Positions 1 to 64,000 of a stretch of DNA of 64,000 nt are shown one piece after another. Origin of the DNA: a virus. The notes under the pieces are model-generated. The model was not told the DNA's origin, ran no database searches, and was given only the letters and a program-made list of their open reading frames with translations. The number at the start of each line of letters is the position of its first letter. Position 1 is the stretch's first letter. Location: IMG/VR virus record IMGVR_UViG_3300028844_004984; one strand, written 5' to 3'. Position numbers and translations under genes: made by a program.

Positions 1-207
1 ATGCAGTTATCAGAACCAATAATGGGTTCAGCGATTACATCAAATGTACGAAATATCATTGATACACCAATCAACGGGTTAAATTCTTTTGGATTCAAAA
101 AAGAGTTTATGGTTGATAAACTTTACACTGCGTTTAAGAATGTAGAAACGTGGTTGGTAAATACTTGGGGTGATTTGGATAGGTATTCAAAACAAACCAA
201 AAAATAA
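1..207 (+). CDS. C-terminal fragment of probable 5'-3' exonuclease / T4 RNase H-like protein (5' truncated)
   Basis: Starts at the window edge, directly upstream of the helicase. The MQL...F...F..DKL..AF...WL pattern resembles phage RNase H/flap endonuclease C-termini. Confidence 0.5.
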   Translation: MQLSEPIMGSAITSNVRNIIDTPINGLNSFGFKKEFMVDKLYTAFKNVETWLVNTWGDLDRYSKQTKK

Positions 208-239
208 TTTGGTAAATACAATAATAATTCGTATATTTA
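208..239 (+). promoter_or_regulatory. Bacteroidota-type (-33/-7) promoter
   Basis: TTTGG-N19-TATATTTA; one of 13 copies with identical spacing. Confidence 0.75.
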
Positions 240-243
240 ATCT

Positions 244-1602
244 ATGGATAAACTTGGAAATAAGTTTGGAACAAGCTTTCAGATAAAGATTATATCAGCA
301 CTATTATCCGATAGGATATTTTTACAAACGGTGTACGATATACTCAAACCTGAGATGTTCGATTCTGAGGCAAATGAGTGGCTTGTAACCAAAACGTTAT
401 CACACTTTGATGTATACTCAACGTTACCAACATTAGATGTATTTAAAAACGAAGTAGATAGGGTTGAGAGGGATGTTCTTAAACAATCTATCGTAGATAA
501 CCTAAAGCAAGTTTGGAATCAATTAGAATCTGATGATTTAAATTACGTTAAAGAGCAAACCTTAGAGTTCTGTAAGAATCAAACATTTAAGAGTGCTATC
601 TTAGAATCGGTTGGACTGTTAGAAGAAGGGAAGTTTGATGTAATAAAATCTAAGATTGATTCCGCTATGAAAGCGGGGCAGGATACCGATATTGGACACG
701 AATATAAGGAGAATATCATTGAAAGGTATGAATCTACAGTTAGAGATGTAATCTCTTGTGGATGGGATGTGATTGATGAATTGGTAGATGGTGGGTTTGG
801 TAAAGGTGAACTTATTATGTTCGCAGCACCACCGGGTATTGGTAAATCTTGGGCATTGGTAAATGTTGGAATGGCTGCTGCTAAAAAAGGTAAGACTGTA
901 GTTCACTACACATTGGAGTTGAATGAGGGATACGTGGGTCAGAGATACGATGCAGTATTAACTGGAACTGCTGTACCTAACCTTAAATTTAATATCGATG
1001 ATGTACGAACTCAAGTGGAAGGGCTGAGTGGTGATATCATTGTGAAACATTGGCCTACTAAATCTGCTGGATTGAATACTATGAGAGCATCATTAGATAA
1101 ACTGAAGTTGCAAGGTAAGAATCCTGATGTGATTATAGTAGATTACGCTGATTTGTTAAAGGGTAATAGTAGAAAAGAACGACACGAAGAGTTAGAAGAG
1201 ATTGTAGAGGGATTGAGAGGCATCGCGGGTGAATATGAAGTTCCATTATTTACAGCATCTCAAATCAATCGTAGTGGTGCTAATGATGATGTTATTACTG
1301 GTACTTCTATAGCTGGCTCATTCTCAAAATTGATGACTGCAGATTTTGTAGTTTCATTGAGTAGAAAAATTGAGGATAAGTTAGCTGGAACAGGCAGATG
1401 GCACGTTATCAAAAACCGATTTGGACCAGATGGTATGACTTTACCTTCAAAAGCTAATATGAGTAATGGTAGAATCAATATATATTCCGATGATTCCATT
1501 GATGGTAAACAAGCACAAAGTGATATGTCAAAGGGGGAGAGTTTGGTAAGAAAGAATTTGTTACAAAAATATAATGATATGAAGGGGGATATTGACTTCT
1601 AA
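244..1602 (+). CDS. Replicative DnaB-family helicase (T4 gp41-like)
   Basis: Walker A AAPPGIGKS, TLEL, VDYADLL, TASQINR, KNRFGPDG motifs. Confidence 0.95.
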   Translation: MDKLGNKFGTSFQIKIISALLSDRIFLQTVYDILKPEMFDSEANEWLVTKTLSHFDVYSTLPTLDVFKNEVDRVERDVLKQSIVDNLKQVWNQLESDDLNYVKEQTLEFCKNQTFKSAILESVGLLEEGKFDVIKSKIDSAMKAGQDTDIGHEYKENIIERYESTVRDVISCGWDVIDELVDGGFGKGELIMFAAPPGIGKSWALVNVGMAAAKKGKTVVHYTLELNEGYVGQRYDAVLTGTAVPNLKFNIDDVRTQVEGLSGDIIVKHWPTKSAGLNTMRASLDKLKLQGKNPDVIIVDYADLLKGNSRKERHEELEEIVEGLRGIAGEYEVPLFTASQINRSGANDDVITGTSIAGSFSKLMTADFVVSLSRKIEDKLAGTGRWHVIKNRFGPDGMTLPSKANMSNGRINIYSDDSIDGKQAQSDMSKGESLVRKNLLQKYNDMKGDIDF

Positions 1603-1658
1603 CCACTATATATTATCACCCAAATTAACAAAACAACATCAGAATAGAAAGACGGAAT

Positions 1659-2654
1659 ATGGCACAATTATTTACAGAAAGAATCGCATTTAAACCATTT
1701 GAATACCCAACCTACTACACCGAAGGGTGGTTGAAACAAGCACAAGCATTTTGGTTACATACAGAAATCCCAATGCAGGGTGATTTAAAAGATTGGAATG
1801 AAAATCTAAATGAATCAGAAAAGAACTTGGTTGGTAATATCCTATTGGGGTTTGCACAAACTGAATGTGCCGTATCTGATTATTGGACAACAATGGTGAC
1901 CAAATGGTTTCCTAAGCATGAAATCAAACAAATGGCGATGATGTTTGGTTCACAAGAAACAATACACGCCACAGCTTACTCATATCTAAACGAATCATTG
2001 GGTTTAGAAGATTTTGAGGCTTTCCTACACGAACCTGCAATTGCAGAAAAATTTGAATTCCTAACCGCTACTTCGGCAGATTGGACTCACGAGGATTTAC
2101 AGAAAAATCCTATTGCGAGAAAAGAAGTAGCCCGTTCATTAGCGATATTCTCAGCATTTGCAGAAGGTGTATCTCTATATAGTAGTTTTGCAGTCCTGTA
2201 TTCCTTTCAGATGAGAAATCTTCTGAAAGGAATCGGGCAGCAAATGAAATGGAGTGTAAGAGATGAATCGTTACATTCCAAAATGGGGTGTGAATTATTC
2301 AGAGAAATGTGTAATGAATATCCTGAACTTCACAGTGAAGTTAAAGATGATGTTCATCAGGCAGCAACATATATGGTAGAAATGGAACATAAGTTCATTG
2401 ATATGATATTTGAAATGGGTGATTTAGAGAATCTCAAATCTAAAGACCTAAAAAACTTTATCTCAAAGCGGGGAAATGAAAAGTTAAAAGAATTGGGATA
2501 CGATACAACCTTTGAGTACAACAAAAAATCAGCAGAAGAGTTAGATTGGTTCTATCATCTTACTGGTGGTACTACACATACTGACTTCTTCGCAGTAAGA
2601 CCTACTGATTACTCTAAGGCGAATGAAGGTGAAGATTTTAATGATATTTGGTAA
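1659..2654 (+). CDS. nrdB: Class I ribonucleotide reductase beta subunit
   Basis: FW...E, ETIHATAY (tyrosyl radical region), EGVSLYSSF, RDESLH, HTDFFA..PTDY. Confidence 0.95.
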   Translation: MAQLFTERIAFKPFEYPTYYTEGWLKQAQAFWLHTEIPMQGDLKDWNENLNESEKNLVGNILLGFAQTECAVSDYWTTMVTKWFPKHEIKQMAMMFGSQETIHATAYSYLNESLGLEDFEAFLHEPAIAEKFEFLTATSADWTHEDLQKNPIARKEVARSLAIFSAFAEGVSLYSSFAVLYSFQMRNLLKGIGQQMKWSVRDESLHSKMGCELFREMCNEYPELHSEVKDDVHQAATYMVEMEHKFIDMIFEMGDLENLKSKDLKNFISKRGNEKLKELGYDTTFEYNKKSAEELDWFYHLTGGTTHTDFFAVRPTDYSKANEGEDFNDIW

Positions 2655-2659
2655 AAGTT

Positions 2660-4432
2660 ATGAAGAATTATGGTGAAGAATTAGGTTGGGAAATCGGAGT
2701 AGATTTTCCCGATTGGGCGAATACGGAGATTTATGTTAAAACAATTTCAAAAGGATATCTTCTATCTGGCGAAACGCCTAAAGATGCTTATTGGAGGGTT
2801 TCAACAGCGGTCGCTAGAAGATTGGGTAGACCTCAGCTTGCTAGTAAGTTTTTTGATTATATTTGGCGTGGGTGGCTTAATTTGGCTACTCCTGTACTTT
2901 CTAATACGGGTACTGATAGGGGGTTGCCGATATCTTGCTTCGGAATTGATGTCGGTGATTCGATTCAAGAGATAGGTAGTAAGAATTTAGAAATGATGCT
3001 ATTGGCTAAGCACGGCGGTGGTGTTGGTATTGGTATCAACCAAATCAGACCGGCTGGTAGTAGAATCACTCAGAATGGTACATCCGATGGGGTTGTTCCA
3101 TTCACTAAAATCTACGATTCAACAATCCTTGCTACAAATCAAGGTTCAGTTCGTAGGGGGGCTGCATCGGTTAATCTAAACATTGAGCATGATGATTTTG
3201 ATGAGTGGATTGAGATTCGTGAACCAAAGGGAGATGTAAACCGACAGTGTTTGAACCTACATCAATGTGTGGTAGTGGGTGATAAGTTTATGAGAAGGCT
3301 CGAAGAGGGTGATGGAGAAGCAAGACGTAGATGGGGTAAGGTACTTCAGAAGAGAAAAGCAACTGGAGAACCATATGTTATGTACAAAGGTAATGTGAAT
3401 AAACAAAATCCTGAAGCATACAAACAGAATGGGTTGAAGGTGTTTATGACTAATATTTGTTCAGAAATCACACTTCATACAGATGAATCACATTCGTTCG
3501 TATGTTGCCTATCATCGCTGAACCTATCAAAATATGATGAGTGGAAGAATACCGACCTCATCTACACAGCAACTTGGTTTTTGGATGGTGTACTCGAAGA
3601 GTTCATTCAGAGAGCAAAGAATATGAGAGGATTTGAGAACTCAGTTCGTTCAGCAGAGAAAGGTAGAGCACTTGGATTGGGTACATTGGGATGGCACACA
3701 TATCTACAAAAGAATGGTATCCCATTCGATTCTCTAACTGCTCAGTTTGAAACTCGTAAGATATTCTCACAAATGAAGATTGAATCTGAGAGAGCGAGTA
3801 GAGATTTGGCTGAAGAGTATGGTGAACCACTATGGTGTGTTGGAACTGGATTCAGAAACACTCACCTACGTGCCGTAGCACCAACTGTATCAAACTCTAA
3901 GTTAGCGGGTAATGTATCACCAGGCATTGAACCTTGGGCAGCAAACGTATTCACCGAACAGACAGCTAAAGGTACTTTCATCAGAAAGAACAAAGAGTTG
4001 GAGCGGGTTTTGAGAAAAGTAGGTATCAACAACAAAGAAACTTGGGATAAGATTCTATCCGATGGTGGTTCAATACAAGATATCGAAGCATTGGATGGTT
4101 GGGTATATTGTGATGGTAGAGTGATGAAAGAATCAGAATGTAGTACTGATAGGGATATTGATAAAGTAAAGAATGTTTTCAAAACGTTCAAAGAAATCAA
4201 TCAGTTAGAGTTGGTAAGGCAAGCTGGAGTAAGACAGCAATACATCGACCAATCAGTATCACTTAATCTAGCATTCCCATCTGAGGCAACACCTAAGTGG
4301 TTGAATCAGGTACATATGGAAGCATGGAAGCAGGGTGTTAAAACACTATACTACACCAGAACCGAATCGGTGTTGAGAGGGGATATCGCAGCACAGGCGA
4401 TGGATCCTGACTGTTTGTCGTGTGATGGATAA
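2660..4432 (+). CDS. nrdA: Class I ribonucleotide reductase alpha subunit (short, no obvious ATP cone)
   Basis: PISCF, GGGVG, RRGA, TNICSEI, APTVSNS, GVKTLYY, C-terminal CLSC. Start moved to ATG 2660. Confidence 0.95.
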   Translation: MKNYGEELGWEIGVDFPDWANTEIYVKTISKGYLLSGETPKDAYWRVSTAVARRLGRPQLASKFFDYIWRGWLNLATPVLSNTGTDRGLPISCFGIDVGDSIQEIGSKNLEMMLLAKHGGGVGIGINQIRPAGSRITQNGTSDGVVPFTKIYDSTILATNQGSVRRGAASVNLNIEHDDFDEWIEIREPKGDVNRQCLNLHQCVVVGDKFMRRLEEGDGEARRRWGKVLQKRKATGEPYVMYKGNVNKQNPEAYKQNGLKVFMTNICSEITLHTDESHSFVCCLSSLNLSKYDEWKNTDLIYTATWFLDGVLEEFIQRAKNMRGFENSVRSAEKGRALGLGTLGWHTYLQKNGIPFDSLTAQFETRKIFSQMKIESERASRDLAEEYGEPLWCVGTGFRNTHLRAVAPTVSNSKLAGNVSPGIEPWAANVFTEQTAKGTFIRKNKELERVLRKVGINNKETWDKILSDGGSIQDIEALDGWVYCDGRVMKESECSTDRDIDKVKNVFKTFKEINQLELVRQAGVRQQYIDQSVSLNLAFPSEATPKWLNQVHMEAWKQGVKTLYYTRTESVLRGDIAAQAMDPDCLSCDG

Positions 4433-4453
4433 TAAATTAATCGGAGTAACAAA

Positions 4454-4693
4454 ATGAAGTATTTGTATTTTTCAGCACAATGGTGCGGCCCTTGTAAAAG
4501 CTTGGGGCCAATTATGAACGAAGTATCAACACATATACCCGTTCAAAAAATAGATGTAGATAAAGACTACGAAATGGCACAAAAGTATGGTGTCAGAAAT
4601 GTCCCAACGGTTGTGTTGGTCAATGGTGATTCAGAAATCACTCGTATTATAGGTTCACATTCAAAGCAAAGATATTTGGATGCTATCAAATAA
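4454..4693 (+). CDS. Thioredoxin
   Basis: WCGPC motif, next to RNR. Confidence 0.92.
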   Translation: MKYLYFSAQWCGPCKSLGPIMNEVSTHIPVQKIDVDKDYEMAQKYGVRNVPTVVLVNGDSEITRIIGSHSKQRYLDAIK

Positions 4694-4706
4694 TTTTGTA
4701 TATTAG
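4675..4706 (+). promoter_or_regulatory. Bacteroidota-type promoter
   Basis: TTTGG-N19-TATATTAG. Confidence 0.7.
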
Positions 4707-4711
4707 TAGTT

Positions 4712-5146
4712 ATGAAAGAAGTATTAAATAAACTAAAAGAGTTTCACTCAACGTATGGGCACCCAATCGAATTAGAGCCCACAGCTCAAACAGAAGAAAT
4801 GGCTGAGTTGAGATACAAATTGGCAAAAGAAGAGTTAGATGAGTATTTGGAGGCAAATCAAAACGATGACCCTATTGAAATAGCAGATGCACTAGCTGAC
4901 CAGTTGTATATTTTGTTGGGAACAATGTTGGTTCACGGAATGCATGATGTTATCGAAGATGTGTTCAATGAAGTACATCGTTCCAATATGTCAAAGTTAG
5001 GTGAAGATGGTAACCCCATCTATCGTGATGACGGTAAGGTTATGAAAGGACCAAACTACACTAAACCAGAATTGGGTAGTATTATATCAAACGTTTGGAA
5101 AGAGAAACGAGCTCAGTTAAACATTCCGTTTAATGAGGAAGTTTAG
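4712..5146 (+). CDS. MazG-like / PRA-PH-family NTP pyrophosphohydrolase
   Basis: EELDE, DALAD.LY, EVHRSNMSK, R.DGKV.KG. Confidence 0.85.
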   Translation: MKEVLNKLKEFHSTYGHPIELEPTAQTEEMAELRYKLAKEELDEYLEANQNDDPIEIADALADQLYILLGTMLVHGMHDVIEDVFNEVHRSNMSKLGEDGNPIYRDDGKVMKGPNYTKPELGSIISNVWKEKRAQLNIPFNEEV

Positions 5147-5147
5147 G

Positions 5148-5351
5148 ATGGCCCTAAGAGGAGAATCCCACCCGGCACATAAACTTACTGAGGAGCAAGT
5201 AAACACTATCAGAAAACTATGGAAGATTGGGCATAGGAATGTTAGGGTTTTAGCAAGAAATCATAGCGTATCACCTGCGAATATTCGTAGAATTGTTAGG
5301 AATGAAACTTGGACACATTTGTTAGTGGGTGAGTTTGATAAATACCAATAA
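5148..5351 (+). CDS. Stand-alone HTH DNA-binding protein (HNH-endonuclease C-terminal type)
   Basis: GE.HP.HKLTEEQV..IR...LA...VS...I..I....W.H pattern; ATG at 5148. Confidence 0.7.
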   Translation: MALRGESHPAHKLTEEQVNTIRKLWKIGHRNVRVLARNHSVSPANIRRIVRNETWTHLLVGEFDKYQ

Positions 5352-6109
5352 TGAAGGAAGAGGGAAAGAACTATTGTGATGTATCAAAATTATCAATCCG
5401 ACCGATTTCTAAATCGGTAGCAAAGGGTATCATTATCAACAATCATTATAGTGGGTTGTGGACAAAGGTATCATACGCATTGGGTTTGTTCGTTGAGGAT
5501 GGTTCACATCAGTTTTTTGATTCTACAGATAAGTTGATTGGGGTTGCGTGTTATGGCGACCCCATTGGTAGATTGACTGGGCAATCCATATCGGAAACGT
5601 TAGATAGGACTGAGGTTTTAGAATTAGTTCGATTGTTCGTTTTTGATGGGTATGGTTCAAATATCGAAAGTTGGTTCTTATCACAAACATTTGATTGGCT
5701 GAGAACAAACGTTTCAAAGATAAAAGCACTCATATCCTACTCAGACCCAAAAGAAGGGCACGCTGGGACAATCTATCAAGCAACAAATTGGATTTATCAA
5801 GGTAACAAACTTAGATTCAATGATAGTTGGAGTTTTAAGTTTGAAGAAGATGGAAGATGGATACATGGTAAAACCATATTTCCACAATACAGAACAAACG
5901 ACCCTAAGAAGATACAAGAGCAGGTAAATAAACCTTTTTGGATTCGAAAAGAACCAAGAAAACATAGATACGTTTACATATTAGCTAGGGGCGGTGAGCG
6001 TAGGAAACTACTGAAGAATTTGAAACACCCAACATTTCCATATCCAAAGGGAAGTGAAGATGTTGAGATGGAAGTACATAAATTACAACCAATTGAAAGA
6101 AACGGATAA
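5351..6109 (+). CDS. Mom-like (GNAT-fold) DNA base-modification protein, paralog 1
   Basis: HYSG, GVACYG, ELVRL, N.ESWF, LISYSDP..GH.GTIYQATNW.Y.G, KHRYV: Mu Mom-family motif set. Confidence 0.8.
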   Translation: MKEEGKNYCDVSKLSIRPISKSVAKGIIINNHYSGLWTKVSYALGLFVEDGSHQFFDSTDKLIGVACYGDPIGRLTGQSISETLDRTEVLELVRLFVFDGYGSNIESWFLSQTFDWLRTNVSKIKALISYSDPKEGHAGTIYQATNWIYQGNKLRFNDSWSFKFEEDGRWIHGKTIFPQYRTNDPKKIQEQVNKPFWIRKEPRKHRYVYILARGGERRKLLKNLKHPTFPYPKGSEDVEMEVHKLQPIERNG

Positions 6110-6893
6110 AATATATTGTGATGTATCCAAAGTGCATATAGCACCAATCGCCAAATCGATTGCTAAGGATATCATCGTAAAGAAACACTACACTCACGCG
6201 TGGACTGCGTGTAGATATGCATTGGGCATCTACTATAAAACTGATGGTGATTCATTTCAGTTTGGAGATGATAAACTCATTGGTTGCGCAATATATGGAT
6301 TCCCAGTTGGAGCAAGAGCAGCAACCTCTGTATGTGAGGGATTAACTAAGGATAACGCATTGGAGTTGACCAGATTGTACATCGATGATGGGTATGGTTC
6401 GAATATCGAATCATATGCGATGGGACAAACATTCAAATGGTTGAAAGAAAACGATAAGAACATTAAGTTGTTGATATCGTATGCCGATGCGGGACAGGAA
6501 CACTTAGGTAAGATTTATCAGGCAACTAATTGGATTTATCAAGGGTTATCAACCGACATCGCACTAATGCCAAACTATGGTATCTCACTAACGAAAGACC
6601 CGTACAATTGGATTCATAGTAGAACGGTATATTCACTTTGGGGTAGTTCAAATTTAGACCACCTTAAAAACGAAATTGGTAAAGAGGGGCATAGTGAATT
6701 TTGGAGGAGAATGGAGCCACCAAAACACAGATACATCCAACTATTACCACAAAACAAAAAAGAGAAGAAAGATTTGATTAAACGGTTGAAGCATGAAATC
6801 AAACCATATCCAAAGAATACGGATGATTTTAATACAGAGGTTGTGAATCATAAAACAACTTATGTAGCTGAGAGTACCGAAAGTTTTTGGTGA
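6093..6893 (+). CDS. Mom-like (GNAT-fold) DNA base-modification protein, paralog 2
   Basis: Same motifs (ELTRL, ISYAD..Q.H.G.IYQATNW). TTG start at 6093 aligns MKETDKIYCDVSK with paralog 1 MKEEGKNYCDVSK. Confidence 0.8.
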   Translation: MKETDKIYCDVSKVHIAPIAKSIAKDIIVKKHYTHAWTACRYALGIYYKTDGDSFQFGDDKLIGCAIYGFPVGARAATSVCEGLTKDNALELTRLYIDDGYGSNIESYAMGQTFKWLKENDKNIKLLISYADAGQEHLGKIYQATNWIYQGLSTDIALMPNYGISLTKDPYNWIHSRTVYSLWGSSNLDHLKNEIGKEGHSEFWRRMEPPKHRYIQLLPQNKKEKKDLIKRLKHEIKPYPKNTDDFNTEVVNHKTTYVAESTESFW

Positions 6894-7384
6894 TGAATAA
6901 AGTGTTAGTTCTAAATTCAGATTACACCCCATTGAACGTAACAAATATGCGGCGTGGATTCATTCTTGTGATGAAAGGCAAGGCTGAAATTGTAAAAGAG
7001 GATGTGAACAAAATTGTAACTACGATTGGAGAGTTCGCTAAACCAATAATCATACGATTACTCAATTATATCGGATATCGGAATATGGGTATAAAGGTAA
7101 ATCGTAAACGGATTATGAAGCGTGATGGTTTTGAGTGTGGATATTGTGGTTCGAAAAAGAATCTTACAATCGACCATATCATTCCTAAATCTCGTGGTGG
7201 TGGTAACACTTGGGATAATTTGGTGACTTGTTGTAGTAGATGTAACACAATCAAAGATGATAGGACTCCCAAAGAAGCAGATATGGTATTGAGAGTTAAA
7301 CCACATCAACCATCTATATTTTCATCGGTAATTTCAGATGAAGTGGAAACTGAGTGGATTTTGTACAAAAAAAGTTTCCAATAA
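6893..7384 (+). CDS. HNH endonuclease (McrA/HNH_5 type)
   Basis: VLVLN.DY.P, RD...CGYCG, TIDHIIPKSRGG..TW.NLV.CC..CN..K. Confidence 0.9.
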   Translation: MNKVLVLNSDYTPLNVTNMRRGFILVMKGKAEIVKEDVNKIVTTIGEFAKPIIIRLLNYIGYRNMGIKVNRKRIMKRDGFECGYCGSKKNLTIDHIIPKSRGGGNTWDNLVTCCSRCNTIKDDRTPKEADMVLRVKPHQPSIFSSVISDEVETEWILYKKSFQ

Positions 7385-7385
7385 A

Positions 7386-7417
7386 TTTGGTAGATTGAAA
7401 AACATTCCTTATATTAG
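7386..7417 (+). promoter_or_regulatory. Bacteroidota-type promoter
   Basis: TTTGG-N19-TATATTAG. Confidence 0.75.
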
Positions 7418-7447
7418 TAGTATAAGAGATAAAATGTATGTACCCGT

Positions 7448-8581
7448 ATGAACTTTTGGGATAGTGTAGATTATAACAATGCTAGAAAGGTGTTGGTGAT
7501 ACCTAATATCACTAACTCTTCTAATATTGAAAAAGATTCGTTTATTGATGTGATACATAATCATATCAAAGGACTGGAGAAGTATGGTGAGTACTATTGG
7601 CATGTTTTAGTACCAACTGGAAATGTTACGAAGAAACTAAACTTACCAAATGTGAAACAACATCAGATTGATATTCCAGGTGATATGATGAACCAACGTT
7701 CGTTCCCATCTGATAAGTTGATGAAACTTCTAAAGGATATCGATTATGATGTAATCTATTCACACCTGCCCGATTGGCCTCAAGTCGGTAGATACAAAAA
7801 CGATATCAACACTAAAATAGTTGGGTATTGCCATTGGTGGGAAATGAAGTCCTGTAATGGTGTAGACCGTAGACCTGGTAAAGCAAAGTGGTTGTGGTTA
7901 CCCATCGAACTATTAGGTATATCTCAGATGGAAACCTGTTACTTAAATACACAAGACCAGAAGAATAGGGTGTTGGAAGAGGCGAGAGAAACATTCAATG
8001 AAGAGTTTGTTCAGAAGTTGGATGATATTCTCACTGTTTGGAACTTAGGATTGGAAGAATCCAAAATAGTATCCGAACCAAAATCAGAAAAGGAAAAGGT
8101 GATTGTATTCAACCACCGAGCAGCTGCATACAAGGGGTATCCTAAGTTTATGGAGTTGATGGAAGAATATCGTAAACAGCGACAGGATTTCAAAGTTTGG
8201 ATTCCGCAATTAAATGGTAAACCACCATATGGGTGGGTAGATACTACCAAAGTACCAAAGCATGAGTACTATAAGAGATTGCAGGATTGTACCGTCGGTG
8301 TACAGATGAGGCAAACGAATTATGGTTGGAGCGTGAGTGGTACTGATTGTATGATGAATGGAACTCCAATGATTTGGCAGGAATCCGATTGTTATCACGA
8401 AATCGACCCGAATGGTATGTTCTTCAAATACAAAAAAGAATTCTTTGAGTATTTGGATAAGATGTTAGATGATGAACCATTCCGAAAAGAGCAAGAGTTA
8501 AAATCAGTAGAGAGGGCAAACGAGCTATCTAAGAATGAGGGTAAAATGCTTGGAGAACTACACAAAAAGTTGTATATTTAA
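7448..8581 (+). CDS. GT-B fold glycosyltransferase adjacent to DNA polymerase (possible DNA glycosyltransferase)
   Basis: D.IYSH, VFNHR...YKG, WSVSGTDCMMNGTP (GT4-like E-x7-E equivalent). Confidence 0.7.
   Translation: MNFWDSVDYNNARKVLVIPNITNSSNIEKDSFIDVIHNHIKGLEKYGEYYWHVLVPTGNVTKKLNLPNVKQHQIDIPGDMMNQRSFPSDKLMKLLKDIDYDVIYSHLPDWPQVGRYKNDINTKIVGYCHWWEMKSCNGVDRRPGKAKWLWLPIELLGISQMETCYLNTQDQKNRVLEEARETFNEEFVQKLDDILTVWNLGLEESKIVSEPKSEKEKVIVFNHRAAAYKGYPKFMELMEEYRKQRQDFKVWIPQLNGKPPYGWVDTTKVPKHEYYKRLQDCTVGVQMRQTNYGWSVSGTDCMMNGTPMIWQESDCYHEIDPNGMFFKYKKEFFEYLDKMLDDEPFRKEQELKSVERANELSKNEGKMLGELHKKLYI
8549..8580 (+). promoter_or_regulatory. Bacteroidota-type promoter
   Basis: CTTGG-N19-TATATTTA; ATG of polymerase 12 nt after the start of TATATT. 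Confidence 0.65.
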
Positions 8582-8584
8582 GGT

Positions 8585-11101
8585 ATGTATCAAAACGCTT
8601 ATTACGAAAAAGAGGGTGGTATCATCCATTGCTGGGATGATGAAAAAGGTTACTTTACCAAAAAGTATCGTAACTATGGTTATGTTAGAGATGGTAATGG
8701 TTCTTACGAATCAATCTATGGGGAACGGTTGAAGAAGATTAACTTTTGGAAAAACGAAGATAATCTAAAACTTTATGAATCGGATGTAAATGAAATGACC
8801 CGTTTCTTAATCGATGAATATGGTGATTCAGACGAGGTATCCACTGGTCATACTGTACTAACCTTTGATATTGAGGTAGAGATGAATAGTGGACTGCCCG
8901 ATACAGATAAAGCAGAGAATACTATGACTTCTGTAGCATTCCACGATTCAGCAACAAACGATTATTATGCTTATGTACTAAGTGAGGGTGAAGAGATAAA
9001 CAAAACTATCAAAGGGGCTAAAGTCCGTTCCTTTCGTAGTGAAGAAGATATGTTGATAGCATTTGTAAATGCTTGGGAAGAGATTTCACCGACTATCATT
9101 ACGGGATGGAACATTGACTTCTTTGATGTTACATATTTGTACAATCGATTAAAGCGGGTACTTGGGACATCAACAGCAAATAGGCTATCCCCAATCAGAA
9201 AAGTACATTGGAACAAATATCGTAAACGTTACATCATCGCAGGTGTATCTGCATTGGATTACATCGCATTATTTAAGAACTTTACATATACGGAATATCC
9301 CAACTATCGCTTGGATACTATCGCTAAATTAGAATTAGGTAGAGGGAAGATTGAGTACGAAGGAAACTTAGACCAATTATTCAGAGATGATATTGAGAAG
9401 TTTGTTGAATATAACTTAGTTGATGTTGAGTTGGTGGTAGATATGGATAAGAAACTACAATTCATCGATTTGGCTAGAGCAATATGCCATGCGGGTCATG
9501 TGTTCTATGAAGATTTCTTATTCTCATCGAAATGGTTAGAGGGAGCAATTCTCACATTCCTTAGACGGAGTGGTAGGGTAGCTCCGAACAAACCACAGCG
9601 GATGTTTAAAAATGCTGATGGTTCTGATGGGGAAGGTAAGTTTATAGGTGCATATGTAAAACAACCAAAGCCCGGCCTTTACAAATGGGTATACGATTTG
9701 GATTTAACATCACTATACCCATCAATCATTATGAGTATCAATATCTCACCTGAAACTAAGATTGGTAAGGTGAAGAACTACTCCGCTGAAGAATCTATGA
9801 AGGGAAATATTGAATCATATTCTATTATAGATAATAATGGTAGTGAATCAAAGCCCGTATCAAAAGAACACTTTACCAACTTTATTGAACAACAAAAGCT
9901 ATCAATAGCATCAAATGGTGTGTTGTATTCACAGAATAGGGTTGGTATCATACCTGAGATTCTTAACGTGTGGTTTGATAAGAGAGTAGAGTACAAAGAC
10001 CTGATGAAAAAATATGGTAAAGAGGGTAATGATGAACTTTATAAGTTCTACTCTCAGCGCCAGTTGGTACAAAAAATTATGTTGAATTCCCTTTACGGAG
10101 TATTGGGATTACCATCATTCAGATTCTACGATGTTGATAACGCAGAAGCAGTAACACTTACAGGTCAGACTGTAATTAAAACAACTGAGATGATTGCCAA
10201 TCAATACTATAGTAAGAACATTGGTGAAACAAAAGATTACAACATCTATGTTGATACTGATTCTGTATTCTATGAAGCAGCACCATTGGTAAAGGCTAGG
10301 AATCCTAATATTGATGTAACATCTGATAAAGAAATGATTCCAGCTATTCTATCAGTTGCTAAAGAGGTTGAGGACCATATCAATAAAGTATATGATTCAA
10401 TGGCATTGAAAATGTTCAATATTAATTCACATAGATTTGATATTAAGCAAGAAACTATCGCTAAGGGTGGGTTTTGGGTATCTAAGAAAAGATACGCTCA
10501 ATGGATTATCAACGATAACACTGTAGATTGTGATAAGTTGGATGTGAAAGGATTGGATGTGAAACGTTCATCATTCCCAACTTACTTCAAAGAAGTGATG
10601 AGTACTGTGTTGATGGATATCCTAAAGGATGAGAACAAAGATAAAATTGATGAGTATATTCTTAGGAAGAAAGATGAGATGAAAACTACCAACTTTATCG
10701 ATATAGCAAAGAATTCAGCAGTTAAAGGTATGAGTAAGTATACATTTAAGAATCAAGCACTGGGTGAGTTTATGAAAGGAACACCAGCGCATGTTAAAGC
10801 AGCACTTACTTACAATCAACTATTGAAATATTATAATGCAGCATTTAAATTTGAACCAATGAAAGATGGTGATAAGATTAAGTGGGTGTATTTGAAACCT
10901 AATCCATTAGGATTAGACTCCGTTGGGTTGACGGGATATAACGACCCGAAAGAGATTTTGGATTTGGTAGAACAGCATATAGATTATGAGCTAATTTGGA
11001 CAAAAGAATTAGAGAATAAGTTAGATGATTTCTACAAAGCAATGGGGTGGGAAAAGCCAAATCCGAATCTAGCAAAAGCATCACAATTTTTTGGATTTTA
11101 A
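8585..11101 (+). CDS. Family B DNA polymerase (T4 gp43-like)
   Basis: FDIE, GWNIDFFD, YNLVD exonuclease motifs; DLTSLYPS, KIMLNSLYG, YVDTDS, KKRY. Confidence 0.97.
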   Translation: MYQNAYYEKEGGIIHCWDDEKGYFTKKYRNYGYVRDGNGSYESIYGERLKKINFWKNEDNLKLYESDVNEMTRFLIDEYGDSDEVSTGHTVLTFDIEVEMNSGLPDTDKAENTMTSVAFHDSATNDYYAYVLSEGEEINKTIKGAKVRSFRSEEDMLIAFVNAWEEISPTIITGWNIDFFDVTYLYNRLKRVLGTSTANRLSPIRKVHWNKYRKRYIIAGVSALDYIALFKNFTYTEYPNYRLDTIAKLELGRGKIEYEGNLDQLFRDDIEKFVEYNLVDVELVVDMDKKLQFIDLARAICHAGHVFYEDFLFSSKWLEGAILTFLRRSGRVAPNKPQRMFKNADGSDGEGKFIGAYVKQPKPGLYKWVYDLDLTSLYPSIIMSINISPETKIGKVKNYSAEESMKGNIESYSIIDNNGSESKPVSKEHFTNFIEQQKLSIASNGVLYSQNRVGIIPEILNVWFDKRVEYKDLMKKYGKEGNDELYKFYSQRQLVQKIMLNSLYGVLGLPSFRFYDVDNAEAVTLTGQTVIKTTEMIANQYYSKNIGETKDYNIYVDTDSVFYEAAPLVKARNPNIDVTSDKEMIPAILSVAKEVEDHINKVYDSMALKMFNINSHRFDIKQETIAKGGFWVSKKRYAQWIINDNTVDCDKLDVKGLDVKRSSFPTYFKEVMSTVLMDILKDENKDKIDEYILRKKDEMKTTNFIDIAKNSAVKGMSKYTFKNQALGEFMKGTPAHVKAALTYNQLLKYYNAAFKFEPMKDGDKIKWVYLKPNPLGLDSVGLTGYNDPKEILDLVEQHIDYELIWTKELENKLDDFYKAMGWEKPNPNLAKASQFFGF

Positions 11102-11133
11102 TTTGGATATTCCAAAATAAATTCGTATATTTA
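11102..11133 (+). promoter_or_regulatory. Bacteroidota-type promoter
   Basis: TTTGG-N19-TATATTTA. Confidence 0.75.
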
Positions 11134-11164
11134 AGACCAATAAACAATAAATAATTAATTTCAT

Positions 11165-11860
11165 ATGAAAAAAGCAAGTATTGAAAGTTTCATTAACCGA
11201 TACAATCTCGGTGGTGAAGTAGAATCGGTAAAGATTACATCTACTGATTCGGAGATGAAGGTAAGTTTTATCTCAGATGATAAAACTTTGTTAGGAGAGG
11301 TAACCTCTAAAGAGGGTGATTTTCCCAATGGTGAGTTTGGTGTTTACACAACTTCTCAGTTAAAAGCACTTTTGGGTGTATTAGAATCTAATGTGGAGGT
11401 TGACTCTACTGAATCTTACATCAAGTTTTCAGATAAGGGTACATCGGTTAATTATATGCTGGCAGACCTTTCTGTGATTCCAGTTGTTCCTGATTTGAAG
11501 CAAGTACCACCTTTCAACTCAGAAGTTACTTTGAACGATGAGTTTACATCTAAGTTTATCAAATCAAAAGGAGCGCTGAGTGAATCAGATACATTTACAT
11601 TTAGTTGTATTGGTGATAAGGGTGAGGTTGTTTTAGGATATTCCACAATTAACACTAACCGAATCTCAATCTCAGTAGAATGTAAGTGTGATGGGGATGT
11701 ACAACCAATCTCATTTTCAGCTAAGTATCTGAAAGAAATCCTAAATGCTAACAGAGCCTCTAAATCTGCTACATTAAAAATTTCATCGCAGGGGCTTTCT
11801 TACATTGAATTTGAAACAGATACCATCACATCAAAATACTATTTGGTAGAGATTAAATAA
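11165..11860 (+). CDS. Sliding clamp (T4 gp45-like)
   Basis: 231 aa between polB and clamp loader; EFGVY...L..L, Y.LAD, IS..GL, Y.L pattern. Confidence 0.8.
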   Translation: MKKASIESFINRYNLGGEVESVKITSTDSEMKVSFISDDKTLLGEVTSKEGDFPNGEFGVYTTSQLKALLGVLESNVEVDSTESYIKFSDKGTSVNYMLADLSVIPVVPDLKQVPPFNSEVTLNDEFTSKFIKSKGALSESDTFTFSCIGDKGEVVLGYSTINTNRISISVECKCDGDVQPISFSAKYLKEILNANRASKSATLKISSQGLSYIEFETDTITSKYYLVEIK

Positions 11861-13074
11861 TGAGTATGAACTTTTGGGATACAGAACCAGCTAAACCAAT
11901 CTTTGACTTTGAAACTCAAAAGAGGGAGTTAATCGAAAATATGGATTATCTATCTTCGATGACAGTTGAAGAACAAACACTTTACAAAAAGTGGGTTGAG
12001 TTACAAGAGCCCTCTATGATTAGGGATAAATCGCACATTGCGGAACTATACCCAACACAGTGGGCTCCGGCTGATATTAACAATTTGGAACAAACCATTT
12101 CGGAGATTGAAGCGTTAGAACCTTATGTTGAGATTGTAGAAGATGCTAAGGATTCTACTAAATGGGCATATCTCAGAAGGATGATTCATACAATGGGGTT
12201 TACCGCCAATCCTGGTCGAAACGTTAAGATTAATGTTAAAGATAGGGTTACTGGAAAGCTTTTAGGGCAGATATCACTAGCATCTGATGTAACCTCTATG
12301 AAGGTTAGAGATGACTATATTGGGTGGAGTAAAGATAATAAGTTCGTAGATAAAAAACTCAACCATACTACAATAGCATCTACAATTGTGTGTACTCAGC
12401 CACTTGGATTTAACTTCTTAGGTGGTAAGTTAGTTGCTATGATGACCACTGTGCCTGAAGTGAGGGAGTTTTGGAAAGATAAATATGGCCAGACCCTTAT
12501 AGCAGTTGGGACTACATCTCTGTATGGAATTCACTCTCAGTACAATGGTATTCCTCACTTCAAAACATTAGGTGAATCGGCCGGAAAGATTTCAATAAAA
12601 CCAGATGATAAGTACTACGAACCTTGGCATCAATGGATTAAAGAAAACAGAGCAGATTGGTACGAAACTGCAATTACGAATGAAAGAATCCGTAATGGTA
12701 AAAGTATGGGTGTAGCAAGTGGGCCTGTAAGTGGTATCAAACAAAAGATTCTTGGGCAGATATTCAAAGAATGTGGTATCAAACAATCAGATTATCATCA
12801 TGGGTTTAAAAGAGGTGTATATCTCGCTATGATGTATGAGAATGGGCCGGAGTTCCTTAAAGGTGAAATTGGTGAAGATGAGCTAAAGATGAAGCAGAAG
12901 TTCGAAGAGGGTGTGGATTACATCAGTAGATGGTGGAAGAAAAAGGCAATAAAACGATACACCAAACTACACTCTGAAGGTAGATTGAAGCCAGAGCATT
13001 TGTTCTATATCGATGCGATTGGTATGAGTTGGGAAGATATGAAAAGTAAGTATTTGAAAGAAGTTGGTAGATAA
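11860..13074 (+). CDS. DUF4338 / DruA-like protein
   Basis: PGR...V.D..TGK.LG.I.L.S....RD.YIGW, QP.G.N.LGGKL.A, TTSLYG..SQY. Confidence 0.75.
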   Translation: MSMNFWDTEPAKPIFDFETQKRELIENMDYLSSMTVEEQTLYKKWVELQEPSMIRDKSHIAELYPTQWAPADINNLEQTISEIEALEPYVEIVEDAKDSTKWAYLRRMIHTMGFTANPGRNVKINVKDRVTGKLLGQISLASDVTSMKVRDDYIGWSKDNKFVDKKLNHTTIASTIVCTQPLGFNFLGGKLVAMMTTVPEVREFWKDKYGQTLIAVGTTSLYGIHSQYNGIPHFKTLGESAGKISIKPDDKYYEPWHQWIKENRADWYETAITNERIRNGKSMGVASGPVSGIKQKILGQIFKECGIKQSDYHHGFKRGVYLAMMYENGPEFLKGEIGEDELKMKQKFEEGVDYISRWWKKKAIKRYTKLHSEGRLKPEHLFYIDAIGMSWEDMKSKYLKEVGR

Positions 13075-14006
13075 TGAATAACACAGAAAACACACTTTGG
13101 GTTGAGAAGTACAGACCCGATACATTGGAAGGGTATGTTGGAAACGAACATATCCTTGAGAAAGTAAAGATTTACATTGAGAATGAGGATGTACCTCACT
13201 TGCTACTCTATGGTGTGGCGGGTACTGGTAAGACTACCCTCGCTAAAATCATTACCAATCAGATTGATTGTGATGTGATGTACATCAACGCTTCGGATGA
13301 AAACAACGTAGATACAGTTAGGGATAAGATTAGAGGATTCGCATCATCGATGGGATTCCGTAAGTGGAAAGTGATTATTTTGGATGAGAGCGATTACCTA
13401 ACTCCGAACGCACAGGCGGCACTTCGTAATCTAATGGAAACGTTCTCCAAAACAACACGATTCATTTTGACGTGTAACTATGTTGAAAAAATCATCGACC
13501 CAATTCAGAGTAGATGCCAAACGTTTGGTATTACACCACCATCTAAGAAAGAGGTGGCGCTGCGTTTGAAAGAGATTTTGGATTCTGAGAATGTATCATA
13601 TGAGATGCAGGATTTAGCTATTTTGGTAAATAGTGGATATCCTGATATTCGTAGAGTTCTGAACGCAGGACAACGGCAGGTTATAAAGGGTGAATTGAAG
13701 ATTGATAAAACATCAACGATTCAAGCGAATTATATGGATGAGGTATTGAATGTACTTAAATCTGATGGTAATGTAAAAGAGGTGTTCCTAAAGAGTAGGC
13801 AGATTATCGCAGATTCAAAAGTTAAGGACTTCACACCATTCTACAGATTTTTGTACGATAATGTAGATGATTTCGCAGCTGGAAAAGTGGGTAACACAAT
13901 AATCAAAATTGCAGATGCTCAATACAAAGATGCATCAGTAGTGGATAAAGAAATCAACATCGTAGCGATGTTATTGGAAATTTTAATTGATATCAAAGGA
14001 AAATAA
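13074..14006 (+). CDS. Clamp loader ATPase subunit (T4 gp44 / RFC small-like)
   Basis: WVEKYRP, GVAGTGKTT, NASDE, LDE.D, SRC. Confidence 0.95.
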   Translation: MNNTENTLWVEKYRPDTLEGYVGNEHILEKVKIYIENEDVPHLLLYGVAGTGKTTLAKIITNQIDCDVMYINASDENNVDTVRDKIRGFASSMGFRKWKVIILDESDYLTPNAQAALRNLMETFSKTTRFILTCNYVEKIIDPIQSRCQTFGITPPSKKEVALRLKEILDSENVSYEMQDLAILVNSGYPDIRRVLNAGQRQVIKGELKIDKTSTIQANYMDEVLNVLKSDGNVKEVFLKSRQIIADSKVKDFTPFYRFLYDNVDDFAAGKVGNTIIKIADAQYKDASVVDKEINIVAMLLEILIDIKGK

Positions 14007-14008
14007 TT

Positions 14009-14278
14009 ATGGCAAAAGGAAAGGGAAAATCAAAAATAGTTGGAATGGGACAACCAACACAACAAGCACCACAAATGCAGTTAGACCCAACAAAGTTACC
14101 AACGGTACATTGTGAGAATTGTGATTCTATTTTTTGGGAAGAAGTGACAATGTTCAAAGAAGTTCCAGCGGTTCAATCACCGAATGGGCAGAAATCAATG
14201 TTACCAATTCCTGTAGTTAGATGTGCAGAGTGTGGGCATGTATCGGAAAAGTTTTTACCTAAAGAGTTATTACCTTAA
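14009..14278 (+). CDS. Small zinc-ribbon protein
   Basis: CENC ... CAECGH. Confidence 0.65.
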   Translation: MAKGKGKSKIVGMGQPTQQAPQMQLDPTKLPTVHCENCDSIFWEEVTMFKEVPAVQSPNGQKSMLPIPVVRCAECGHVSEKFLPKELLP

Positions 14279-14733
14279 TGGCAAAAAAGAAAAGTGATAA
14301 CACTGTAAAGGCTAAGAGTATCTTCCAACATCTTAGTGGTATAAAGGAGAAAAAAGATTCTTGGGAATCTCTATCTGAGATGGATAAGAAATCATTTACT
14401 CCATTTATCATAAATCGTTGGTTAAGTATGAACTTGGACTTACTACCTATCATAAATGTACTACAGAAGTACACAATCGGCTTGTTATCCGCCAGAGATG
14501 TATACAAAGTGTATTTGGATTTTCTACCAAAGCAAAAAACATTTGATAAGTACATCAAAGGTAAGAAAGATGGTAAGTACAACAAAGAGTTACTACAACA
14601 CCTATCAACTTGGTATGGTGTATCACATAGAGAAGTAATTGATTATTTGGATATACTACCAAAGGATGAGGTGATTTCGATTCTAATGAAGTATGGTATG
14701 ACCGATAAGGAAGCAAAAAAGTTATTGAAATGA
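14278..14733 (+). CDS. Clamp loader small subunit (T4 gp62-like)
   Basis: F.PFIINRWLS, LPK.K.F.KYIK, Y.VS.RE...YL.IL; position after gp44-like gene. Confidence 0.7.
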   Translation: MAKKKSDNTVKAKSIFQHLSGIKEKKDSWESLSEMDKKSFTPFIINRWLSMNLDLLPIINVLQKYTIGLLSARDVYKVYLDFLPKQKTFDKYIKGKKDGKYNKELLQHLSTWYGVSHREVIDYLDILPKDEVISILMKYGMTDKEAKKLLK

Positions 14734-15140
14734 GCGAAGTATTAAGAGAATCAAAAACCAAAGTAGTTCACAGAGGTGAGCGAGTGGTTACAACGAATAA
14801 AGAAGAAACTGCAGTACAATACTGCGAACGAATGTATCCTGATACCACAAATGAGTTCAAAGTTATTTTGGATGAGATGTATGATACATTCTGTAAGAAG
14901 CAACGTAACTATGGGCCAGGTAATATTTCGGTGGGAACTGATTTGAAAACCGATGATGATAAGAAGTTATCATTAACTGGGCTGTGGTTCAGAATCAACG
15001 ATAAGGTTCAGCGATTGAAGCAATTGGTTGTATTAGGTCAACCAGATGAGGTTGGAGAATCAGTACAAGATACATATCAGGATTTGAGTGTATATGGTGT
15101 GATTGCTCAGATTGTTCAACGTGGAAAGTGGGCTAAATGA
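14730..15140 (+). CDS. DUF1599 / nucleotide-modification-associated domain 1 (Nmad1)-like protein
   Basis: F.KK..NYG..N, G.WFRINDK.QRL, ESV.DT..DL.VY. Confidence 0.75.
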   Translation: MSEVLRESKTKVVHRGERVVTTNKEETAVQYCERMYPDTTNEFKVILDEMYDTFCKKQRNYGPGNISVGTDLKTDDDKKLSLTGLWFRINDKVQRLKQLVVLGQPDEVGESVQDTYQDLSVYGVIAQIVQRGKWAK

Positions 15141-15574
15141 ACTGGAATGAATATTTCAGAGGTATAGCACACCAAGTAAAACTAAAATCAAAGGATGAAC
15201 GTACTCAGATAGGTGCTGTTATCGTTGGAACTGATAACGAAATCGTATCAACTGGGTACAATTCATTTCCCAGAGGTATTGTTGATTCTAAATCAGAAAG
15301 ACAAGAAAGGCCTGAAAAATACTATTGGTTTGAGCACGCAGAACGAAACGCAATCTACAACGCAGCTAGAATTGGAGTATCCACGAAAGGTTGTAGAATG
15401 TATCTAACTTGTGGTATTCCGTGTTCTGATTGTGCTAGGGGTATTATAAACGCAGGTATCATCGAAATCTATTGTGAGCGAGAGGGTGGTGCAACGGGCA
15501 GTAAGTGGGATGAATCAGCTATCCGTTCAATGAAGATGTTCAATGAAACTGGAATAGAAATAAAATTCTATTAA
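15137..15574 (+). CDS. dCMP deaminase
   Basis: GYN, HAE.NAI, PCSDC zinc motifs. Confidence 0.92.
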   Translation: MNWNEYFRGIAHQVKLKSKDERTQIGAVIVGTDNEIVSTGYNSFPRGIVDSKSERQERPEKYYWFEHAERNAIYNAARIGVSTKGCRMYLTCGIPCSDCARGIINAGIIEIYCEREGGATGSKWDESAIRSMKMFNETGIEIKFY

Positions 15575-15596
15575 TTCAAAAAAATTAATCAAAATA

Positions 15597-15628
15597 GTTG
15601 GATATTCCAAATAATTTTCTTATATTAG
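15597..15628 (+). promoter_or_regulatory. Bacteroidota-type promoter
   Basis: GTTGG-N19-TATATTAG. Confidence 0.7.
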
Positions 15629-15632
15629 TGTA

Positions 15633-16580
15633 GTGAAAGATAGTAAGATAAATAACGTATTTTCTCTTGGTATTAGAGAACCCAGTGATGGAGATGTTGG
15701 GGTATCATACTCCCAATACACAATGTATGCTAATTGCCCACATCAATGGAAGCTGAACTATATGGATGGTAACAGAACGTTTGACCCATCCATACATTTG
15801 GTGTTTGGTACAGCAATGCATGAAACACTACAAGAGTGGTTGGATATACTGTACAACAAATCACCCAAAGAAGCATCTGAGATAGATTTGGGTAAGATGT
15901 TGTATGAGTGTATGATTACCGAATATACAAAGATGCGTAAACAGACTGGTGTTGAATTTAGTTCACCATCTGAAATGGAGGAGTTCTTAGAAGATGGAAT
16001 TGAGATTCTGAACTTTGTTACAAAGAATCGCTTGGATTACTTCAATACACGTCATATGAAACTTCTAGCCATTGAGTTACCAATCTACGCTAAAGCTATG
16101 GAATCTCATAATGTATATATGAGAGGGTTCTTAGATTTGGTGTTTGAGGATACATATGAGAATAAGATTCAGATTTGGGATATCAAAACATCAACAATGG
16201 GTTGGAATAAGTGGCAAAAAGCAGATAAAACCAAAACAGCTCAGTTGGTTCTGTACAAAAAATTCCTATCCGAACAATTTGGTTACCCAATTGATAACAT
16301 CAGTACCAAATACTTCATCGTAAAGAGAAAGTTGCACGAAGGTATGATGTTTGCTCAAAAGAGGGTGCAAGAATTTGTACCTTCTAGTGGTAAACCCACA
16401 CTAAATAAGATAACAAAAAGTTTTGAAGATTTCATCAGAAATTCATTCAACGAAGATGGTAGCTACCGAAAAGAATCTGAGTTCCCTGCTATGGCGGGTA
16501 AGAACAATAAGAATTGTAAGTGGTGTCCGTTCAAAAATGATTTTGAGAAATGTCCGAAAGAGAATAGACATAAAGTATGA
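15633..16580 (+). CDS. PD-(D/E)XK RecB/Cas4-like exonuclease
   Basis: SYSQ...CP, GTAMH, G.LD, DIKT, QL.LY, C-terminal CKWCPF...C. Confidence 0.85.
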   Translation: MKDSKINNVFSLGIREPSDGDVGVSYSQYTMYANCPHQWKLNYMDGNRTFDPSIHLVFGTAMHETLQEWLDILYNKSPKEASEIDLGKMLYECMITEYTKMRKQTGVEFSSPSEMEEFLEDGIEILNFVTKNRLDYFNTRHMKLLAIELPIYAKAMESHNVYMRGFLDLVFEDTYENKIQIWDIKTSTMGWNKWQKADKTKTAQLVLYKKFLSEQFGYPIDNISTKYFIVKRKLHEGMMFAQKRVQEFVPSSGKPTLNKITKSFEDFIRNSFNEDGSYRKESEFPAMAGKNNKNCKWCPFKNDFEKCPKENRHKV

Positions 16581-17119
16581 AGAAGATTTTATTGATTGTA
16601 CCATTTTTGGTTGCAGCTGGGATTTCCAATAATCGGTTCAATTTAGAACCGATTGTGGTATTACAACCAAAAGAAATAAAAGGTGATACACCTAACTCAG
16701 CTAAGTTAAAAACTATCACAAATTATGTTGATTGGACACCATTAATCCGAGCTATGATTCAAGTCGAAAGTCGAGGTAATGATTCGGCATATAACAAACG
16801 TGAGGAAGCTGTGGGATGTTTACAAATCAGACCAATTATGCTAAAAGAATGTAATCGTATTCTAACGCTGATTGGTGTTGATAAACAATACACATTAGAT
16901 GATAGGTGGAATCGAACTAAATCAATTGAAATATTTTATGTAGTAAACAATCATCATCACAAAAATGGAACATATGAAGAAATCGCGAGGGCCTGGAATG
17001 GTGGTCCGAACTGGGCTAAAAAGGGCGGTACAAAAAGATATTGGAAAAAAGTACAAAAGCAACTCAAAAAACAATTTAAAGAAAATGAACGTAGCGGTGA
17101 TAGGTTCTCCGAAGTATGA
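16577..17119 (+). CDS. Lysozyme-like / lytic transglycosylase with signal peptide
   Basis: IQVES.G, GCLQI, AR.WNGGP; hydrophobic N-terminus. Confidence 0.8.
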   Translation: MKKILLIVPFLVAAGISNNRFNLEPIVVLQPKEIKGDTPNSAKLKTITNYVDWTPLIRAMIQVESRGNDSAYNKREEAVGCLQIRPIMLKECNRILTLIGVDKQYTLDDRWNRTKSIEIFYVVNNHHHKNGTYEEIARAWNGGPNWAKKGGTKRYWKKVQKQLKKQFKENERSGDRFSEV

Positions 17120-17480
17120 GAATGTTAGAAAGTTGCGAGAATTTCTGTTCACAATCAAAGAAAAGCTAGGAACTGAAATTAACATTATAAGTAGGGGTAA
17201 TAAAGATGGTTGTGAAAAATATGTTCGTAAGTATACATTAGAGTTTGGGTTAAGATACACCGAATACAACGCAGCACATACGAACAGAAATCTATACAGT
17301 GGTATGAGTGATGAGTACTATGATAAACCATTTCATCCAACACAAACATTACATCAATATGATTGTATAGTAAAACACGCTGATAAATTATTCTACTTTG
17401 GTGGTATAAAAGCATCTGAGCAAAGACACTTCGAAAAATTGCTAAAACGGTATGGAAAGCGTGTTACATATATGGTTTAA
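17085..17480 (+). CDS. SLOG-superfamily (DUF2493/YspA-like) protein
   Basis: MNVAVIGS..Y, ISRG..DGCE; ATG 17085. Confidence 0.55.
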   Translation: MNVAVIGSPKYENVRKLREFLFTIKEKLGTEINIISRGNKDGCEKYVRKYTLEFGLRYTEYNAAHTNRNLYSGMSDEYYDKPFHPTQTLHQYDCIVKHADKLFYFGGIKASEQRHFEKLLKRYGKRVTYMV

Positions 17481-17494
17481 TTAAATCGATTTAG

Positions 17495-17502
17495 ATACTT
17501 AT
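17495..17502 (+). promoter_or_regulatory. Putative phage late promoter (ATA[CT]TTAT class)
   Basis: ATACTTAT in the intergenic gap before the glycan island. Confidence 0.55.
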
Positions 17503-17522
17503 TTAAAAGAAATAAAAGAGTT

Positions 17523-18920
17523 ATGAGTAAACAAAGAAAAAAACCTCTGATACTTCTGTTATCAGATGATTTAAGATTACATAGTGGTATAGCTACTATG
17601 TCAAAACAGATAGTGCTAAATACAGCACATAAATATGATTGGTTGCAGGTTGGAGCAGCAGTTAAACATCCCGATGAAGGTAAGTTCTTCGATGTATCTG
17701 ATTCTGTAAATGAAGAAGCGGGAATAGATAATGCGAGTGTTCGTATTATACCTCAGAGTGGATATGGTAATCAACAATTAATCAAACACCTAATTACTAC
17801 TGAGAATCCAGATGCCATTCTACACTTTACCGACCCTCGTTTTTGGGGATGGTTGTATGCAATGGAAGATGAGATTCGTAGACACATCCCAATTTTTTAC
17901 TACAACATTTGGGATGATTTGCCAGACCCAATGTGGAACGCACCATTCTATGGAAGTTGTGATTTGTTGATGGGTATCTCAAAACAAACATATGGTATCA
18001 ACAAAAGAGTAATGGATAAGTATGGTATGCCTATGGACGATTGGCAAATCCAATATGTACCACATGGTGTTTCAGATAAGTTTAAACCAATCGCTAAAGA
18101 TTCAGAAGAGTATCAGCATGTTTTAAAAATGAAATCTGATTTGGGCATTGTAGATAAGAAATTTGTGGTTCTGTATAATAACAGAAATATCAGACGTAAA
18201 AATCCTGGAGATGTGGTACTAGCATACAAAGAGTTTTGTGATACTCTAAGTGAAGATGAAGCAAAGGATGTAGTGCTACTATTCCATACATCAAAAGTAG
18301 ACCCGAATGGTACTGACCTGCCTGAAGTGGTTAAGAATGTATGTCCTGATTATGATGTAGTATTCACTAATCAGCAATATTCTACTGAAGAACTTAATCA
18401 TATTTACAACTTAGCAGATGTTACAATTAATATGGCATCAAATGAGGGATTTGGGTTGGCTACATGCGAATCCGCTAATGCTGGAACACCCATTATTGTA
18501 AACGTTACTGGTGGGATGCAAGACCAGTGTGGATTTACAATTGATGGTAAATACATTGAAGCAGATGAATATGTTAAAATTGGCTCTCTACATGATAAGA
18601 AGAAACTACCTCATAATTTAAGTTGGGGTAGTTGGGTAAACCCAATATGGCCAACGAATCGTTCACTACAGGGTTCACCAGCAACACCATACATTTTCGA
18701 TGATAGATGTTCTTTTGAAGATGCGGGTAAGGCAATACGGCAGTGGTATGATACTACTGAAGAACGTAGAATCGAATGCGGGTTGGAAGGTTCTGAGTGG
18801 ATGAAATCAAAAGAAAGTGGTATGAGTTCTAAGGAGATGGGAACTCGATTTATTGATGCTATGGAAACAGCATTTAAAAAATGGCAACCTATAAATAAAG
18901 TAACATTATGGAAGATATAA
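17523..18920 (+). CDS. GT4-family glycosyltransferase
   Basis: VPHG, NRNIRRK, NEGFGLATCE. Confidence 0.88.
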   Translation: MSKQRKKPLILLLSDDLRLHSGIATMSKQIVLNTAHKYDWLQVGAAVKHPDEGKFFDVSDSVNEEAGIDNASVRIIPQSGYGNQQLIKHLITTENPDAILHFTDPRFWGWLYAMEDEIRRHIPIFYYNIWDDLPDPMWNAPFYGSCDLLMGISKQTYGINKRVMDKYGMPMDDWQIQYVPHGVSDKFKPIAKDSEEYQHVLKMKSDLGIVDKKFVVLYNNRNIRRKNPGDVVLAYKEFCDTLSEDEAKDVVLLFHTSKVDPNGTDLPEVVKNVCPDYDVVFTNQQYSTEELNHIYNLADVTINMASNEGFGLATCESANAGTPIIVNVTGGMQDQCGFTIDGKYIEADEYVKIGSLHDKKKLPHNLSWGSWVNPIWPTNRSLQGSPATPYIFDDRCSFEDAGKAIRQWYDTTEERRIECGLEGSEWMKSKESGMSSKEMGTRFIDAMETAFKKWQPINKVTLWKI

Positions 18921-20236
18921 AAAAGTTTTGTGTAGTTAGTTGTCCTATTTCAACCAGAAGTGGTTATGGGGCTCGTAGTAGAGATTTTGTAAGGGCTTTG
19001 ATTAAATCGAAGCCGGACTGGGATATCCAAATCTTATCACAGAGATGGGGGCAGACTGCAATGGATGCGTTGGCACCAGGAATCGATGATGATTTGTTAA
19101 ATAGAATCATTACAAAAAAAGAAGATAAAAAACCAAATGTTTGGATTCAGATTACTGTTCCAAATGAGTTTCAACCTGTAGGTGATTATAACATCGGTGT
19201 AACTGCTGGTGTTGAAACGACTATCATGCCTCCTGAGTGTTTAGAGGGTATGAATCGTATGGATAAGGTATTGGTATCATCTAACTTTACCAAAGAGGTT
19301 ATTCAAAAGACTGTGTTTGATAAGAAGGATGAGAAAACAAACCAATCGGTCGGTCAGTTGAAATGTGAAACTCCCATTGAGGTACTATTTGAGGGTATTA
19401 ATTTGGATATCTACAATAATAAGGCAGAGCGTGAACCAGCGATTGATGATGTTATGCGTGATGTATCGGAATCGTTTTGTTTCCTATTCGTTGGGCATTG
19501 GCTGCAAGGAGATTTTATGCAAGATAGAAAGAATGTATCAGGTCTAATATGGACATTCTTAAATGCGTTTAAGAACAAAACGAAACAACCAGCACTCATA
19601 CTAAAAACCAGTAGGGGTAATACTTCTTTGGTGGATAGACATGAACTTAGAAAAATAATCCAACAGATAAAATCACAATGTGATTCAACCCGACTTCCTA
19701 ATATATACCTACTACATTCTGATTTGACAGATGAGGAAATGAACGCTCTGTACAACCACCCGAAGGTAAAAGCACACGTATCATTTACTCGTGGTGAGGG
19801 ATTTGGTAGACCGTTGTTGGAAGCTACCATTAGTGGTAAACCAATGGTTGTATCAGGATGGTCTGGTCAAACGGATTTTTTGAATCCTGAGTACGTTAAT
19901 CTTATAAATGGTAAGCTAACACAGGTACACAAATCCGCATCGGATAAGAAGTTCCTTTTGAATGAAGCTTCTTGGTTTGAGATTGATTACAATATGGCGG
20001 GTAGTACTATGAAGGATATGGTTGATAACTATAAGAAGTACTTAGAGAAGTCCAGAAAGCATAGACAGTACACAAAAGATAGATTTACCTTTAACCATAT
20101 GGTAGAACTATTGGGTACTCGACTTGAGGATGTAAACTCTAAACCACAAACTGTTGGATTAAAACTACCAAAGTTGAAGAAGAAAGAAGAACCGAAAAAA
20201 GTAGAACTACCTAAATTGAAAAAGGTAACTAACTAA
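18908..20236 (+). CDS. GT4-family glycosyltransferase
   Basis: SGYG, DRKN, RGEGFGRPLLEA. Confidence 0.88.
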   Translation: MEDIKKFCVVSCPISTRSGYGARSRDFVRALIKSKPDWDIQILSQRWGQTAMDALAPGIDDDLLNRIITKKEDKKPNVWIQITVPNEFQPVGDYNIGVTAGVETTIMPPECLEGMNRMDKVLVSSNFTKEVIQKTVFDKKDEKTNQSVGQLKCETPIEVLFEGINLDIYNNKAEREPAIDDVMRDVSESFCFLFVGHWLQGDFMQDRKNVSGLIWTFLNAFKNKTKQPALILKTSRGNTSLVDRHELRKIIQQIKSQCDSTRLPNIYLLHSDLTDEEMNALYNHPKVKAHVSFTRGEGFGRPLLEATISGKPMVVSGWSGQTDFLNPEYVNLINGKLTQVHKSASDKKFLLNEASWFEIDYNMAGSTMKDMVDNYKKYLEKSRKHRQYTKDRFTFNHMVELLGTRLEDVNSKPQTVGLKLPKLKKKEEPKKVELPKLKKVTN

Positions 20237-20760
20237 TGGCTGGGTATTACAATACACATCTAAGGAAAACATCAGACCCCACTCCAATTACGAAAACTAA
20301 AATGGAGAGGGGTATGGTGGTTAAAATTAAGTACAAAAAAGATACAGGTACAAAGTTGTATTTGGTATTTGTACTACAACCAAAATGGCCAAATACGACT
20401 GAAGGTAAGTTACATGGTCTATCCTTAGATGCAGTATCTCCTGGTAAACTTTTAGAAATAGCAGAAATCTACAATGAAGTGATATCAAAATCATCAAAGG
20501 TTAAAAGATTAGATTTAGCTAAGATTCAAATCAACGAAGCATCTAAAGTGTTCTATACATCAGAAATCAAAACTGAGAAACAACTGAAGGCATCGTATCG
20601 TACATTCAATCTATTAGATATTAAATCAGTTCAAGCAGTAAACTATGATTGGGGTAAATTTGATTTGGTTCCTGATAGAGATGCTAGAAGAAAACAGATG
20701 GAAGAGGAAGCTAAGATGAGAAAAGAAGCTGCTGAGGCTAAGAAGGAATTGGGTAACTAA
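20236..20760 (+). CDS. Hypothetical protein, possibly T4 gp2 (DNA end protector)-like
   Basis: G.VV...Y, LHGLSLD..P, YRTF...IKS resemble gp2-type motifs; weak. Confidence 0.4.
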   Translation: MAGYYNTHLRKTSDPTPITKTKMERGMVVKIKYKKDTGTKLYLVFVLQPKWPNTTEGKLHGLSLDAVSPGKLLEIAEIYNEVISKSSKVKRLDLAKIQINEASKVFYTSEIKTEKQLKASYRTFNLLDIKSVQAVNYDWGKFDLVPDRDARRKQMEEEAKMRKEAAEAKKELGN

Positions 20761-20818
20761 CTGATTATCAACACGATAGCTATGATAGTGAGCACAAAAG
20801 TAAAAAGTACGGATGATA

Positions 20819-20850
20819 TTTGTTTAAATGAACATTTTTTCGTATATTAG
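20819..20850 (+). promoter_or_regulatory. Bacteroidota-type promoter
   Basis: TTTGT-N19-TATATTAG. Confidence 0.7.
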
Positions 20851-20868
20851 TAGTAATATAGATACATT

Positions 20869-21492
20869 ATGAAAATAAGTTACGCAGTTACAGTATGTAA
20901 CGAATTAGTTGAAATACAAAAATTGATTCCATTTCTACTGAAGAACAAACGCAGTGAGGATGAGATTGTGGTACTTTTTGATTCTGAGAATGGCTCATCT
21001 TCTGTAGAAGAGTATTTAAGAACACATTCTGTAAATGGGCAATATTACTGGTTTAAGTATGGGTTCGATGGCCACTTCGCTGATATGAAGAATGAACTTA
21101 CCAAACATTGTAATGGTGATTACATTTTTCAGATTGATGCGGATGAGATACCACACGAAACGTTGATAGAGAATTTATCAGATATTTTGGAAGCAAATGA
21201 TATAGATGTGATTCTCGTACCACGAGTAAATACAGTTGAGGGGTTAACTCAAAACCACATTCAAAAGTGGGGATGGAACGTCAATGAGAAAGGTTGGGTA
21301 AATTGGCCAGATGTTCAATGGAGAATCTATAAGAATTCAGAATCCATCCAATGGGAGAATAAGGTACATGAGAAGCTTGTTGGATACAAAACAATATCCC
21401 ATCTACCAGTTCAAGAGGAACTAGCACTATACCATCCAAAAAATATAGAGCGACAAGAAAAACAAAATGAATATTACAATACATTAACCTGA
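20869..21492 (+). CDS. GT2-family glycosyltransferase
   Basis: IDADE, WPD.Q.R, W..KVHE. Confidence 0.85.
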   Translation: MKISYAVTVCNELVEIQKLIPFLLKNKRSEDEIVVLFDSENGSSSVEEYLRTHSVNGQYYWFKYGFDGHFADMKNELTKHCNGDYIFQIDADEIPHETLIENLSDILEANDIDVILVPRVNTVEGLTQNHIQKWGWNVNEKGWVNWPDVQWRIYKNSESIQWENKVHEKLVGYKTISHLPVQEELALYHPKNIERQEKQNEYYNTLT

Positions 21493-22334
21493 TGAGCATG
21501 AAAAGAAATATTGGGATTATTGGGCAGGGTTTTGTAGGTAACGCTATTTATCAGAAGTTTAAGAATTACTTTGAGGTATCAACATTTGATTTAGATAAAT
21601 CTAAGAGAAACACAGATACATTAGAATCTGTGGTTAAAAATTCAGATGTTGTGTTTGTGTGTGTACCTACACCAATGCGTAGAATTGATGGTACGTGTGA
21701 TATTAGCATAGTTGAATCAGTTCTAACCGAAATCAATAATGTGGGTAAGGATGTGATTACCGTAATCAAATCAACAATTCCACCAACTACAACTGAAATG
21801 TTTAATGAAACGTTTTCTAACTTAACGGTAGTTTTCAATCCTGAGTTTTTAACTGAGGCAAACGCAGTTAGTGATTTTGAAAACCAATCTAAGATTATTT
21901 TAGGAGGACCGAAAAAAGGAACTACACTACTGAAGCAAATTTATCGATTAGTATTTCCAACAACACCCATCATTAAGACGGGCTCGACTCATGCAGAGAT
22001 GGTAAAGTACCTAACAAATTCATTTTTAGCAACAAAAGTATCATTCGCAAACGAGATGTATCAGATTTGTGATAAACTTGGTTTGGATTATGATAAAGTT
22101 GTTGAGTATTCAACTTACGATGATAGATTAGGAAAATCCCATTGGGCGGTTCCTGGACCAGATGGGGATTTTGGATATGGTGGGCATTGTTTTCCAAAAG
22201 ATGTTAAAGCATTAATTCATTTAGCAGAAGAATTAGAATTGTATCCAACTATGTTAAGAGCTACTGATAAGAAAAACAACGTGGTTCGGAAAAATAGGGA
22301 TTGGGAACAAATGGAAGGTAGAGCGGTATCATAA
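21492..22334 (+). CDS. UDP-glucose/GDP-mannose 6-dehydrogenase (short, phage type)
   Basis: GQGFVG, CVPTP, KSTIPP, NPEFL, GYGGHCFPKD. Confidence 0.9.
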   Translation: MSMKRNIGIIGQGFVGNAIYQKFKNYFEVSTFDLDKSKRNTDTLESVVKNSDVVFVCVPTPMRRIDGTCDISIVESVLTEINNVGKDVITVIKSTIPPTTTEMFNETFSNLTVVFNPEFLTEANAVSDFENQSKIILGGPKKGTTLLKQIYRLVFPTTPIIKTGSTHAEMVKYLTNSFLATKVSFANEMYQICDKLGLDYDKVVEYSTYDDRLGKSHWAVPGPDGDFGYGGHCFPKDVKALIHLAEELELYPTMLRATDKKNNVVRKNRDWEQMEGRAVS

Positions 22335-23173
22335 TGCAGTTTTGGAGAACATACAATAATAGAGTACATCCCGTAGGTGAGGTTGCACAATTGGGGTTTC
22401 CATTATCCGAACCATCGTACATACCAGATGAGTATTTGGATGGTCAAAACTTTGTGATTCTACGAACGTGTTTCGGATTGGGTGATTGGGGTATCATATC
22501 AGCATTCCCACGTAAATTGAAAGAGAAGTATCCCGATTGTAAAGTTTGGATACCATCTCCGAAGTTACTGAGAGAAATGTTTGGGGGATTAGCACATAAT
22601 TGGTCTGCTTGGGATGACCCATTTCAGGTAGTACATTCTATCTTTGATAACAATCCATATGTAGATGGGTTTATTGATTCTTTTGAGGGGGAAGTGTTCA
22701 ACGACCACTATCGTATTACAGATGGTGGAGATACTCCCCTAATGGAAGAATTGTTGAGGTTTTGGCAATTTGATGAGTTTGAGGATATCGAACCCGAACT
22801 ATACTTTAGCGATGAAGAAAAATCACTTGGTGACCGAATCATCAAAGAACATTGTGATGGGGATTTCGGAACTCTTCTAATCTCAAATAGATTTGATGGC
22901 GATGGGGTTGATAAAATCCAACAAAAAATTAATGAGTATGACCTAACTATGTTCTACTGGACTAAATCTACTGATGTGGGGTTGGATTTCAAAAAAGCAT
23001 TGGATATGAGACACATCAACACTCGTATTCAGTTATACATCAAAACAAAGGCAAAGTTTAATGTAGGTAACCAAACTGGGGTGAATGATACCATCGCAAA
23101 CTATTCACCAACCTATACAATTGCCAGACCTAATCTTGGGTCAAACTTGGTTAGAAGTGAGATTTATTTATGA
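22334..23173 (+). CDS. Putative GT9-like glycosyltransferase
   Basis: GLGD, KYPD, NNPYVD, PELYFS..E, VGNQTG. Confidence 0.6.
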   Translation: MQFWRTYNNRVHPVGEVAQLGFPLSEPSYIPDEYLDGQNFVILRTCFGLGDWGIISAFPRKLKEKYPDCKVWIPSPKLLREMFGGLAHNWSAWDDPFQVVHSIFDNNPYVDGFIDSFEGEVFNDHYRITDGGDTPLMEELLRFWQFDEFEDIEPELYFSDEEKSLGDRIIKEHCDGDFGTLLISNRFDGDGVDKIQQKINEYDLTMFYWTKSTDVGLDFKKALDMRHINTRIQLYIKTKAKFNVGNQTGVNDTIANYSPTYTIARPNLGSNLVRSEIYL

Positions 23174-23844
23174 GAGTAGTAGTATATACAGCGATTATTG
23201 GTGGGTATGACACACTTAATGAACCACTCGTAAAACCAGATGGTGTGGACTTTGTTTGTTTTACCGATAGGGATATGGAATCTGAAACTTGGGAGATTCA
23301 AAAGGTAACCCCATTGTATGATGATAACACACGAACTGCACGGAAGTATAAGGTATTACCACATCGGTGGTTTTCAGATTACGATGTGAGTATTTGGGTA
23401 GATGGTAATAAGGTTATAGCGGGTGATGTTTTAGATTACATCTCACAATTGGGAGAGGGTAATCTTTCACTGTTTGACCATATGGAATGTTTCGATAAAA
23501 GAAATTGTGTGTATCAAGAAGCAAATGCTATTTTTAAGTTAGGGCAAGAGCCGGGTAAAACTTACAAAGATAACCCATTAACTATAAAATCCCAAATGGA
23601 ACGATATCTTTCTGAAGGATATCCACAAAATAATGGATTGGCATTTACTTGCGTTGTGGTTCGGAAACACAACGACTCAGATACCATCAATCTGATGGAA
23701 AATTGGTGGACTGAAATAAAATATGGTTCTAAGAGAGACCAGTTAAGTTTTGATTACGTTGCTTGGAAAAATAACTATGATTTTAAGTATCTAAGTGGTG
23801 ATGGTAGAAATGATGGTATAATAACACATAAACCACACCTATGA
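23170..23844 (+). CDS. DUF616 (TOD1/MUCI70)-like glycosyltransferase
   Basis: VYTAI.GGYD.L, K.LPH, WVDGN, RDQLSF.Y. Confidence 0.8.
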   Translation: MRVVVYTAIIGGYDTLNEPLVKPDGVDFVCFTDRDMESETWEIQKVTPLYDDNTRTARKYKVLPHRWFSDYDVSIWVDGNKVIAGDVLDYISQLGEGNLSLFDHMECFDKRNCVYQEANAIFKLGQEPGKTYKDNPLTIKSQMERYLSEGYPQNNGLAFTCVVVRKHNDSDTINLMENWWTEIKYGSKRDQLSFDYVAWKNNYDFKYLSGDGRNDGIITHKPHL

Positions 23845-24833
23845 AACGTATATTGTTCATAACATCTCAATATAGGGCTGGTGAGCGGATATACCCAATA
23901 TTACCCCAATTGTGCGGTAAGTACTCAGTAGACCTTCTAAAGGTTTATCAGATGAATCAAAAGCATAAATGGGTTGGTGATGTTGATTTACGAGCAGCGT
24001 TTGATTCTAAATATCTTCATATGTTCAATGAGGTGTTAGAGGGTAATTGTGATATATCAAAATATGATTTGATTATATCAGATGATAACCGAAATAGCCA
24101 CAAAACGAACTTTAAAAAACTATACGATACTAAGGGATGTGATTGGTTGGCATGTTCACATGGTAACTCAGATAAACCATATTTCGATGAAGGGTTGGGT
24201 GTTGTATTTGATAAGTGCTTTGTATTCGGAGATAAGGATGTAAATCACAATTCAAAAATAGCATTGGGAATCCCATCAAACGATACATTGGGGAACTACA
24301 TGGATTCTGATAAAAAACACATATTAGTGGTTGTTAATTTTTTGGGTAATCGGAAATCACCATTCAGAATCAATTTTGATGAAACCTTCTTTAAGAATCC
24401 AAATCTGATTAGACTCCAAAAACACTATGGATTACCAGTAGTATTTAAGTTGAAGAGTAGAGCAGATGAGCGGGGGTATCAACATAACGTAGATTACATC
24501 AAAAAAGTAACTCCAAATGAGTTAGAATTTAGTGTGATTGTAGATGTTGAAAATGATAACAAATTGATATCAGAAAGTGTGTGTGTGATATCCGCACCAT
24601 CGACGTTCGCATTTAAATCTATTCAACTCAATATACCAACCATACTAATCAAAGACTCGGGTCAGCTTGGTAGTTTTTATGATTTTGATGGTGTATTTAA
24701 TTTTGGAGATGGTGTATTTGAGTATCTAACAACAAATAAAGATTACACAGATTGGTTAAATCGAACGATAGCAGGTTCCACCACATTTACCTCCACCAAT
24801 TTGATGATAAATTACATAGATTCATTGTTATGA
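23841..24833 (+). CDS. Putative GT-B glycan biosynthesis protein
   Basis: SHG, GIPSND, ST.AF....L.IPT; position in glycan island. Confidence 0.45.
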   Translation: MKRILFITSQYRAGERIYPILPQLCGKYSVDLLKVYQMNQKHKWVGDVDLRAAFDSKYLHMFNEVLEGNCDISKYDLIISDDNRNSHKTNFKKLYDTKGCDWLACSHGNSDKPYFDEGLGVVFDKCFVFGDKDVNHNSKIALGIPSNDTLGNYMDSDKKHILVVVNFLGNRKSPFRINFDETFFKNPNLIRLQKHYGLPVVFKLKSRADERGYQHNVDYIKKVTPNELEFSVIVDVENDNKLISESVCVISAPSTFAFKSIQLNIPTILIKDSGQLGSFYDFDGVFNFGDGVFEYLTTNKDYTDWLNRTIAGSTTFTSTNLMINYIDSLL

Positions 24834-25585
24834 GAATAAGAGTAAAAGAAACGGATACATATCCATTAGTTGTACATGCCAATGGTAAATCAAAACGAAG
24901 CGGTAAGTTGTATTCAGAAATCGAACAAAAGTTCAAAAGCCAAACCACACCAATTACAGATGATGATTCTGATGTAACTATAGTTTCTTGGAAGGGTGGT
25001 AAGTATGAAAATACAGAGATGGTATTAGAAACCTGTATGGGAATGTACAACCATCCGATGAAAACTCTACCTTGGCCAACAAACACCAATTTTTGGGAAG
25101 GTTCTAAGTATAAGATAAATGGTACGTTAGAATATCTAAGAGATGTAGATACGAAATACTTTATGTGGTTTGATATCAGCGATGTGATACTATTACAATC
25201 CCCATCTGAGGTTTTGAAAACGTATAAGGAACACTTTGATGGTAAGTTGGTATTCAACGCGGAGAGAAATCACTACCCTAAAGAAAACAGACAGGGTGGC
25301 TGGTCTGAAGAGTTAAAACAACAATATAAATCATTAGAAGAATACGATAACACATTCAAATCAACATTCAGATATATGAATACTGGGTGTTGTGTTGGTA
25401 AAACTTCAGTTGTTATTGAGTTCTTAGAAAGATGCCAGAAGTGGATGAACGAACAAATTAACGATACTGTTGCTGGTAGACTTGCACAAAGAGAGATGGA
25501 GTCTGATGTTGTGGTTGATAGAGATTGTAAGCTGTTCGTTTGTTTGTATGATGTTAACCCAAATGAAATAGAAATATATGAGTAA
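24830..25585 (+). CDS. PLOD-GT-like glycosyltransferase (apparently circularly permuted)
   Basis: FD.SDV, FNAE.N.YP, YMNTG..VG, D..CKLF; P.VVHANG at the N-terminus; ATG 24830. Confidence 0.65.
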   Translation: MRIRVKETDTYPLVVHANGKSKRSGKLYSEIEQKFKSQTTPITDDDSDVTIVSWKGGKYENTEMVLETCMGMYNHPMKTLPWPTNTNFWEGSKYKINGTLEYLRDVDTKYFMWFDISDVILLQSPSEVLKTYKEHFDGKLVFNAERNHYPKENRQGGWSEELKQQYKSLEEYDNTFKSTFRYMNTGCCVGKTSVVIEFLERCQKWMNEQINDTVAGRLAQREMESDVVVDRDCKLFVCLYDVNPNEIEIYE

Positions 25586-26522
25586 GGTAGCAGTTTATAT
25601 ATCATCAAGAAACAACTATTCGTTGTTAGAAGAGTTTATTGAGAGAAACAAAGCGGAGTTAGAAAACGTATACTTCGTTAACATAGATGATTTCTCAGAT
25701 AAAGGTGAAATTATCTTAGGCCGTTCAATATGTGCTAAGTATAATATCCCATTCATAGAGAATCGGGCCAGAGGACTTCAGAATGCCACAAAAACTATGA
25801 TTGAACACTTAGATAGAGTTGATAAGAGCTATAAGTATATTCTGTGGATGACGCATGATTCACATACGATAACAGATAACTTTGTATCTAAATTTGATAG
25901 TATTGTTTCAACGGGTGTTCTCGATGAATTTGGTGTTGTTGGGTTCAACATCTTAGGACCTCAGTGTCACGTTAGAAATCAATCTAAAGTTTCACCAAAT
26001 CAATGTGGTATGTTAGGTAGAGCACCACTAACAAAACTACCAGGTCGTGGTGGGTGGTATAGAACTCCTGATATGGTTTTAGATTGGGATATTTGGGGTG
26101 GTAGTAGAGCAATAGCTGTAGAATCTCCTGTAGATATGACCCTCGCTATCAACATCGATATGTTTAAGAAATATATTGATGTGAGCGGCCAGTATCATTT
26201 GTTTTGTGCATTTGATGATATTTGTATGCAGTTCTTAAATCGTGGTGTGTACAATGTAACCCTACCACATCTACAAATATGGCATGACCAGCATATTAAA
26301 GATGGTAAGGTGCCGGTAAAATCCGCCACTGCCGCAAAGAAAGGTGATTCGAAGCACTTTGGTGATTATGGGCCTCATTTAGTTAAATGGAAATCTTCTT
26401 GGGGATGGGATCGTGATGATGTTAGAAATACATTCCCAACCGATAGATATCCAAATGGACTGATTCGTGAGTTTTACGACCACGACTATACAAACGGACC
26501 AATTAAAACATTTGAGTTATGA
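25578..26522 (+). CDS. GT2-like glycosyltransferase
   Basis: SRNNY, IDDFSD, THD, DDIC. Confidence 0.65.
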   Translation: MSKVAVYISSRNNYSLLEEFIERNKAELENVYFVNIDDFSDKGEIILGRSICAKYNIPFIENRARGLQNATKTMIEHLDRVDKSYKYILWMTHDSHTITDNFVSKFDSIVSTGVLDEFGVVGFNILGPQCHVRNQSKVSPNQCGMLGRAPLTKLPGRGGWYRTPDMVLDWDIWGGSRAIAVESPVDMTLAINIDMFKKYIDVSGQYHLFCAFDDICMQFLNRGVYNVTLPHLQIWHDQHIKDGKVPVKSATAAKKGDSKHFGDYGPHLVKWKSSWGWDRDDVRNTFPTDRYPNGLIREFYDHDYTNGPIKTFEL

Positions 26523-27439
26523 AAATAGCAGTAATAACACCAATAAAACACCTAGATGGGGTATATGATTTACTTCAGACAAAGGGTGAAGTTTTTATGT
26601 TGGAAGAGGGTGATATAAATGAAGTAAGGGAGCTTCTTATAAAAGAGCAGATTGACACGATTATTTGTAATCCAAATCAACAAACCTACAAGATTGACTA
26701 TTCACTATTGTACAATACAAATGTATCCCTAATCAACACTTGTTCAACTGGTATGAACCACATTGATGTTGACTATTGTAATAAGGAAGGAATTAAAATA
26801 TACTCACTCACCAAAGACTACGACCTCATCAATGACCTACCATCTACTTCAGAGTTGGCATTTGGGTTACTCCTTGATTTGATGAGAAATATCACAATAT
26901 CAAACAATGTAACCAAAAGAGACAAGAGTTGGGACTACCTACCATTCGTAGGTCAGCAAATGAAAGACTATAAAGTTGGCATCGTTGGGTATGGTAGATT
27001 AGGTAAGATGATGGCTAAGTTTTGTAGAGCATTTGATGCCGAGGTTTACATCTACGACCCATATTCAGATGAGTCTAACATTGACACATTAGAAGAGTTG
27101 TTTGATATATGTGATGCAGTATCACTCCACGTTCACGTGTCCGATGAGACAAAATATATGATTAACTACGACTTACTATCTCGTGGTGTGAAGTTTTTGG
27201 TGAACACATCTCGTGGTGAGATTGTAAACGAATATGATGTAATTCGTGCGTTGAAAGAGAATAAGTTGTGGGGGTATGGAACTGATGTGATTGAAGATGA
27301 ATTTGGTGGGGATATTGGAATTTCACCCTTCTTTAATTTGGAAAATAGAGAATTAAATTGTATATTTACACCACATACAGGTGGAATGACTATACAAGGT
27401 CAAACAAAAGCGTATAAATGGGCAGTGAACAAACTATGA
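26519..27439 (+). CDS. D-isomer-specific 2-hydroxyacid dehydrogenase
   Basis: TG.NHID, GYGRLG, NTSRG, DV..DE, TPH.GG. Confidence 0.9.
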   Translation: MKIAVITPIKHLDGVYDLLQTKGEVFMLEEGDINEVRELLIKEQIDTIICNPNQQTYKIDYSLLYNTNVSLINTCSTGMNHIDVDYCNKEGIKIYSLTKDYDLINDLPSTSELAFGLLLDLMRNITISNNVTKRDKSWDYLPFVGQQMKDYKVGIVGYGRLGKMMAKFCRAFDAEVYIYDPYSDESNIDTLEELFDICDAVSLHVHVSDETKYMINYDLLSRGVKFLVNTSRGEIVNEYDVIRALKENKLWGYGTDVIEDEFGGDIGISPFFNLENRELNCIFTPHTGGMTIQGQTKAYKWAVNKL

Positions 27440-28239
27440 AATATTTTTTAGAAGATTTAGAAAACTATGTAGGTGAAGTCGGTGGACATCATTCAGATAA
27501 TGATAGCACTACCGAAGATGGAAACCACGGAATTGCATTACACATATTCGACAATATTGGCATACAGCACGAATATGTTTTAGATATTGGCGCATTTTCA
27601 TACAATGCATCAAATGTTACACCCATTATGGATAAGTATAATATCGATGGGTTGTTATTGGATGGAAAAAATAAATACAGAGATAAGCGAATTACAGAAG
27701 TTTGGTTAGAGCCCGATAATGTAGTAGATATACTTGAGTCTCACAATTGTCCAAAAAACTTAGATTACTTATCAATTGATATTGATAATATGGACTATTG
27801 GATTCTTAAATCCGTATTGGAAGGTGGGTATTCTTCAAATTTAATTGTATTAGAATTCAATCCAATTTTTGATAATCACGAACCATATGCTAAAAAATAT
27901 CAAAAGGGCGCGAAAAAGAAAGATAGTCAAACCGCACTTAGTTCTAACTATGGTGCAAGTTTACACGCATTTCAAAAATTATTGTCAAATTATGGTTATA
28001 GATTGATTCACGTTGTTACACAAAACGAATATGGGCAACCATCATCGAACAACGCATTTTTTATCAAAGATGAGTTTGATACGGATAACCTATTTAAAGA
28101 TGGTGTTTCCACTATAAATAAAGTATTCACCACACCATTCGTAGAGAAGTTCAAACAAAAGGGCAATAACTCGAAGTTCAAAACCACCGATGTGGGTGTA
28201 GTGAAAGATACTCTAATAAAAAGTTTTGTAGAAGTATGA
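27436..28239 (+). CDS. FkbM-like SAM methyltransferase
   Basis: LDIGA, DYLSIDID..DYW, EFN, YGASL, NAFF. Confidence 0.7.
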   Translation: MKYFLEDLENYVGEVGGHHSDNDSTTEDGNHGIALHIFDNIGIQHEYVLDIGAFSYNASNVTPIMDKYNIDGLLLDGKNKYRDKRITEVWLEPDNVVDILESHNCPKNLDYLSIDIDNMDYWILKSVLEGGYSSNLIVLEFNPIFDNHEPYAKKYQKGAKKKDSQTALSSNYGASLHAFQKLLSNYGYRLIHVVTQNEYGQPSSNNAFFIKDEFDTDNLFKDGVSTINKVFTTPFVEKFKQKGNNSKFKTTDVGVVKDTLIKSFVEV

Positions 28240-28769
28240 GAGTATTAGTGATTATACCAACAAAGTTGGATTCCAAAAGATTGAAGAATAAAAACATTCG
28301 TAAGTTAGATGGAAAGCCAATGTTTCTACATTCAGTAGATTATGCCGATGCTAGTAAACATAATGTAGATATAGTAGTATCTTCAGAAAGTGATGTTGTT
28401 AAAGATATCTGTTTAGAGTGGGGTTGTGCGTTTATGGAACGTTCTACTGAATTATGTGGAGATACTGAAGTTGTTGATGTGTATATCGATGTGGTATCTC
28501 AGATAAAAGAGTCCTATGATTTAGTAGTTGGGCTACAACCAGATAATCCAAATAGAACTCATTCGTTAGATAAGTGTATTCAATATATGCTAGATAACGA
28601 TTATGATGATTTGATTACTGTAAACCCATCGTATAAGAGAAGTGGCTCGGTCCGCATATTTAAGTACGATTACCTAAAGTCAGGCAAAGTAAGTAAACGA
28701 CTTGGGTGTATCAAAGATGATGCAACTGATATACACTATGAATCTGATTTGGAAAGTTTGAATAAGTGA
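28236..28769 (+). CDS. Acylneuraminate cytidylyltransferase (NeuA-like)
   Basis: IIP.K..SKRLKNKN, LQP..P.R, DIH...DL. Confidence 0.85.
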   Translation: MRVLVIIPTKLDSKRLKNKNIRKLDGKPMFLHSVDYADASKHNVDIVVSSESDVVKDICLEWGCAFMERSTELCGDTEVVDVYIDVVSQIKESYDLVVGLQPDNPNRTHSLDKCIQYMLDNDYDDLITVNPSYKRSGSVRIFKYDYLKSGKVSKRLGCIKDDATDIHYESDLESLNK

Positions 28770-29362
28770 TGGCTATGGAAACTGTAAAAAAACGAGGTGC
28801 ACTAAAGGCTAAGGCGCTTAAAGAGGTAAAGCAGATAAAAGAGATGTGGGGTGATTCAACTCCACTAATTGCGGATATCGGTGCAAATATAGGATATTAC
28901 ACAGAATCGTTTTCAGAAATATTTTCGGATAGTAAAATACACTCATATGAACCACACCCGTATAATTTACAACACCTTTCGAAGTTAAGTAGTAATCTAA
29001 TCAACATACACGCTTATGGGTTGTTCGATACTGATACTAAACTAACGATTGGTGTACCTGAAAGTAGGCAGAATAACAATGGATTATTCAGTATCCATCA
29101 TACCACAAATGGTATTGAGGTAGATTTAAAAAATGCTAATGGTGAGGAGATTAGACCAGATATCGTTAAGATTGATGTTGAGGGTTCTGAACCACAAGTG
29201 TTAAGTTGTACTGAATTCTTTGAGAATACAAAGTTGATACTTATCGAAATTGTTATCGATGATAATTTTGGTAGTAACGATGATGTAGTATCCAAATTAA
29301 AATCGATGGGATTCACCCATATAAAAAATACAAGCAAAAACAATCAGTTATGGTCAAGGTAA
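28769..29362 (+). CDS. FkbM-family methyltransferase
   Basis: DIGANIG, YEP, KIDVEGSE. Confidence 0.88.
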   Translation: MAMETVKKRGALKAKALKEVKQIKEMWGDSTPLIADIGANIGYYTESFSEIFSDSKIHSYEPHPYNLQHLSKLSSNLINIHAYGLFDTDTKLTIGVPESRQNNNGLFSIHHTTNGIEVDLKNANGEEIRPDIVKIDVEGSEPQVLSCTEFFENTKLILIEIVIDDNFGSNDDVVSKLKSMGFTHIKNTSKNNQLWSR

Positions 29363-30150
29363 TCGCAGAAATAGGTTGGAATCATTGTGGTGATATGGAA
29401 CTCGCCAAAGAAATGATTCTTGCAGCAAAAGAAAGTGGAGCAACTTACGCAAAGTTCCAAAGTTGGTCAGTTAGTAGACTCAAGCCGGGTGCTTGGGATG
29501 AAGATGGTCGTAGAGAGATTTACGAAAAAGCAGAACTTACGAAAGAGCGGCATATTGAATTAATCAATTATTGCGATGAGGTAGGTATCAAATTCATGTC
29601 AAGTGTATTCAGTATCAAAGATGCTGAACTTCTTGTTGAGTTGGGCGTTGAGGACGTGAAGATTCCAAGCTTTGAATCTCGCAACCACAAATTAATTAGG
29701 TATTGTGATGATAATTTCAAAAGAGTGTTCATGTCAACAGGCACATCTACCTTTGATGAGATTAAAGATAGTGTAAAAAATATTTGGAATTCTGAGTTTT
29801 ATTTATTACATTGTGTATCAACATACCCGTGTAATCCATCTATGGCAAATCTTCCTAGAATGAAATTGTTAAGTGAGTTGGGATTCCCTATTGGATACTC
29901 AGACCATATTCAAGGAGTTGAATCTGCTAAAGTAGCTATTGGGTGGGGTGCATCTGTAATTGAAAAGCACTTTACAATAAATAACGAACTGCCGGGTCGT
30001 GATAATAAGTTTGCAGTATTACCTCACCAAATGAAGGACCTAACTGAATACATAGAAATGATTGAGGAGATGATGGATTCACATGGTAGTGATTACCAAC
30101 AATCCGAAACAGATTCACGAAATAATTACACTGGTAGGTTCGATGGATAA
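29350..30150 (+). CDS. Nonulosonate (N-acetylneuraminate) synthase, NeuB-like, lacking C-terminal SAF domain
   Basis: IAEIG.NH.G, KFQ, KIPS, STG, HCVS.YP, GYSDH, IEKHFT. Confidence 0.9.
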   Translation: MVKVIAEIGWNHCGDMELAKEMILAAKESGATYAKFQSWSVSRLKPGAWDEDGRREIYEKAELTKERHIELINYCDEVGIKFMSSVFSIKDAELLVELGVEDVKIPSFESRNHKLIRYCDDNFKRVFMSTGTSTFDEIKDSVKNIWNSEFYLLHCVSTYPCNPSMANLPRMKLLSELGFPIGYSDHIQGVESAKVAIGWGASVIEKHFTINNELPGRDNKFAVLPHQMKDLTEYIEMIEEMMDSHGSDYQQSETDSRNNYTGRFDG

Positions 30151-30784
30151 CGTGAGTGTAATCATACGAAATCACAATGAGGGTGAGTACATTGGATTCG
30201 CTATACAATCGGTGTTGGACTACATACCAAATGCTGAGATATTGGTGATTGATGACCACTCAACAGATGATTCGTTAGAAGTGGTTAGGTTGTTTAACAA
30301 TCGTGGTGATATAAAGATAACTACGATTGATGGTTACACTCCTGGAAAGGCAATCAATTTCGGAGTAGAGCTCGCCAAGCACAATACGATATTAGTACTA
30401 TCAGCACATTCTCAGATTGTTAAGATGGATTTGGATTATGTAACCACTCGGCTAAAAACACATTCAGCAGTATTTGGGAATCAAACTCCAATTTATAGAG
30501 GAAAGAAAATATCTAAAAGGTACATCTGGTCACACTTTGTAGATAGAGAGGTAGCTGATATGCACTCTATGATTGAAGATAGGGCATTTTTACACAATGC
30601 GTTTTGCTTCTACAACAAATCAGATTTGGTAAATACCCCATTCGATGAATCTCTTCCAGGGAAAGAAGATAGGTATTGGGCGATTGATATTTTAGAAAAC
30701 GGTAAAACATATTTATATACACCAAGTATTGAAGTAAACCACTACTATACGGGCAACGGAGCTACTTGGAAAGGATTAGGATAA
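30143..30784 (+). CDS. GT2-family glycosyltransferase
   Basis: SVIIR.HNE, IDDHSTD, ED..W; ATG 30143. Confidence 0.85.
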   Translation: MDNVSVIIRNHNEGEYIGFAIQSVLDYIPNAEILVIDDHSTDDSLEVVRLFNNRGDIKITTIDGYTPGKAINFGVELAKHNTILVLSAHSQIVKMDLDYVTTRLKTHSAVFGNQTPIYRGKKISKRYIWSHFVDREVADMHSMIEDRAFLHNAFCFYNKSDLVNTPFDESLPGKEDRYWAIDILENGKTYLYTPSIEVNHYYTGNGATWKGLG

Positions 30785-31620
30785 TGAAGATATTAGTTAC
30801 AGGAGGTGCTGGATTCGTAGGAACAAACCTCATTAAACGATTATTGGGTGAAGGGCATGATGTAGTTTCGATAGACAACTACTATACTGGTAAGATAGAA
30901 AACCATCAGAAAGGGTGTAAATATCTGAATCATGACCTCAGAAACCTTACTGAATTTATGGATGTTGATGTTGTATTTCATCTCGCTGCGATTGCACGGA
31001 TTCAACCTTCATTTAAATTACCAAAAGAATACTTTACAACAAATGCAAATGCCACACTAAACTTAGTTGATTGGTGCGCTAAGAATAATGTTCCATTAAT
31101 TTATGCAGGTTCATCATCAAAGCATAGTGGTAGATTTAAAAACCCATACACATTTTCTAAAGATGTAGGTGAGGATATTATATCACTCTACCAAGAACAC
31201 TATGGATTACAATCATCAATTACAAGGTTCTACAATGTATATGGGCCACATCATTTGAAAGATGGTGGTTATTGTACTGTAATTGGAAAGTGGGAGAAGT
31301 GTATTGAAGAGGGTAGACCTCTTACAATCTATGGAGATGGTACAAAGCGAAGAGATTTTACTCACATTGATGATATTGTAGATGCTCTGGTTAAGATTAT
31401 GGAACAATCAGCATATGGTTATGATTTTGAATTAGGTAAAGGTAAGAACTACTCTATCCAAGAAATTGCAGAAATGTTCAATTACAGTGATATCGTATAT
31501 GAAGATAATAAACCAGGTGAGGCACAAATTACACTTTGTGAGGATACACTTGCCAATGAAATTTTGGGATGGACACCCACTAAAAAAATTGAAGATTATA
31601 TAAAACGATTAAAGTTATGA
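30784..31620 (+). CDS. NAD-dependent epimerase/dehydratase
   Basis: TGGAGFVG, HLAA, Y..SK, RFYNVYG, RDFTH. Confidence 0.92.
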   Translation: MKILVTGGAGFVGTNLIKRLLGEGHDVVSIDNYYTGKIENHQKGCKYLNHDLRNLTEFMDVDVVFHLAAIARIQPSFKLPKEYFTTNANATLNLVDWCAKNNVPLIYAGSSSKHSGRFKNPYTFSKDVGEDIISLYQEHYGLQSSITRFYNVYGPHHLKDGGYCTVIGKWEKCIEEGRPLTIYGDGTKRRDFTHIDDIVDALVKIMEQSAYGYDFELGKGKNYSIQEIAEMFNYSDIVYEDNKPGEAQITLCEDTLANEILGWTPTKKIEDYIKRLKL

Positions 31621-32222
31621 AAACAACAAAAGAAATACTTGATGGTATTCCCGATAAGTATGGTTCAGAAAAGAACACAACATCGTTAAAATGGAAAGAA
31701 GATGTTATAGAGTTCTTTAGGAATAAAGAACTGATATCGTGTCTTGAGTTGGGAACTTGGCATGGTAGAAGTACAAGAATTCTATCCGAGATATTTAAAG
31801 ATGTGTGGACTGTTGAGCTTGTACAACACAGAGTTGATAATGCACGAGAGTTTTGCAAGGATAAATCTAACATCACATTTGTATGTGGAAACGCATACTT
31901 AGATAAAACCTACAGAAGATTTCCACAACACTTTGATGTTGTTGTTATAGACTGCGACCACACCCACAGTTCGGTTATAAAGGATATTGAAAGGGGGTTA
32001 TCTTATGCACGACCTGGTAGTATTCAGTATTTTGTATTTGATGATTATGGGCATTCAGAATTGGAAGGAGTTCACACCGGAATCAAACACTGTATAAAAA
32101 AGTATGGGTTACGGGTAGAAAATTACATAGGTCATCCTGCGGGAACGACTATAAATCGTGGTAAGAAACCACCATTTACATTATTTGATTATGAAGGTTT
32201 AATTGTAAGTTCTGAAAAGTGA
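31617..32222 (+). CDS. Class I SAM methyltransferase (Methyltransf_24-like)
   Basis: LELGT..G.S, ID.DH, FDDY. Confidence 0.8.
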   Translation: MKTTKEILDGIPDKYGSEKNTTSLKWKEDVIEFFRNKELISCLELGTWHGRSTRILSEIFKDVWTVELVQHRVDNAREFCKDKSNITFVCGNAYLDKTYRRFPQHFDVVVIDCDHTHSSVIKDIERGLSYARPGSIQYFVFDDYGHSELEGVHTGIKHCIKKYGLRVENYIGHPAGTTINRGKKPPFTLFDYEGLIVSSEK

Positions 32223-32980
32223 AGAAGAATATAATATTTATTCCAGCAATTGATGCTGGTAGGGGTAGACACCACGCATATAATTACAGTATCCAATCTT
32301 GGAAGAATTGGGCTAAGAAGCATGATGTGGAAGTTTTAGTTTGGGATACTCCATTGTACACTTGGGATGAGATGACTATTCCGTGGCAAAGGTATCATCT
32401 GTTTAAGATTTTAGACCATAATGAGATTGAGTTCGACCAAGTCCTCATGGTGGATTCAGATACAATAGTCCACCCGGATACACCCAACTTTTTTGAAATG
32501 ACCGAGCGGAAATACACAGGTGTTTTGGATTTGGGTTGTTGGGAATGGACAGGTCGCTCGCTACGACACTACAAAGATGTGTTTGATGGGTATAGGCTCG
32601 ATAGAGGTATGTATTTCAATGGTGGGTTTCAGATTGTAAATGAATCACATCGTGAATTCTTCGATTTGGTTTTGGATTTCTACTCTAAGAATCAATCTAC
32701 CTTAGTAGCCAAACAAAAAGCTGGGTTGGGAACAGACCAGACTCCAATTAACTATCTAGCTCAGATGAATGGTATCGATTTAAAAATGTTACCATCAACA
32801 TACAATCTACACCATATGGTCAGTAAGAATCTACTAAACTTTGGGCAGTCTTGGTGGGGGGATAGTATGGAGAATTTGTATGAGCAAGCTTGGGTGTACC
32901 ACTTCAATGCTATACCTACCAATAAGCTAAATCGTAATTCAGAATATTTCCTAAAAAGAGCATACGAAGAACTATGGTAA
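32219..32980 (+). CDS. GT-A glycosyltransferase (GT8/GT34-like)
   Basis: VDSD, YFNGG, DQT..NY, YHF. Confidence 0.75.
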   Translation: MKKNIIFIPAIDAGRGRHHAYNYSIQSWKNWAKKHDVEVLVWDTPLYTWDEMTIPWQRYHLFKILDHNEIEFDQVLMVDSDTIVHPDTPNFFEMTERKYTGVLDLGCWEWTGRSLRHYKDVFDGYRLDRGMYFNGGFQIVNESHREFFDLVLDFYSKNQSTLVAKQKAGLGTDQTPINYLAQMNGIDLKMLPSTYNLHHMVSKNLLNFGQSWWGDSMENLYEQAWVYHFNAIPTNKLNRNSEYFLKRAYEELW

Positions 32981-33921
32981 GTATAGCATTCATATCAGAA
33001 CTACCATTCGATGGTAGAGTTCCGAGAAATCACCCACATATGAGAACAGAATTTGCTCAGATGTGTGCGTTGGGTGCGGACCACTACAACTATAAAAGTA
33101 TATCAACTATCGAACGTAGTTATGACCATATAGTGTTGTTGATATCAAAAAGCGATGCTATCAGAGATTGGTTATACAACTCACCGAATTTGGTTACTGA
33201 ACTGCGAGGTGTTGGTAGTAAGATTTGGTTTATGCAGGAAGCAACTGCACAGGTTTATCAACAATTTGAATTACATCATCAAATTAGACATTACAACCTA
33301 CTTCAAGAAGTTGATGGTATCCTCACAGAGAATGTTACAGATTACAACTACTTTAGGGGGTTGGTTGGTGAAAGTAAGGAAATACATACAATACCAACCC
33401 TTATCATACCAGATGATTTTTTGAATCTAAGAAATTCAAATCGTTTGGATAAATCAATGTTGGGTGGTAACTTTACAAAGTGGTATGCTGGGTTTGATTC
33501 ATATTTGGTAGCTACAGAGTTTGATAACCATATATCCATTCCTAAAATGAGAACGGTCGCAAACGAATCAAATCTGGTCGAAGTTCTACCACACGTTCAA
33601 TTCAATGAGTGGATGAAAATTCTATCGGAATACAAATATGCTGTACACCTTATGCCAAATGTAACGGCGGGTACATTCAATCTGAATTGTTCCTTTTTGG
33701 GCATACCGTGTATAGGATACGCACAATCAGATACACAACGATTATGCCAACCCAAACTATCAGTTGAGAAGTATGATTTAGAATCAGCTAGAGGTTTGGC
33801 TAAGATGTTGAGAGATGATAAAGATTTTTACAATGAATGTTCTAAAGATGCTATAGAGAATCACGACAAATACTTTAGTGAGGTGGTATTCTTAGAACAT
33901 ATGAATTCAATTTTTAATTAA
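32974..33921 (+). CDS. Putative GT-B glycosyltransferase
   Basis: AG.F.LNC..LGIPCIG; position in glycan island. Confidence 0.55.
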   Translation: MVSIAFISELPFDGRVPRNHPHMRTEFAQMCALGADHYNYKSISTIERSYDHIVLLISKSDAIRDWLYNSPNLVTELRGVGSKIWFMQEATAQVYQQFELHHQIRHYNLLQEVDGILTENVTDYNYFRGLVGESKEIHTIPTLIIPDDFLNLRNSNRLDKSMLGGNFTKWYAGFDSYLVATEFDNHISIPKMRTVANESNLVEVLPHVQFNEWMKILSEYKYAVHLMPNVTAGTFNLNCSFLGIPCIGYAQSDTQRLCQPKLSVEKYDLESARGLAKMLRDDKDFYNECSKDAIENHDKYFSEVVFLEHMNSIFN

Positions 33922-33930
33922 TACAAACAA

Positions 33931-35013
33931 ATGAAGTATTCTTCACAAGCGTTAACATATGATGATATTCAACTAATACCATCATTTTCAGAAATAAAAT
34001 CAAGAAAGAACATCAAACTGAATACACTCCTAAGTAGGAGGTATGGTTTGTTGAATCCGATAGTTGCATCACCAATGGATACGGTGTGTGAGTACAATAT
34101 GGCACTAAAGATGGCTCAGTTGGGTGGTGTTGGGTGTATTCACCGATTCATGTCCATAGTGGAACAATGTGATATAGTTAGTATGTTACACCAACGTATC
34201 AATGGTGAGCATGAATCACCAAACATTAATCAGCTGTGGGGTGTGATGTATGATGATTGGCACGCCGAACAACGTTCAGTTCCGATTATGGCAGCGATTG
34301 GTGTTCAGCAAGAGGATAGAGAGCGAGCTAAAAGTTTGGTTTATGCTGGAGCAAACGTTCTATTGATTGATGTAGCACACGGTGACCATCAAAATGTTAT
34401 CGATATGGTAGAGTGGTGTAAGAGTAATCTTAATGAGAACGTCGATATCATCGCAGGGAACATAGCAACAGCGGAAGCAGCAGAGAGGTTAGAAGCAGCT
34501 GGTGCCGATGGGTTGAGAGTTGGTATCGGTGGTGGTTCGCTATGTACAACTAGAATCAAAACAGGATTCGGAGTACCAAATGTAACATCGATTCAAGAAG
34601 TTGATTTAGTAGCAACCACGCCAATTATGGCAGATGGTGGAATCCGTACCAGTGGTGATATCTCAAAAGCACTTGCCATCGGAGCTGATAATGTGATGTT
34701 GGGTTCTCTTTTGGCTGGAACCGATGAATCGCCAGGAAAGATTTTGGAAACATCCAGAGGATTGTATAAGAGGTACAGAGGCTCTGCTTCGCTGGAAACG
34801 AAAACAACACATGGACAAGAAGCTAGAAACGTAGAGGGTGAATCTACTACAATTCCATATAAGGGCGGTGTTAGATTCATTATCAGCGGTTTGTTAGATG
34901 GTGTTAAATCAGCACTGAGTTATGCGGGAGCTAACACTTTGTTGGAGTATTCGCCGAAATATGTAGTAGTAACAAATAGTGGTATTAGAGAAGCTAAACC
35001 ACACTTAATTTAA
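33931..35013 (+). CDS. IMP dehydrogenase / GMP reductase (no CBS domains)
   Basis: [40 protein letters not shown]. Confidence 0.92.
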
Positions 35014-35021
35014 GGTAAGTT

Positions 35022-36233
35022 ATGTTGAGTAAGAAAGATATATCATTCATTCAACCAAGCAGAAACAATCTGAAGTATCTGAAATGGTCGTATGAATCAA
35101 TTAGAAAGAATGGTGGAGATGAGCCAACCATTTGTGTAGCTGATGATTTCAGCAATGATGGAACTTGGGAGTGGTGTCAGGAGATGATGGAGAAGGACTC
35201 AAACTTCAAAGCAATCCGAAACGAAGGGCCTAAACGATTAGGACATACAATCCTATATGATAGATTGATTAATGAGGTAGCAACTACACCCATCGTAGGA
35301 ATTTATCATGCGGATATGTACCTTTGTCCTGGCGCATTAGAATCTGTATTGGAACACATAACACCATTGAGTGTTGTTTCATTGACTCGTATTGAACCAC
35401 CACTCCATCCCGATGGGCCTGAGAAGATTCTGATGGATTTTGGAATTGAGCCGGAGGAGTTTGTGGAGTTGGAAGAGGATTTACTACATCAGATTCCATC
35501 ATTAAAGCAGGGTAGGACTACAGAGGGTATCTTTGCACCTTGGTTTTTGTTCAAAGAAGATTTTACATCAATTGGTGGGCACGACCCTCTATTCGCACCA
35601 CAATCAAAAGAGGATACTGATATCTTCAATCGATTCCTTCTTAATGGATACAAACTAATTCAGACGTGGGATGGGTTTGTGTACCATATGACTTGTAGGG
35701 GGAGTAGATTCGCAGATGGTGCTAAAAGAAACCCAAATGGTGAAGTGTTTATGAAGAACAGAGAAACCAACGAATGGCTAACTCAGAACCAACGCTCTAC
35801 TCGAAACTTTCTAAGAAAGTGGGGACATTATTGTAAGCACGATAGTTTAATGAAACCAATTGTACCACCTAAGTATGATGTACAATTCAGAATATTTAAC
35901 GCTAATGAACGCTTGTTACAATTGTTAGAACCGTGGTGTGATAACATCTATGTAGATATAGAACAAAGTAAAATAGATGAGTATATTCAGAAAGAACAAC
36001 CCGATACAGATTATGATTTAACTGAGAGAATCAACAAAGATGGGATAGATTCTGATATAATTTTGAGGTTTGATGGAAGTAAATTTACACAAAATTCTTT
36101 TAATATCATACAACAGCTCTCTGCCATACTTGAGTCCAATAAAATTGAGGTTGGTGAGTTCGAATTAGATATATTGAACATACAGATAAACAAAGTAAAA
36201 ACATATGAACATAAGCTAATTCGATTGGATTGA
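35022..36233 (+). CDS. GT2-family glycosyltransferase
   Basis: DDFSNDGT, HADM, EDTD.F.R, YH..CRGSR. Confidence 0.85.
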   Translation: MLSKKDISFIQPSRNNLKYLKWSYESIRKNGGDEPTICVADDFSNDGTWEWCQEMMEKDSNFKAIRNEGPKRLGHTILYDRLINEVATTPIVGIYHADMYLCPGALESVLEHITPLSVVSLTRIEPPLHPDGPEKILMDFGIEPEEFVELEEDLLHQIPSLKQGRTTEGIFAPWFLFKEDFTSIGGHDPLFAPQSKEDTDIFNRFLLNGYKLIQTWDGFVYHMTCRGSRFADGAKRNPNGEVFMKNRETNEWLTQNQRSTRNFLRKWGHYCKHDSLMKPIVPPKYDVQFRIFNANERLLQLLEPWCDNIYVDIEQSKIDEYIQKEQPDTDYDLTERINKDGIDSDIILRFDGSKFTQNSFNIIQQLSAILESNKIEVGEFELDILNIQINKVKTYEHKLIRLD

Positions 36234-36234
36234 T

Positions 36235-36242
36235 ATAGTTAT
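36235..36242 (+). promoter_or_regulatory. Putative late promoter (variant)
   Basis: ATAGTTAT, intergenic. Confidence 0.35.
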
Positions 36243-36249
36243 ATGTGTT

Positions 36250-36489
36250 ATGATGTACTATATTTTACTTCCAGATGATACGGATAATGGGGTTCAATAC
36301 TCAACCAATGTGTTGGGTGAAACCTCATTTAAAAACTTTTGGGCAGAGCAAGGATTTGAAATATTCAGTAGAATGGTTGCTCTGTATCCGGATACATTAG
36401 AACAAATAAAAATAAAAGATGAAAAGAGTAAGGAATATACACCAGAGGAATTTTTGGATGTGATATCCAAGCTAAACATAATCCGATAA
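36250..36489 (+). CDS. Hypothetical protein
   Basis: ORF in coding-strand gene order. Confidence 0.65.
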   Translation: MMYYILLPDDTDNGVQYSTNVLGETSFKNFWAEQGFEIFSRMVALYPDTLEQIKIKDEKSKEYTPEEFLDVISKLNIIR

Positions 36490-36509
36490 ACACACAAAAA
36501 AAGGAACAC

Positions 36510-36716
36510 ATGGGAAAGATTAGGATGAACGATTATGCATCCGATGAGTGGGATGACTTAGATGAATTACATGGTGGGCGTGAAAAAATAAAAAGAAAGA
36601 ATGATGGAAAGTCAAAGAACAACAATGAAGATGAGCTTCACCAATCACAACGGCTGCCTGCCGGTTGGAGAGAGGGTGATAGTTTTATCGGTAGACGAAA
36701 AAAGGCAAGAAATTAA
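36510..36716 (+). CDS. Small charged hypothetical protein
   Basis: ORF with AAGGA upstream; overlaps the next ORF. Confidence 0.5.
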   Translation: MGKIRMNDYASDEWDDLDELHGGREKIKRKNDGKSKNNNEDELHQSQRLPAGWREGDSFIGRRKKARN

Positions 36717-36780
36717 AGTTGCAGACCCATTTGATAGAACTTGGGTAGTACCAACTTCATATGTTTTCTATCCTTTATGA
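36601..36780 (+). CDS. Small SH3-like hypothetical protein (59 aa; not in ORF track)
   Basis: Manual translation MMESQRTTMKMSFTNHNGCLPVGERVIVLSVDEKRQEIKVADPFDRTWVVPTSYVFYPL*. Confidence 0.55.
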   Translation: MMESQRTTMKMSFTNHNGCLPVGERVIVLSVDEKRQEIKVADPFDRTWVVPTSYVFYPL

Positions 36781-36787
36781 TATTTAT
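36780..36787 (+). promoter_or_regulatory. Putative late promoter
   Basis: ATATTTAT. Confidence 0.55.
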
Positions 36788-36802
36788 TTGTGAGGAGAGT
36801 TC

Positions 36803-36994
36803 ATGTCAACAAAACTAAACAATAGTAAATCATTACCAATCATTACCCGAAAGGTGGAGATTGAATTAGAAGAGTTGATAAAATCAATTGATGAGAAATG
36901 GTCCGACAAATACAAAAAATCTATAAATTGTAGTAATCCAAAGGGATTCTCACAAAAAGCACATTGTGCTGGAAGGAAAAAGAAGGGGAAGTAA
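36803..36994 (+). CDS. Small basic Cys-containing protein, possible virion micro-protein
   Basis: IDE|KWSDKYKKSINCSNPKGFSQKAHCAGRKK module. Confidence 0.6.
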   Translation: MSTKLNNSKSLPIITRKVEIELEELIKSIDEKWSDKYKKSINCSNPKGFSQKAHCAGRKKKGK

Positions 36995-36996
36995 TT

Positions 36997-37608
36997 ATGC
37001 GTTACACAAAAGAACAAATTGAAACAGTTGTTAAATCCAAAGGTTACAAATGGTTCACATCAAATAACTACGATGTAAATATCGTTGGTGTTAGAAATGG
37101 TGATACAAATGGTGAAGTTACCAATAAGTTTGATGACCACCTTACTATCTCATATAGAGATAATAATGGTAATTGGAACTTTCACTGCTTTGAAGCAACA
37201 ACGGATCCCGGCTCGCACTGGACTGAAAAGCAACTACTAAATGAAAATGGAGTAGCTATTCTAAAAGAAGGGCAATACAGAGGTTCACATAAGATTGGAC
37301 TTCATCAGGGTAAGTACGAAGCACTCAGACAGAAGAAACCATTGAAAGTGTATCGTGATAAGAATATGGATGTATGCTATGATTTTATCGAAGAGAATGT
37401 ACACGAAGGTATCTATGGTATCAATATTCACAGAGCAACGGCACGAAAGGGTGGTAAATCCGTTCAGGTTGATAAGTGGTCTGCTGGGTGTCAAGTGATT
37501 GCAGCGAATGATGATTTCAATTTATTTATGGATATCTGTAGAAAGGCTAAGAATGTATGGGGCAACTCATTTACATATACACTAATTAACTCAGATGATA
37601 TTTCGTAA
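36997..37608 (+). CDS. YkuD/L,D-transpeptidase-like peptidoglycan enzyme (endolysin candidate)
   Basis: NIVGVR, FDD, TTDPG, GINIH...WSAGCQV (H-x-S-x-GC catalytic pattern); ATG 36997. Confidence 0.65.
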   Translation: MRYTKEQIETVVKSKGYKWFTSNNYDVNIVGVRNGDTNGEVTNKFDDHLTISYRDNNGNWNFHCFEATTDPGSHWTEKQLLNENGVAILKEGQYRGSHKIGLHQGKYEALRQKKPLKVYRDKNMDVCYDFIEENVHEGIYGINIHRATARKGGKSVQVDKWSAGCQVIAANDDFNLFMDICRKAKNVWGNSFTYTLINSDDIS

Positions 37609-37614
37609 ATCGTT

Positions 37615-37622
37615 CTATTTAT
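37615..37622 (+). promoter_or_regulatory. Putative late promoter
   Basis: CTATTTAT. Confidence 0.45.
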
Positions 37623-37658
37623 ATCTGAAAACGTACATAACATAATTTTGGAAGTTCT

Positions 37659-40600
37659 ATGAAAAAATACATATTAGGTCTACTAATATCAATACCATAT
37701 ATTGTATTAGGTCAAAATTCGTGGGTAAATATTACCCTGTTAACCGATAATTATCCAAGTGAAACGACTTGGAAAATAACACCTCCAGGTGGTTCGCCAA
37801 TAATAGCAAGTAATGATACTAATATGATACCATTGACTGTGTATCAACAGTATTTAGAAGTGGGTGGTGATATTGTTGTTGAGATTGAAGATTCCTTTGG
37901 GGATGGGTTAGATGCAACCGCATTTGGTGGCTCAATAGGATATTTTCTTATTGAGAATTCATGCCAAGATACAATATTATTTGTAGAAGGTAACTTTGGT
38001 TCATTCTACACAGATACCTTAACTATCGCACCATGCGCACCACCAATTGGGGGATGTATAGACCCACTGGCAGTAAATTACGACCCAAACGCAACACTAT
38101 CCGATAGCAGCTGTCTCTATGAAGTTGACTTCACATTAAATATGAATTCGTATCCTGGCACTTTCACAACACCATATGTTGCTGGTACTTTTAATGGTTG
38201 GACTGACCAACACCCAATGACCGATGTGGATGGGGATAATATATGGGAAGTAACAATCCCAATACCAAATGGACCACACCTTTGGAAATTTATGTTAGAT
38301 AATTGGGTAGCTCAGGAATTACCCCCAAATGTACAAAATAACCCATTGGCGAGTTGTTTCGTATTAGACCAATTTGGATTTACAAACAGAGCGTTATTAG
38401 TTTTAGGGCCAACTACATTAGATGATTATTGTTGGGAAAGTTGCTACGATTGTGGTACTATTTTAGGATGTACCGACTCCACATCCAATGTATATAATCC
38501 GTGGGCTACAGATGATGATGGTTCTTGTGTATCAGCAGGTCCATCCGCTTGTGATACTGATGAGACATATATCCAAATAGTATTTACTCCCGATAACTAC
38601 CCATCTGAGAGTGGGTATAAGGTGTATGATGACTTCGGATTATTGTTAGAATATCTGCCAGGTTCACTTAGTGGGTCAACTCCTGGCGTACCTATCACCG
38701 ATTATGTGTGTGTTGATTCAAATGTATTGGTAGACATAGTTCTTGAAGATGTTTATGGAGATGGACTATGTGGTACTTGTTTTGGTGGTACGGTGAATGG
38801 TAATATTCAGGTGTTGGATTGTGATGGTAACGAACTATACAACCTACAAGATACAATATTAGATGGTAACTTTGGATATCAGTTTACAACACCACAATTC
38901 AATACAGGTGATATTTGTTCAGGTGGTGGTACAACCGATGTATATGGGTGTATGAATCCATTTTCTACAACATATGATTCTACTGCAACCGTTGATGATG
39001 GAAGTTGTGGCCCACTAAGAGTAGTAGGATGTACTGATACATCAGCATTTAACTATGACCCTAACGGAAATACAAGTGAGGTTATGACCGGAGACTACAC
39101 CTTAGAAATCTTAGATGGTGCATCAAATGGTTGGGGTGGAACGTGGTTAGGAATTAAGCAAGGTGATTGGTTATCACCACAATATAAATTAGGACCAAAC
39201 GATGGAAACTCATTAACTTTCAATGTTCCTCTGAACATATATGAGCCAATCCAAATCTATTTGTTTACAACACCACAATCAGCAACCTCAATTGCACAGG
39301 TCGCTTACAACCTAACAGGACCTGAGGGTGATACAATTTTAGATGTACCTTATTGGGGGGCACAATCATTACAATTCCCAATCGTTCAAACAACTACGAC
39401 ACAGCCAACTTTTGGTGATGTGTGTATTCCTACAATTATTGGATGTACAGATACTAACTCTTTGAACTACGACCCACTCGCTAACACCGATGACGGTAAT
39501 TGTGTTCAGATAGTGTATGGTTGTACAAACCCACTCGCATTTAACTATGATTCCAGCGCTAACACAGATGATGGTTCTTGCATCTCTGTAGTTGTTGGAT
39601 GTATGGATTCTACGGCATACAATTTTGACCCGAACGCAAACACACCGGGAGCGTGTATTCCAATTATCTACGGGTGTACAGACCCTAACTCATTCAACTA
39701 CAACCCAAGCGCAAATACGGATGATAGCTCGTGTATTCCAATTATCTACGGGTGTACAGATGTAACGTCGTTCAATTACGATTCAACGGCGAACACAGAT
39801 GATGGTTCTTGTATCGCAAGAGTATATGGGTGTACAGATACATCATCGTTTAACTACGACCCTCTTGCTAATACTGATAATGGTTCTTGTGTTGCCATTG
39901 TATTGGGATGTATGACACCAACATCAATCAACTATGACCCACTTGCGAACGTAAACGATGGTTCTTGTATCCCAATCATATATGGTTGTACAGACTCGAC
40001 TTCGTTCAACTATAACCCATTAGCTAATACGGATGATAGCTCGTGTGTACCTATTGTGTTAGGGTGTACTACTCCGACCTCAATCAACTATGACCCACTC
40101 GCTAACACCGATGATGGTACTTGTATTCAACCAATTTATGGATGTACGGACTCGACTTCGTTTAACTACAACCCATTGGCTAATACTGATAATGGCTCTT
40201 GTATACCCATCGTATTAGGGTGTACCACCCCAAGCTCCATTAATTACAATCCCTCAGCTAATACGGATGATGGGAGTTGTATTCCAATCATCTATGGGTG
40301 TACGGATTCGACCTCATTTAATTACAACCCATTGGCTAATACTGATAATGGTTCTTGTGTTGCCATTGTATTGGGATGTACAACACCTACTTCAATAAAC
40401 TACAATCCGAATGCCAACACCGATGATGGTTCGTGTATTCCATTTATTTATGGATGTACTGATTCAACCTCATTTAATTACAATCCATTGGCTAATACGG
40501 ATGATGGCAGTTGTGCTCCATTTATTTATGGATGTACCGACCCCAATGCATTTAACTATGACCCTAATGCGAACACAAACCAAGTATCAGCAACTGATTT

Positions 40601-41171
40601 ATCCAACCCATGCATTCCGATTGTATATGGTTGTACCGATTCTACTGCTGTGAACTACGACCCTAATGCGAACGTAGATAATGGTAGTTGTATCGCTTCG
40701 GTGGTGGGTTGTACGGATGTAGCCGCTTGGAATTGGAATCCAGCAGCGAACGTATCTGATTCGACAGTGTGTTTATATGATGCAGGATGTATTGATGGGC
40801 CAGGAAATCCATATTGGTTGAATGACCCGTGCTATGCGTGGGTAATTGATATAGATAACTATTGCTGTAATAACGAATGGGATAGTGATTGTCAAAATCT
40901 TTATGATTATTGTGAAAATGGATGGCCATTGGATGTTGATGAGCTTGCATTTAACAATATCATAATTTATCCAAACCCAACTAAAAACGTAGTTAACGTA
41001 AGAAGTAATTTGGATATCACATATAGTGTGTATGATTTCTCAGGAAAATTATTGATTGAGAACTCCAAAGATGAGGTAATTGATATGAACCCATATCCAA
41101 GTGGTGTATATCTGATACAAATAAGTTTCAACAACAAAATTTATCGAAGAAAAATTGTGAAGGAGAACTAA
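37659..41171 (+). CDS. Secreted Cys-rich repeat protein with CBM48-like domain and T9SS type A C-terminal sorting domain
   Basis: Signal peptide ending LG|Q; VAGTFNGW...D.D.IWE.T..I..G...WKF; about 21 GCxDxxxxNYxPxANxDDGSC repeats; C-terminal IYPNP...YDFSGK...GVYLIQ...KIVK. Confidence 0.88.
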   Translation: MKKYILGLLISIPYIVLGQNSWVNITLLTDNYPSETTWKITPPGGSPIIASNDTNMIPLTVYQQYLEVGGDIVVEIEDSFGDGLDATAFGGSIGYFLIENSCQDTILFVEGNFGSFYTDTLTIAPCAPPIGGCIDPLAVNYDPNATLSDSSCLYEVDFTLNMNSYPGTFTTPYVAGTFNGWTDQHPMTDVDGDNIWEVTIPIPNGPHLWKFMLDNWVAQELPPNVQNNPLASCFVLDQFGFTNRALLVLGPTTLDDYCWESCYDCGTILGCTDSTSNVYNPWATDDDGSCVSAGPSACDTDETYIQIVFTPDNYPSESGYKVYDDFGLLLEYLPGSLSGSTPGVPITDYVCVDSNVLVDIVLEDVYGDGLCGTCFGGTVNGNIQVLDCDGNELYNLQDTILDGNFGYQFTTPQFNTGDICSGGGTTDVYGCMNPFSTTYDSTATVDDGSCGPLRVVGCTDTSAFNYDPNGNTSEVMTGDYTLEILDGASNGWGGTWLGIKQGDWLSPQYKLGPNDGNSLTFNVPLNIYEPIQIYLFTTPQSATSIAQVAYNLTGPEGDTILDVPYWGAQSLQFPIVQTTTTQPTFGDVCIPTIIGCTDTNSLNYDPLANTDDGNCVQIVYGCTNPLAFNYDSSANTDDGSCISVVVGCMDSTAYNFDPNANTPGACIPIIYGCTDPNSFNYNPSANTDDSSCIPIIYGCTDVTSFNYDSTANTDDGSCIARVYGCTDTSSFNYDPLANTDNGSCVAIVLGCMTPTSINYDPLANVNDGSCIPIIYGCTDSTSFNYNPLANTDDSSCVPIVLGCTTPTSINYDPLANTDDGTCIQPIYGCTDSTSFNYNPLANTDNGSCIPIVLGCTTPSSINYNPSANTDDGSCIPIIYGCTDSTSFNYNPLANTDNGSCVAIVLGCTTPTSINYNPNANTDDGSCIPFIYGCTDSTSFNYNPLANTDDGSCAPFIYGCTDPNAFNYDPNANTNQVSATDLSNPCIPIVYGCTDSTAVNYDPNANVDNGSCIASVVGCTDVAAWNWNPAANVSDSTVCLYDAGCIDGPGNPYWLNDPCYAWVIDIDNYCCNNEWDSDCQNLYDYCENGWPLDVDELAFNNIIIYPNPTKNVVNVRSNLDITYSVYDFSGKLLIENSKDEVIDMNPYPSGVYLIQISFNNKIYRRKIVKEN
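39441..40772 (+). repeat. Tandem array of about 17 x 78-bp (26-aa) Cys-Asp repeats
   Basis: GCTD/GCTT...DDGSC units, alternating A/B types in the middle of the array. Confidence 0.9.
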
Positions 41172-41172
41172 G

Positions 41173-42282
41173 ATGAGAAGTGTATTACTTTTATTGTGTG
41201 TACTACCTTTGATGGTACATGCCCAGCAACCTAAGTTTGGTGAAGAACCATCAAAAAGGTGGACAGAAAGTGAGTTCTCAAAAAAGTTCAAAAGAGAATT
41301 TAAGTTTTCAACATTTTACCTTGCGTATAATGGTAACAACTCGGTTTCTGACGTAACAACATATTCAGTAACCAATGGGTTAACCACAACAACCTCATCT
41401 ACACCATATGATTATTCAGGTGTATTTGGTATCAGAAAAATTCAACGATTCGGATACGAACCAAACATTCAGAACCGATTCAAAAATGGTACTGAGAACT
41501 CATTCTCTGATGCTGCGACAATTGGTAGTAAATCGAGAGGATTTGAATATCTTTTTGAGTTTGATTATAGAAGGCAGCAGGGTAGAGAGTTTTTGAGTCA
41601 AGACCACTTCCTTAGATACATTGCTGATAGATATGTTTTGAAGGTAGAGTATCTTGAGGACGGAATCGCAGATATTGGTTACTTCGAAGCATCACAAAGA
41701 TTTAGACATAAGTTCAACAGAAAGTTTTCAATAAACGCTGGAGCGGTTCAGAGAATCTCAGAACCATATGGATACGACCCACTGGATGAGTGGTTATTGG
41801 CTAATGGTAATATTCACTTTACCAATCTTGCTATCAATGAAATGGGTTATAGTATTGATTTCTCAGATGGATTAGATGGTATTCAATACATAGACCCCAA
41901 CGGAGTAGTAGTTGCTACCAATAGAGAGGTTTGGGAAGCAGTTACAATCCCAAAAGTACTATCAGATTATGTTGATTTAAAAAGAAGTGAGCTACCAGAT
42001 AAGTGGGAATACTCTTTAGTTATTGGTTTCGATTACTACCACTACTCAAAAGATTTTTGGTTACATTCTTGGGCTAATGTACTACCATATCATGTAGATA
42101 TAGATAATGAGTATAGCTATCATACATTCAATAACGGACAGTGGATTGATTATTCGGGTGGATTAATATTCGGATACAGATTCACAAAATCACTTGGGGT
42201 ATTTACTGAAGGGAGATATCACAAGTACTGGAATCGCAGTTGGTACGAATTTTCAACTGGAATTAACTTCATAATATTATAA
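41173..42282 (+). CDS. Putative outer-membrane beta-barrel protein
   Basis: Signal peptide (VHA|Q), aromatic-rich alternating strands, C-terminal YEFSTGINFIIL. Confidence 0.6.
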   Translation: MRSVLLLLCVLPLMVHAQQPKFGEEPSKRWTESEFSKKFKREFKFSTFYLAYNGNNSVSDVTTYSVTNGLTTTTSSTPYDYSGVFGIRKIQRFGYEPNIQNRFKNGTENSFSDAATIGSKSRGFEYLFEFDYRRQQGREFLSQDHFLRYIADRYVLKVEYLEDGIADIGYFEASQRFRHKFNRKFSINAGAVQRISEPYGYDPLDEWLLANGNIHFTNLAINEMGYSIDFSDGLDGIQYIDPNGVVVATNREVWEAVTIPKVLSDYVDLKRSELPDKWEYSLVIGFDYYHYSKDFWLHSWANVLPYHVDIDNEYSYHTFNNGQWIDYSGGLIFGYRFTKSLGVFTEGRYHKYWNRSWYEFSTGINFIIL

Positions 42283-42291
42283 GGATACGAA

Positions 42292-42576
42292 ATGGCAAAG
42301 CAGTTAAGCGAAGAAACTAAAATCACATTAGACTTAAAAACTATTGGCTTAATTTTAGTAGGAGTAGCAACAGTTGTGGGAATGTGGTTCGCACTTCAAG
42401 CGGATATAGAAGAAGCAAAGGAATTACCAGTACCACCTGAGCCGGATGTTACACGAATGGAATACGATATGAAAGACCAACTGATTAGGCAAACAATTAT
42501 GACTACTCAAGAGGATGTGGGTGAGCTGAAAGAAGATATAAAGCGTATTGAAGAAAAAATAGATAGATTAAAGTAA
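42292..42576 (+). CDS. Single-TM coiled-coil membrane protein
   Basis: One hydrophobic helix followed by a heptad-rich tail. Confidence 0.65.
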   Translation: MAKQLSEETKITLDLKTIGLILVGVATVVGMWFALQADIEEAKELPVPPEPDVTRMEYDMKDQLIRQTIMTTQEDVGELKEDIKRIEEKIDRLK

Positions 42577-42585
42577 GGAGAACCC

Positions 42586-42912
42586 ATGAAAAAGTTTTTA
42601 CTGATTCCGTTCCTACTTTTGAGTAATCTCGCCGGAGCTCAGATTGTAGTAATGCATTTCAACGCTGGTTGGAACGAACCAAACGATGTTGAGTGGGTAA
42701 GTGATTTAGAAGATTGTGAAATCGACTTCATTGATATCGCCAAAAAACCCAAACTACAACAAAAATGGAATGTGGTGGTTGTACCAACAGTCATACTCAT
42801 TCAGTACGATGAAGAAAAGAAGAGATATCAAGCGGATTTGAGTTTCAAATTATCCGCTACAAAAGAAGAAATTCAAGATAAAATAGATGAGCTAATATTA
42901 GATGGATTCTAA
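42586..42912 (+). CDS. Secreted thioredoxin-fold protein lacking CxxC
   Basis: Signal peptide; HFNAGWN in place of WCxxC; VVPT cis-Pro motif. Confidence 0.7.
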   Translation: MKKFLLIPFLLLSNLAGAQIVVMHFNAGWNEPNDVEWVSDLEDCEIDFIDIAKKPKLQQKWNVVVVPTVILIQYDEEKKRYQADLSFKLSATKEEIQDKIDELILDGF

Positions 42913-42921
42913 TATCTCAAG

Positions 42922-42929
42922 ATACTTAT
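42922..42929 (+). promoter_or_regulatory. Putative late promoter
   Basis: ATACTTAT. Confidence 0.55.
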
Positions 42930-42961
42930 AGAAGTATAAACAAACAAAAATAGTTGCGGTT

Positions 42962-43207
42962 ATGAAAAAAATTTGGAGTAGAATTATGGCATTTAAAGAT
43001 ATTTTCAAAGATGAAAATGATATGAATGAGAAAAATGTAATTGGTTTCATATCATTCACAGTAATGGTATTATTTGCTGCAGCAGATTTGGTAACTGGCT
43101 ACGTTGGAAAGGACTTGGTTGTTCAGGAGTTTATTTATAACTCATTTGTTATCGTAACACTTGGTTGTTTTGGAATCGCAGGAATTGAAAAGTTCGCGAA
43201 GAAGTGA
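42962..43207 (+). CDS. Small 2-TM membrane protein (holin/antiholin-like)
   Basis: Two hydrophobic segments, basic C-terminus EKFAKK. Confidence 0.6.
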   Translation: MKKIWSRIMAFKDIFKDENDMNEKNVIGFISFTVMVLFAAADLVTGYVGKDLVVQEFIYNSFVIVTLGCFGIAGIEKFAKK

Positions 43208-43638
43208 TGTTCACTTTTAAAAATACATATATGGCAATAGTACTTGGCATAGGTTCATCCATGGGGTTTTTATGTACATATCTAATGGATGTGGCTATGG
43301 GGAATGCTGAACAATATTTAGCCGTAGTTTCAGTTCTATTATTGGATGGGTTCTTTGGTATTATCGCTGGTGCTAGGCGTGAGGGGTTCAAAACATACAA
43401 AGCACTTAGAGTGTTGAAAAACATATTTGCGTGGGAATTAATACTCACAGCAATCCTATCAATCGAATTGGGATTCAAAGGAACTTCTTGGTTATCCGAA
43501 ACAATATTAGCACCATTTATGGTATTCCAGATGATATCAGCGTTAAAGAACGCATCAATGGCGGGATTCATTAAGAATGAACTTCTAAACGAAATCTTAG
43601 ATAGAATCGACTCTCACAAAGGAAATCGCCAAAAATAA
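43207..43638 (+). CDS. Phage holin (holin_4/TcdE-like)
   Basis: LLDGFFGI, multiple TM helices, ISALKN...GF. Confidence 0.7.
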   Translation: MFTFKNTYMAIVLGIGSSMGFLCTYLMDVAMGNAEQYLAVVSVLLLDGFFGIIAGARREGFKTYKALRVLKNIFAWELILTAILSIELGFKGTSWLSETILAPFMVFQMISALKNASMAGFIKNELLNEILDRIDSHKGNRQK

Positions 43639-43659
43639 TCATTTATTAGCGCTACTACC

Positions 43660-43667
43660 ATATTTAT
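43660..43667 (+). promoter_or_regulatory. Putative late promoter
   Basis: ATATTTAT. Confidence 0.55.
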
Positions 43668-43671
43668 TTAT

Positions 43672-43839
43672 ATGAATGGTATAAGAGAATATGGTTGGAG
43701 AGATTGGATTAGCGTTCCTAAGAATAAGGAACTATACAATAAGGATATGTCCGAAGGATTACGGCAATTTAAACTTGAGCAACAACGAAGAGCTAGACAG
43801 TCGCAAGCGGCTGTGTTCAAACACAGAGGGTTGTACTAA
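43672..43839 (+). CDS. Small hypothetical protein (55 aa; not in ORF track)
   Basis: MNGIREYGWRDW...KHRGLY*; stop overlaps the next start. Confidence 0.55.
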   Translation: MNGIREYGWRDWISVPKNKELYNKDMSEGLRQFKLEQQRRARQSQAAVFKHRGLY

Positions 43840-44198
43840 TGGATAGATTAAATACATTGATAGAACTTCTTGAAAAAAAGTATAATGATGTTCCAGTCAA
43901 CGGAGCTGATAAATTACGAATCAGAGAAATAGTACGTGAAGAGATAGAAAGGGTCGCAGAATCCCTTAAAGAAGTAGATGATTCGCAAATCTCGATGGCA
44001 TACTCATCACTCGAACGAGCAATGAAGTACTCAAAAGGTACTTATAAAAAAATGAAAGAGAGTGGTGCAAGGGATGTTGATGGTTGGGTATTTGCTAAAA
44101 TTACTCTTGCTGAAGATTATCTGAAATCGGTTTACAGCTACTTAGATGGTACAGATGGTTTGGATGATACCCCAAACACACCAGATGATGTGGAGTAA
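43839..44198 (+). CDS. Hypothetical protein, putative capsid-associated module
   Basis: LKE| then MA...L.....WV.AKIT.AEDYL..V..YL. Confidence 0.6.
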   Translation: MDRLNTLIELLEKKYNDVPVNGADKLRIREIVREEIERVAESLKEVDDSQISMAYSSLERAMKYSKGTYKKMKESGARDVDGWVFAKITLAEDYLKSVYSYLDGTDGLDDTPNTPDDVE

Positions 44199-44200
44199 TT

Positions 44201-45217
44201 ATGCCAAATTACAATAGAAAAGATATGCCACAAATTAAAACCCAAAATTTGGCTAAAGCATTGGATGCTGTGGCTGATAGGGTCAGGGTATCTAAAGAGA
44301 TGGTTTCCACATCTAAACTGAAGAGTTCTCAAAAAGAACTTTACAACGATAAGGTAAAGGCTATTGCTGATAAGCTAACTTCACCTAAAAAAATGAAACC
44401 GATAATTATATCTAAAGATAATTACATTGTCGATGGCCATCATAGATGGGCAGCCGCAGCCTATAAATTTGGTGATGGGGTTAAAATACCAGCCCACAAA
44501 ATTCACTTAAATGTAAATTCATCTATAAAGTTGTATAAGATGGTAGCTCAATCTATCGGAGAGATGGTTAGTGAACTAAAGGAAGCTATCAACATTCCGA
44601 TTGAGATTGGTGATACTGTTTTGGGTGGTAAGTTCAAAAACAAAAGAATTGTTGTTAAATCAATCAGTAAAAATGAAAAGGGTGATATTACAATCAATGG
44701 TAGACCTCTTCTAAAGTATAGATTGTTAGATGAGTCCACCGCACCAAATCATAATGGTAAATCAGCACCATATGGTAGTGGGTACGATGAACTCAAAGAA
44801 GCTTGCTGGAAGGGCTATAAACAAGTTGGTGGTAAGATGAAAAATGGTAAGATGGTGCCAAATTGTGTACCAATCAACGAAATCCCAATGCCAGACTTGA
44901 AAAAGATTGATACATTTGCTGATAAGAAACTTAATCCAGTTGATGTAGTAATCACAGATAAACACTTCTTTGATAGGTTAAACGACCCTAGAAATGGGAA
45001 AGAGATTACATCAGCAGAGTTAATTGGATTCTTCAAACGATTATCCAAACACAAAAAAACGTTCGTTAATTTTCTCGATAAATACAAATCAGTAGTTGCC
45101 GTAGATGATAGAACTGATATTAACATTCCGTTTATGAAGCGCGCGAATAAAGCAATCGCTAAAACGGTAATGCGTAAAAAAGATTTTAAAACACCCGACA
45201 AAAAGTTGGATATTTGA
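44201..45217 (+). CDS. Modular protein: ParB/Srx-like N-domain plus four small modules
   Basis: PIIIS.D.YIVDGHHRW; modules separated by LKE, LDE, LKE, INE; CWKGY...VPNCVP and HF.DR.ND.RN modules. Confidence 0.7.
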   Translation: MPNYNRKDMPQIKTQNLAKALDAVADRVRVSKEMVSTSKLKSSQKELYNDKVKAIADKLTSPKKMKPIIISKDNYIVDGHHRWAAAAYKFGDGVKIPAHKIHLNVNSSIKLYKMVAQSIGEMVSELKEAINIPIEIGDTVLGGKFKNKRIVVKSISKNEKGDITINGRPLLKYRLLDESTAPNHNGKSAPYGSGYDELKEACWKGYKQVGGKMKNGKMVPNCVPINEIPMPDLKKIDTFADKKLNPVDVVITDKHFFDRLNDPRNGKEITSAELIGFFKRLSKHKKTFVNFLDKYKSVVAVDDRTDINIPFMKRANKAIAKTVMRKKDFKTPDKKLDI

Positions 45218-45236
45218 TAAAAAGTTCGTATATTAA
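45205..45236 (+). promoter_or_regulatory. Bacteroidota-type promoter
   Basis: GTTGG-N19-TATATTAA. Confidence 0.6.
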
Positions 45237-45237
45237 A

Positions 45238-46002
45238 GTGATAAAGTTAAAGAACATACTATTGGAAGGGAAATACGATAGACTCGTTGGTAATATTAAC
45301 AAAGCAATTTTCAAATCAATGAGGAGTGCTATTGGGGGAAGTGGTACGCAGGAAAAACCTAAGAAGTATAAGGGATACGAAGTTCGTAAAGACCCTATAC
45401 CATTTCAGGAGTTATCTGATATGTTTCAAGCAGAGAGTAGAGCTATATATGTGGGGGAGTTTTCAGACGATAAAGCTGGTGTTGATGTAGATGTTGATTT
45501 GAAGTTGGCAATCTCATCAGATGGTGTTATGCCAGGAAAGTTTTACATTGATGGAAATGCTGAAGATGATGAGTTCCCACAAATGGAAGTTATTATTGGT
45601 ATCCATCCAGAAGATGCGAGTAGTGGTAAGGTTTTTTCAAAAATACAACCTGTATTGAGAGATTTGGTTAGACATGAAATAGAACACCTAACACATGGCA
45701 GAGGTTCTGGTTCAGTAAAACCATCTAAGATAATGAGAGGTGATAAGGCAATGCGGCAAAAGATTCGTTCGAATCCAAAGTTGTACTACAAATACTTCTT
45801 ACTACCAAAAGAGGTGGATGCTAACATACATGGGTTGTACTCAAAGGCCAAAACTATGAAACAACCATATCAGAAGGTAGTTGATGATTATTTAGATTCA
45901 TTGAGGGATGATGGTATCATTACCGATAAGAATCGTAAACAGATATACACTAAGTGGAAGAATCGAATTCCAAAGATTGGTGGTATCCCAAAGTTGAAGT
46001 GA
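45238..46002 (+). CDS. Zincin-like metallopeptidase-fold protein with MIKLKNILLE leader
   Basis: HEIEH plus downstream EVDA; GTG start at 45238. Confidence 0.65.
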   Translation: MIKLKNILLEGKYDRLVGNINKAIFKSMRSAIGGSGTQEKPKKYKGYEVRKDPIPFQELSDMFQAESRAIYVGEFSDDKAGVDVDVDLKLAISSDGVMPGKFYIDGNAEDDEFPQMEVIIGIHPEDASSGKVFSKIQPVLRDLVRHEIEHLTHGRGSGSVKPSKIMRGDKAMRQKIRSNPKLYYKYFLLPKEVDANIHGLYSKAKTMKQPYQKVVDDYLDSLRDDGIITDKNRKQIYTKWKNRIPKIGGIPKLK

Positions 46003-46003
46003 T

Positions 46004-46591
46004 ATGAAGAAAGAGGATTTCGTAAATAAGATATTCAATCTGAATGAGGGTAAGATACTCAGAGTATTTGATTTTGATGATACTTTGGCTACAACCACAT
46101 CGAACATCTATGTGAAACACAAAGATGGTACTGAAACTAAGATGGACCCTGCCAAATACGCAAAGTATAATGAGAAGCCAGGTGATGAATACGACTTCAG
46201 AGAGTTCAACGGAATGTTGAACAACCCAAAGGTAATCAAAAAGAATTTGAAACTGCTACAACGTATGTTGGATAACCCACAGAAAAAAGTTACCATACTA
46301 ACGGCTCGTAAGTTGGGATTCCCAGTCAGAAAGTTTTTTAAGGATGAGTATGGTTTGGATGTTTACGTTGTAGCATTGGGTAGTAACAATCCAAAAGATA
46401 AATCTGATTGGATTGAAAAGCATATCAAAAAGGGATACACCGATATCGCATTTATGGATGATTCATCTAAGAACATCAAAGCTGTAGATAGACTGAAGTC
46501 AAAATACCCAAACGTTCGTATCAAAACCCATTTGGTGCGTGAATTTATCGAAGAAGATGTACAAAAATATGTACAAAAGCTAATTCAGTAA
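46004..46591 (+). CDS. HAD-superfamily phosphatase
   Basis: FDFDDTL, ILTAR, K, FMDDS..N. Confidence 0.8.
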   Translation: MKKEDFVNKIFNLNEGKILRVFDFDDTLATTTSNIYVKHKDGTETKMDPAKYAKYNEKPGDEYDFREFNGMLNNPKVIKKNLKLLQRMLDNPQKKVTILTARKLGFPVRKFFKDEYGLDVYVVALGSNNPKDKSDWIEKHIKKGYTDIAFMDDSSKNIKAVDRLKSKYPNVRIKTHLVREFIEEDVQKYVQKLIQ

Positions 46592-46601
46592 CTTAAAATC
46601 A

Positions 46602-46609
46602 ATATTTAT
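46602..46609 (+). promoter_or_regulatory. Putative late promoter
   Basis: ATATTTAT. Confidence 0.5.
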
Positions 46610-46615
46610 AATCAA

Positions 46616-46858
46616 ATGAACTACGAAAAGAAAGTAATGGAAATGGCATATGGGGCCCTTATGAAAAGGGATTTCCAATGGAGTCCAGAGTTTAGTGTGG
46701 AGATGCGCAATCAACTACTAAACTTACTTCTTGAATACTTTACTGATATTGAACATTATGAAAAGTGTGCCAATATTGTAAAGTTACAAAACAAAAGTTG
46801 GGAGATTATGAATGGAAATATTAGCAAAGCAAATACCACAGGAAGTTCAATCAGTTAA
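46616..46858 (+). CDS. Hypothetical protein with UVR-like E.YEKCA motif
   Basis: YF..IE.YEKCA.I. Confidence 0.55.
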   Translation: MNYEKKVMEMAYGALMKRDFQWSPEFSVEMRNQLLNLLLEYFTDIEHYEKCANIVKLQNKSWEIMNGNISKANTTGSSIS

Positions 46859-46973
46859 AGGTTGGATTGTATATGTGATGGATGTTACGGGAAGGCCCAT
46901 CACAGCAGAGATTTGTGATTTAGATTACCTTGTCCCAACTATACTCAAATTCGAATCGATTTTTGATTTATGA
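46812..46973 (+). CDS. Small hypothetical protein (53 aa; not in ORF track)
   Basis: MEILAKQIPQ...FESIFDL*; ATGA overlap with clpS. Confidence 0.5.
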   Translation: MEILAKQIPQEVQSVKGWIVYVMDVTGRPITAEICDLDYLVPTILKFESIFDL

Positions 46974-47191
46974 AACTATTTATACTAAATGATAATGTTA
47001 ATTCGTTTGACCACGTTGTAAGGTGTATTCAGAGATATTTGAATTACCCATATATGCAAGGTTGTTCAATCGCAGATATTGTACATAACACTGGAAAGTG
47101 TTTGGTAAAAGAATCTGATGATGAGGAGCTAATTAAAAGTGTATATGAGATGTTGGTCGAAGAGGGTTTACATCTGAGAATAGAAGGATAA
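46970..47191 (+). CDS. clpS: ClpS N-degron adaptor
   Basis: L.ND.VNSFDHV, VH..GKC.VK. Confidence 0.8.
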   Translation: MKLFILNDNVNSFDHVVRCIQRYLNYPYMQGCSIADIVHNTGKCLVKESDDEELIKSVYEMLVEEGLHLRIEG

Positions 47192-47192
47192 T

Positions 47193-47369
47193 ATGGCAAA
47201 CTCTAATAAAAAATCAAAAGGTTTAGGTGATTCAATCGCCAAAGTAACCGCTGCAGCAAAACTTGATATTATTGCTGAGAAGATTGCACACAAATTGGGC
47301 AAAGAAGATTGCGGTTGTTCAGAGCGACAGGAGAAGCTAAACAACCTATTCCCATACAAAGGAAGGTAA
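47193..47369 (+). CDS. Small phage protein (58 aa; not in ORF track)
   Basis: SKGLGDSIAK.T...DCGC..RQEKLN.LFPY. Confidence 0.65.
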   Translation: MANSNKKSKGLGDSIAKVTAAAKLDIIAEKIAHKLGKEDCGCSERQEKLNNLFPYKGR

Positions 47370-47370
47370 T

Positions 47371-49272
47371 ATGAACCTAAAAGAATTCATACAAAACGAA
47401 ATCAAGTCCACACTATTAGAAGATGTAGAGTTGGACCAGATGTTCAACAAAGCTGAGCCAGTATCAGAATCTACCATTGAGTGGAAAGATGCGGAAGAAG
47501 GTGATTCGGCATTGGTGGTGAAAGATAACAAAATGGGTTTGATTATCAGAGCATATGGTAGAAAGTTCCATTTGAAGTTTGTTGATGGTACAATGAAAAC
47601 CTATGATGCTAAAGAACTGAAGTTCTACAAATTCGAATCTGTTAATGAGGGACCTGGTTGGTCTAAATCAGCACTAGCAGCATTCAATCGTAAACCAATG
47701 CCAGGTCGTTACTTCATTTCAGATGAAAATGGTAATATATTAGAAAAGGGTTTGAAAACCAGTAGGTCTTGGGTTACATACTTACAGCGATTCGGTAAGG
47801 CTAGTTATGGTTACTTAGGCGGTCAAAAGCCAACGGTAGTTAACATTCACGATGGTAAGAAAAACAATGAAGTTGTTGACCAATACTATTGGAGAGATAA
47901 GTCTGGTAAGGGTAACTACTCTATCGATATCGATGACCCAACTCTTGGAAGCTTCGATAAGATTGACCCTAAGTATGTAAACTACAAAGAGATTGAGAAA
48001 CAATTGGGTATCAAAAAAGAATCGGTTAGCGAAGGAATGGTTTCACCGTCTCGTGGCCACAACTACTATGAGTTAACCAAAGATACTCCAATCAAATATA
48101 TCTCTGGTCATTCGGGTCTCGGTTTAGAAGTTCCTGGTGTGTTACTCCATAATGAATATAGTACGTTCAAAGGTAAGAAAGGTGCATATATCATAGATTA
48201 CTTTGGGGCATACTTCTATGTAGACCTTAAAAACAAATTTGCATCAAAAATTGCCAATCCAAGAAGTAGTGAACAAACTAAAGGCTTGATGAAAAATGTA
48301 AAGGTTATTGATAAAGCACCTCAACACTCAGATTGGAAGAAATTTATGAAGGAATCAGTAAACGAAGAGCAAATTGATGAAAAACTAATCACATTCTCTA
48401 ACAGAGCACCATATGGGCAAATCGTATTTATGGCAGGTGGTGCTGGTAGTGGTAAGGGATTCGCAATTGGTAACTTCATAGATTCAGCTGGATTCAAAGT
48501 GAGAGATGTTGATGAGATGAAAAATGCTGTTGCTAAGTTAGACCAGTTGGGTAAGTTCTCAGTAGATGATTGGATGAAGAAGTATGGTGATAAGTTGCCA
48601 GAGGACCAGAAAGCACACGTTGAAGAATTCGTTGTGGGTAGAGGTTTAAATATCGAAGATGTTGCAGCTGATTTGAAAAATCCAAACAATGTAGCATCAC
48701 TACACTATATTGTTGATGCTATGGGATTAAAAGATAAGTGGTTAATCAATATGTTAAAAGGTAAAGAGAACAAAGAAACACTACCTAACCTATTGTTTGA
48801 TATCACAGCTAAGAAAGTAAAATCTATCACATCTGTAATCAAACCATTGGTTGATGCTGGATACGATGCTAATAACATTCACCTTATTTGGGTACTAACC
48901 AACTACCACTTAGCGGTAGCTCAGAATAAGAGTAGAAGCAGAGTTGTGCCGGATGATATTCTATTACAAACACATGAAGGTGCTGCAAAAACAATTTGGA
49001 GTATTCTAACTGGTGGGCTTCCGAAGGGATTAAATGGTAGGGTTGATGTGATTCTGAACAACAGAGAGAACACTGTGATGTTCAAAGATAAAGATGGGAA
49101 CGTGCTGACCGGCGCAGTTAAAGGATTTAAATCACTTCCTATTAAGAAGCAAGGTGGTGGTATTCTACCTGAGAAAATTTGGAAGAAGATTCTCTATAGC
49201 TGGATTGATAGTAACGGACCAAAAACTATCAGTTTGAAAAAACCATTGGATAGACAAATAAACAAAAAATAA
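47371..49272 (+). CDS. Modular protein with C-terminal P-loop kinase (zeta-toxin/AAA_33-like)
   Basis: MAGGAGSGKG, DVDE, FDIT, R.RVVP; N-terminal modules separated by VSE/VNE/IDE. Confidence 0.7.
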   Translation: MNLKEFIQNEIKSTLLEDVELDQMFNKAEPVSESTIEWKDAEEGDSALVVKDNKMGLIIRAYGRKFHLKFVDGTMKTYDAKELKFYKFESVNEGPGWSKSALAAFNRKPMPGRYFISDENGNILEKGLKTSRSWVTYLQRFGKASYGYLGGQKPTVVNIHDGKKNNEVVDQYYWRDKSGKGNYSIDIDDPTLGSFDKIDPKYVNYKEIEKQLGIKKESVSEGMVSPSRGHNYYELTKDTPIKYISGHSGLGLEVPGVLLHNEYSTFKGKKGAYIIDYFGAYFYVDLKNKFASKIANPRSSEQTKGLMKNVKVIDKAPQHSDWKKFMKESVNEEQIDEKLITFSNRAPYGQIVFMAGGAGSGKGFAIGNFIDSAGFKVRDVDEMKNAVAKLDQLGKFSVDDWMKKYGDKLPEDQKAHVEEFVVGRGLNIEDVAADLKNPNNVASLHYIVDAMGLKDKWLINMLKGKENKETLPNLLFDITAKKVKSITSVIKPLVDAGYDANNIHLIWVLTNYHLAVAQNKSRSRVVPDDILLQTHEGAAKTIWSILTGGLPKGLNGRVDVILNNRENTVMFKDKDGNVLTGAVKGFKSLPIKKQGGGILPEKIWKKILYSWIDSNGPKTISLKKPLDRQINKK

Positions 49273-49275
49273 ATT

Positions 49276-49410
49276 ATGGCAAAATTAACATTATCGTTGT
49301 ACGGCGGAAGCTCCAAAAAAAAGAGACCGGGTGTTCACTCTAAAACTAAATCTTCTAAACTAAAAAGTTCGAAGAAATACAAAAAGAAATACAGAGGGCA
49401 GGGTAGATAA
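49276..49410 (+). CDS. Small basic protein ending in YRGQG (44 aa; not in ORF track)
   Basis: MAKLTLSLYGGSSKKKRPGVHSKTKSSKLKSSKKYKKKYRGQGR*. Confidence 0.7.
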   Translation: MAKLTLSLYGGSSKKKRPGVHSKTKSSKLKSSKKYKKKYRGQGR

Positions 49411-49427
49411 TTAACATAAATTTAACA
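49411..49427 (+). promoter_or_regulatory. Tandem TTAACA-N5-TTAACA box
   Basis: 11-bp period direct repeat, 8 nt upstream of the promoter TTG. Confidence 0.55.
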
Positions 49428-49456
49428 AAGGGGACTTGAAAAAGTTCCCTTTTTTT
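49428..49456 (+). terminator. Rho-independent terminator
   Basis: AAGGGGACTT-GAAA-AAGTTCCCTT followed by a T-tract. Confidence 0.8.
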
Positions 49457-49466
49457 ATTATATTGT
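49435..49466 (+). promoter_or_regulatory. Bacteroidota-type promoter overlapping the terminator
   Basis: CTTGA-N19-TATATTGT. Confidence 0.55.
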
Positions 49467-49476
49467 AGTATAAGTG

Positions 49477-49641
49477 ATGGGAAAGAAAAAGAAACATACA
49501 GAATCAACCGAAGTAGCTGGTTTCCAAAATATAGGCGAGGCCTCACATCACGTCGGTAAGCGTATGACTCAACAAACTATAGATAGTAAGAAGGTGTACA
49601 ATCGAAAAGAGAAACATAAAAAAGATTTTACAATTTCTTAA
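49477..49641 (+). CDS. Small basic protein (54 aa; not in ORF track)
   Basis: MGKKKKHTE...SKKVYNRKEKHKKDFTIS*. Confidence 0.6.
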   Translation: MGKKKKHTESTEVAGFQNIGEASHHVGKRMTQQTIDSKKVYNRKEKHKKDFTIS

Positions 49642-49682
49642 CATTAAAAGTTTGGAAATATCAGATATATTCCGTACTTTAG
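49627..49682 (+). promoter_or_regulatory. TTTACA-N5-TTAACA box plus Bacteroidota-type promoter
   Basis: Box 49627-49643; TTTGG(49651)-N19-TACTTTAG. Confidence 0.7.
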
Positions 49683-49718
49683 TAGGGTAAGGTTAAGAAA
49701 GAAATAAAACAAAGATAT

Positions 49719-49991
49719 ATGAATTATTCAGAATTGAATCAAATGAGTATTGAGGACCTCCGTTCTTTGAACAAGATGGTGGTTGAGGTGATTAAGAGTA
49801 AGAGAACCTTAGATGGTTACGAAAAGAAACAACAACTTTACATTGGTGCTAATGTGAGTGTTAACCACCCTAAGATGAAGGGTAAACAACTTCGTGTTGA
49901 GAAAATCAACCGAACCAAAGCCAAACTACGACTTTTAAATGGTGGTGGTATTTGGAATGTTCCATTGGAGATGATTGAAGTAAACAACTAA
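49719..49991 (+). CDS. Hypothetical early protein (SH3/KOW-like C-terminus)
   Basis: IG..V.V.....V.KINRTKA......W.VP. Confidence 0.65.
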   Translation: MNYSELNQMSIEDLRSLNKMVVEVIKSKRTLDGYEKKQQLYIGANVSVNHPKMKGKQLRVEKINRTKAKLRLLNGGGIWNVPLEMIEVNN

Positions 49992-49996
49992 GAGAT

Positions 49997-50542
49997 ATGA
50001 AAAATAACCCAAACATCGAAGTAGATTTTCAGGGAATTCGTTACAATGTTCGGAAGAAAGCTCTCCGAAAATACACTTATGGTGAGAACGAAGGTAAGAA
50101 TTACCTCAACATTGGACCAACTGAGGGTGGTCAGATGGTTAAACAATATGTGAAGACCATCAACAAAAACTACCTGTGTAAGGTGAAGGCTGACCATTTT
50201 AGTATGGGTAACTCCCTCAACGTAAATGTTTGTAAGAAGGATGGGTCACCACTTCCTCAAAGTGACTACGATTTGATTCGTAACTTTGTTGAGTTGTTCA
50301 AATATGGTCGTTTCGATGGTATGACTGATATGTACGAAACCCGAAACGCAAGTTACGAAACAGATAATGGTAATTTCATTACTGGTGGTTGTAAGTATGT
50401 TAGTATTGATAACCGACCTAAGTTTGGAACAGTTGAATGGATTGTGAATGAAATAAAGAATAATGGTCGTACTTTAGAGGATACCACCCGATTTATTACC
50501 GACCAAAAAGTAATTGATAAAGCAAAACTTCAGTTGAATTAA
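49997..50542 (+). CDS. LPD29-like protein
   Basis: FS.G.S..V, F.YG.FDGM.D.YE. Confidence 0.55.
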   Translation: MKNNPNIEVDFQGIRYNVRKKALRKYTYGENEGKNYLNIGPTEGGQMVKQYVKTINKNYLCKVKADHFSMGNSLNVNVCKKDGSPLPQSDYDLIRNFVELFKYGRFDGMTDMYETRNASYETDNGNFITGGCKYVSIDNRPKFGTVEWIVNEIKNNGRTLEDTTRFITDQKVIDKAKLQLN

Positions 50543-50757
50543 TGAGTTGGTATCGAAATCCACCAGGAACAACGTGGTACTATCGTGAAATGGGTAGTAG
50601 GAACAAAAAGACTGGAAAGTTATCCTACTACAATGTGAGAGTAACTGATTACAATATTGTGGATTGTGAGTGTAAAGCCAGAGAATTCCGTAGATACACA
50701 CCATGCAAACATATGAAAAGATTGCATGAGAAATGTACACATTTAACCATTTCTTAA
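50542..50757 (+). CDS. SWIM zinc-finger protein
   Basis: CECKA..FR...PCKH. Confidence 0.75.
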   Translation: MSWYRNPPGTTWYYREMGSRNKKTGKLSYYNVRVTDYNIVDCECKAREFRRYTPCKHMKRLHEKCTHLTIS

Positions 50758-50797
50758 CATAGAAATTTGGATATATCCATATTATTTCGTATATTGT
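50743..50797 (+). promoter_or_regulatory. TTAACC-N5-TTAACA box plus Bacteroidota-type promoter
   Basis: Box 50743-50759; TTTGG(50766)-N19-TATATTGT. Confidence 0.7.
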
Positions 50798-50824
50798 ACC
50801 TGTAATGATTGAGAGAGATATGAT

Positions 50825-51181
50825 ATGAAACAAAAAACTATTTTCACCGACATTGATGGAACTTTGGTTCATCAAGTACAATTTGAAAACATTAACCCAC
50901 TCACCAGTAAGGCTCTGCCAGGTGCGGTAGAATACTTAACGAAGATGTTCAAAGAAGGCCATCACATCGTCCTAACAACCGCCCGTCCTGAGTATTTGCG
51001 TGATACAACTATTCAGGAGATGGATTTGTTGGGGATTCCATTCCATCAATTGGTGATGGGTATTGGACGTAGTGAACGTATTATCATCAACAACCAAAGT
51101 GATAAGAATCCTCGTGAGAAGCGAGCTACCGCTATTGAGGTTGGTAAGAATCGTGGTTTGATAGGTTACGTTGAGTACTAA
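50825..51181 (+). CDS. Small HAD-family phosphatase (PseT phosphatase-like)
   Basis: DIDGTL, LTTARP, L.MG. Confidence 0.8.
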   Translation: MKQKTIFTDIDGTLVHQVQFENINPLTSKALPGAVEYLTKMFKEGHHIVLTTARPEYLRDTTIQEMDLLGIPFHQLVMGIGRSERIIINNQSDKNPREKRATAIEVGKNRGLIGYVEY

Positions 51182-51183
51182 GT

Positions 51184-51489
51184 ATGAAAACAATTGTAGT
51201 TCACAAACCACCTCGATGTAGGAAACCCAGATTAGAAATATTTGATGACCACATTGATAAGGTAAACAACGCAAGGTCTAAAAAGTATTTGCCTGAGAAA
51301 ACCGACATCCTAGCTATGGGTATGGGTGGTGAAGGTCTAATTGCACTCTACAAAGAAAAGTACTTTGGAGTAAAGAGAACGTTAACAACCACACCCAAAG
51401 CGGAAAAGGTAAACAAATCAGAACTCAAACGAGCTATTCAGAAACAAAAGAAGTTTTTGAGAGGAAAAGCTGGGAAAGATTTTTGGTAA
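51184..51489 (+). CDS. Hypothetical basic protein
   Basis: ORF in gene order; ends in KDFW. Confidence 0.6.
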   Translation: MKTIVVHKPPRCRKPRLEIFDDHIDKVNNARSKKYLPEKTDILAMGMGGEGLIALYKEKYFGVKRTLTTTPKAEKVNKSELKRAIQKQKKFLRGKAGKDFW

Positions 51490-51513
51490 TTCAAAAAATT
51501 ATTTGTATATTAG
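51482..51513 (+). promoter_or_regulatory. Bacteroidota-type promoter
   Basis: TTTGG-N19-TATATTAG. Confidence 0.75.
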
Positions 51514-51517
51514 TAGT

Positions 51518-51676
51518 ATGAGTTTAACTAAACGTTGGATAGATGATGAGAAGTTGAAGGGAAACGACCCTTTGAACGAAGAACATGATGATATGTTGGA
51601 TGATGAGTATTGGTACAATAATCATTGTCATTATTCGGGACTCCCATCTATCAATGTATATAACGATGAAGAATGA
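51518..51676 (+). CDS. Small acidic protein (52 aa; not in ORF track)
   Basis: MSLTKRWIDDE...HCHYSGLPS..; ATGA overlap with the next gene. Confidence 0.6.
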   Translation: MSLTKRWIDDEKLKGNDPLNEEHDDMLDDEYWYNNHCHYSGLPSINVYNDEE

Positions 51677-52020
51677 TAATTAGAGATATATTGTATGGTA
51701 TCTGGTGGTTTCTGATAGCTCACATTTTGGTGTTCTTTCAGCTGAACGGTCAGTTTAAATGGGATTGGTTTAAAACCAATGAGTGGGTGCTCGCATTGGC
51801 GGGTGTACCAATATCATTTCTGTATCTATGGGGAACTAAATACACTGTACAGGGATTTGAAGGAGTAATGTGGCCCGCTAGATTCATTGGATTTGGAATT
51901 GGAATGTTAGTTTATGGAATTGGAGTATCATATTTCTTCAATCAAGGTATTACACCAAAAACGTTGGTATCTTTGATTTTGGCAGTTGGGCTCATTTCCG
52001 TACAATTATTTTGGAAGTGA
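51673..52020 (+). CDS. 4-TM membrane protein (SMR/DMT-like size)
   Basis: Four hydrophobic helices, 115 aa. Confidence 0.65.
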   Translation: MIIRDILYGIWWFLIAHILVFFQLNGQFKWDWFKTNEWVLALAGVPISFLYLWGTKYTVQGFEGVMWPARFIGFGIGMLVYGIGVSYFFNQGITPKTLVSLILAVGLISVQLFWK

Positions 52021-52247
52021 TGGATAGTGTAAGAAGCGTATTTGTAAGTATACGACATCAGCAGAAACGGGTGTTGGACTTGATATATGATGCTGTTTAT
52101 AGTAGTGGTAATATGAGGGGTATTCCACAATGGCGTGATAGAAACCGATTATTCAAACTGATGAAGAAATTTCACGAAACACAGTACCTACTAAGTGAAA
52201 AAGATTTCCAATTTTTACAAAGTTTGTATTTTAAATATAAAGCTTAA
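52020..52247 (+). CDS. Hypothetical protein
   Basis: TGATG overlap start at 52020. Confidence 0.55.
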   Translation: MDSVRSVFVSIRHQQKRVLDLIYDAVYSSGNMRGIPQWRDRNRLFKLMKKFHETQYLLSEKDFQFLQSLYFKYKA

Positions 52248-52254
52248 TACTTAT
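52247..52254 (+). promoter_or_regulatory. Putative late promoter
   Basis: ATACTTAT. Confidence 0.5.
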
Positions 52255-52273
52255 ATATAAATGGAAAATAGTT

Positions 52274-52501
52274 ATGAAGGAAAGTATTAATATTACACTT
52301 GGTGTACTCGCAACATTAGGTATATTTTTGTTATGGGTATTGGTGTTCACAATCCCATTCTGGTTGGTTTGGGGTTGTATTATATCACCAAAGTTTGAAT
52401 TACCAACATTCACATTCGCAGAATCATTTTTCGTAGCACTTACAATCAAGTGGTTATTTACATCTAATAATACCTTTGGAAAATCAAATGAAAAAGGGTG
52501 A
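52274..52501 (+). CDS. Small membrane protein
   Basis: Hydrophobic; W......F.LP.....S pattern. Confidence 0.6.
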   Translation: MKESINITLGVLATLGIFLLWVLVFTIPFWLVWGCIISPKFELPTFTFAESFFVALTIKWLFTSNNTFGKSNEKG

Positions 52502-53090
52502 TGTGATGCCAAATGGATTTGTGTTGGGTAAGGGTAGAACCCCACTCAACCTAACTGAAGCTCAAATTCGTTATGCGATGAAGAACTCTAAATCCAACAG
52601 CGGCGCCGCACGATTCCTTAACATTTCATTAACCACATATGAAAAGTATGCCCGACGGTATATTGATTCGGAGACATCTAAAGATTTGTGGGATTTACAA
52701 AAGAATAAAAGAGGTAAGGGTGTAAAGAAACCATACAATGTAACAAAAGGTAAATACGCACTCAAAGATATATTGGAAGGTAAGTATCCTAAATATTCAG
52801 TACATCAACTAAAGAATCGATTACTGAATAATTCAGATAAAGTTAATTTCAAACCATGTTGCCACAATTGTGGGTATGAGGAGAAACGTATTACAGATGG
52901 TAAAGTACCATTGATATTAGACCACATCGATGATGATTGGACTAATCACATACTAAAAAATCTACGATTCCTATGTTATAATTGTTTCCACAATCTGAAA
53001 GGAAACATTAGGGGTGGGCAACCACAATGGAGAGTAGAACAAATTCAAAAAGCAAAAGAAACCTTAAAATCAAAAACAAAGGATATATAA
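52488..53090 (+). CDS. HTH plus HNH endonuclease-like protein
   Basis: AAR.L.IS..TY.KYA; CHNCG, LDHIDD...N....NLRFLCYNC. Confidence 0.8.
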   Translation: MKKGDVMPNGFVLGKGRTPLNLTEAQIRYAMKNSKSNSGAARFLNISLTTYEKYARRYIDSETSKDLWDLQKNKRGKGVKKPYNVTKGKYALKDILEGKYPKYSVHQLKNRLLNNSDKVNFKPCCHNCGYEEKRITDGKVPLILDHIDDDWTNHILKNLRFLCYNCFHNLKGNIRGGQPQWRVEQIQKAKETLKSKTKDI

Positions 53091-53093
53091 GTT

Positions 53094-53258
53094 ATGGAAA
53101 AAAAAGTAAAAAGTAGTGATGAGCCAACGGTTCACTTCACACAAAAAGAAATTGGAATATTGTATCAACTTTCACAATCAGCAACTATCTCTGTTAAAGA
53201 TATGCAAGCTGTGGCAGAGGTGTTGAACAAATGTTTAGACTACATCAATAAAAAGTAA
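53094..53258 (+). CDS. Small hypothetical protein (54 aa; not in ORF track)
   Basis: MEKKVKSSDEPTVHFTQKEIG...YINKK*. Confidence 0.55.
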   Translation: MEKKVKSSDEPTVHFTQKEIGILYQLSQSATISVKDMQAVAEVLNKCLDYINKK

Positions 53259-53270
53259 AGGAGTAAATAA

Positions 53271-55424
<2,154 letters not shown>

Positions 55425-55428
<4 letters not shown>

Positions 55429-56585
55429 CGAATATTGAATATGATAGCTTATTGAAATGGGCTAATGATAGGGGATATAATTTACACCCAGCGATTGAAT
55501 ACAAAATTGTAGATGGTATTGGTGGTATGTACGCTACAGAAGATATCCCAAAATCAACTACATTGTACACTGGGCCTGTTTCTCTTTTTAGTGAATGGGG
55601 TAATAAGTTGGTTAACAATGATTACATATCACGTATGTTCGATGAATACAAAAAGGGTGAAGATTCTGATATACATCAGATGTTTTTAGCACATGAATCG
55701 TTGGATTCGTTCAAAAAAAGTAGTATCTTCTTCGCCACAGCTGATGAGTTGAGTAAGTTGGAAGAAATATCACCAACGGATTACGCAATCGCACTCACTA
55801 CTATTGATAGAATAAAACACAGAAGTGAGTGGTGGTCGGATAAAGAACCTGAACTATCTCGTGATGAAATCGTATGGATGCTACTTAATTTTGATACTAG
55901 GTCTTGGTCTGATGGTGGGTTTAATCCAATATTAGATTTGTTTAACCATTCAAATAATGTGGGAGCATCTAGATTTAATAGCGAAGATGGTAATAAATCC
56001 AAATTAATTGCTGTGGTAGATTATAAGGCCGGTGACCAAATTTATGATTCATATGGAATCCACGATATGAGTAAGTTCTTATCAAGCTACAACTTCTTCG
56101 ATAGAACTGATATGCACTATGTGGATTTGATTAGTAGGGTTGATTTTCCACTTAGTAGTGATGTTGATTTGAAATTGTACGAAGAAGTCAAACGCAGATT
56201 CACCACCAAAGAAATTGAGGTTGATGGGGTTAAGAAGTATAAAATAATTGATGCCGGAGCATTTCTAACTGAATACGGACCAAATACACAATTTTTGGTT
56301 CTGGTTGATATATTCGCACGTAGGGATATTGAAACAATAGACAACCCAACACAAACCAATCAGATGAATGCTGCTGTGGTATATTTCGAATGGTTGAATA
56401 TGTTTTACGATTCTATGAAACCAAATTTGAAATCAAAAGATGAATTAACCGATAGGTTGAAACCTTGGCATGATGTGATTGTGAAAGAAAAGTTGATAAT
56501 AGAAAACTGCCTTCAATGGCTTAAGTATACATCTACAAGTGCACTTGAAATAAAGTTGAACGAAAATTTGGAAAATAGTAAATAA
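55425..56585 (+). CDS. SET-domain protein methyltransferase (Rubisco-LSMT/SETD3-like)
   Basis: LLKWA...G, GMYATEDI, P.LDLFNH, GDQIYDSYG......L..Y.F. Confidence 0.8.
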
Positions 56586-56598
56586 GTTCGTATATTTG
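56567..56598 (+). promoter_or_regulatory. Bacteroidota-type promoter (full TAnnTTTG)
   Basis: TTTGG-N19-TATATTTG. Confidence 0.8.
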
Positions 56599-56626
56599 TG
56601 TAACAAAACAATTAACAAAAAGCAAA

Positions 56627-56908
56627 ATGAAAAGCACTATTAAGAAGTGGGGTAAGGAAATCAGCTACTCAATCACCAACGAAGCATCTTGGATGGTTGT
56701 TAAGGATGGGCGATTTAGCTGGATTTATGTTACCAAAAAAGATATTGATGATTCTGCCTTAGTGAAGGCAATCAGAACAACTGGAACTCGTCCTGACTTC
56801 GTTAAACGACGTGGTATGTTAGATTTATTGATTCACTTTGGAATCGATGGCGGTGCTCGTGAAGAGTTGTTTGATAAAAAGGAACCGGATGTTTCCGTTA
56901 ATGTTTAA
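56627..56908 (+). CDS. Hypothetical protein
   Basis: ORF downstream of promoter. Confidence 0.6.
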   Translation: MKSTIKKWGKEISYSITNEASWMVVKDGRFSWIYVTKKDIDDSALVKAIRTTGTRPDFVKRRGMLDLLIHFGIDGGAREELFDKKEPDVSVNV

Positions 56909-57077
56909 AAATACCATATTTGATAATTCAAAACCCGTATCTCAAAATACGATGTTTGAATATCTACACATCTTACTACCATTGAACACTAGAACGGAAT
57001 TAACATTGATGGTGTGGGAACGGATATTTAACATAATGGATGATGAAAGTAGTTTGCGGGATATTGATATGGAATGA
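56901..57077 (+). CDS. Small hypothetical protein
   Basis: ATG 56901, fills the gap between neighbours. Confidence 0.45.
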   Translation: MFKNTIFDNSKPVSQNTMFEYLHILLPLNTRTELTLMVWERIFNIMDDESSLRDIDME

Positions 57078-57441
57078 TAAGGTTTTGATTGGTAAGAGAA
57101 AATCAACGAACCCTACATTTCCAAATAAGTGGGAGTTTCCTGGTGGAAAGGTGGAAGAAGGTGAAACTATCGATGAAGCAGTAACGCGTGAGTTCAAAGA
57201 AGAATTGGATATCGAAGTGTATCCATTCCACGAACTAAGAACACTTTCAGATGATGAAATGGAGTTCACCGCAATGACTGTGAAGTTAGTTAGTGGTAAA
57301 GCAAAACTAATTGAACATGACGAGATAAAATTTGTATCGGAAAGTGAATTTTTTGATATGGATTTAACTACCTATAGTAAAGAGGTTGGGAAAATACTCT
57401 TTGGTTCATATGGTATATTTTTGAAAAAAAAGAATGATTGA
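57040..57441 (+). CDS. NUDIX hydrolase (MutT-like)
   Basis: WEFPGGKVEEGE....A..RE.KEEL. Confidence 0.92.
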   Translation: MMKVVCGILIWNDKVLIGKRKSTNPTFPNKWEFPGGKVEEGETIDEAVTREFKEELDIEVYPFHELRTLSDDEMEFTAMTVKLVSGKAKLIEHDEIKFVSESEFFDMDLTTYSKEVGKILFGSYGIFLKKKND

Positions 57442-57697
57442 AAAAATGATGAATGATATTGAAAATATAATAGTTGAGGATGAGTTTATCATAATCATAA
57501 CAACTGGCGGCGACCGTAGGACCATACGGATTGATAATGTTAACACCACCCACAAACAGTATGTAGTTAATATACTATCAATGGCAGATTCACTTGTGGA
57601 TGAAATTAAACCTGATATCACAGACGGTACATCTGATTCGATATGGCCATCCGATGATTATGGTGATGTCGATTACAACGGAGATGATGTGTGGTAA
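57434..57697 (+). CDS. Acidic hypothetical protein
   Basis: ORF in gene order. Confidence 0.55.
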   Translation: MIEKMMNDIENIIVEDEFIIIITTGGDRRTIRIDNVNTTHKQYVVNILSMADSLVDEIKPDITDGTSDSIWPSDDYGDVDYNGDDVW

Positions 57698-57720
57698 TTA
57701 GTGTAAAAACTATTATCTAC

Positions 57721-57728
57721 ATATTTAT
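57721..57728 (+). promoter_or_regulatory. Putative late promoter
   Basis: ATATTTAT. Confidence 0.5.
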
Positions 57729-57759
57729 ATTGGAAATACATACTTAAAAGGACTAGATT

Positions 57760-58275
57760 ATGTTAGACACAAAAGAATTAGTATTCTCAGAGTACCAAGC
57801 CCAGGTATTCAACCAAGTGGAGAATGCATTTAAAACAAACGGATATCTTGGAACACCATTGTTTGAAGATACATATGTTTTATCTAAAGCCGTCGCAGAA
57901 TTAATTATTGAAGAAATTCCTGTGACCGGAACTAGGGCCTCTATTAGTAGAGTTGCCAGAGAGATTTATCAAGATATATTAGATATTGCACCAGTGGTGG
58001 CACCAGCACCTCCACCCCCAGCACCTATCACTGCCACAACAGCAGCATCAGATACGACATCACCCACACCAGCAACAACTCCAACTCGATTTGGACCTCC
58101 TGTAGTACAACCAAGACCAGCAGTAGATTCTCGTGGTGATGCTGTGAGTAGTGTTAGACCCGCAGGTGGTAGCGACGATAGAGTATCTCGAACCTCACGA
58201 CTATCCAGTGATAGAAGTGATAGATTGGCATCCCTCCGAGCAGCTATTCAGCGTGGTGGGCTAGGCACAAGATAA
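57760..58275 (+). CDS. Hypothetical protein with Pro/Thr-rich linker and Arg/Ser-rich tail
   Basis: APAPPPPAP..TTSPTPATT low complexity. Confidence 0.6.
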   Translation: MLDTKELVFSEYQAQVFNQVENAFKTNGYLGTPLFEDTYVLSKAVAELIIEEIPVTGTRASISRVAREIYQDILDIAPVVAPAPPPPAPITATTAASDTTSPTPATTPTRFGPPVVQPRPAVDSRGDAVSSVRPAGGSDDRVSRTSRLSSDRSDRLASLRAAIQRGGLGTR

Positions 58276-58304
58276 CTAAAAACTAACCAAAAAAGTTTCG
58301 ATGT

Positions 58305-59243
58305 ATGATTACGGCTGTATGGTCCTTTAGGAACTGTAAAGGGGAAGAACTATCTCGATTGGATATAATCCTTCCCCTTTTCTCTGCGATAATGTGGAGA
58401 AGATTCCACCCCCAACACAAAATGGTTCTATATGTTGATTCGGATTATATGACCGAATTTGATAAGTTCGGTTTGTTAGAATTTTGGGATGAAGTAAAGC
58501 ATCTCCCAAAGAGAACTGATATTGATATATCACATTTCTGGTCGATTTCTAAAATAGAAGCGATTGAGAACGAAGTGGGCCCGATTGTGCACGTCGATGG
58601 TGATTTTGTACCATATACATCTCTTGAGCTAAATACTGATGTGTTCGATGGTGGGATGGGTGTTACATTATTAGAAGAGATTTTGGATGCTGAACATTTA
58701 GCATACATCGATAGTTCAGAAGCAGCTGAGTTTGGTGGGATATCACCCACATTGTTTGAGTGGGATGATTTCGCAGACCAAACATCATTAATGTATTTAA
58801 ACAATGATGAACTCAAATCTAAATTTATTGAGGAGTTCTACAAATACGCAAAGGTGGTATCTGATAAGAAGATAGACCACAGATTGGCATACATCTTATT
58901 TATTGAACAAAAGTACCTCAGAGAGTTGGCGATGGATATGGGTATCGACAAGCGATATTTAATCAAAGATGCATATAAGGTGAGTAATTCAGGCACATTA
59001 CCCAATTTAGCCAATGGTGAACTTCCAATCGAAGAAGCTTGGGGATATTTTTATCACTATGGGCCACATAAAAACGGATTTAATCGTGATTTAGAGATGG
59101 CTAATCATTTAGGTACATATATATTACCAATTGTGAATGATGAAGAGTTAGCTAAGCTTTTTTGGAACATATACGCTCAGAAACCCTACAAAAAAAAGAA
59201 AGTTTCTTTTTGGAAGAGAATAATGAATAAGTTAACACAATGA
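58305..59243 (+). CDS. DUF6734-like / GT-A-like protein
   Basis: LYVD, FWS.SK, P.VHVDGD, EQ..L, HY. Confidence 0.5.
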   Translation: MITAVWSFRNCKGEELSRLDIILPLFSAIMWRRFHPQHKMVLYVDSDYMTEFDKFGLLEFWDEVKHLPKRTDIDISHFWSISKIEAIENEVGPIVHVDGDFVPYTSLELNTDVFDGGMGVTLLEEILDAEHLAYIDSSEAAEFGGISPTLFEWDDFADQTSLMYLNNDELKSKFIEEFYKYAKVVSDKKIDHRLAYILFIEQKYLRELAMDMGIDKRYLIKDAYKVSNSGTLPNLANGELPIEEAWGYFYHYGPHKNGFNRDLEMANHLGTYILPIVNDEELAKLFWNIYAQKPYKKKKVSFWKRIMNKLTQ

Positions 59244-59824
59244 AGAAGATTTTAACAACAATGGTATGTGTGTTATTTACACTAACCACATACTCACAAA
59301 GTAAGATTTGGGAAATAACAACTGATGTATTCCAAGTCAGATACTCAGAACCCCTACAACAGCCATTAAAAGTTACCTATAAGGTAATGTGTCCGAATGG
59401 GGATGCTAAGAGAAGTGGTATGGATTTCTATGGACACAGCGATGTATACACCTCAGATGTTGATGATTACAGAAACAACGTATGGGATAGGGGACATCTT
59501 GCTCCCGCAGCAGCATTCAATTGCGATAGAGAAACTTTGAAGAAAACATTCTCCTATCTAAATTGCGCACTCCAACACGAAGGACTCAATAGAGGTCCGT
59601 GGAAAGAGTTGGAACGATTCGAGCGTAACCTCGCTAAAATCTATGATGAGGTTTCAGTAAAGGTTGATATAATTTTCGAACGTAATGAGAAGGTCGCCGG
59701 AGGTGCGACTATTCCCACATATTTTGATAAAGAAATCTCATTTGGTAATCGAACGATTAAGTTTCGATTTCCGAACGAAGATTGTTCAGGAACCGATTGG
59801 TATAATTATCTAATCGAAGAATGA
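59240..59824 (+). CDS. Secreted DNA/RNA non-specific endonuclease (NucA/EndA beta-beta-alpha-Me family)
   Basis: Signal peptide; DRGHLAPAA, TF...N...Q...LNRG.W..LE, IP..F.K. Confidence 0.9.
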   Translation: MKKILTTMVCVLFTLTTYSQSKIWEITTDVFQVRYSEPLQQPLKVTYKVMCPNGDAKRSGMDFYGHSDVYTSDVDDYRNNVWDRGHLAPAAAFNCDRETLKKTFSYLNCALQHEGLNRGPWKELERFERNLAKIYDEVSVKVDIIFERNEKVAGGATIPTYFDKEISFGNRTIKFRFPNEDCSGTDWYNYLIEE

Positions 59825-59833
59825 TAAAGAAAA

Positions 59834-59872
59834 CCCCATTGATAGAGACGGTGACTGTTGATGGGGATTTTT
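59834..59872 (+). terminator. Stem-loop between nuclease and TBDR
   Basis: CCCCATTGATAG / CTGTTGATGGGG stem with G-U pairs, then ATTTTT. Confidence 0.55.
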
Positions 59873-59907
59873 ATGCTCACCGAAAAAACAATAATCAATA
59901 ATAGGAT

Positions 59908-62622
59908 ATGATGATGAAAAAACTATTATTTGCAGTAATGATGGCGGGTTTGCCATTTGTGAATACTTTTGCGCAAGTTAGCGGAAAAGTTTTAGGAGAA
60001 GGTAGTAAAGATGGACTTCCAGGGGCAACCGTATTAATTAAAGGAACTGCGGTTGGTTCAGTAACAGATACGGAAGGAAACTTTACAATCCCTTCAGCAA
60101 CTAAAACTGATACTCTTACGGTATCATTTTTGGGGTATCTACAATCAGAAAACATTGGTGGAGGCACCATAGTTTTACAACCTGATGTAGAATTGATAGG
60201 AGAGGTAATTGTTACCTCTGGCGTTATTGATATCGCTAAGGTGCGAGAAACACCTGTTGCGGTATCAAAAATCTCCCCACAGGAGATTGCACTAAAGACG
60301 GGAAACCAAGAGTTTCCTGAAATTATGAACCGAACTCCTGGCGTATATGCTACGAAGCAAGGTGGTGGTTATGGTGATTCCCGACTATCTCTACGTGGAT
60401 TCGACCAACGTAACACTTCATTTCTTATCAACGGACAACCCGTTAATGATATGGAAAATGGTTGGGTGTATTGGTCGAACTGGCAAGGTCTAACAGATGT
60501 TGCTAGTGGTATCCAAATTCAACGTGGCTTGGGTGCATCTCGATTGGCAGTTCCATCTGTTGGTGGTACTGTATCCATTTTCACCAAAGCAGCACAGCTC
60601 GATGAGGGTGGTTCAGTTGCACAAACTATGGGTAACGATGGTTATCTAAAAACAACAGTCAACTATAACTCAGGTAAAGATGAGAATGGTTGGGCTACAT
60701 CATTCCTATTAAGTAAGTGGGGTGGTGATGGTTATGTGTACAATACTTCAGGTGAAGGTTGGACTTACTTTGGTGCGGTTGGGTATGAGCCAGAGGGTTC
60801 ATCTCATAAAATGAATCTATCCGTATTAGGTGCTGGGCAGTGGCATCACCAACGTGATGTTTGGGTATCTATACGTGATTTCCAAAACTTTGGTGAAGCA
60901 AACGCCGATGGTATCGATGCTCGATGGAATTCAAACGGTGGAACGCGTGATGGAGAAGAGTTCAATATGAGAAGAAACTTCTACAACAAACCACTTGCTA
61001 CATTCAACTGGGATTGGGATATTACTGAAAACCTCACTTTGAACACATCTCTATATGGTTCTGCTGGTCGTGGTGGTGGTACTGGACCTCGTGGTAGAAA
61101 CTATGATGTACTTCCATACAGAAAAGATTTGTATGAGTTTATGTACGAAGATAGTGTAACTACATTCCGTAACGATGATGGAACTATCAACTATGATGCA
61201 ATTGTTGATGCTAACCAAGCAGGCGCTCAGCCATATGGTGTAGCCGATTCATTGGTTGACTCACCATTCTATGGTCAGTTGATTGGTTCCAATGGATTCT
61301 CAGATAATGGAGTGTACAGTGGCGGTATGATTCGTAGAGCATCTATGAACTCACATGATTGGGTTGGGGCAATCTCTAACTTAGAAGGTGAGTGGGGTAA
61401 TTGGAAAACATCATTGGGTGTTGACCTTCGTAGATACAAAGGGTATCATTATCGTGTAGTTAACGATTTGATGGGACTTGATGCATACTACTCTACTGGT
61501 AATGATAACTCAAATGGTCAGTTCATCAATACAACTGTAAACGCATCACCATTCAATAACACAGGATTAAACGGTCCTAAGATTGATTACTATAATGTTG
61601 GTAAAGTTGGATGGGCTGGTTTAAATGGTATGGTTGAGTACAACAAAGATGATAAATTCAACGCTGTTGTCCAAACAGGTGTATCGAATCAATCTTACCA
61701 AAGAGAAGATTACTTCGACCAACCAGAAAACCCAATTTCAGAAACATCTAACTTGTTAGGTGGTTATGTGAAGGGTGGTGCTAACTTCAACATCGATGAA
61801 AAGAACAATGTGTTCTTCAACGCGGGTTTGATTTCACGCCAACCAATGTTTGATGCGGTGTTCCCTAACTATGGAAACTCAATTAACGATGATTTACAGA
61901 ACGAAGAAATCCGTTCAATCGAATTGGGGTATGGTTATAATACTCGTGATTTGACTGTGAATGTGAACGCATACTCTACAAACTGGGGTAATCGTTTTAT
62001 CACTCGTTCATTGGCTAACCAACAAGGTGTTGATGGATTCGCTCAGTTCCGTGATATCGACGTACAACACAATGGTATCGAATTGGAAGCGAAGTACTAC
62101 ACTACCGATAAGTTGACTCTAACGGGTATGGTATCTGCTGGTGATTGGAAGTACACTAAGGACTTCACTTCAACGTTATACGATGAGAACCAAACTGAGA
62201 TTGGTACTGGTACATTGTACTTAGAAGGTGCTAAAGTGGGTGATGCTGCACAATTTGTGGCTAACTTGGGTGCTGACTACAAAGTTACCAAAAACATCTC
62301 TATGGATGCTGGATATCGTTTTGTTGATGGATTATACGCTGATTACTCAATTCTTGATGATGTGTTCACTCAGGATGATAATGCTGGCGCATTGAAGCTA
62401 CCTTCTTATGGTTTATTGGACTTGGGTATTACTGCTAGGGTTGGTAACTTCCAATTCAGAACCAATATGAACAACGCACTAAACACTACATATATTGCAG
62501 AATCTAACACAAACATTCACACTACTGAAACTTCAGATACGTGGAATGGTGTTGATACACAAAACTTTGTATGGTTTGGGTTTGGTAGAACTTGGAATGC
62601 TAGTTTGAAATACACTTTCTGA
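59908..62622 (+). CDS. TonB-dependent outer-membrane receptor (Bacteroidota type)
   Basis: Signal peptide, CarboxypepD_reg-like LPGATV.IKGT..G.VTD..GNF, plug PGVY..RGF..NG.P.ND, C-terminal GRTWNASLKYTF. Confidence 0.93.
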   Translation: MMMKKLLFAVMMAGLPFVNTFAQVSGKVLGEGSKDGLPGATVLIKGTAVGSVTDTEGNFTIPSATKTDTLTVSFLGYLQSENIGGGTIVLQPDVELIGEVIVTSGVIDIAKVRETPVAVSKISPQEIALKTGNQEFPEIMNRTPGVYATKQGGGYGDSRLSLRGFDQRNTSFLINGQPVNDMENGWVYWSNWQGLTDVASGIQIQRGLGASRLAVPSVGGTVSIFTKAAQLDEGGSVAQTMGNDGYLKTTVNYNSGKDENGWATSFLLSKWGGDGYVYNTSGEGWTYFGAVGYEPEGSSHKMNLSVLGAGQWHHQRDVWVSIRDFQNFGEANADGIDARWNSNGGTRDGEEFNMRRNFYNKPLATFNWDWDITENLTLNTSLYGSAGRGGGTGPRGRNYDVLPYRKDLYEFMYEDSVTTFRNDDGTINYDAIVDANQAGAQPYGVADSLVDSPFYGQLIGSNGFSDNGVYSGGMIRRASMNSHDWVGAISNLEGEWGNWKTSLGVDLRRYKGYHYRVVNDLMGLDAYYSTGNDNSNGQFINTTVNASPFNNTGLNGPKIDYYNVGKVGWAGLNGMVEYNKDDKFNAVVQTGVSNQSYQREDYFDQPENPISETSNLLGGYVKGGANFNIDEKNNVFFNAGLISRQPMFDAVFPNYGNSINDDLQNEEIRSIELGYGYNTRDLTVNVNAYSTNWGNRFITRSLANQQGVDGFAQFRDIDVQHNGIELEAKYYTTDKLTLTGMVSAGDWKYTKDFTSTLYDENQTEIGTGTLYLEGAKVGDAAQFVANLGADYKVTKNISMDAGYRFVDGLYADYSILDDVFTQDDNAGALKLPSYGLLDLGITARVGNFQFRTNMNNALNTTYIAESNTNIHTTETSDTWNGVDTQNFVWFGFGRTWNASLKYTF

Positions 62623-62632
62623 GTGTAGCTAC

Positions 62633-62640
62633 ATACTTAT
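62633..62640 (+). promoter_or_regulatory. Putative late promoter
   Basis: ATACTTAT. Confidence 0.45.
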
Positions 62641-62654
62641 ATAAAATAGATGAT

Positions 62655-62693
62655 GGAGGGGTGATTACAGAGGTAATCATCCCTTCGTTGTTT
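62655..62693 (+). terminator. Terminator-like hairpin
   Basis: GGAGGGGTGATTAC-AGAG-GTAATCATCCCTTC then GTTGTTT. Confidence 0.65.
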
Positions 62694-62761
62694 AGAATCA
62701 CAACATAGGTAACATAATATTTTTTATATGCCTTCACTCGAATGAAACCCAAGGAGCTTGT

Positions 62762-64000
62762 ATGCGTCTAATATCTTTTTTCTCTGTACTATTCTTTCTA
62801 CACTTCACAATCAAAGGTCAATGTGATGTAGCTATAACTGATGTGAATCTCAATACATATGAGGTTACAGTTGAAGTAATTAACTCAGCGGGATGTACCG
62901 CAAATGGACCAGGTGGTGTTAATGGGGCAGTAACCATGCTACAAATAGGTTATCACTTGCCAGAAGCCATCGATCCAGATAATGAGGTAGTTGACCTATT
63001 AACACTACCAAATGCTCCATGCAGTCCACAATGGGTAGATAATGGGTACAACTTAGGTATGAATCCTACTAGCTTTCATCCTGGTTGGTGGTATAGTCCA
63101 TCTACATCAGTAACTTTTCAATCAGATATTATGGGTGATGGGTTAATTACTGGCGATGTGGTTACCATCCCTCTTAATCCACCAGGTGATTATATTACTT
63201 ACCCCAACCCCGTTGCCGAATGTGGGGATGATTTAATTGATTATTGGTTATCAGAAGATGAATGTATTGAATTTGTAGTATGGCAATTAAATTATGGTTC
63301 AACTTGGTATGAAAACAATGGGGGCTGGGCAACGGGTGAAGGGCCTGGAACATATCAAGATCAAAATTGTAACAATTCGTGGTATCTATGTAGAGATGAG
63401 AATCCCGGTGCGGCTGTAGCATCTCCTGATTTTGCTTGCCCGCCAGATGCACCAGATGCAGTAGTTGGTGATATTGAGTTTGATATAGGTTGTATAGGTG
63501 ATATACCTACATATCAACTAACATACACAGTATTTAATTATGGTAATGCACCAATAACCGATTATTGTATTGAAATATGGAATGAAGATTATTATCAATG
63601 TTTTGATTCAGAACTTTTTGGTTCATATGAAATTGGAGTAGGTGAGGGTCAACAATTCACTACACCTTTTTTTGAATATGATGGCGGTGCTAGTATTTTT
63701 GTAGTTTCTGTTGATAATGTTAATGATGAAGTTATTACAGGTAATAACAATACTTCAGTTTACTATCCTGATGAGTTAGATGAATTAGTATGTCCTGAAG
63801 TGTGCGAACCAGATACTGTTGAAATTGAAACAATCACTTACATAACTCAAATAGATTCAATATTCATAACTGATACAGCATACGATACCATCTATATTCA
63901 ATTACCACCTGAAATAATCTATGATACTTTAGTAGTCATTGATGTTGTAGATAACTTCATCTATGATACCATTTATGTTGATAACTTCATCTATGATACC
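62762..64000 (+). CDS. Secreted acidic Cys-rich surface protein, 3' truncated (not in ORF track)
   Basis: Manual translation is open from ATG 62762 to the window end. Signal peptide MRLISFFSVLFFLHFTIKG|Q, CARDB-like V.NYG...V..E....NN, DTIY/DT repeats. Confidence 0.8.
   Translation, partial: MRLISFFSVLFFLHFTIKGQCDVAITDVNLNTYEVTVEVINSAGCTANGPGGVNGAVTMLQIGYHLPEAIDPDNEVVDLLTLPNAPCSPQWVDNGYNLGMNPTSFHPGWWYSPSTSVTFQSDIMGDGLITGDVVTIPLNPPGDYITYPNPVAECGDDLIDYWLSEDECIEFVVWQLNYGSTWYENNGGWATGEGPGTYQDQNCNNSWYLCRDENPGAAVASPDFACPPDAPDAVVGDIEFDIGCIGDIPTYQLTYTVFNYGNAPITDYCIEIWNEDYYQCFDSELFGSYEIGVGEGQQFTTPFFEYDGGASIFVVSVDNVNDEVITGNNNTSVYYPDELDELVCPEVCEPDTVEIETITYITQIDSIFITDTAYDTIYIQLPPEIIYDTLVVIDVVDNFIYDTIYVDNFIYDT
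63950..64000 (+). repeat. Start of a 30-bp tandem repeat (DNFIYDTIYV)
   Basis: GATAACTTCATCTATGATACC present twice, 30 nt apart, cut by the window end. Confidence 0.7.

What the first reader, a model, noticed from the sequence alone, without database searches (positions are those of the whole stretch)
4712..15574. Candidate replisome-coupled DNA hypermodification system: tandem Mom paralogs, GT-B, DruA-like and Nmad1-like genes interleaved with pol/clamp/clamp loader
Seen: two paralogous Mom-like genes (5351-6109, 6093-6893), a GT-B glycosyltransferase directly upstream of polB, a DUF4338/DruA-like gene wedged between clamp and clamp loader with overlapping stop/start codons, and an Nmad1/DUF1599-like gene coupled to dCMP deaminase; a MazG-like NTP-PPase precedes the block. 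Known: Mu Mom (GNAT fold) modifies adenine in replicating DNA, T4 AGT/BGT are GT-B DNA glucosyltransferases, and Nmad1 is associated with base-modification loci. Inference: these proteins form a multi-step base-modification pathway (for example a Mom1/Mom2 heterodimer plus sugar transfer), and the DruA-like protein is a phage DNA-modifying enzyme rather than a defence protein. I do not know of a described pathway with this combination.
Basis: partly seen in the sequence, partly recalled or inferred. Interest (0 to 1): 0.85.

Follow-up and report, generated by a model that had tools for sequence, protein, structure and literature searches.

The report
Replisome-embedded Mom pair and DruA-like enzyme
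A large uncultured ocean phage carries, inside its DNA-replication genes, two copies of the Mom enzyme that disguises adenine in DNA, plus a third Mom-shaped enzyme of the bacterial "DruA" family wedged between the sliding clamp and its loader. This points to an undescribed DNA-marking step, but the proposed sugar step is not supported.

Summary
The window lies in a 113-kb IMG/VR phage record of a widespread marine lineage with a T4-type replisome.

Mom1 and Mom2 are 44% identical. Both keep the Mu Mom catalytic residues and differ most in the insertion proposed to contact DNA.

The DruA-like protein is a GNAT. In a search of 48,161 PDB representatives its confident model matches Mu Mom best (Z 10.1; next 8.6). 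Its gene overlaps the clamp and clamp-loader genes (TAATG at both junctions).

In 71 related loci, DruA-like and Mom are either both present (40) or both absent (31). Five complete or near-complete genomes agree. A tree needs only two joint changes.

Four cyanomyovirus genera independently carry the DruA-like gene between clamp-loader genes gp44 and gp62, mostly without Mom.

GT-B, MazG, HNH, DUF1599-like and dCMP deaminase vary independently. No hydroxymethylase was found, so a single sugar-containing pathway is unsupported.

Best reading: tRNA-dependent adenine "momylation" by two Moms, plus a clamp-operon-linked second acyltransferase, probably acting on DNA.

Earlier notes of this scan on Mom-linked tRNA-Gly look-alikes were only partly reproduced here.

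The parts
4674..4704 (+). Promoter-like motif ATTTGG-N19-TATATT in front of the MazG-HTH-Mom1-Mom2 unit
   Evidence: The motif has 7 + strand matches in the window against 0.29 expected. All lie just upstream of genes.
4712..5146 (+). MazG/PRA-PH-type nucleotide pyrophosphohydrolase. It is variable among relatives and is probably nucleotide-pool housekeeping.
   Evidence: PF01503 E 3e-16 and phrog_671. It was found in only 3 of the 32 related loci surveyed, though some do not reach that far upstream.
5133..5351 (+). 72-aa basic ORF with a weak HTH signal. It overlaps the Mom1 start and is conserved together with the Mom pair.
   Evidence: HTH_38 E 0.009 and phrog_517 E 2e-5. It is 57-97% identical in relatives and always lies directly before Mom1. 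Sequence.
5351..6109 (+). Mom1, a Mom-family GNAT. By homology with Mu Mom it is predicted to transfer glycine from Gly-tRNA-Gly to N6 of adenine in dsDNA.
   Evidence: PF25680 148.5 bits. PDB 8BV8 (Mu Mom) E 1e-10. The equivalents of H58, Y59, R111, S124, D149 and Y159 are kept.
6093..6893 (+). Mom2, a paralogue of Mom1 (44% identity) with a longer and different HTH-like insertion
   Evidence: PF25680 153.7 bits. Comparison with Mom1. Catalytic residues are kept; some orthologues have D149N. TTG start at 6093.
6887..7384 (+). HNH endonuclease, probably a mobile homing element and not part of the system
   Evidence: PF14279 and PF01844. Present only in the two closest relatives.
7385..7415 (+). 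Promoter-like motif in front of GT-B and PolB
   Evidence: BLAST matched this stretch to the DNA just upstream of the tRNA-Gly-like gene of relative G001.
7448..8581 (+). Divergent GT4-like (GT-B) glycosyltransferase with an unknown acceptor. It is only loosely associated with Mom and DruA.
   Evidence: Sub-threshold GT4/GT1 matches to both halves. Its Atlas neighbours are viral clusters and then bacterial GT4. No PDB or phage-record homologue. Co-occurrence figures.
8585..11101 (+). Family B DNA polymerase (gp43-like)
   Evidence: PF00136 and PF03104. 48% identical to PolB of Microcystis phage Mel-JY01.
11101..11131 (+). Promoter-like motif in front of the clamp-DruA-clamp loader unit
11165..11860 (+). 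Sliding clamp (gp45/PCNA-like)
   Evidence: Weak PCNA_C match. 33-36% identical to the ORFs that precede the DruA-like genes in L113 and L115.
11860..13074 (+). DruA-like (DUF4338) GNAT, translationally coupled between the clamp and the clamp loader. Proposed to be a second, replisome-linked acyl or aminoacyl transferase.
   Evidence: PF14236 78.8 bits. PADLOC DruA. AF2 model pLDDT 93. Best structural match is Mu Mom 8BV8, Z 10.1. Overlaps. Synteny.
13074..14006 (+). Clamp loader large subunit (gp44-like AAA+)
   Evidence: AAA, DNA_pol3_delta2 and Gp44_lid.
14009..14278 (+). Zn-ribbon protein, part of the backbone replisome operon
   Evidence: Weak Mcm10 zinc-motif match. An ORF in the same position exists in Mel-JY01.
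14278..14733 (+). Clamp loader small subunit (gp62-like)
   Evidence: Phage_clamp_A 26.9 bits, just below the cut-off of 27.
14730..15140 (+). DUF1599-like small helical protein of unknown role
   Evidence: PF07659 24.3 bits against a cut-off of 25. phrog_1485 E 6e-15, function unknown. Present only in the closer relatives.
15137..15574 (+). dCMP deaminase, ordinary dTTP-supply metabolism
   Evidence: PF00383 E 1e-19. Present only in the window and its two closest relatives.

Best explanation
The stretch is the replication module of a large marine phage. Compared with the nearest cultured relative, which lacks them, two kinds of DNA-directed GNAT enzymes have been inserted into it.

(1) One unit, led by a phage promoter-like motif, encodes MazG, a small HTH-like protein, Mom1 and Mom2. 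By homology with Mu Mom, each Mom takes glycine from charged tRNA-Gly and puts it on N6 of adenine in double-stranded DNA after replication. The adduct then rearranges to N6-carbamoylmethyl-adenine, which blocks host restriction. The two paralogues most likely cover different sequence contexts, or form a heterodimer.

(2) The DruA-like GNAT is translated from the same message as the clamp and the clamp loader. It is most likely a second nucleic-acid acyl or aminoacyl transferase working at or just behind the fork. It would either mark a further base or context, or further acylate the Mom adduct.

What is shown: gene identities, conserved catalytic residues, the GNAT fold, structural kinship to Mom, and synteny. 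What is inferred: the substrate, donor and product of the DruA-like enzyme, and any contact with the clamp.

GT-B, HNH, the DUF1599-like gene and dCMP deaminase are neighbours, not steps of one pathway.
For: Mom:
- Pfam matches are far above the cut-off, and both paralogues align to PDB 8BV8.
- The equivalents of H58, Y59, R111, S124, D149 and Y159 are kept in both paralogues and in most orthologues; the paralogue-specific differences lie in the 175-209 insertion.
- The mechanism and the essential residues come from PMC13219725.

DruA-like:
- The AF2 model has pLDDT 93.
- In an unbiased structure search Mu Mom ranks first (Z 10.1, rmsd 3.5 Å, 164 aligned residues) with the next GNAT at Z 8.6. 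FemA, which depends on aminoacyl-tRNA, also appears at Z 7.8.
- After DruA-like proteins themselves, the BFVD hits include a protein named Mom and others annotated as endonuclease-like or homing endonuclease, which may be the Mom-endonuclease fusions described in PMC7824862; that was not checked.
- DUF4338 is called a GNAT in PMC10853773.
- ParB_N-DruA fusions exist.

Linkage:
- TAATG overlaps at both junctions.
- The order clamp, DruA, clamp loader is conserved in every long related locus, and in lineages where the DruA-like protein is only 38-50% identical and the clamp 33-36% identical.
- In four cyanomyovirus genera the DruA-like gene lies between gp44 and gp62.
- Mel-JY01 has the same backbone without DruA, Mom or GT-B.
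- Co-occurrence of DruA and Mom across loci is 40:0:0:31, and it also holds across five complete or near-complete genomes.
- The same promoter-like motif precedes all three units.
Against: - No sequence-level relation between the DruA-like and Mom profiles was found (hhalign probability 0.2%). No weak Pfam Mom matches occur in 45 family members. Foldseek does not list Mom among its top 50 PDB hits.
- Mom's catalytic Arg and Ser have no obvious counterparts among the conserved DruA-like motifs. This was judged from motif position only, because no residue-level superposition was available.
- The margin of Z 10.1 over 8.6 is modest.
- On a PolB+clamp tree the DruA and Mom states change together only twice, so the co-occurrence statistic is inflated by shared ancestry.
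- Outside this phage group the DruA-like gene usually occurs without Mom: in S-PRM1, S-T4, HTVC008M and Mosig.
- GNATs often acetylate proteins, and operon placement fits a protein target such as the clamp equally well.
- No chemistry was measured.
Confidence: 0.5

Rival explanations
1. One reading: MazG, Mom1/Mom2, GT-B, DruA-like, the Nmad1-like gene and dCMP deaminase form one multi-step hypermodification pathway that ends in a glycosylated base.
For: All these genes lie within 11 kb, on one strand, behind the same promoter-like motif. GT-B is more common in DruA-positive loci (28 of 40) than in DruA-negative loci (3 of 31). A large glycan-synthesis cluster follows at 17.5-36 kb.
Against: GT-B occurs without Mom and DruA (L160, L182, L184, L190), and Mom plus DruA occur without GT-B (the L165-type clade). 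dCMP deaminase, MazG and HNH are each seen in only a few relatives, and the DUF1599-like gene only in the closer ones. GT-B does not match the T4 glucosyltransferase families and has no phage-record homologue. No ThyA-type hydroxymethylase occurs in the record, and a complete relative has only one ThyA-family gene, a strong match to the thymidylate synthase model.
Confidence: 0.08
2. The DruA-like GNAT is a protein acetyltransferase that modifies the clamp, the clamp loader or another replication or host protein. It tunes replication or takes over the host and does not touch DNA.
For: Its gene sits inside the clamp/clamp-loader operon in two unrelated phage groups, at different junctions. It carries a near-canonical GNAT motif A, Q-P-x-G-x-N, followed by an invariant GGK, which fits acyl-CoA binding. 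Phage GNATs that acetylate host proteins are known (Rac, cited in PMC7824862).
Against: The best structural neighbour is the DNA-modifying Mom, not a protein acetyltransferase. ParB_N fusions point to DNA. Within this phage group it strictly accompanies Mom.
Confidence: 0.22
3. The DruA-like gene is a defence or counter-defence gene: a decoy or antagonist of host Druantia, or a phage-borne exclusion gene.
For: It belongs to the DruA family by both Pfam and PADLOC. The Phold preprint flagged the cyanophage homologues as similar to defence proteins.
Against: No DruB-E genes are nearby. It is 77-93% identical across the 80 best of 256 related IMG/VR loci, and it is more conserved than PolB between two clades, which is unlike fast-evolving decoys. 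Its conserved translational coupling to clamp genes is hard to explain on this reading.
Confidence: 0.08
4. There is no functional link. The replisome module is simply a tolerated insertion site where unrelated accessory genes accumulate.
For: HNH, MazG, dCMP deaminase and other ORFs do come and go at these junctions. The tree needs only two joint changes of DruA and Mom.
Against: The clamp-to-DruA overlap persists at 38-50% protein identity. Independent insertion next to clamp-loader genes in cyanophages would be a coincidence. In L113 a Mom gene itself lies between gp44 and gp62.
Confidence: 0.1

Closest known systems
Phage Mu Mom (PF25680; PDB 8BV8; Silva et al., Nat Commun 2026, PMC13219725)
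   Same: Mom1 and Mom2 are clear family members with the catalytic residues and the HTH-like insertion. The DruA-like model has Mom as its best solved structural neighbour.
   Different: There are two diverged tandem copies instead of one. They sit in a replication module, not at a genome end under Com control. The DruA-like protein shares no detectable sequence similarity with Mom, and no counterparts of Mom's catalytic Arg/Ser were evident.
DruA of type I Druantia (PF14236/DUF4338; PADLOC DruA)
   Same: The same domain family by Pfam and PADLOC. PMC10853773 calls DUF4338 a GNAT.
   Different: No DruB-E partners. The gene is encoded by a phage and coupled to clamp and clamp-loader genes. The function of bacterial DruA itself is unknown. 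One preprint reports m6A-type signals in Druantia cells that have no methylase (10.1101/2024.04.14.589459).
T4-like cyanophage gene cluster 'T4-GC 1216' (S-SM2, S-SSM7, S-PRM1, S-T4), noted as DruA-like in the Phold preprint 10.1101/2025.08.05.668817
   Same: Homologous GNAT core, 27-31% identical over about 65% of the protein. It is also embedded in the clamp-loader operon.
   Different: It is inserted between gp44 and gp62 rather than between the clamp and gp44. It lacks the N-terminal ~115 residues. It mostly occurs without Mom.
FemX/FemA/FemB of Staphylococcus with non-proteinogenic tRNA-Gly
   Same: GNAT-fold paralogues that take glycine from charged tRNA. FemA appears among the structural matches (Z 7.8).
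   Different: Their acceptor is a peptidoglycan precursor, not DNA. The analogy to stepwise action of Mom1, Mom2 and the DruA-like protein is speculative.
T4 alpha- and beta-glucosyltransferases (GT-B DNA glycosyltransferases)
   Same: Probably the same GT-B fold class as the gene at 7448-8581.
   Different: No sequence match. No hydroxymethyl-pyrimidine pathway was found. The window's GT resembles GT4 enzymes.

Membership tests
Mom family (PF25680) | Full-length match to the family model above the curated cut-off | tested here: met
   Mom1 148.5 bits and Mom2 153.7 bits against a cut-off of 27.1, model positions 2-202.
Mom family (PF25680) | Catalytic R111 and S124 (plus H58, Y59, D149, Y159) of Mu Mom | tested here: met
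   All are present in Mom1 and Mom2. R151 is K in Mom1 and G in Mom2, but it is not conserved across the family.
Mom family (PF25680) | Use of Gly-tRNA-Gly and formation of N6-carbamoylmethyl-dA in dsDNA | not testable with these tools
   This needs biochemistry. No tRNA was found in the window or in the 113-kb record.
DruA / DUF4338 (PF14236) | Match to the family model above the cut-off | tested here: met
   78.8 bits against 27. PADLOC DruA E 6.8e-17.
Type I Druantia system | DruA encoded together with DruB, DruC, DruD and the DruE helicase | tested here: not met
   The neighbours are the clamp, the clamp loader and PolB. No Druantia partners appear in Pfam scans of the ORFs of about 170 aa or more across the window (shorter ORFs outside 4.4-17.5 kb were not scanned).
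Mom-like DNA-modifying GNAT (for the DruA-like protein) | Structural similarity to Mom above other GNATs | tested here: met
   8BV8 ranks first of 48,161 chains (Z 10.1 against 8.6 for the next). The margin is modest.
Mom-like DNA-modifying GNAT (for the DruA-like protein) | Sequence or profile homology to Mom, and Mom's catalytic residues | tested here: not met
   hhalign probability 0.2%. No weak Mom matches in 45 members.
GT-B / GT4 glycosyltransferase | Match to GT4 N- and C-terminal domain models | tested here: inconclusive
   All matches are below the cut-offs, but both halves match in the right order, and 8 of 14 members match each of the two GT families. No structure was predicted.
T4-type DNA glucosyltransferases | Homology to AGT or BGT, and presence of a hydroxymethyl-base pathway | tested here: not met
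   No such Pfam match. No phage-record homologue. No ThyA-type gene in the record, and only one in a complete relative, a strong match (317 bits) to the thymidylate synthase model. The record is 59% complete.
Nmad1 / DUF1599 (PF07659) | Match above the cut-off | tested here: inconclusive
   24.3 bits against 25, model positions 18-59 of 61.

The most novel reading that the evidence does not exclude
The DruA-like GNAT is a clamp-tethered enzyme that modifies DNA during replication and works in series with the two Moms, as FemX, FemA and FemB do. Using phage-encoded non-decoding tRNA-Gly, the three would build an extended or N-acylated glycyl adduct on adenine. By extension, bacterial DruA would be the unidentified DNA-marking enzyme of type I Druantia, which would account for the 'm6A-like' signals reported in cells that have no methylase.
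Probability: 0.13. Interest if true: 0.9.

Novelty: new variant of a known kind. Interest (0 to 1): 0.64.

Why it matters
Mom chemistry was solved only in 2026, and it was described as the work of a single enzyme. This locus shows a widespread phage lineage that keeps two diverged Moms together with a third, Mom-shaped GNAT.

Genes of that third family are placed again and again inside clamp and clamp-loader operons of large marine phages, including well-known cyanomyoviruses.

This gives a concrete and cheap experiment for a family (DUF4338/DruA) whose role in Druantia defence is still unknown. It also suggests that some DNA modifications may be coupled physically to the replisome.

Tried and rejected
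- Single-sequence AF2 of the DruA-like protein gave pLDDT 36 and was discarded.
- Foldseek against the PDB gave only weak GNAT hits, and Mom was not among the top 50.
- hhalign of the DruA-like alignment against a 21-sequence Mom alignment gave no signal.
- A Pfam scan of 45 DruA-like members at E up to 10 gave no weak Mom or acetyltransferase matches.
- Megablast of the locus against phage records found nothing.
- GT-B: phmmer and a profile search against PDB sequences, and tblastn against phage records, all found nothing.
- The DUF1599-like protein has no meaningful match to PDB sequences.
- A tRNA-like element inside or near the Mom or DruA genes of the window: Rfam at E up to 10 over 4400-17500 (including the tRNA model) and ARAGORN on the whole window found none.
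- Relaxed ARAGORN on the 113-kb record found no Gly-like tRNA.
- BLAST of the tRNA-Gly-like gene of relative G001 against five related genomes found nothing.
- The small HTH-like ORF shows no similarity to the HTH ORF that precedes the Mom gene of Microbacterium phage Lifes.
- A sigma-70 promoter and terminator scan gave counts at chance level.
- The tree-aware test of DruA/Mom co-occurrence is underpowered, with only 2 independent pairs.

Full report
**What the window is.** All long ORFs are on the + strand and G+C is about 36%. The window is bases 43117-107116 of a 113,339-bp IMG/VR virus record that CheckV rates 59% complete. The gene content is that of a large phage: DnaB, ribonucleotide reductase, PolB, clamp, gp44/gp62-type clamp loader, a T9SS-tagged protein, a SusC-like receptor and GroEL. 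The T9SS tag and the SusC-like receptor point to a Bacteroidota host. The nearest cultured relative by PolB is Microcystis phage Mel-JY01 at 48% identity, followed by T4-like cyanophages at about 31%.

**Check of the observation.**
- MazG/PRA-PH
- two Mom-family genes (148.5 and 153.7 bits against a cut-off of 27.1)
- PolB
- a PCNA-like clamp
- a DruA/DUF4338 gene (78.8 bits against 27)
- gp44-like and gp62-like clamp-loader genes
- dCMP deaminase

Mom1 and Mom2 are 44% identical. The DruA-like gene overlaps the clamp stop and the clamp-loader start by one base each, TAATG in both cases. Two labels are weaker than stated:
- The glycosyltransferase has only sub-threshold GT4 matches, although both halves match in the right order and 8 of 14 family members match each of the two GT families.
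- The DUF1599 match is 24.3 bits against a cut-off of 25.

Mom2 starts at a TTG, judged by N-terminal homology with Mom1. In-frame ATG and GTG codons lie 33 and 39 bases upstream.

**Transcription units.** The motif ATTTGG-N19-TATATT occurs seven times on the + strand against 0.29 expected. It sits just upstream of DnaB, MazG, GT-B, the clamp and three later genes. This suggests three units in the finding:
- MazG, HTH-like ORF, Mom1, Mom2 (and HNH)
- GT-B and PolB
- clamp, DruA-like, gp44, Zn-ribbon, gp62, DUF1599-like, dCMP deaminase

That this motif is a promoter is an inference.

**The Mom pair.** Silva et al. (PMC13219725) showed the following for Mu Mom:
- It is a dimeric GNAT.
- It transfers glycine from Gly-tRNA-Gly to N6 of adenine in dsDNA after replication.
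- The adduct rearranges to N6-carbamoylmethyl-dA.
- R111 and S124 are essential, and H58, Y59, D149, R151 and Y159 are important.
- An HTH-like insertion (residues 175-209) is required and is modelled in the DNA major groove.

Both window paralogues align to the Mom crystal sequence 8BV8. In a 21-sequence alignment both keep H58, Y59, R111, S124, D149 and Y159. R151 varies throughout the family. Some Mom2 orthologues have D149N. Mom1-type and Mom2-type sequences differ consistently in the insertion. I infer that both are active and differ in DNA context, or that they pair as a heterodimer. Neither was tested. Mom homologues occur in 321 phage records, so a Mom gene by itself is ordinary. A conserved tandem pair is a variant of that.

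**The DruA-like protein.**
- Abundance: 2,801 proteins match it in the large protein collection (E up to 0.001), and it matches 1,039 clusters at 50% identity.
- Fusions: some relatives are fused to ParB_N or DUF3102 domains.
- Earlier statements: PMC10853773 states that DUF4338 is a GNAT.
- Model: with a 45-sequence alignment AF2 gives pLDDT 93 and pTM 0.88.
- Foldseek: it finds only weak GNAT matches in the PDB.
- Exhaustive structure search: alignment to 48,161 PDB representatives puts Mu Mom 8BV8 first (Z 10.1, rmsd 3.5 Å, 164 aligned residues, model residues 81-334). The next GNAT scores 8.6, and FemA, which depends on aminoacyl-tRNA, scores 7.8.
- Viral structures: in BFVD the first hits are DruA-like proteins of uncultured phages and of three giant viruses. 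Weaker hits follow that include a protein named Mom and several annotated as endonuclease-like or homing endonuclease.
- Profile comparison: no relation to Mom is detectable.
- Motifs: the conserved DruA-like motifs are SD...RDxYIGW, a near-canonical motif A (QPxGxN) followed by GGK, and TTTSLYG..SQY. They do not look like Mom's Arg/Ser pair.

So the protein is Mom-shaped, but its donor and acceptor remain open.

**Conservation of the arrangement.** IMG/VR holds at least 256 relatives of the DruA-like gene; the 80 best are 77-93% identical. In all 32 loci of 10 kb or more, genes follow the order HTH-like ORF, Mom1, Mom2, variable genes, GT-B, PolB, clamp, DruA-like, gp44, gp62 as far as each contig extends. 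A few carry a single Mom, or show other genes after gp44.

Between the window's clade and a second clade, the DruA-like protein is 77-80% identical and Mom1 65-79%. PolB is only 54-58%, the clamp 59-66% and gp44 54-58%. This suggests stronger constraint on the modification genes, or their exchange between clades.

In three more distant lineages the DruA-like protein is only 38-50% identical, and in two of them the clamp was compared and is 33-36% identical. The DruA-like gene still starts at or next to the stop codon of the preceding clamp-sized ORF. In two of the three the AAA+ clamp loader follows, directly or after one ORF; in L111 no loader was annotated within the contig. In L113 a Mom gene lies between gp44 and gp62. 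Mel-JY01 has the same backbone (thioredoxin, PolB, clamp, loader, Zn-ribbon, gp62, PD-(D/E)XK, IMPDH, a glycosyltransferase) but no DruA-like gene, no Mom and no GT-B.

**Co-occurrence.** I sampled the clamp family without regard to DruA. Combined with the first set, 71 loci have at least 6.5 kb upstream and 1.5 kb downstream of the clamp.

| State | Loci |
|---|---|
| DruA-like and Mom both present | 40 |
| DruA-like only | 0 |
| Mom only | 0 |
| Neither | 31 |

At 90% clamp identity these loci form 10 clusters with both genes and 11 with neither. Whole-genome searches agree. Two complete or near-complete relatives have two Moms and one DruA-like gene. Two complete relatives and Mel-JY01 have neither.

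Most of this is shared ancestry. On a PolB+clamp tree of 49 distinct rows the two traits change together only twice, which is too few for a sign test. Two further lineages carry both genes in different arrangements but are not on the tree (L124/L125 and L113).

GT-B behaves differently. It is present in 28 of 40 DruA-positive loci and in 3 of 31 DruA-negative loci. It is absent from a whole DruA+Mom clade.

**An independent case in cyanophages.** tblastn finds DruA-like genes in 31 phage records, namely T4-like cyanomyoviruses and pelagimyophages. In S-PRM1, S-SSM7, S-T4 and S-SM2, which belong to four genera, the gene lies between gp44 and gp62, usually with overlapping stops and starts. In the pelagiphages it lies in the replication/recombination block about 6 kb from the clamp gene. 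Mom is absent from S-PRM1, S-T4, HTVC008M and Mosig. In S-SSM7 it is present but far away. So the DruA-like enzyme can work without Mom, and its tie to clamp and loader genes arose at least twice. The Phold preprint had already flagged the cyanophage proteins as DruA-like by structure. I found no paper that notes the operon placement; 'DUF4338' occurs in only four papers of the library.

**tRNA lead.** Earlier notes of this scan report non-canonical tRNA-Gly look-alikes linked to Mom or DUF4338 genes, including in this genome. What I could check:
- No tRNA-like element lies in the window or in the 113-kb record.
- In the complete relative G001, relaxed ARAGORN finds one tRNA-Gly(UCC)-like gene. 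BLAST matched its upstream flank to the promoter-like stretch before GT-B and to two other places in the record.
- HTVC008M has DUF4338 but no Mom. Its only tRNA is a tRNA-Gly with the unusual anticodon ACC, 3.9 kb from the DUF4338 gene.
- S-SSM7 has a tRNA-Gly(UCC) 3.2 kb from its DruA-like gene.
- Mosig has no tRNA-Gly in its genome. ARAGORN found no tRNA within about 6 kb of the DruA-like genes of S-PRM1 and S-T4; their whole genomes were not searched.

The link is suggestive and unproven.

**The remaining genes.**
- GT-B keeps GT4-type signature positions: an invariant NHR...YKG and a D in place of the first E of EX7E (A3 consensus; this interpretation rests on general knowledge of GT4). 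It has no PDB or phage-record homologue. Its Atlas neighbours are viral clusters and then bacterial GT4 enzymes.
- No ThyA or ThyX homologue is in the record. A complete relative has one ThyA-family gene, a strong match (317 bits) to the thymidylate synthase model. I therefore see no source of a hydroxymethyl base for a sugar.
- MazG, HNH and dCMP deaminase are each found in only a few relatives, and the DUF1599-like gene only in the closer ones.
- A 19-kb glycan-synthesis cluster follows at 17.5-36.2 kb. Its target is unknown. The virion or the host surface is likelier than DNA.

**Verdict.** There is a conserved, replisome-embedded set of three GNATs (Mom1, Mom2 and the DruA-like protein), and the DruA-like protein is structurally nearest to Mom. 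The wider "pathway" with sugar transfer, Nmad1 and dCMP deaminase is not supported. The chemistry of the DruA-like enzyme is the open and interesting point. One preprint reports m6A-type signals in Druantia-carrying cells that have no methylase. If DruA enzymes modify adenine as Mom does, that would be explained.

Noticed in passing
window 17523-36233: A cluster of about 19 kb for glycan synthesis. It holds two GT1/GT4 genes (one matching 'GT4-conflict'), four GT2 genes, UDP-glucose dehydrogenase, TOD1/MUCI70-type and PLOD-type glycosyltransferases, a 2-hydroxyacid dehydrogenase, a CMP-sugar cytidylyltransferase, NeuB, an epimerase/dehydratase, two methyltransferases and an IMPDH/GMP reductase. 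The first two GT genes are conserved in relatives.
   Followed up: partly
window 207, 4674, 7385, 11101, 27336, 50765, 56566 (+ strand): The promoter-like motif ATTTGG-N19-TATATT occurs seven times against 0.29 expected, always just upstream of genes. BLAST matched the stretch around 7385 to the DNA upstream of the tRNA-Gly-like gene of relative G001.
   Followed up: partly
L210:5677-6828, L211:5689-6831, L212:5716-6828, L213:4707-5765: In four T4-like cyanophage genera (S-PRM1, S-SSM7, S-T4, S-SM2) the DruA-like gene ('T4-GC 1216') lies between clamp-loader genes gp44 and gp62.
   Followed up: yes
L004:11944-12017 (Pelagibacter phage HTVC008M): The only tRNA of this 147-kb phage is a tRNA-Gly with anticodon ACC, 3.9 kb from its DUF4338 gene. 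The phage has no Mom gene.
   Followed up: partly
L093:15872-15944 (complete relative G001, 252.6 kb): A non-canonical tRNA-Gly(UCC)-like gene that only relaxed ARAGORN detects and the Rfam tRNA model misses. This genome has no canonical tRNA at all.
   Followed up: partly
L113:12041-12868: In a distant relative, a Mom gene (preceded by a ClpP-like gene) lies between clamp-loader genes gp44 and gp62. The DruA-like gene follows the clamp in the same locus.
   Followed up: partly
proteins P0128, P0135, P0140, P0267, P0271: DruA-like domains fused to ParB_N or DUF3102, or followed by GIY-YIG/NUMOD3 homing-endonuclease domains.
   Followed up: partly
BFVD hits of the DruA-like model: DruA-like domains occur in giant viruses of eukaryotes (Faunusvirus, Yasminevirus, Dasosvirus), some inside proteins of about 1,200 residues.
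   Followed up: no
window 53274-54881, 55425-56585, 59908-62622: The phage encodes a GroEL-type chaperonin, a SET-domain protein and a SusC-like TonB-dependent receptor.
   Followed up: no
L042, L061, L074 (Mom2 orthologues): Some Mom2 orthologues carry Asn at the position of Mu Mom D149, a residue whose alanine mutant is nearly inactive. Mom2 may be changing function in part of the lineage.
   Followed up: no
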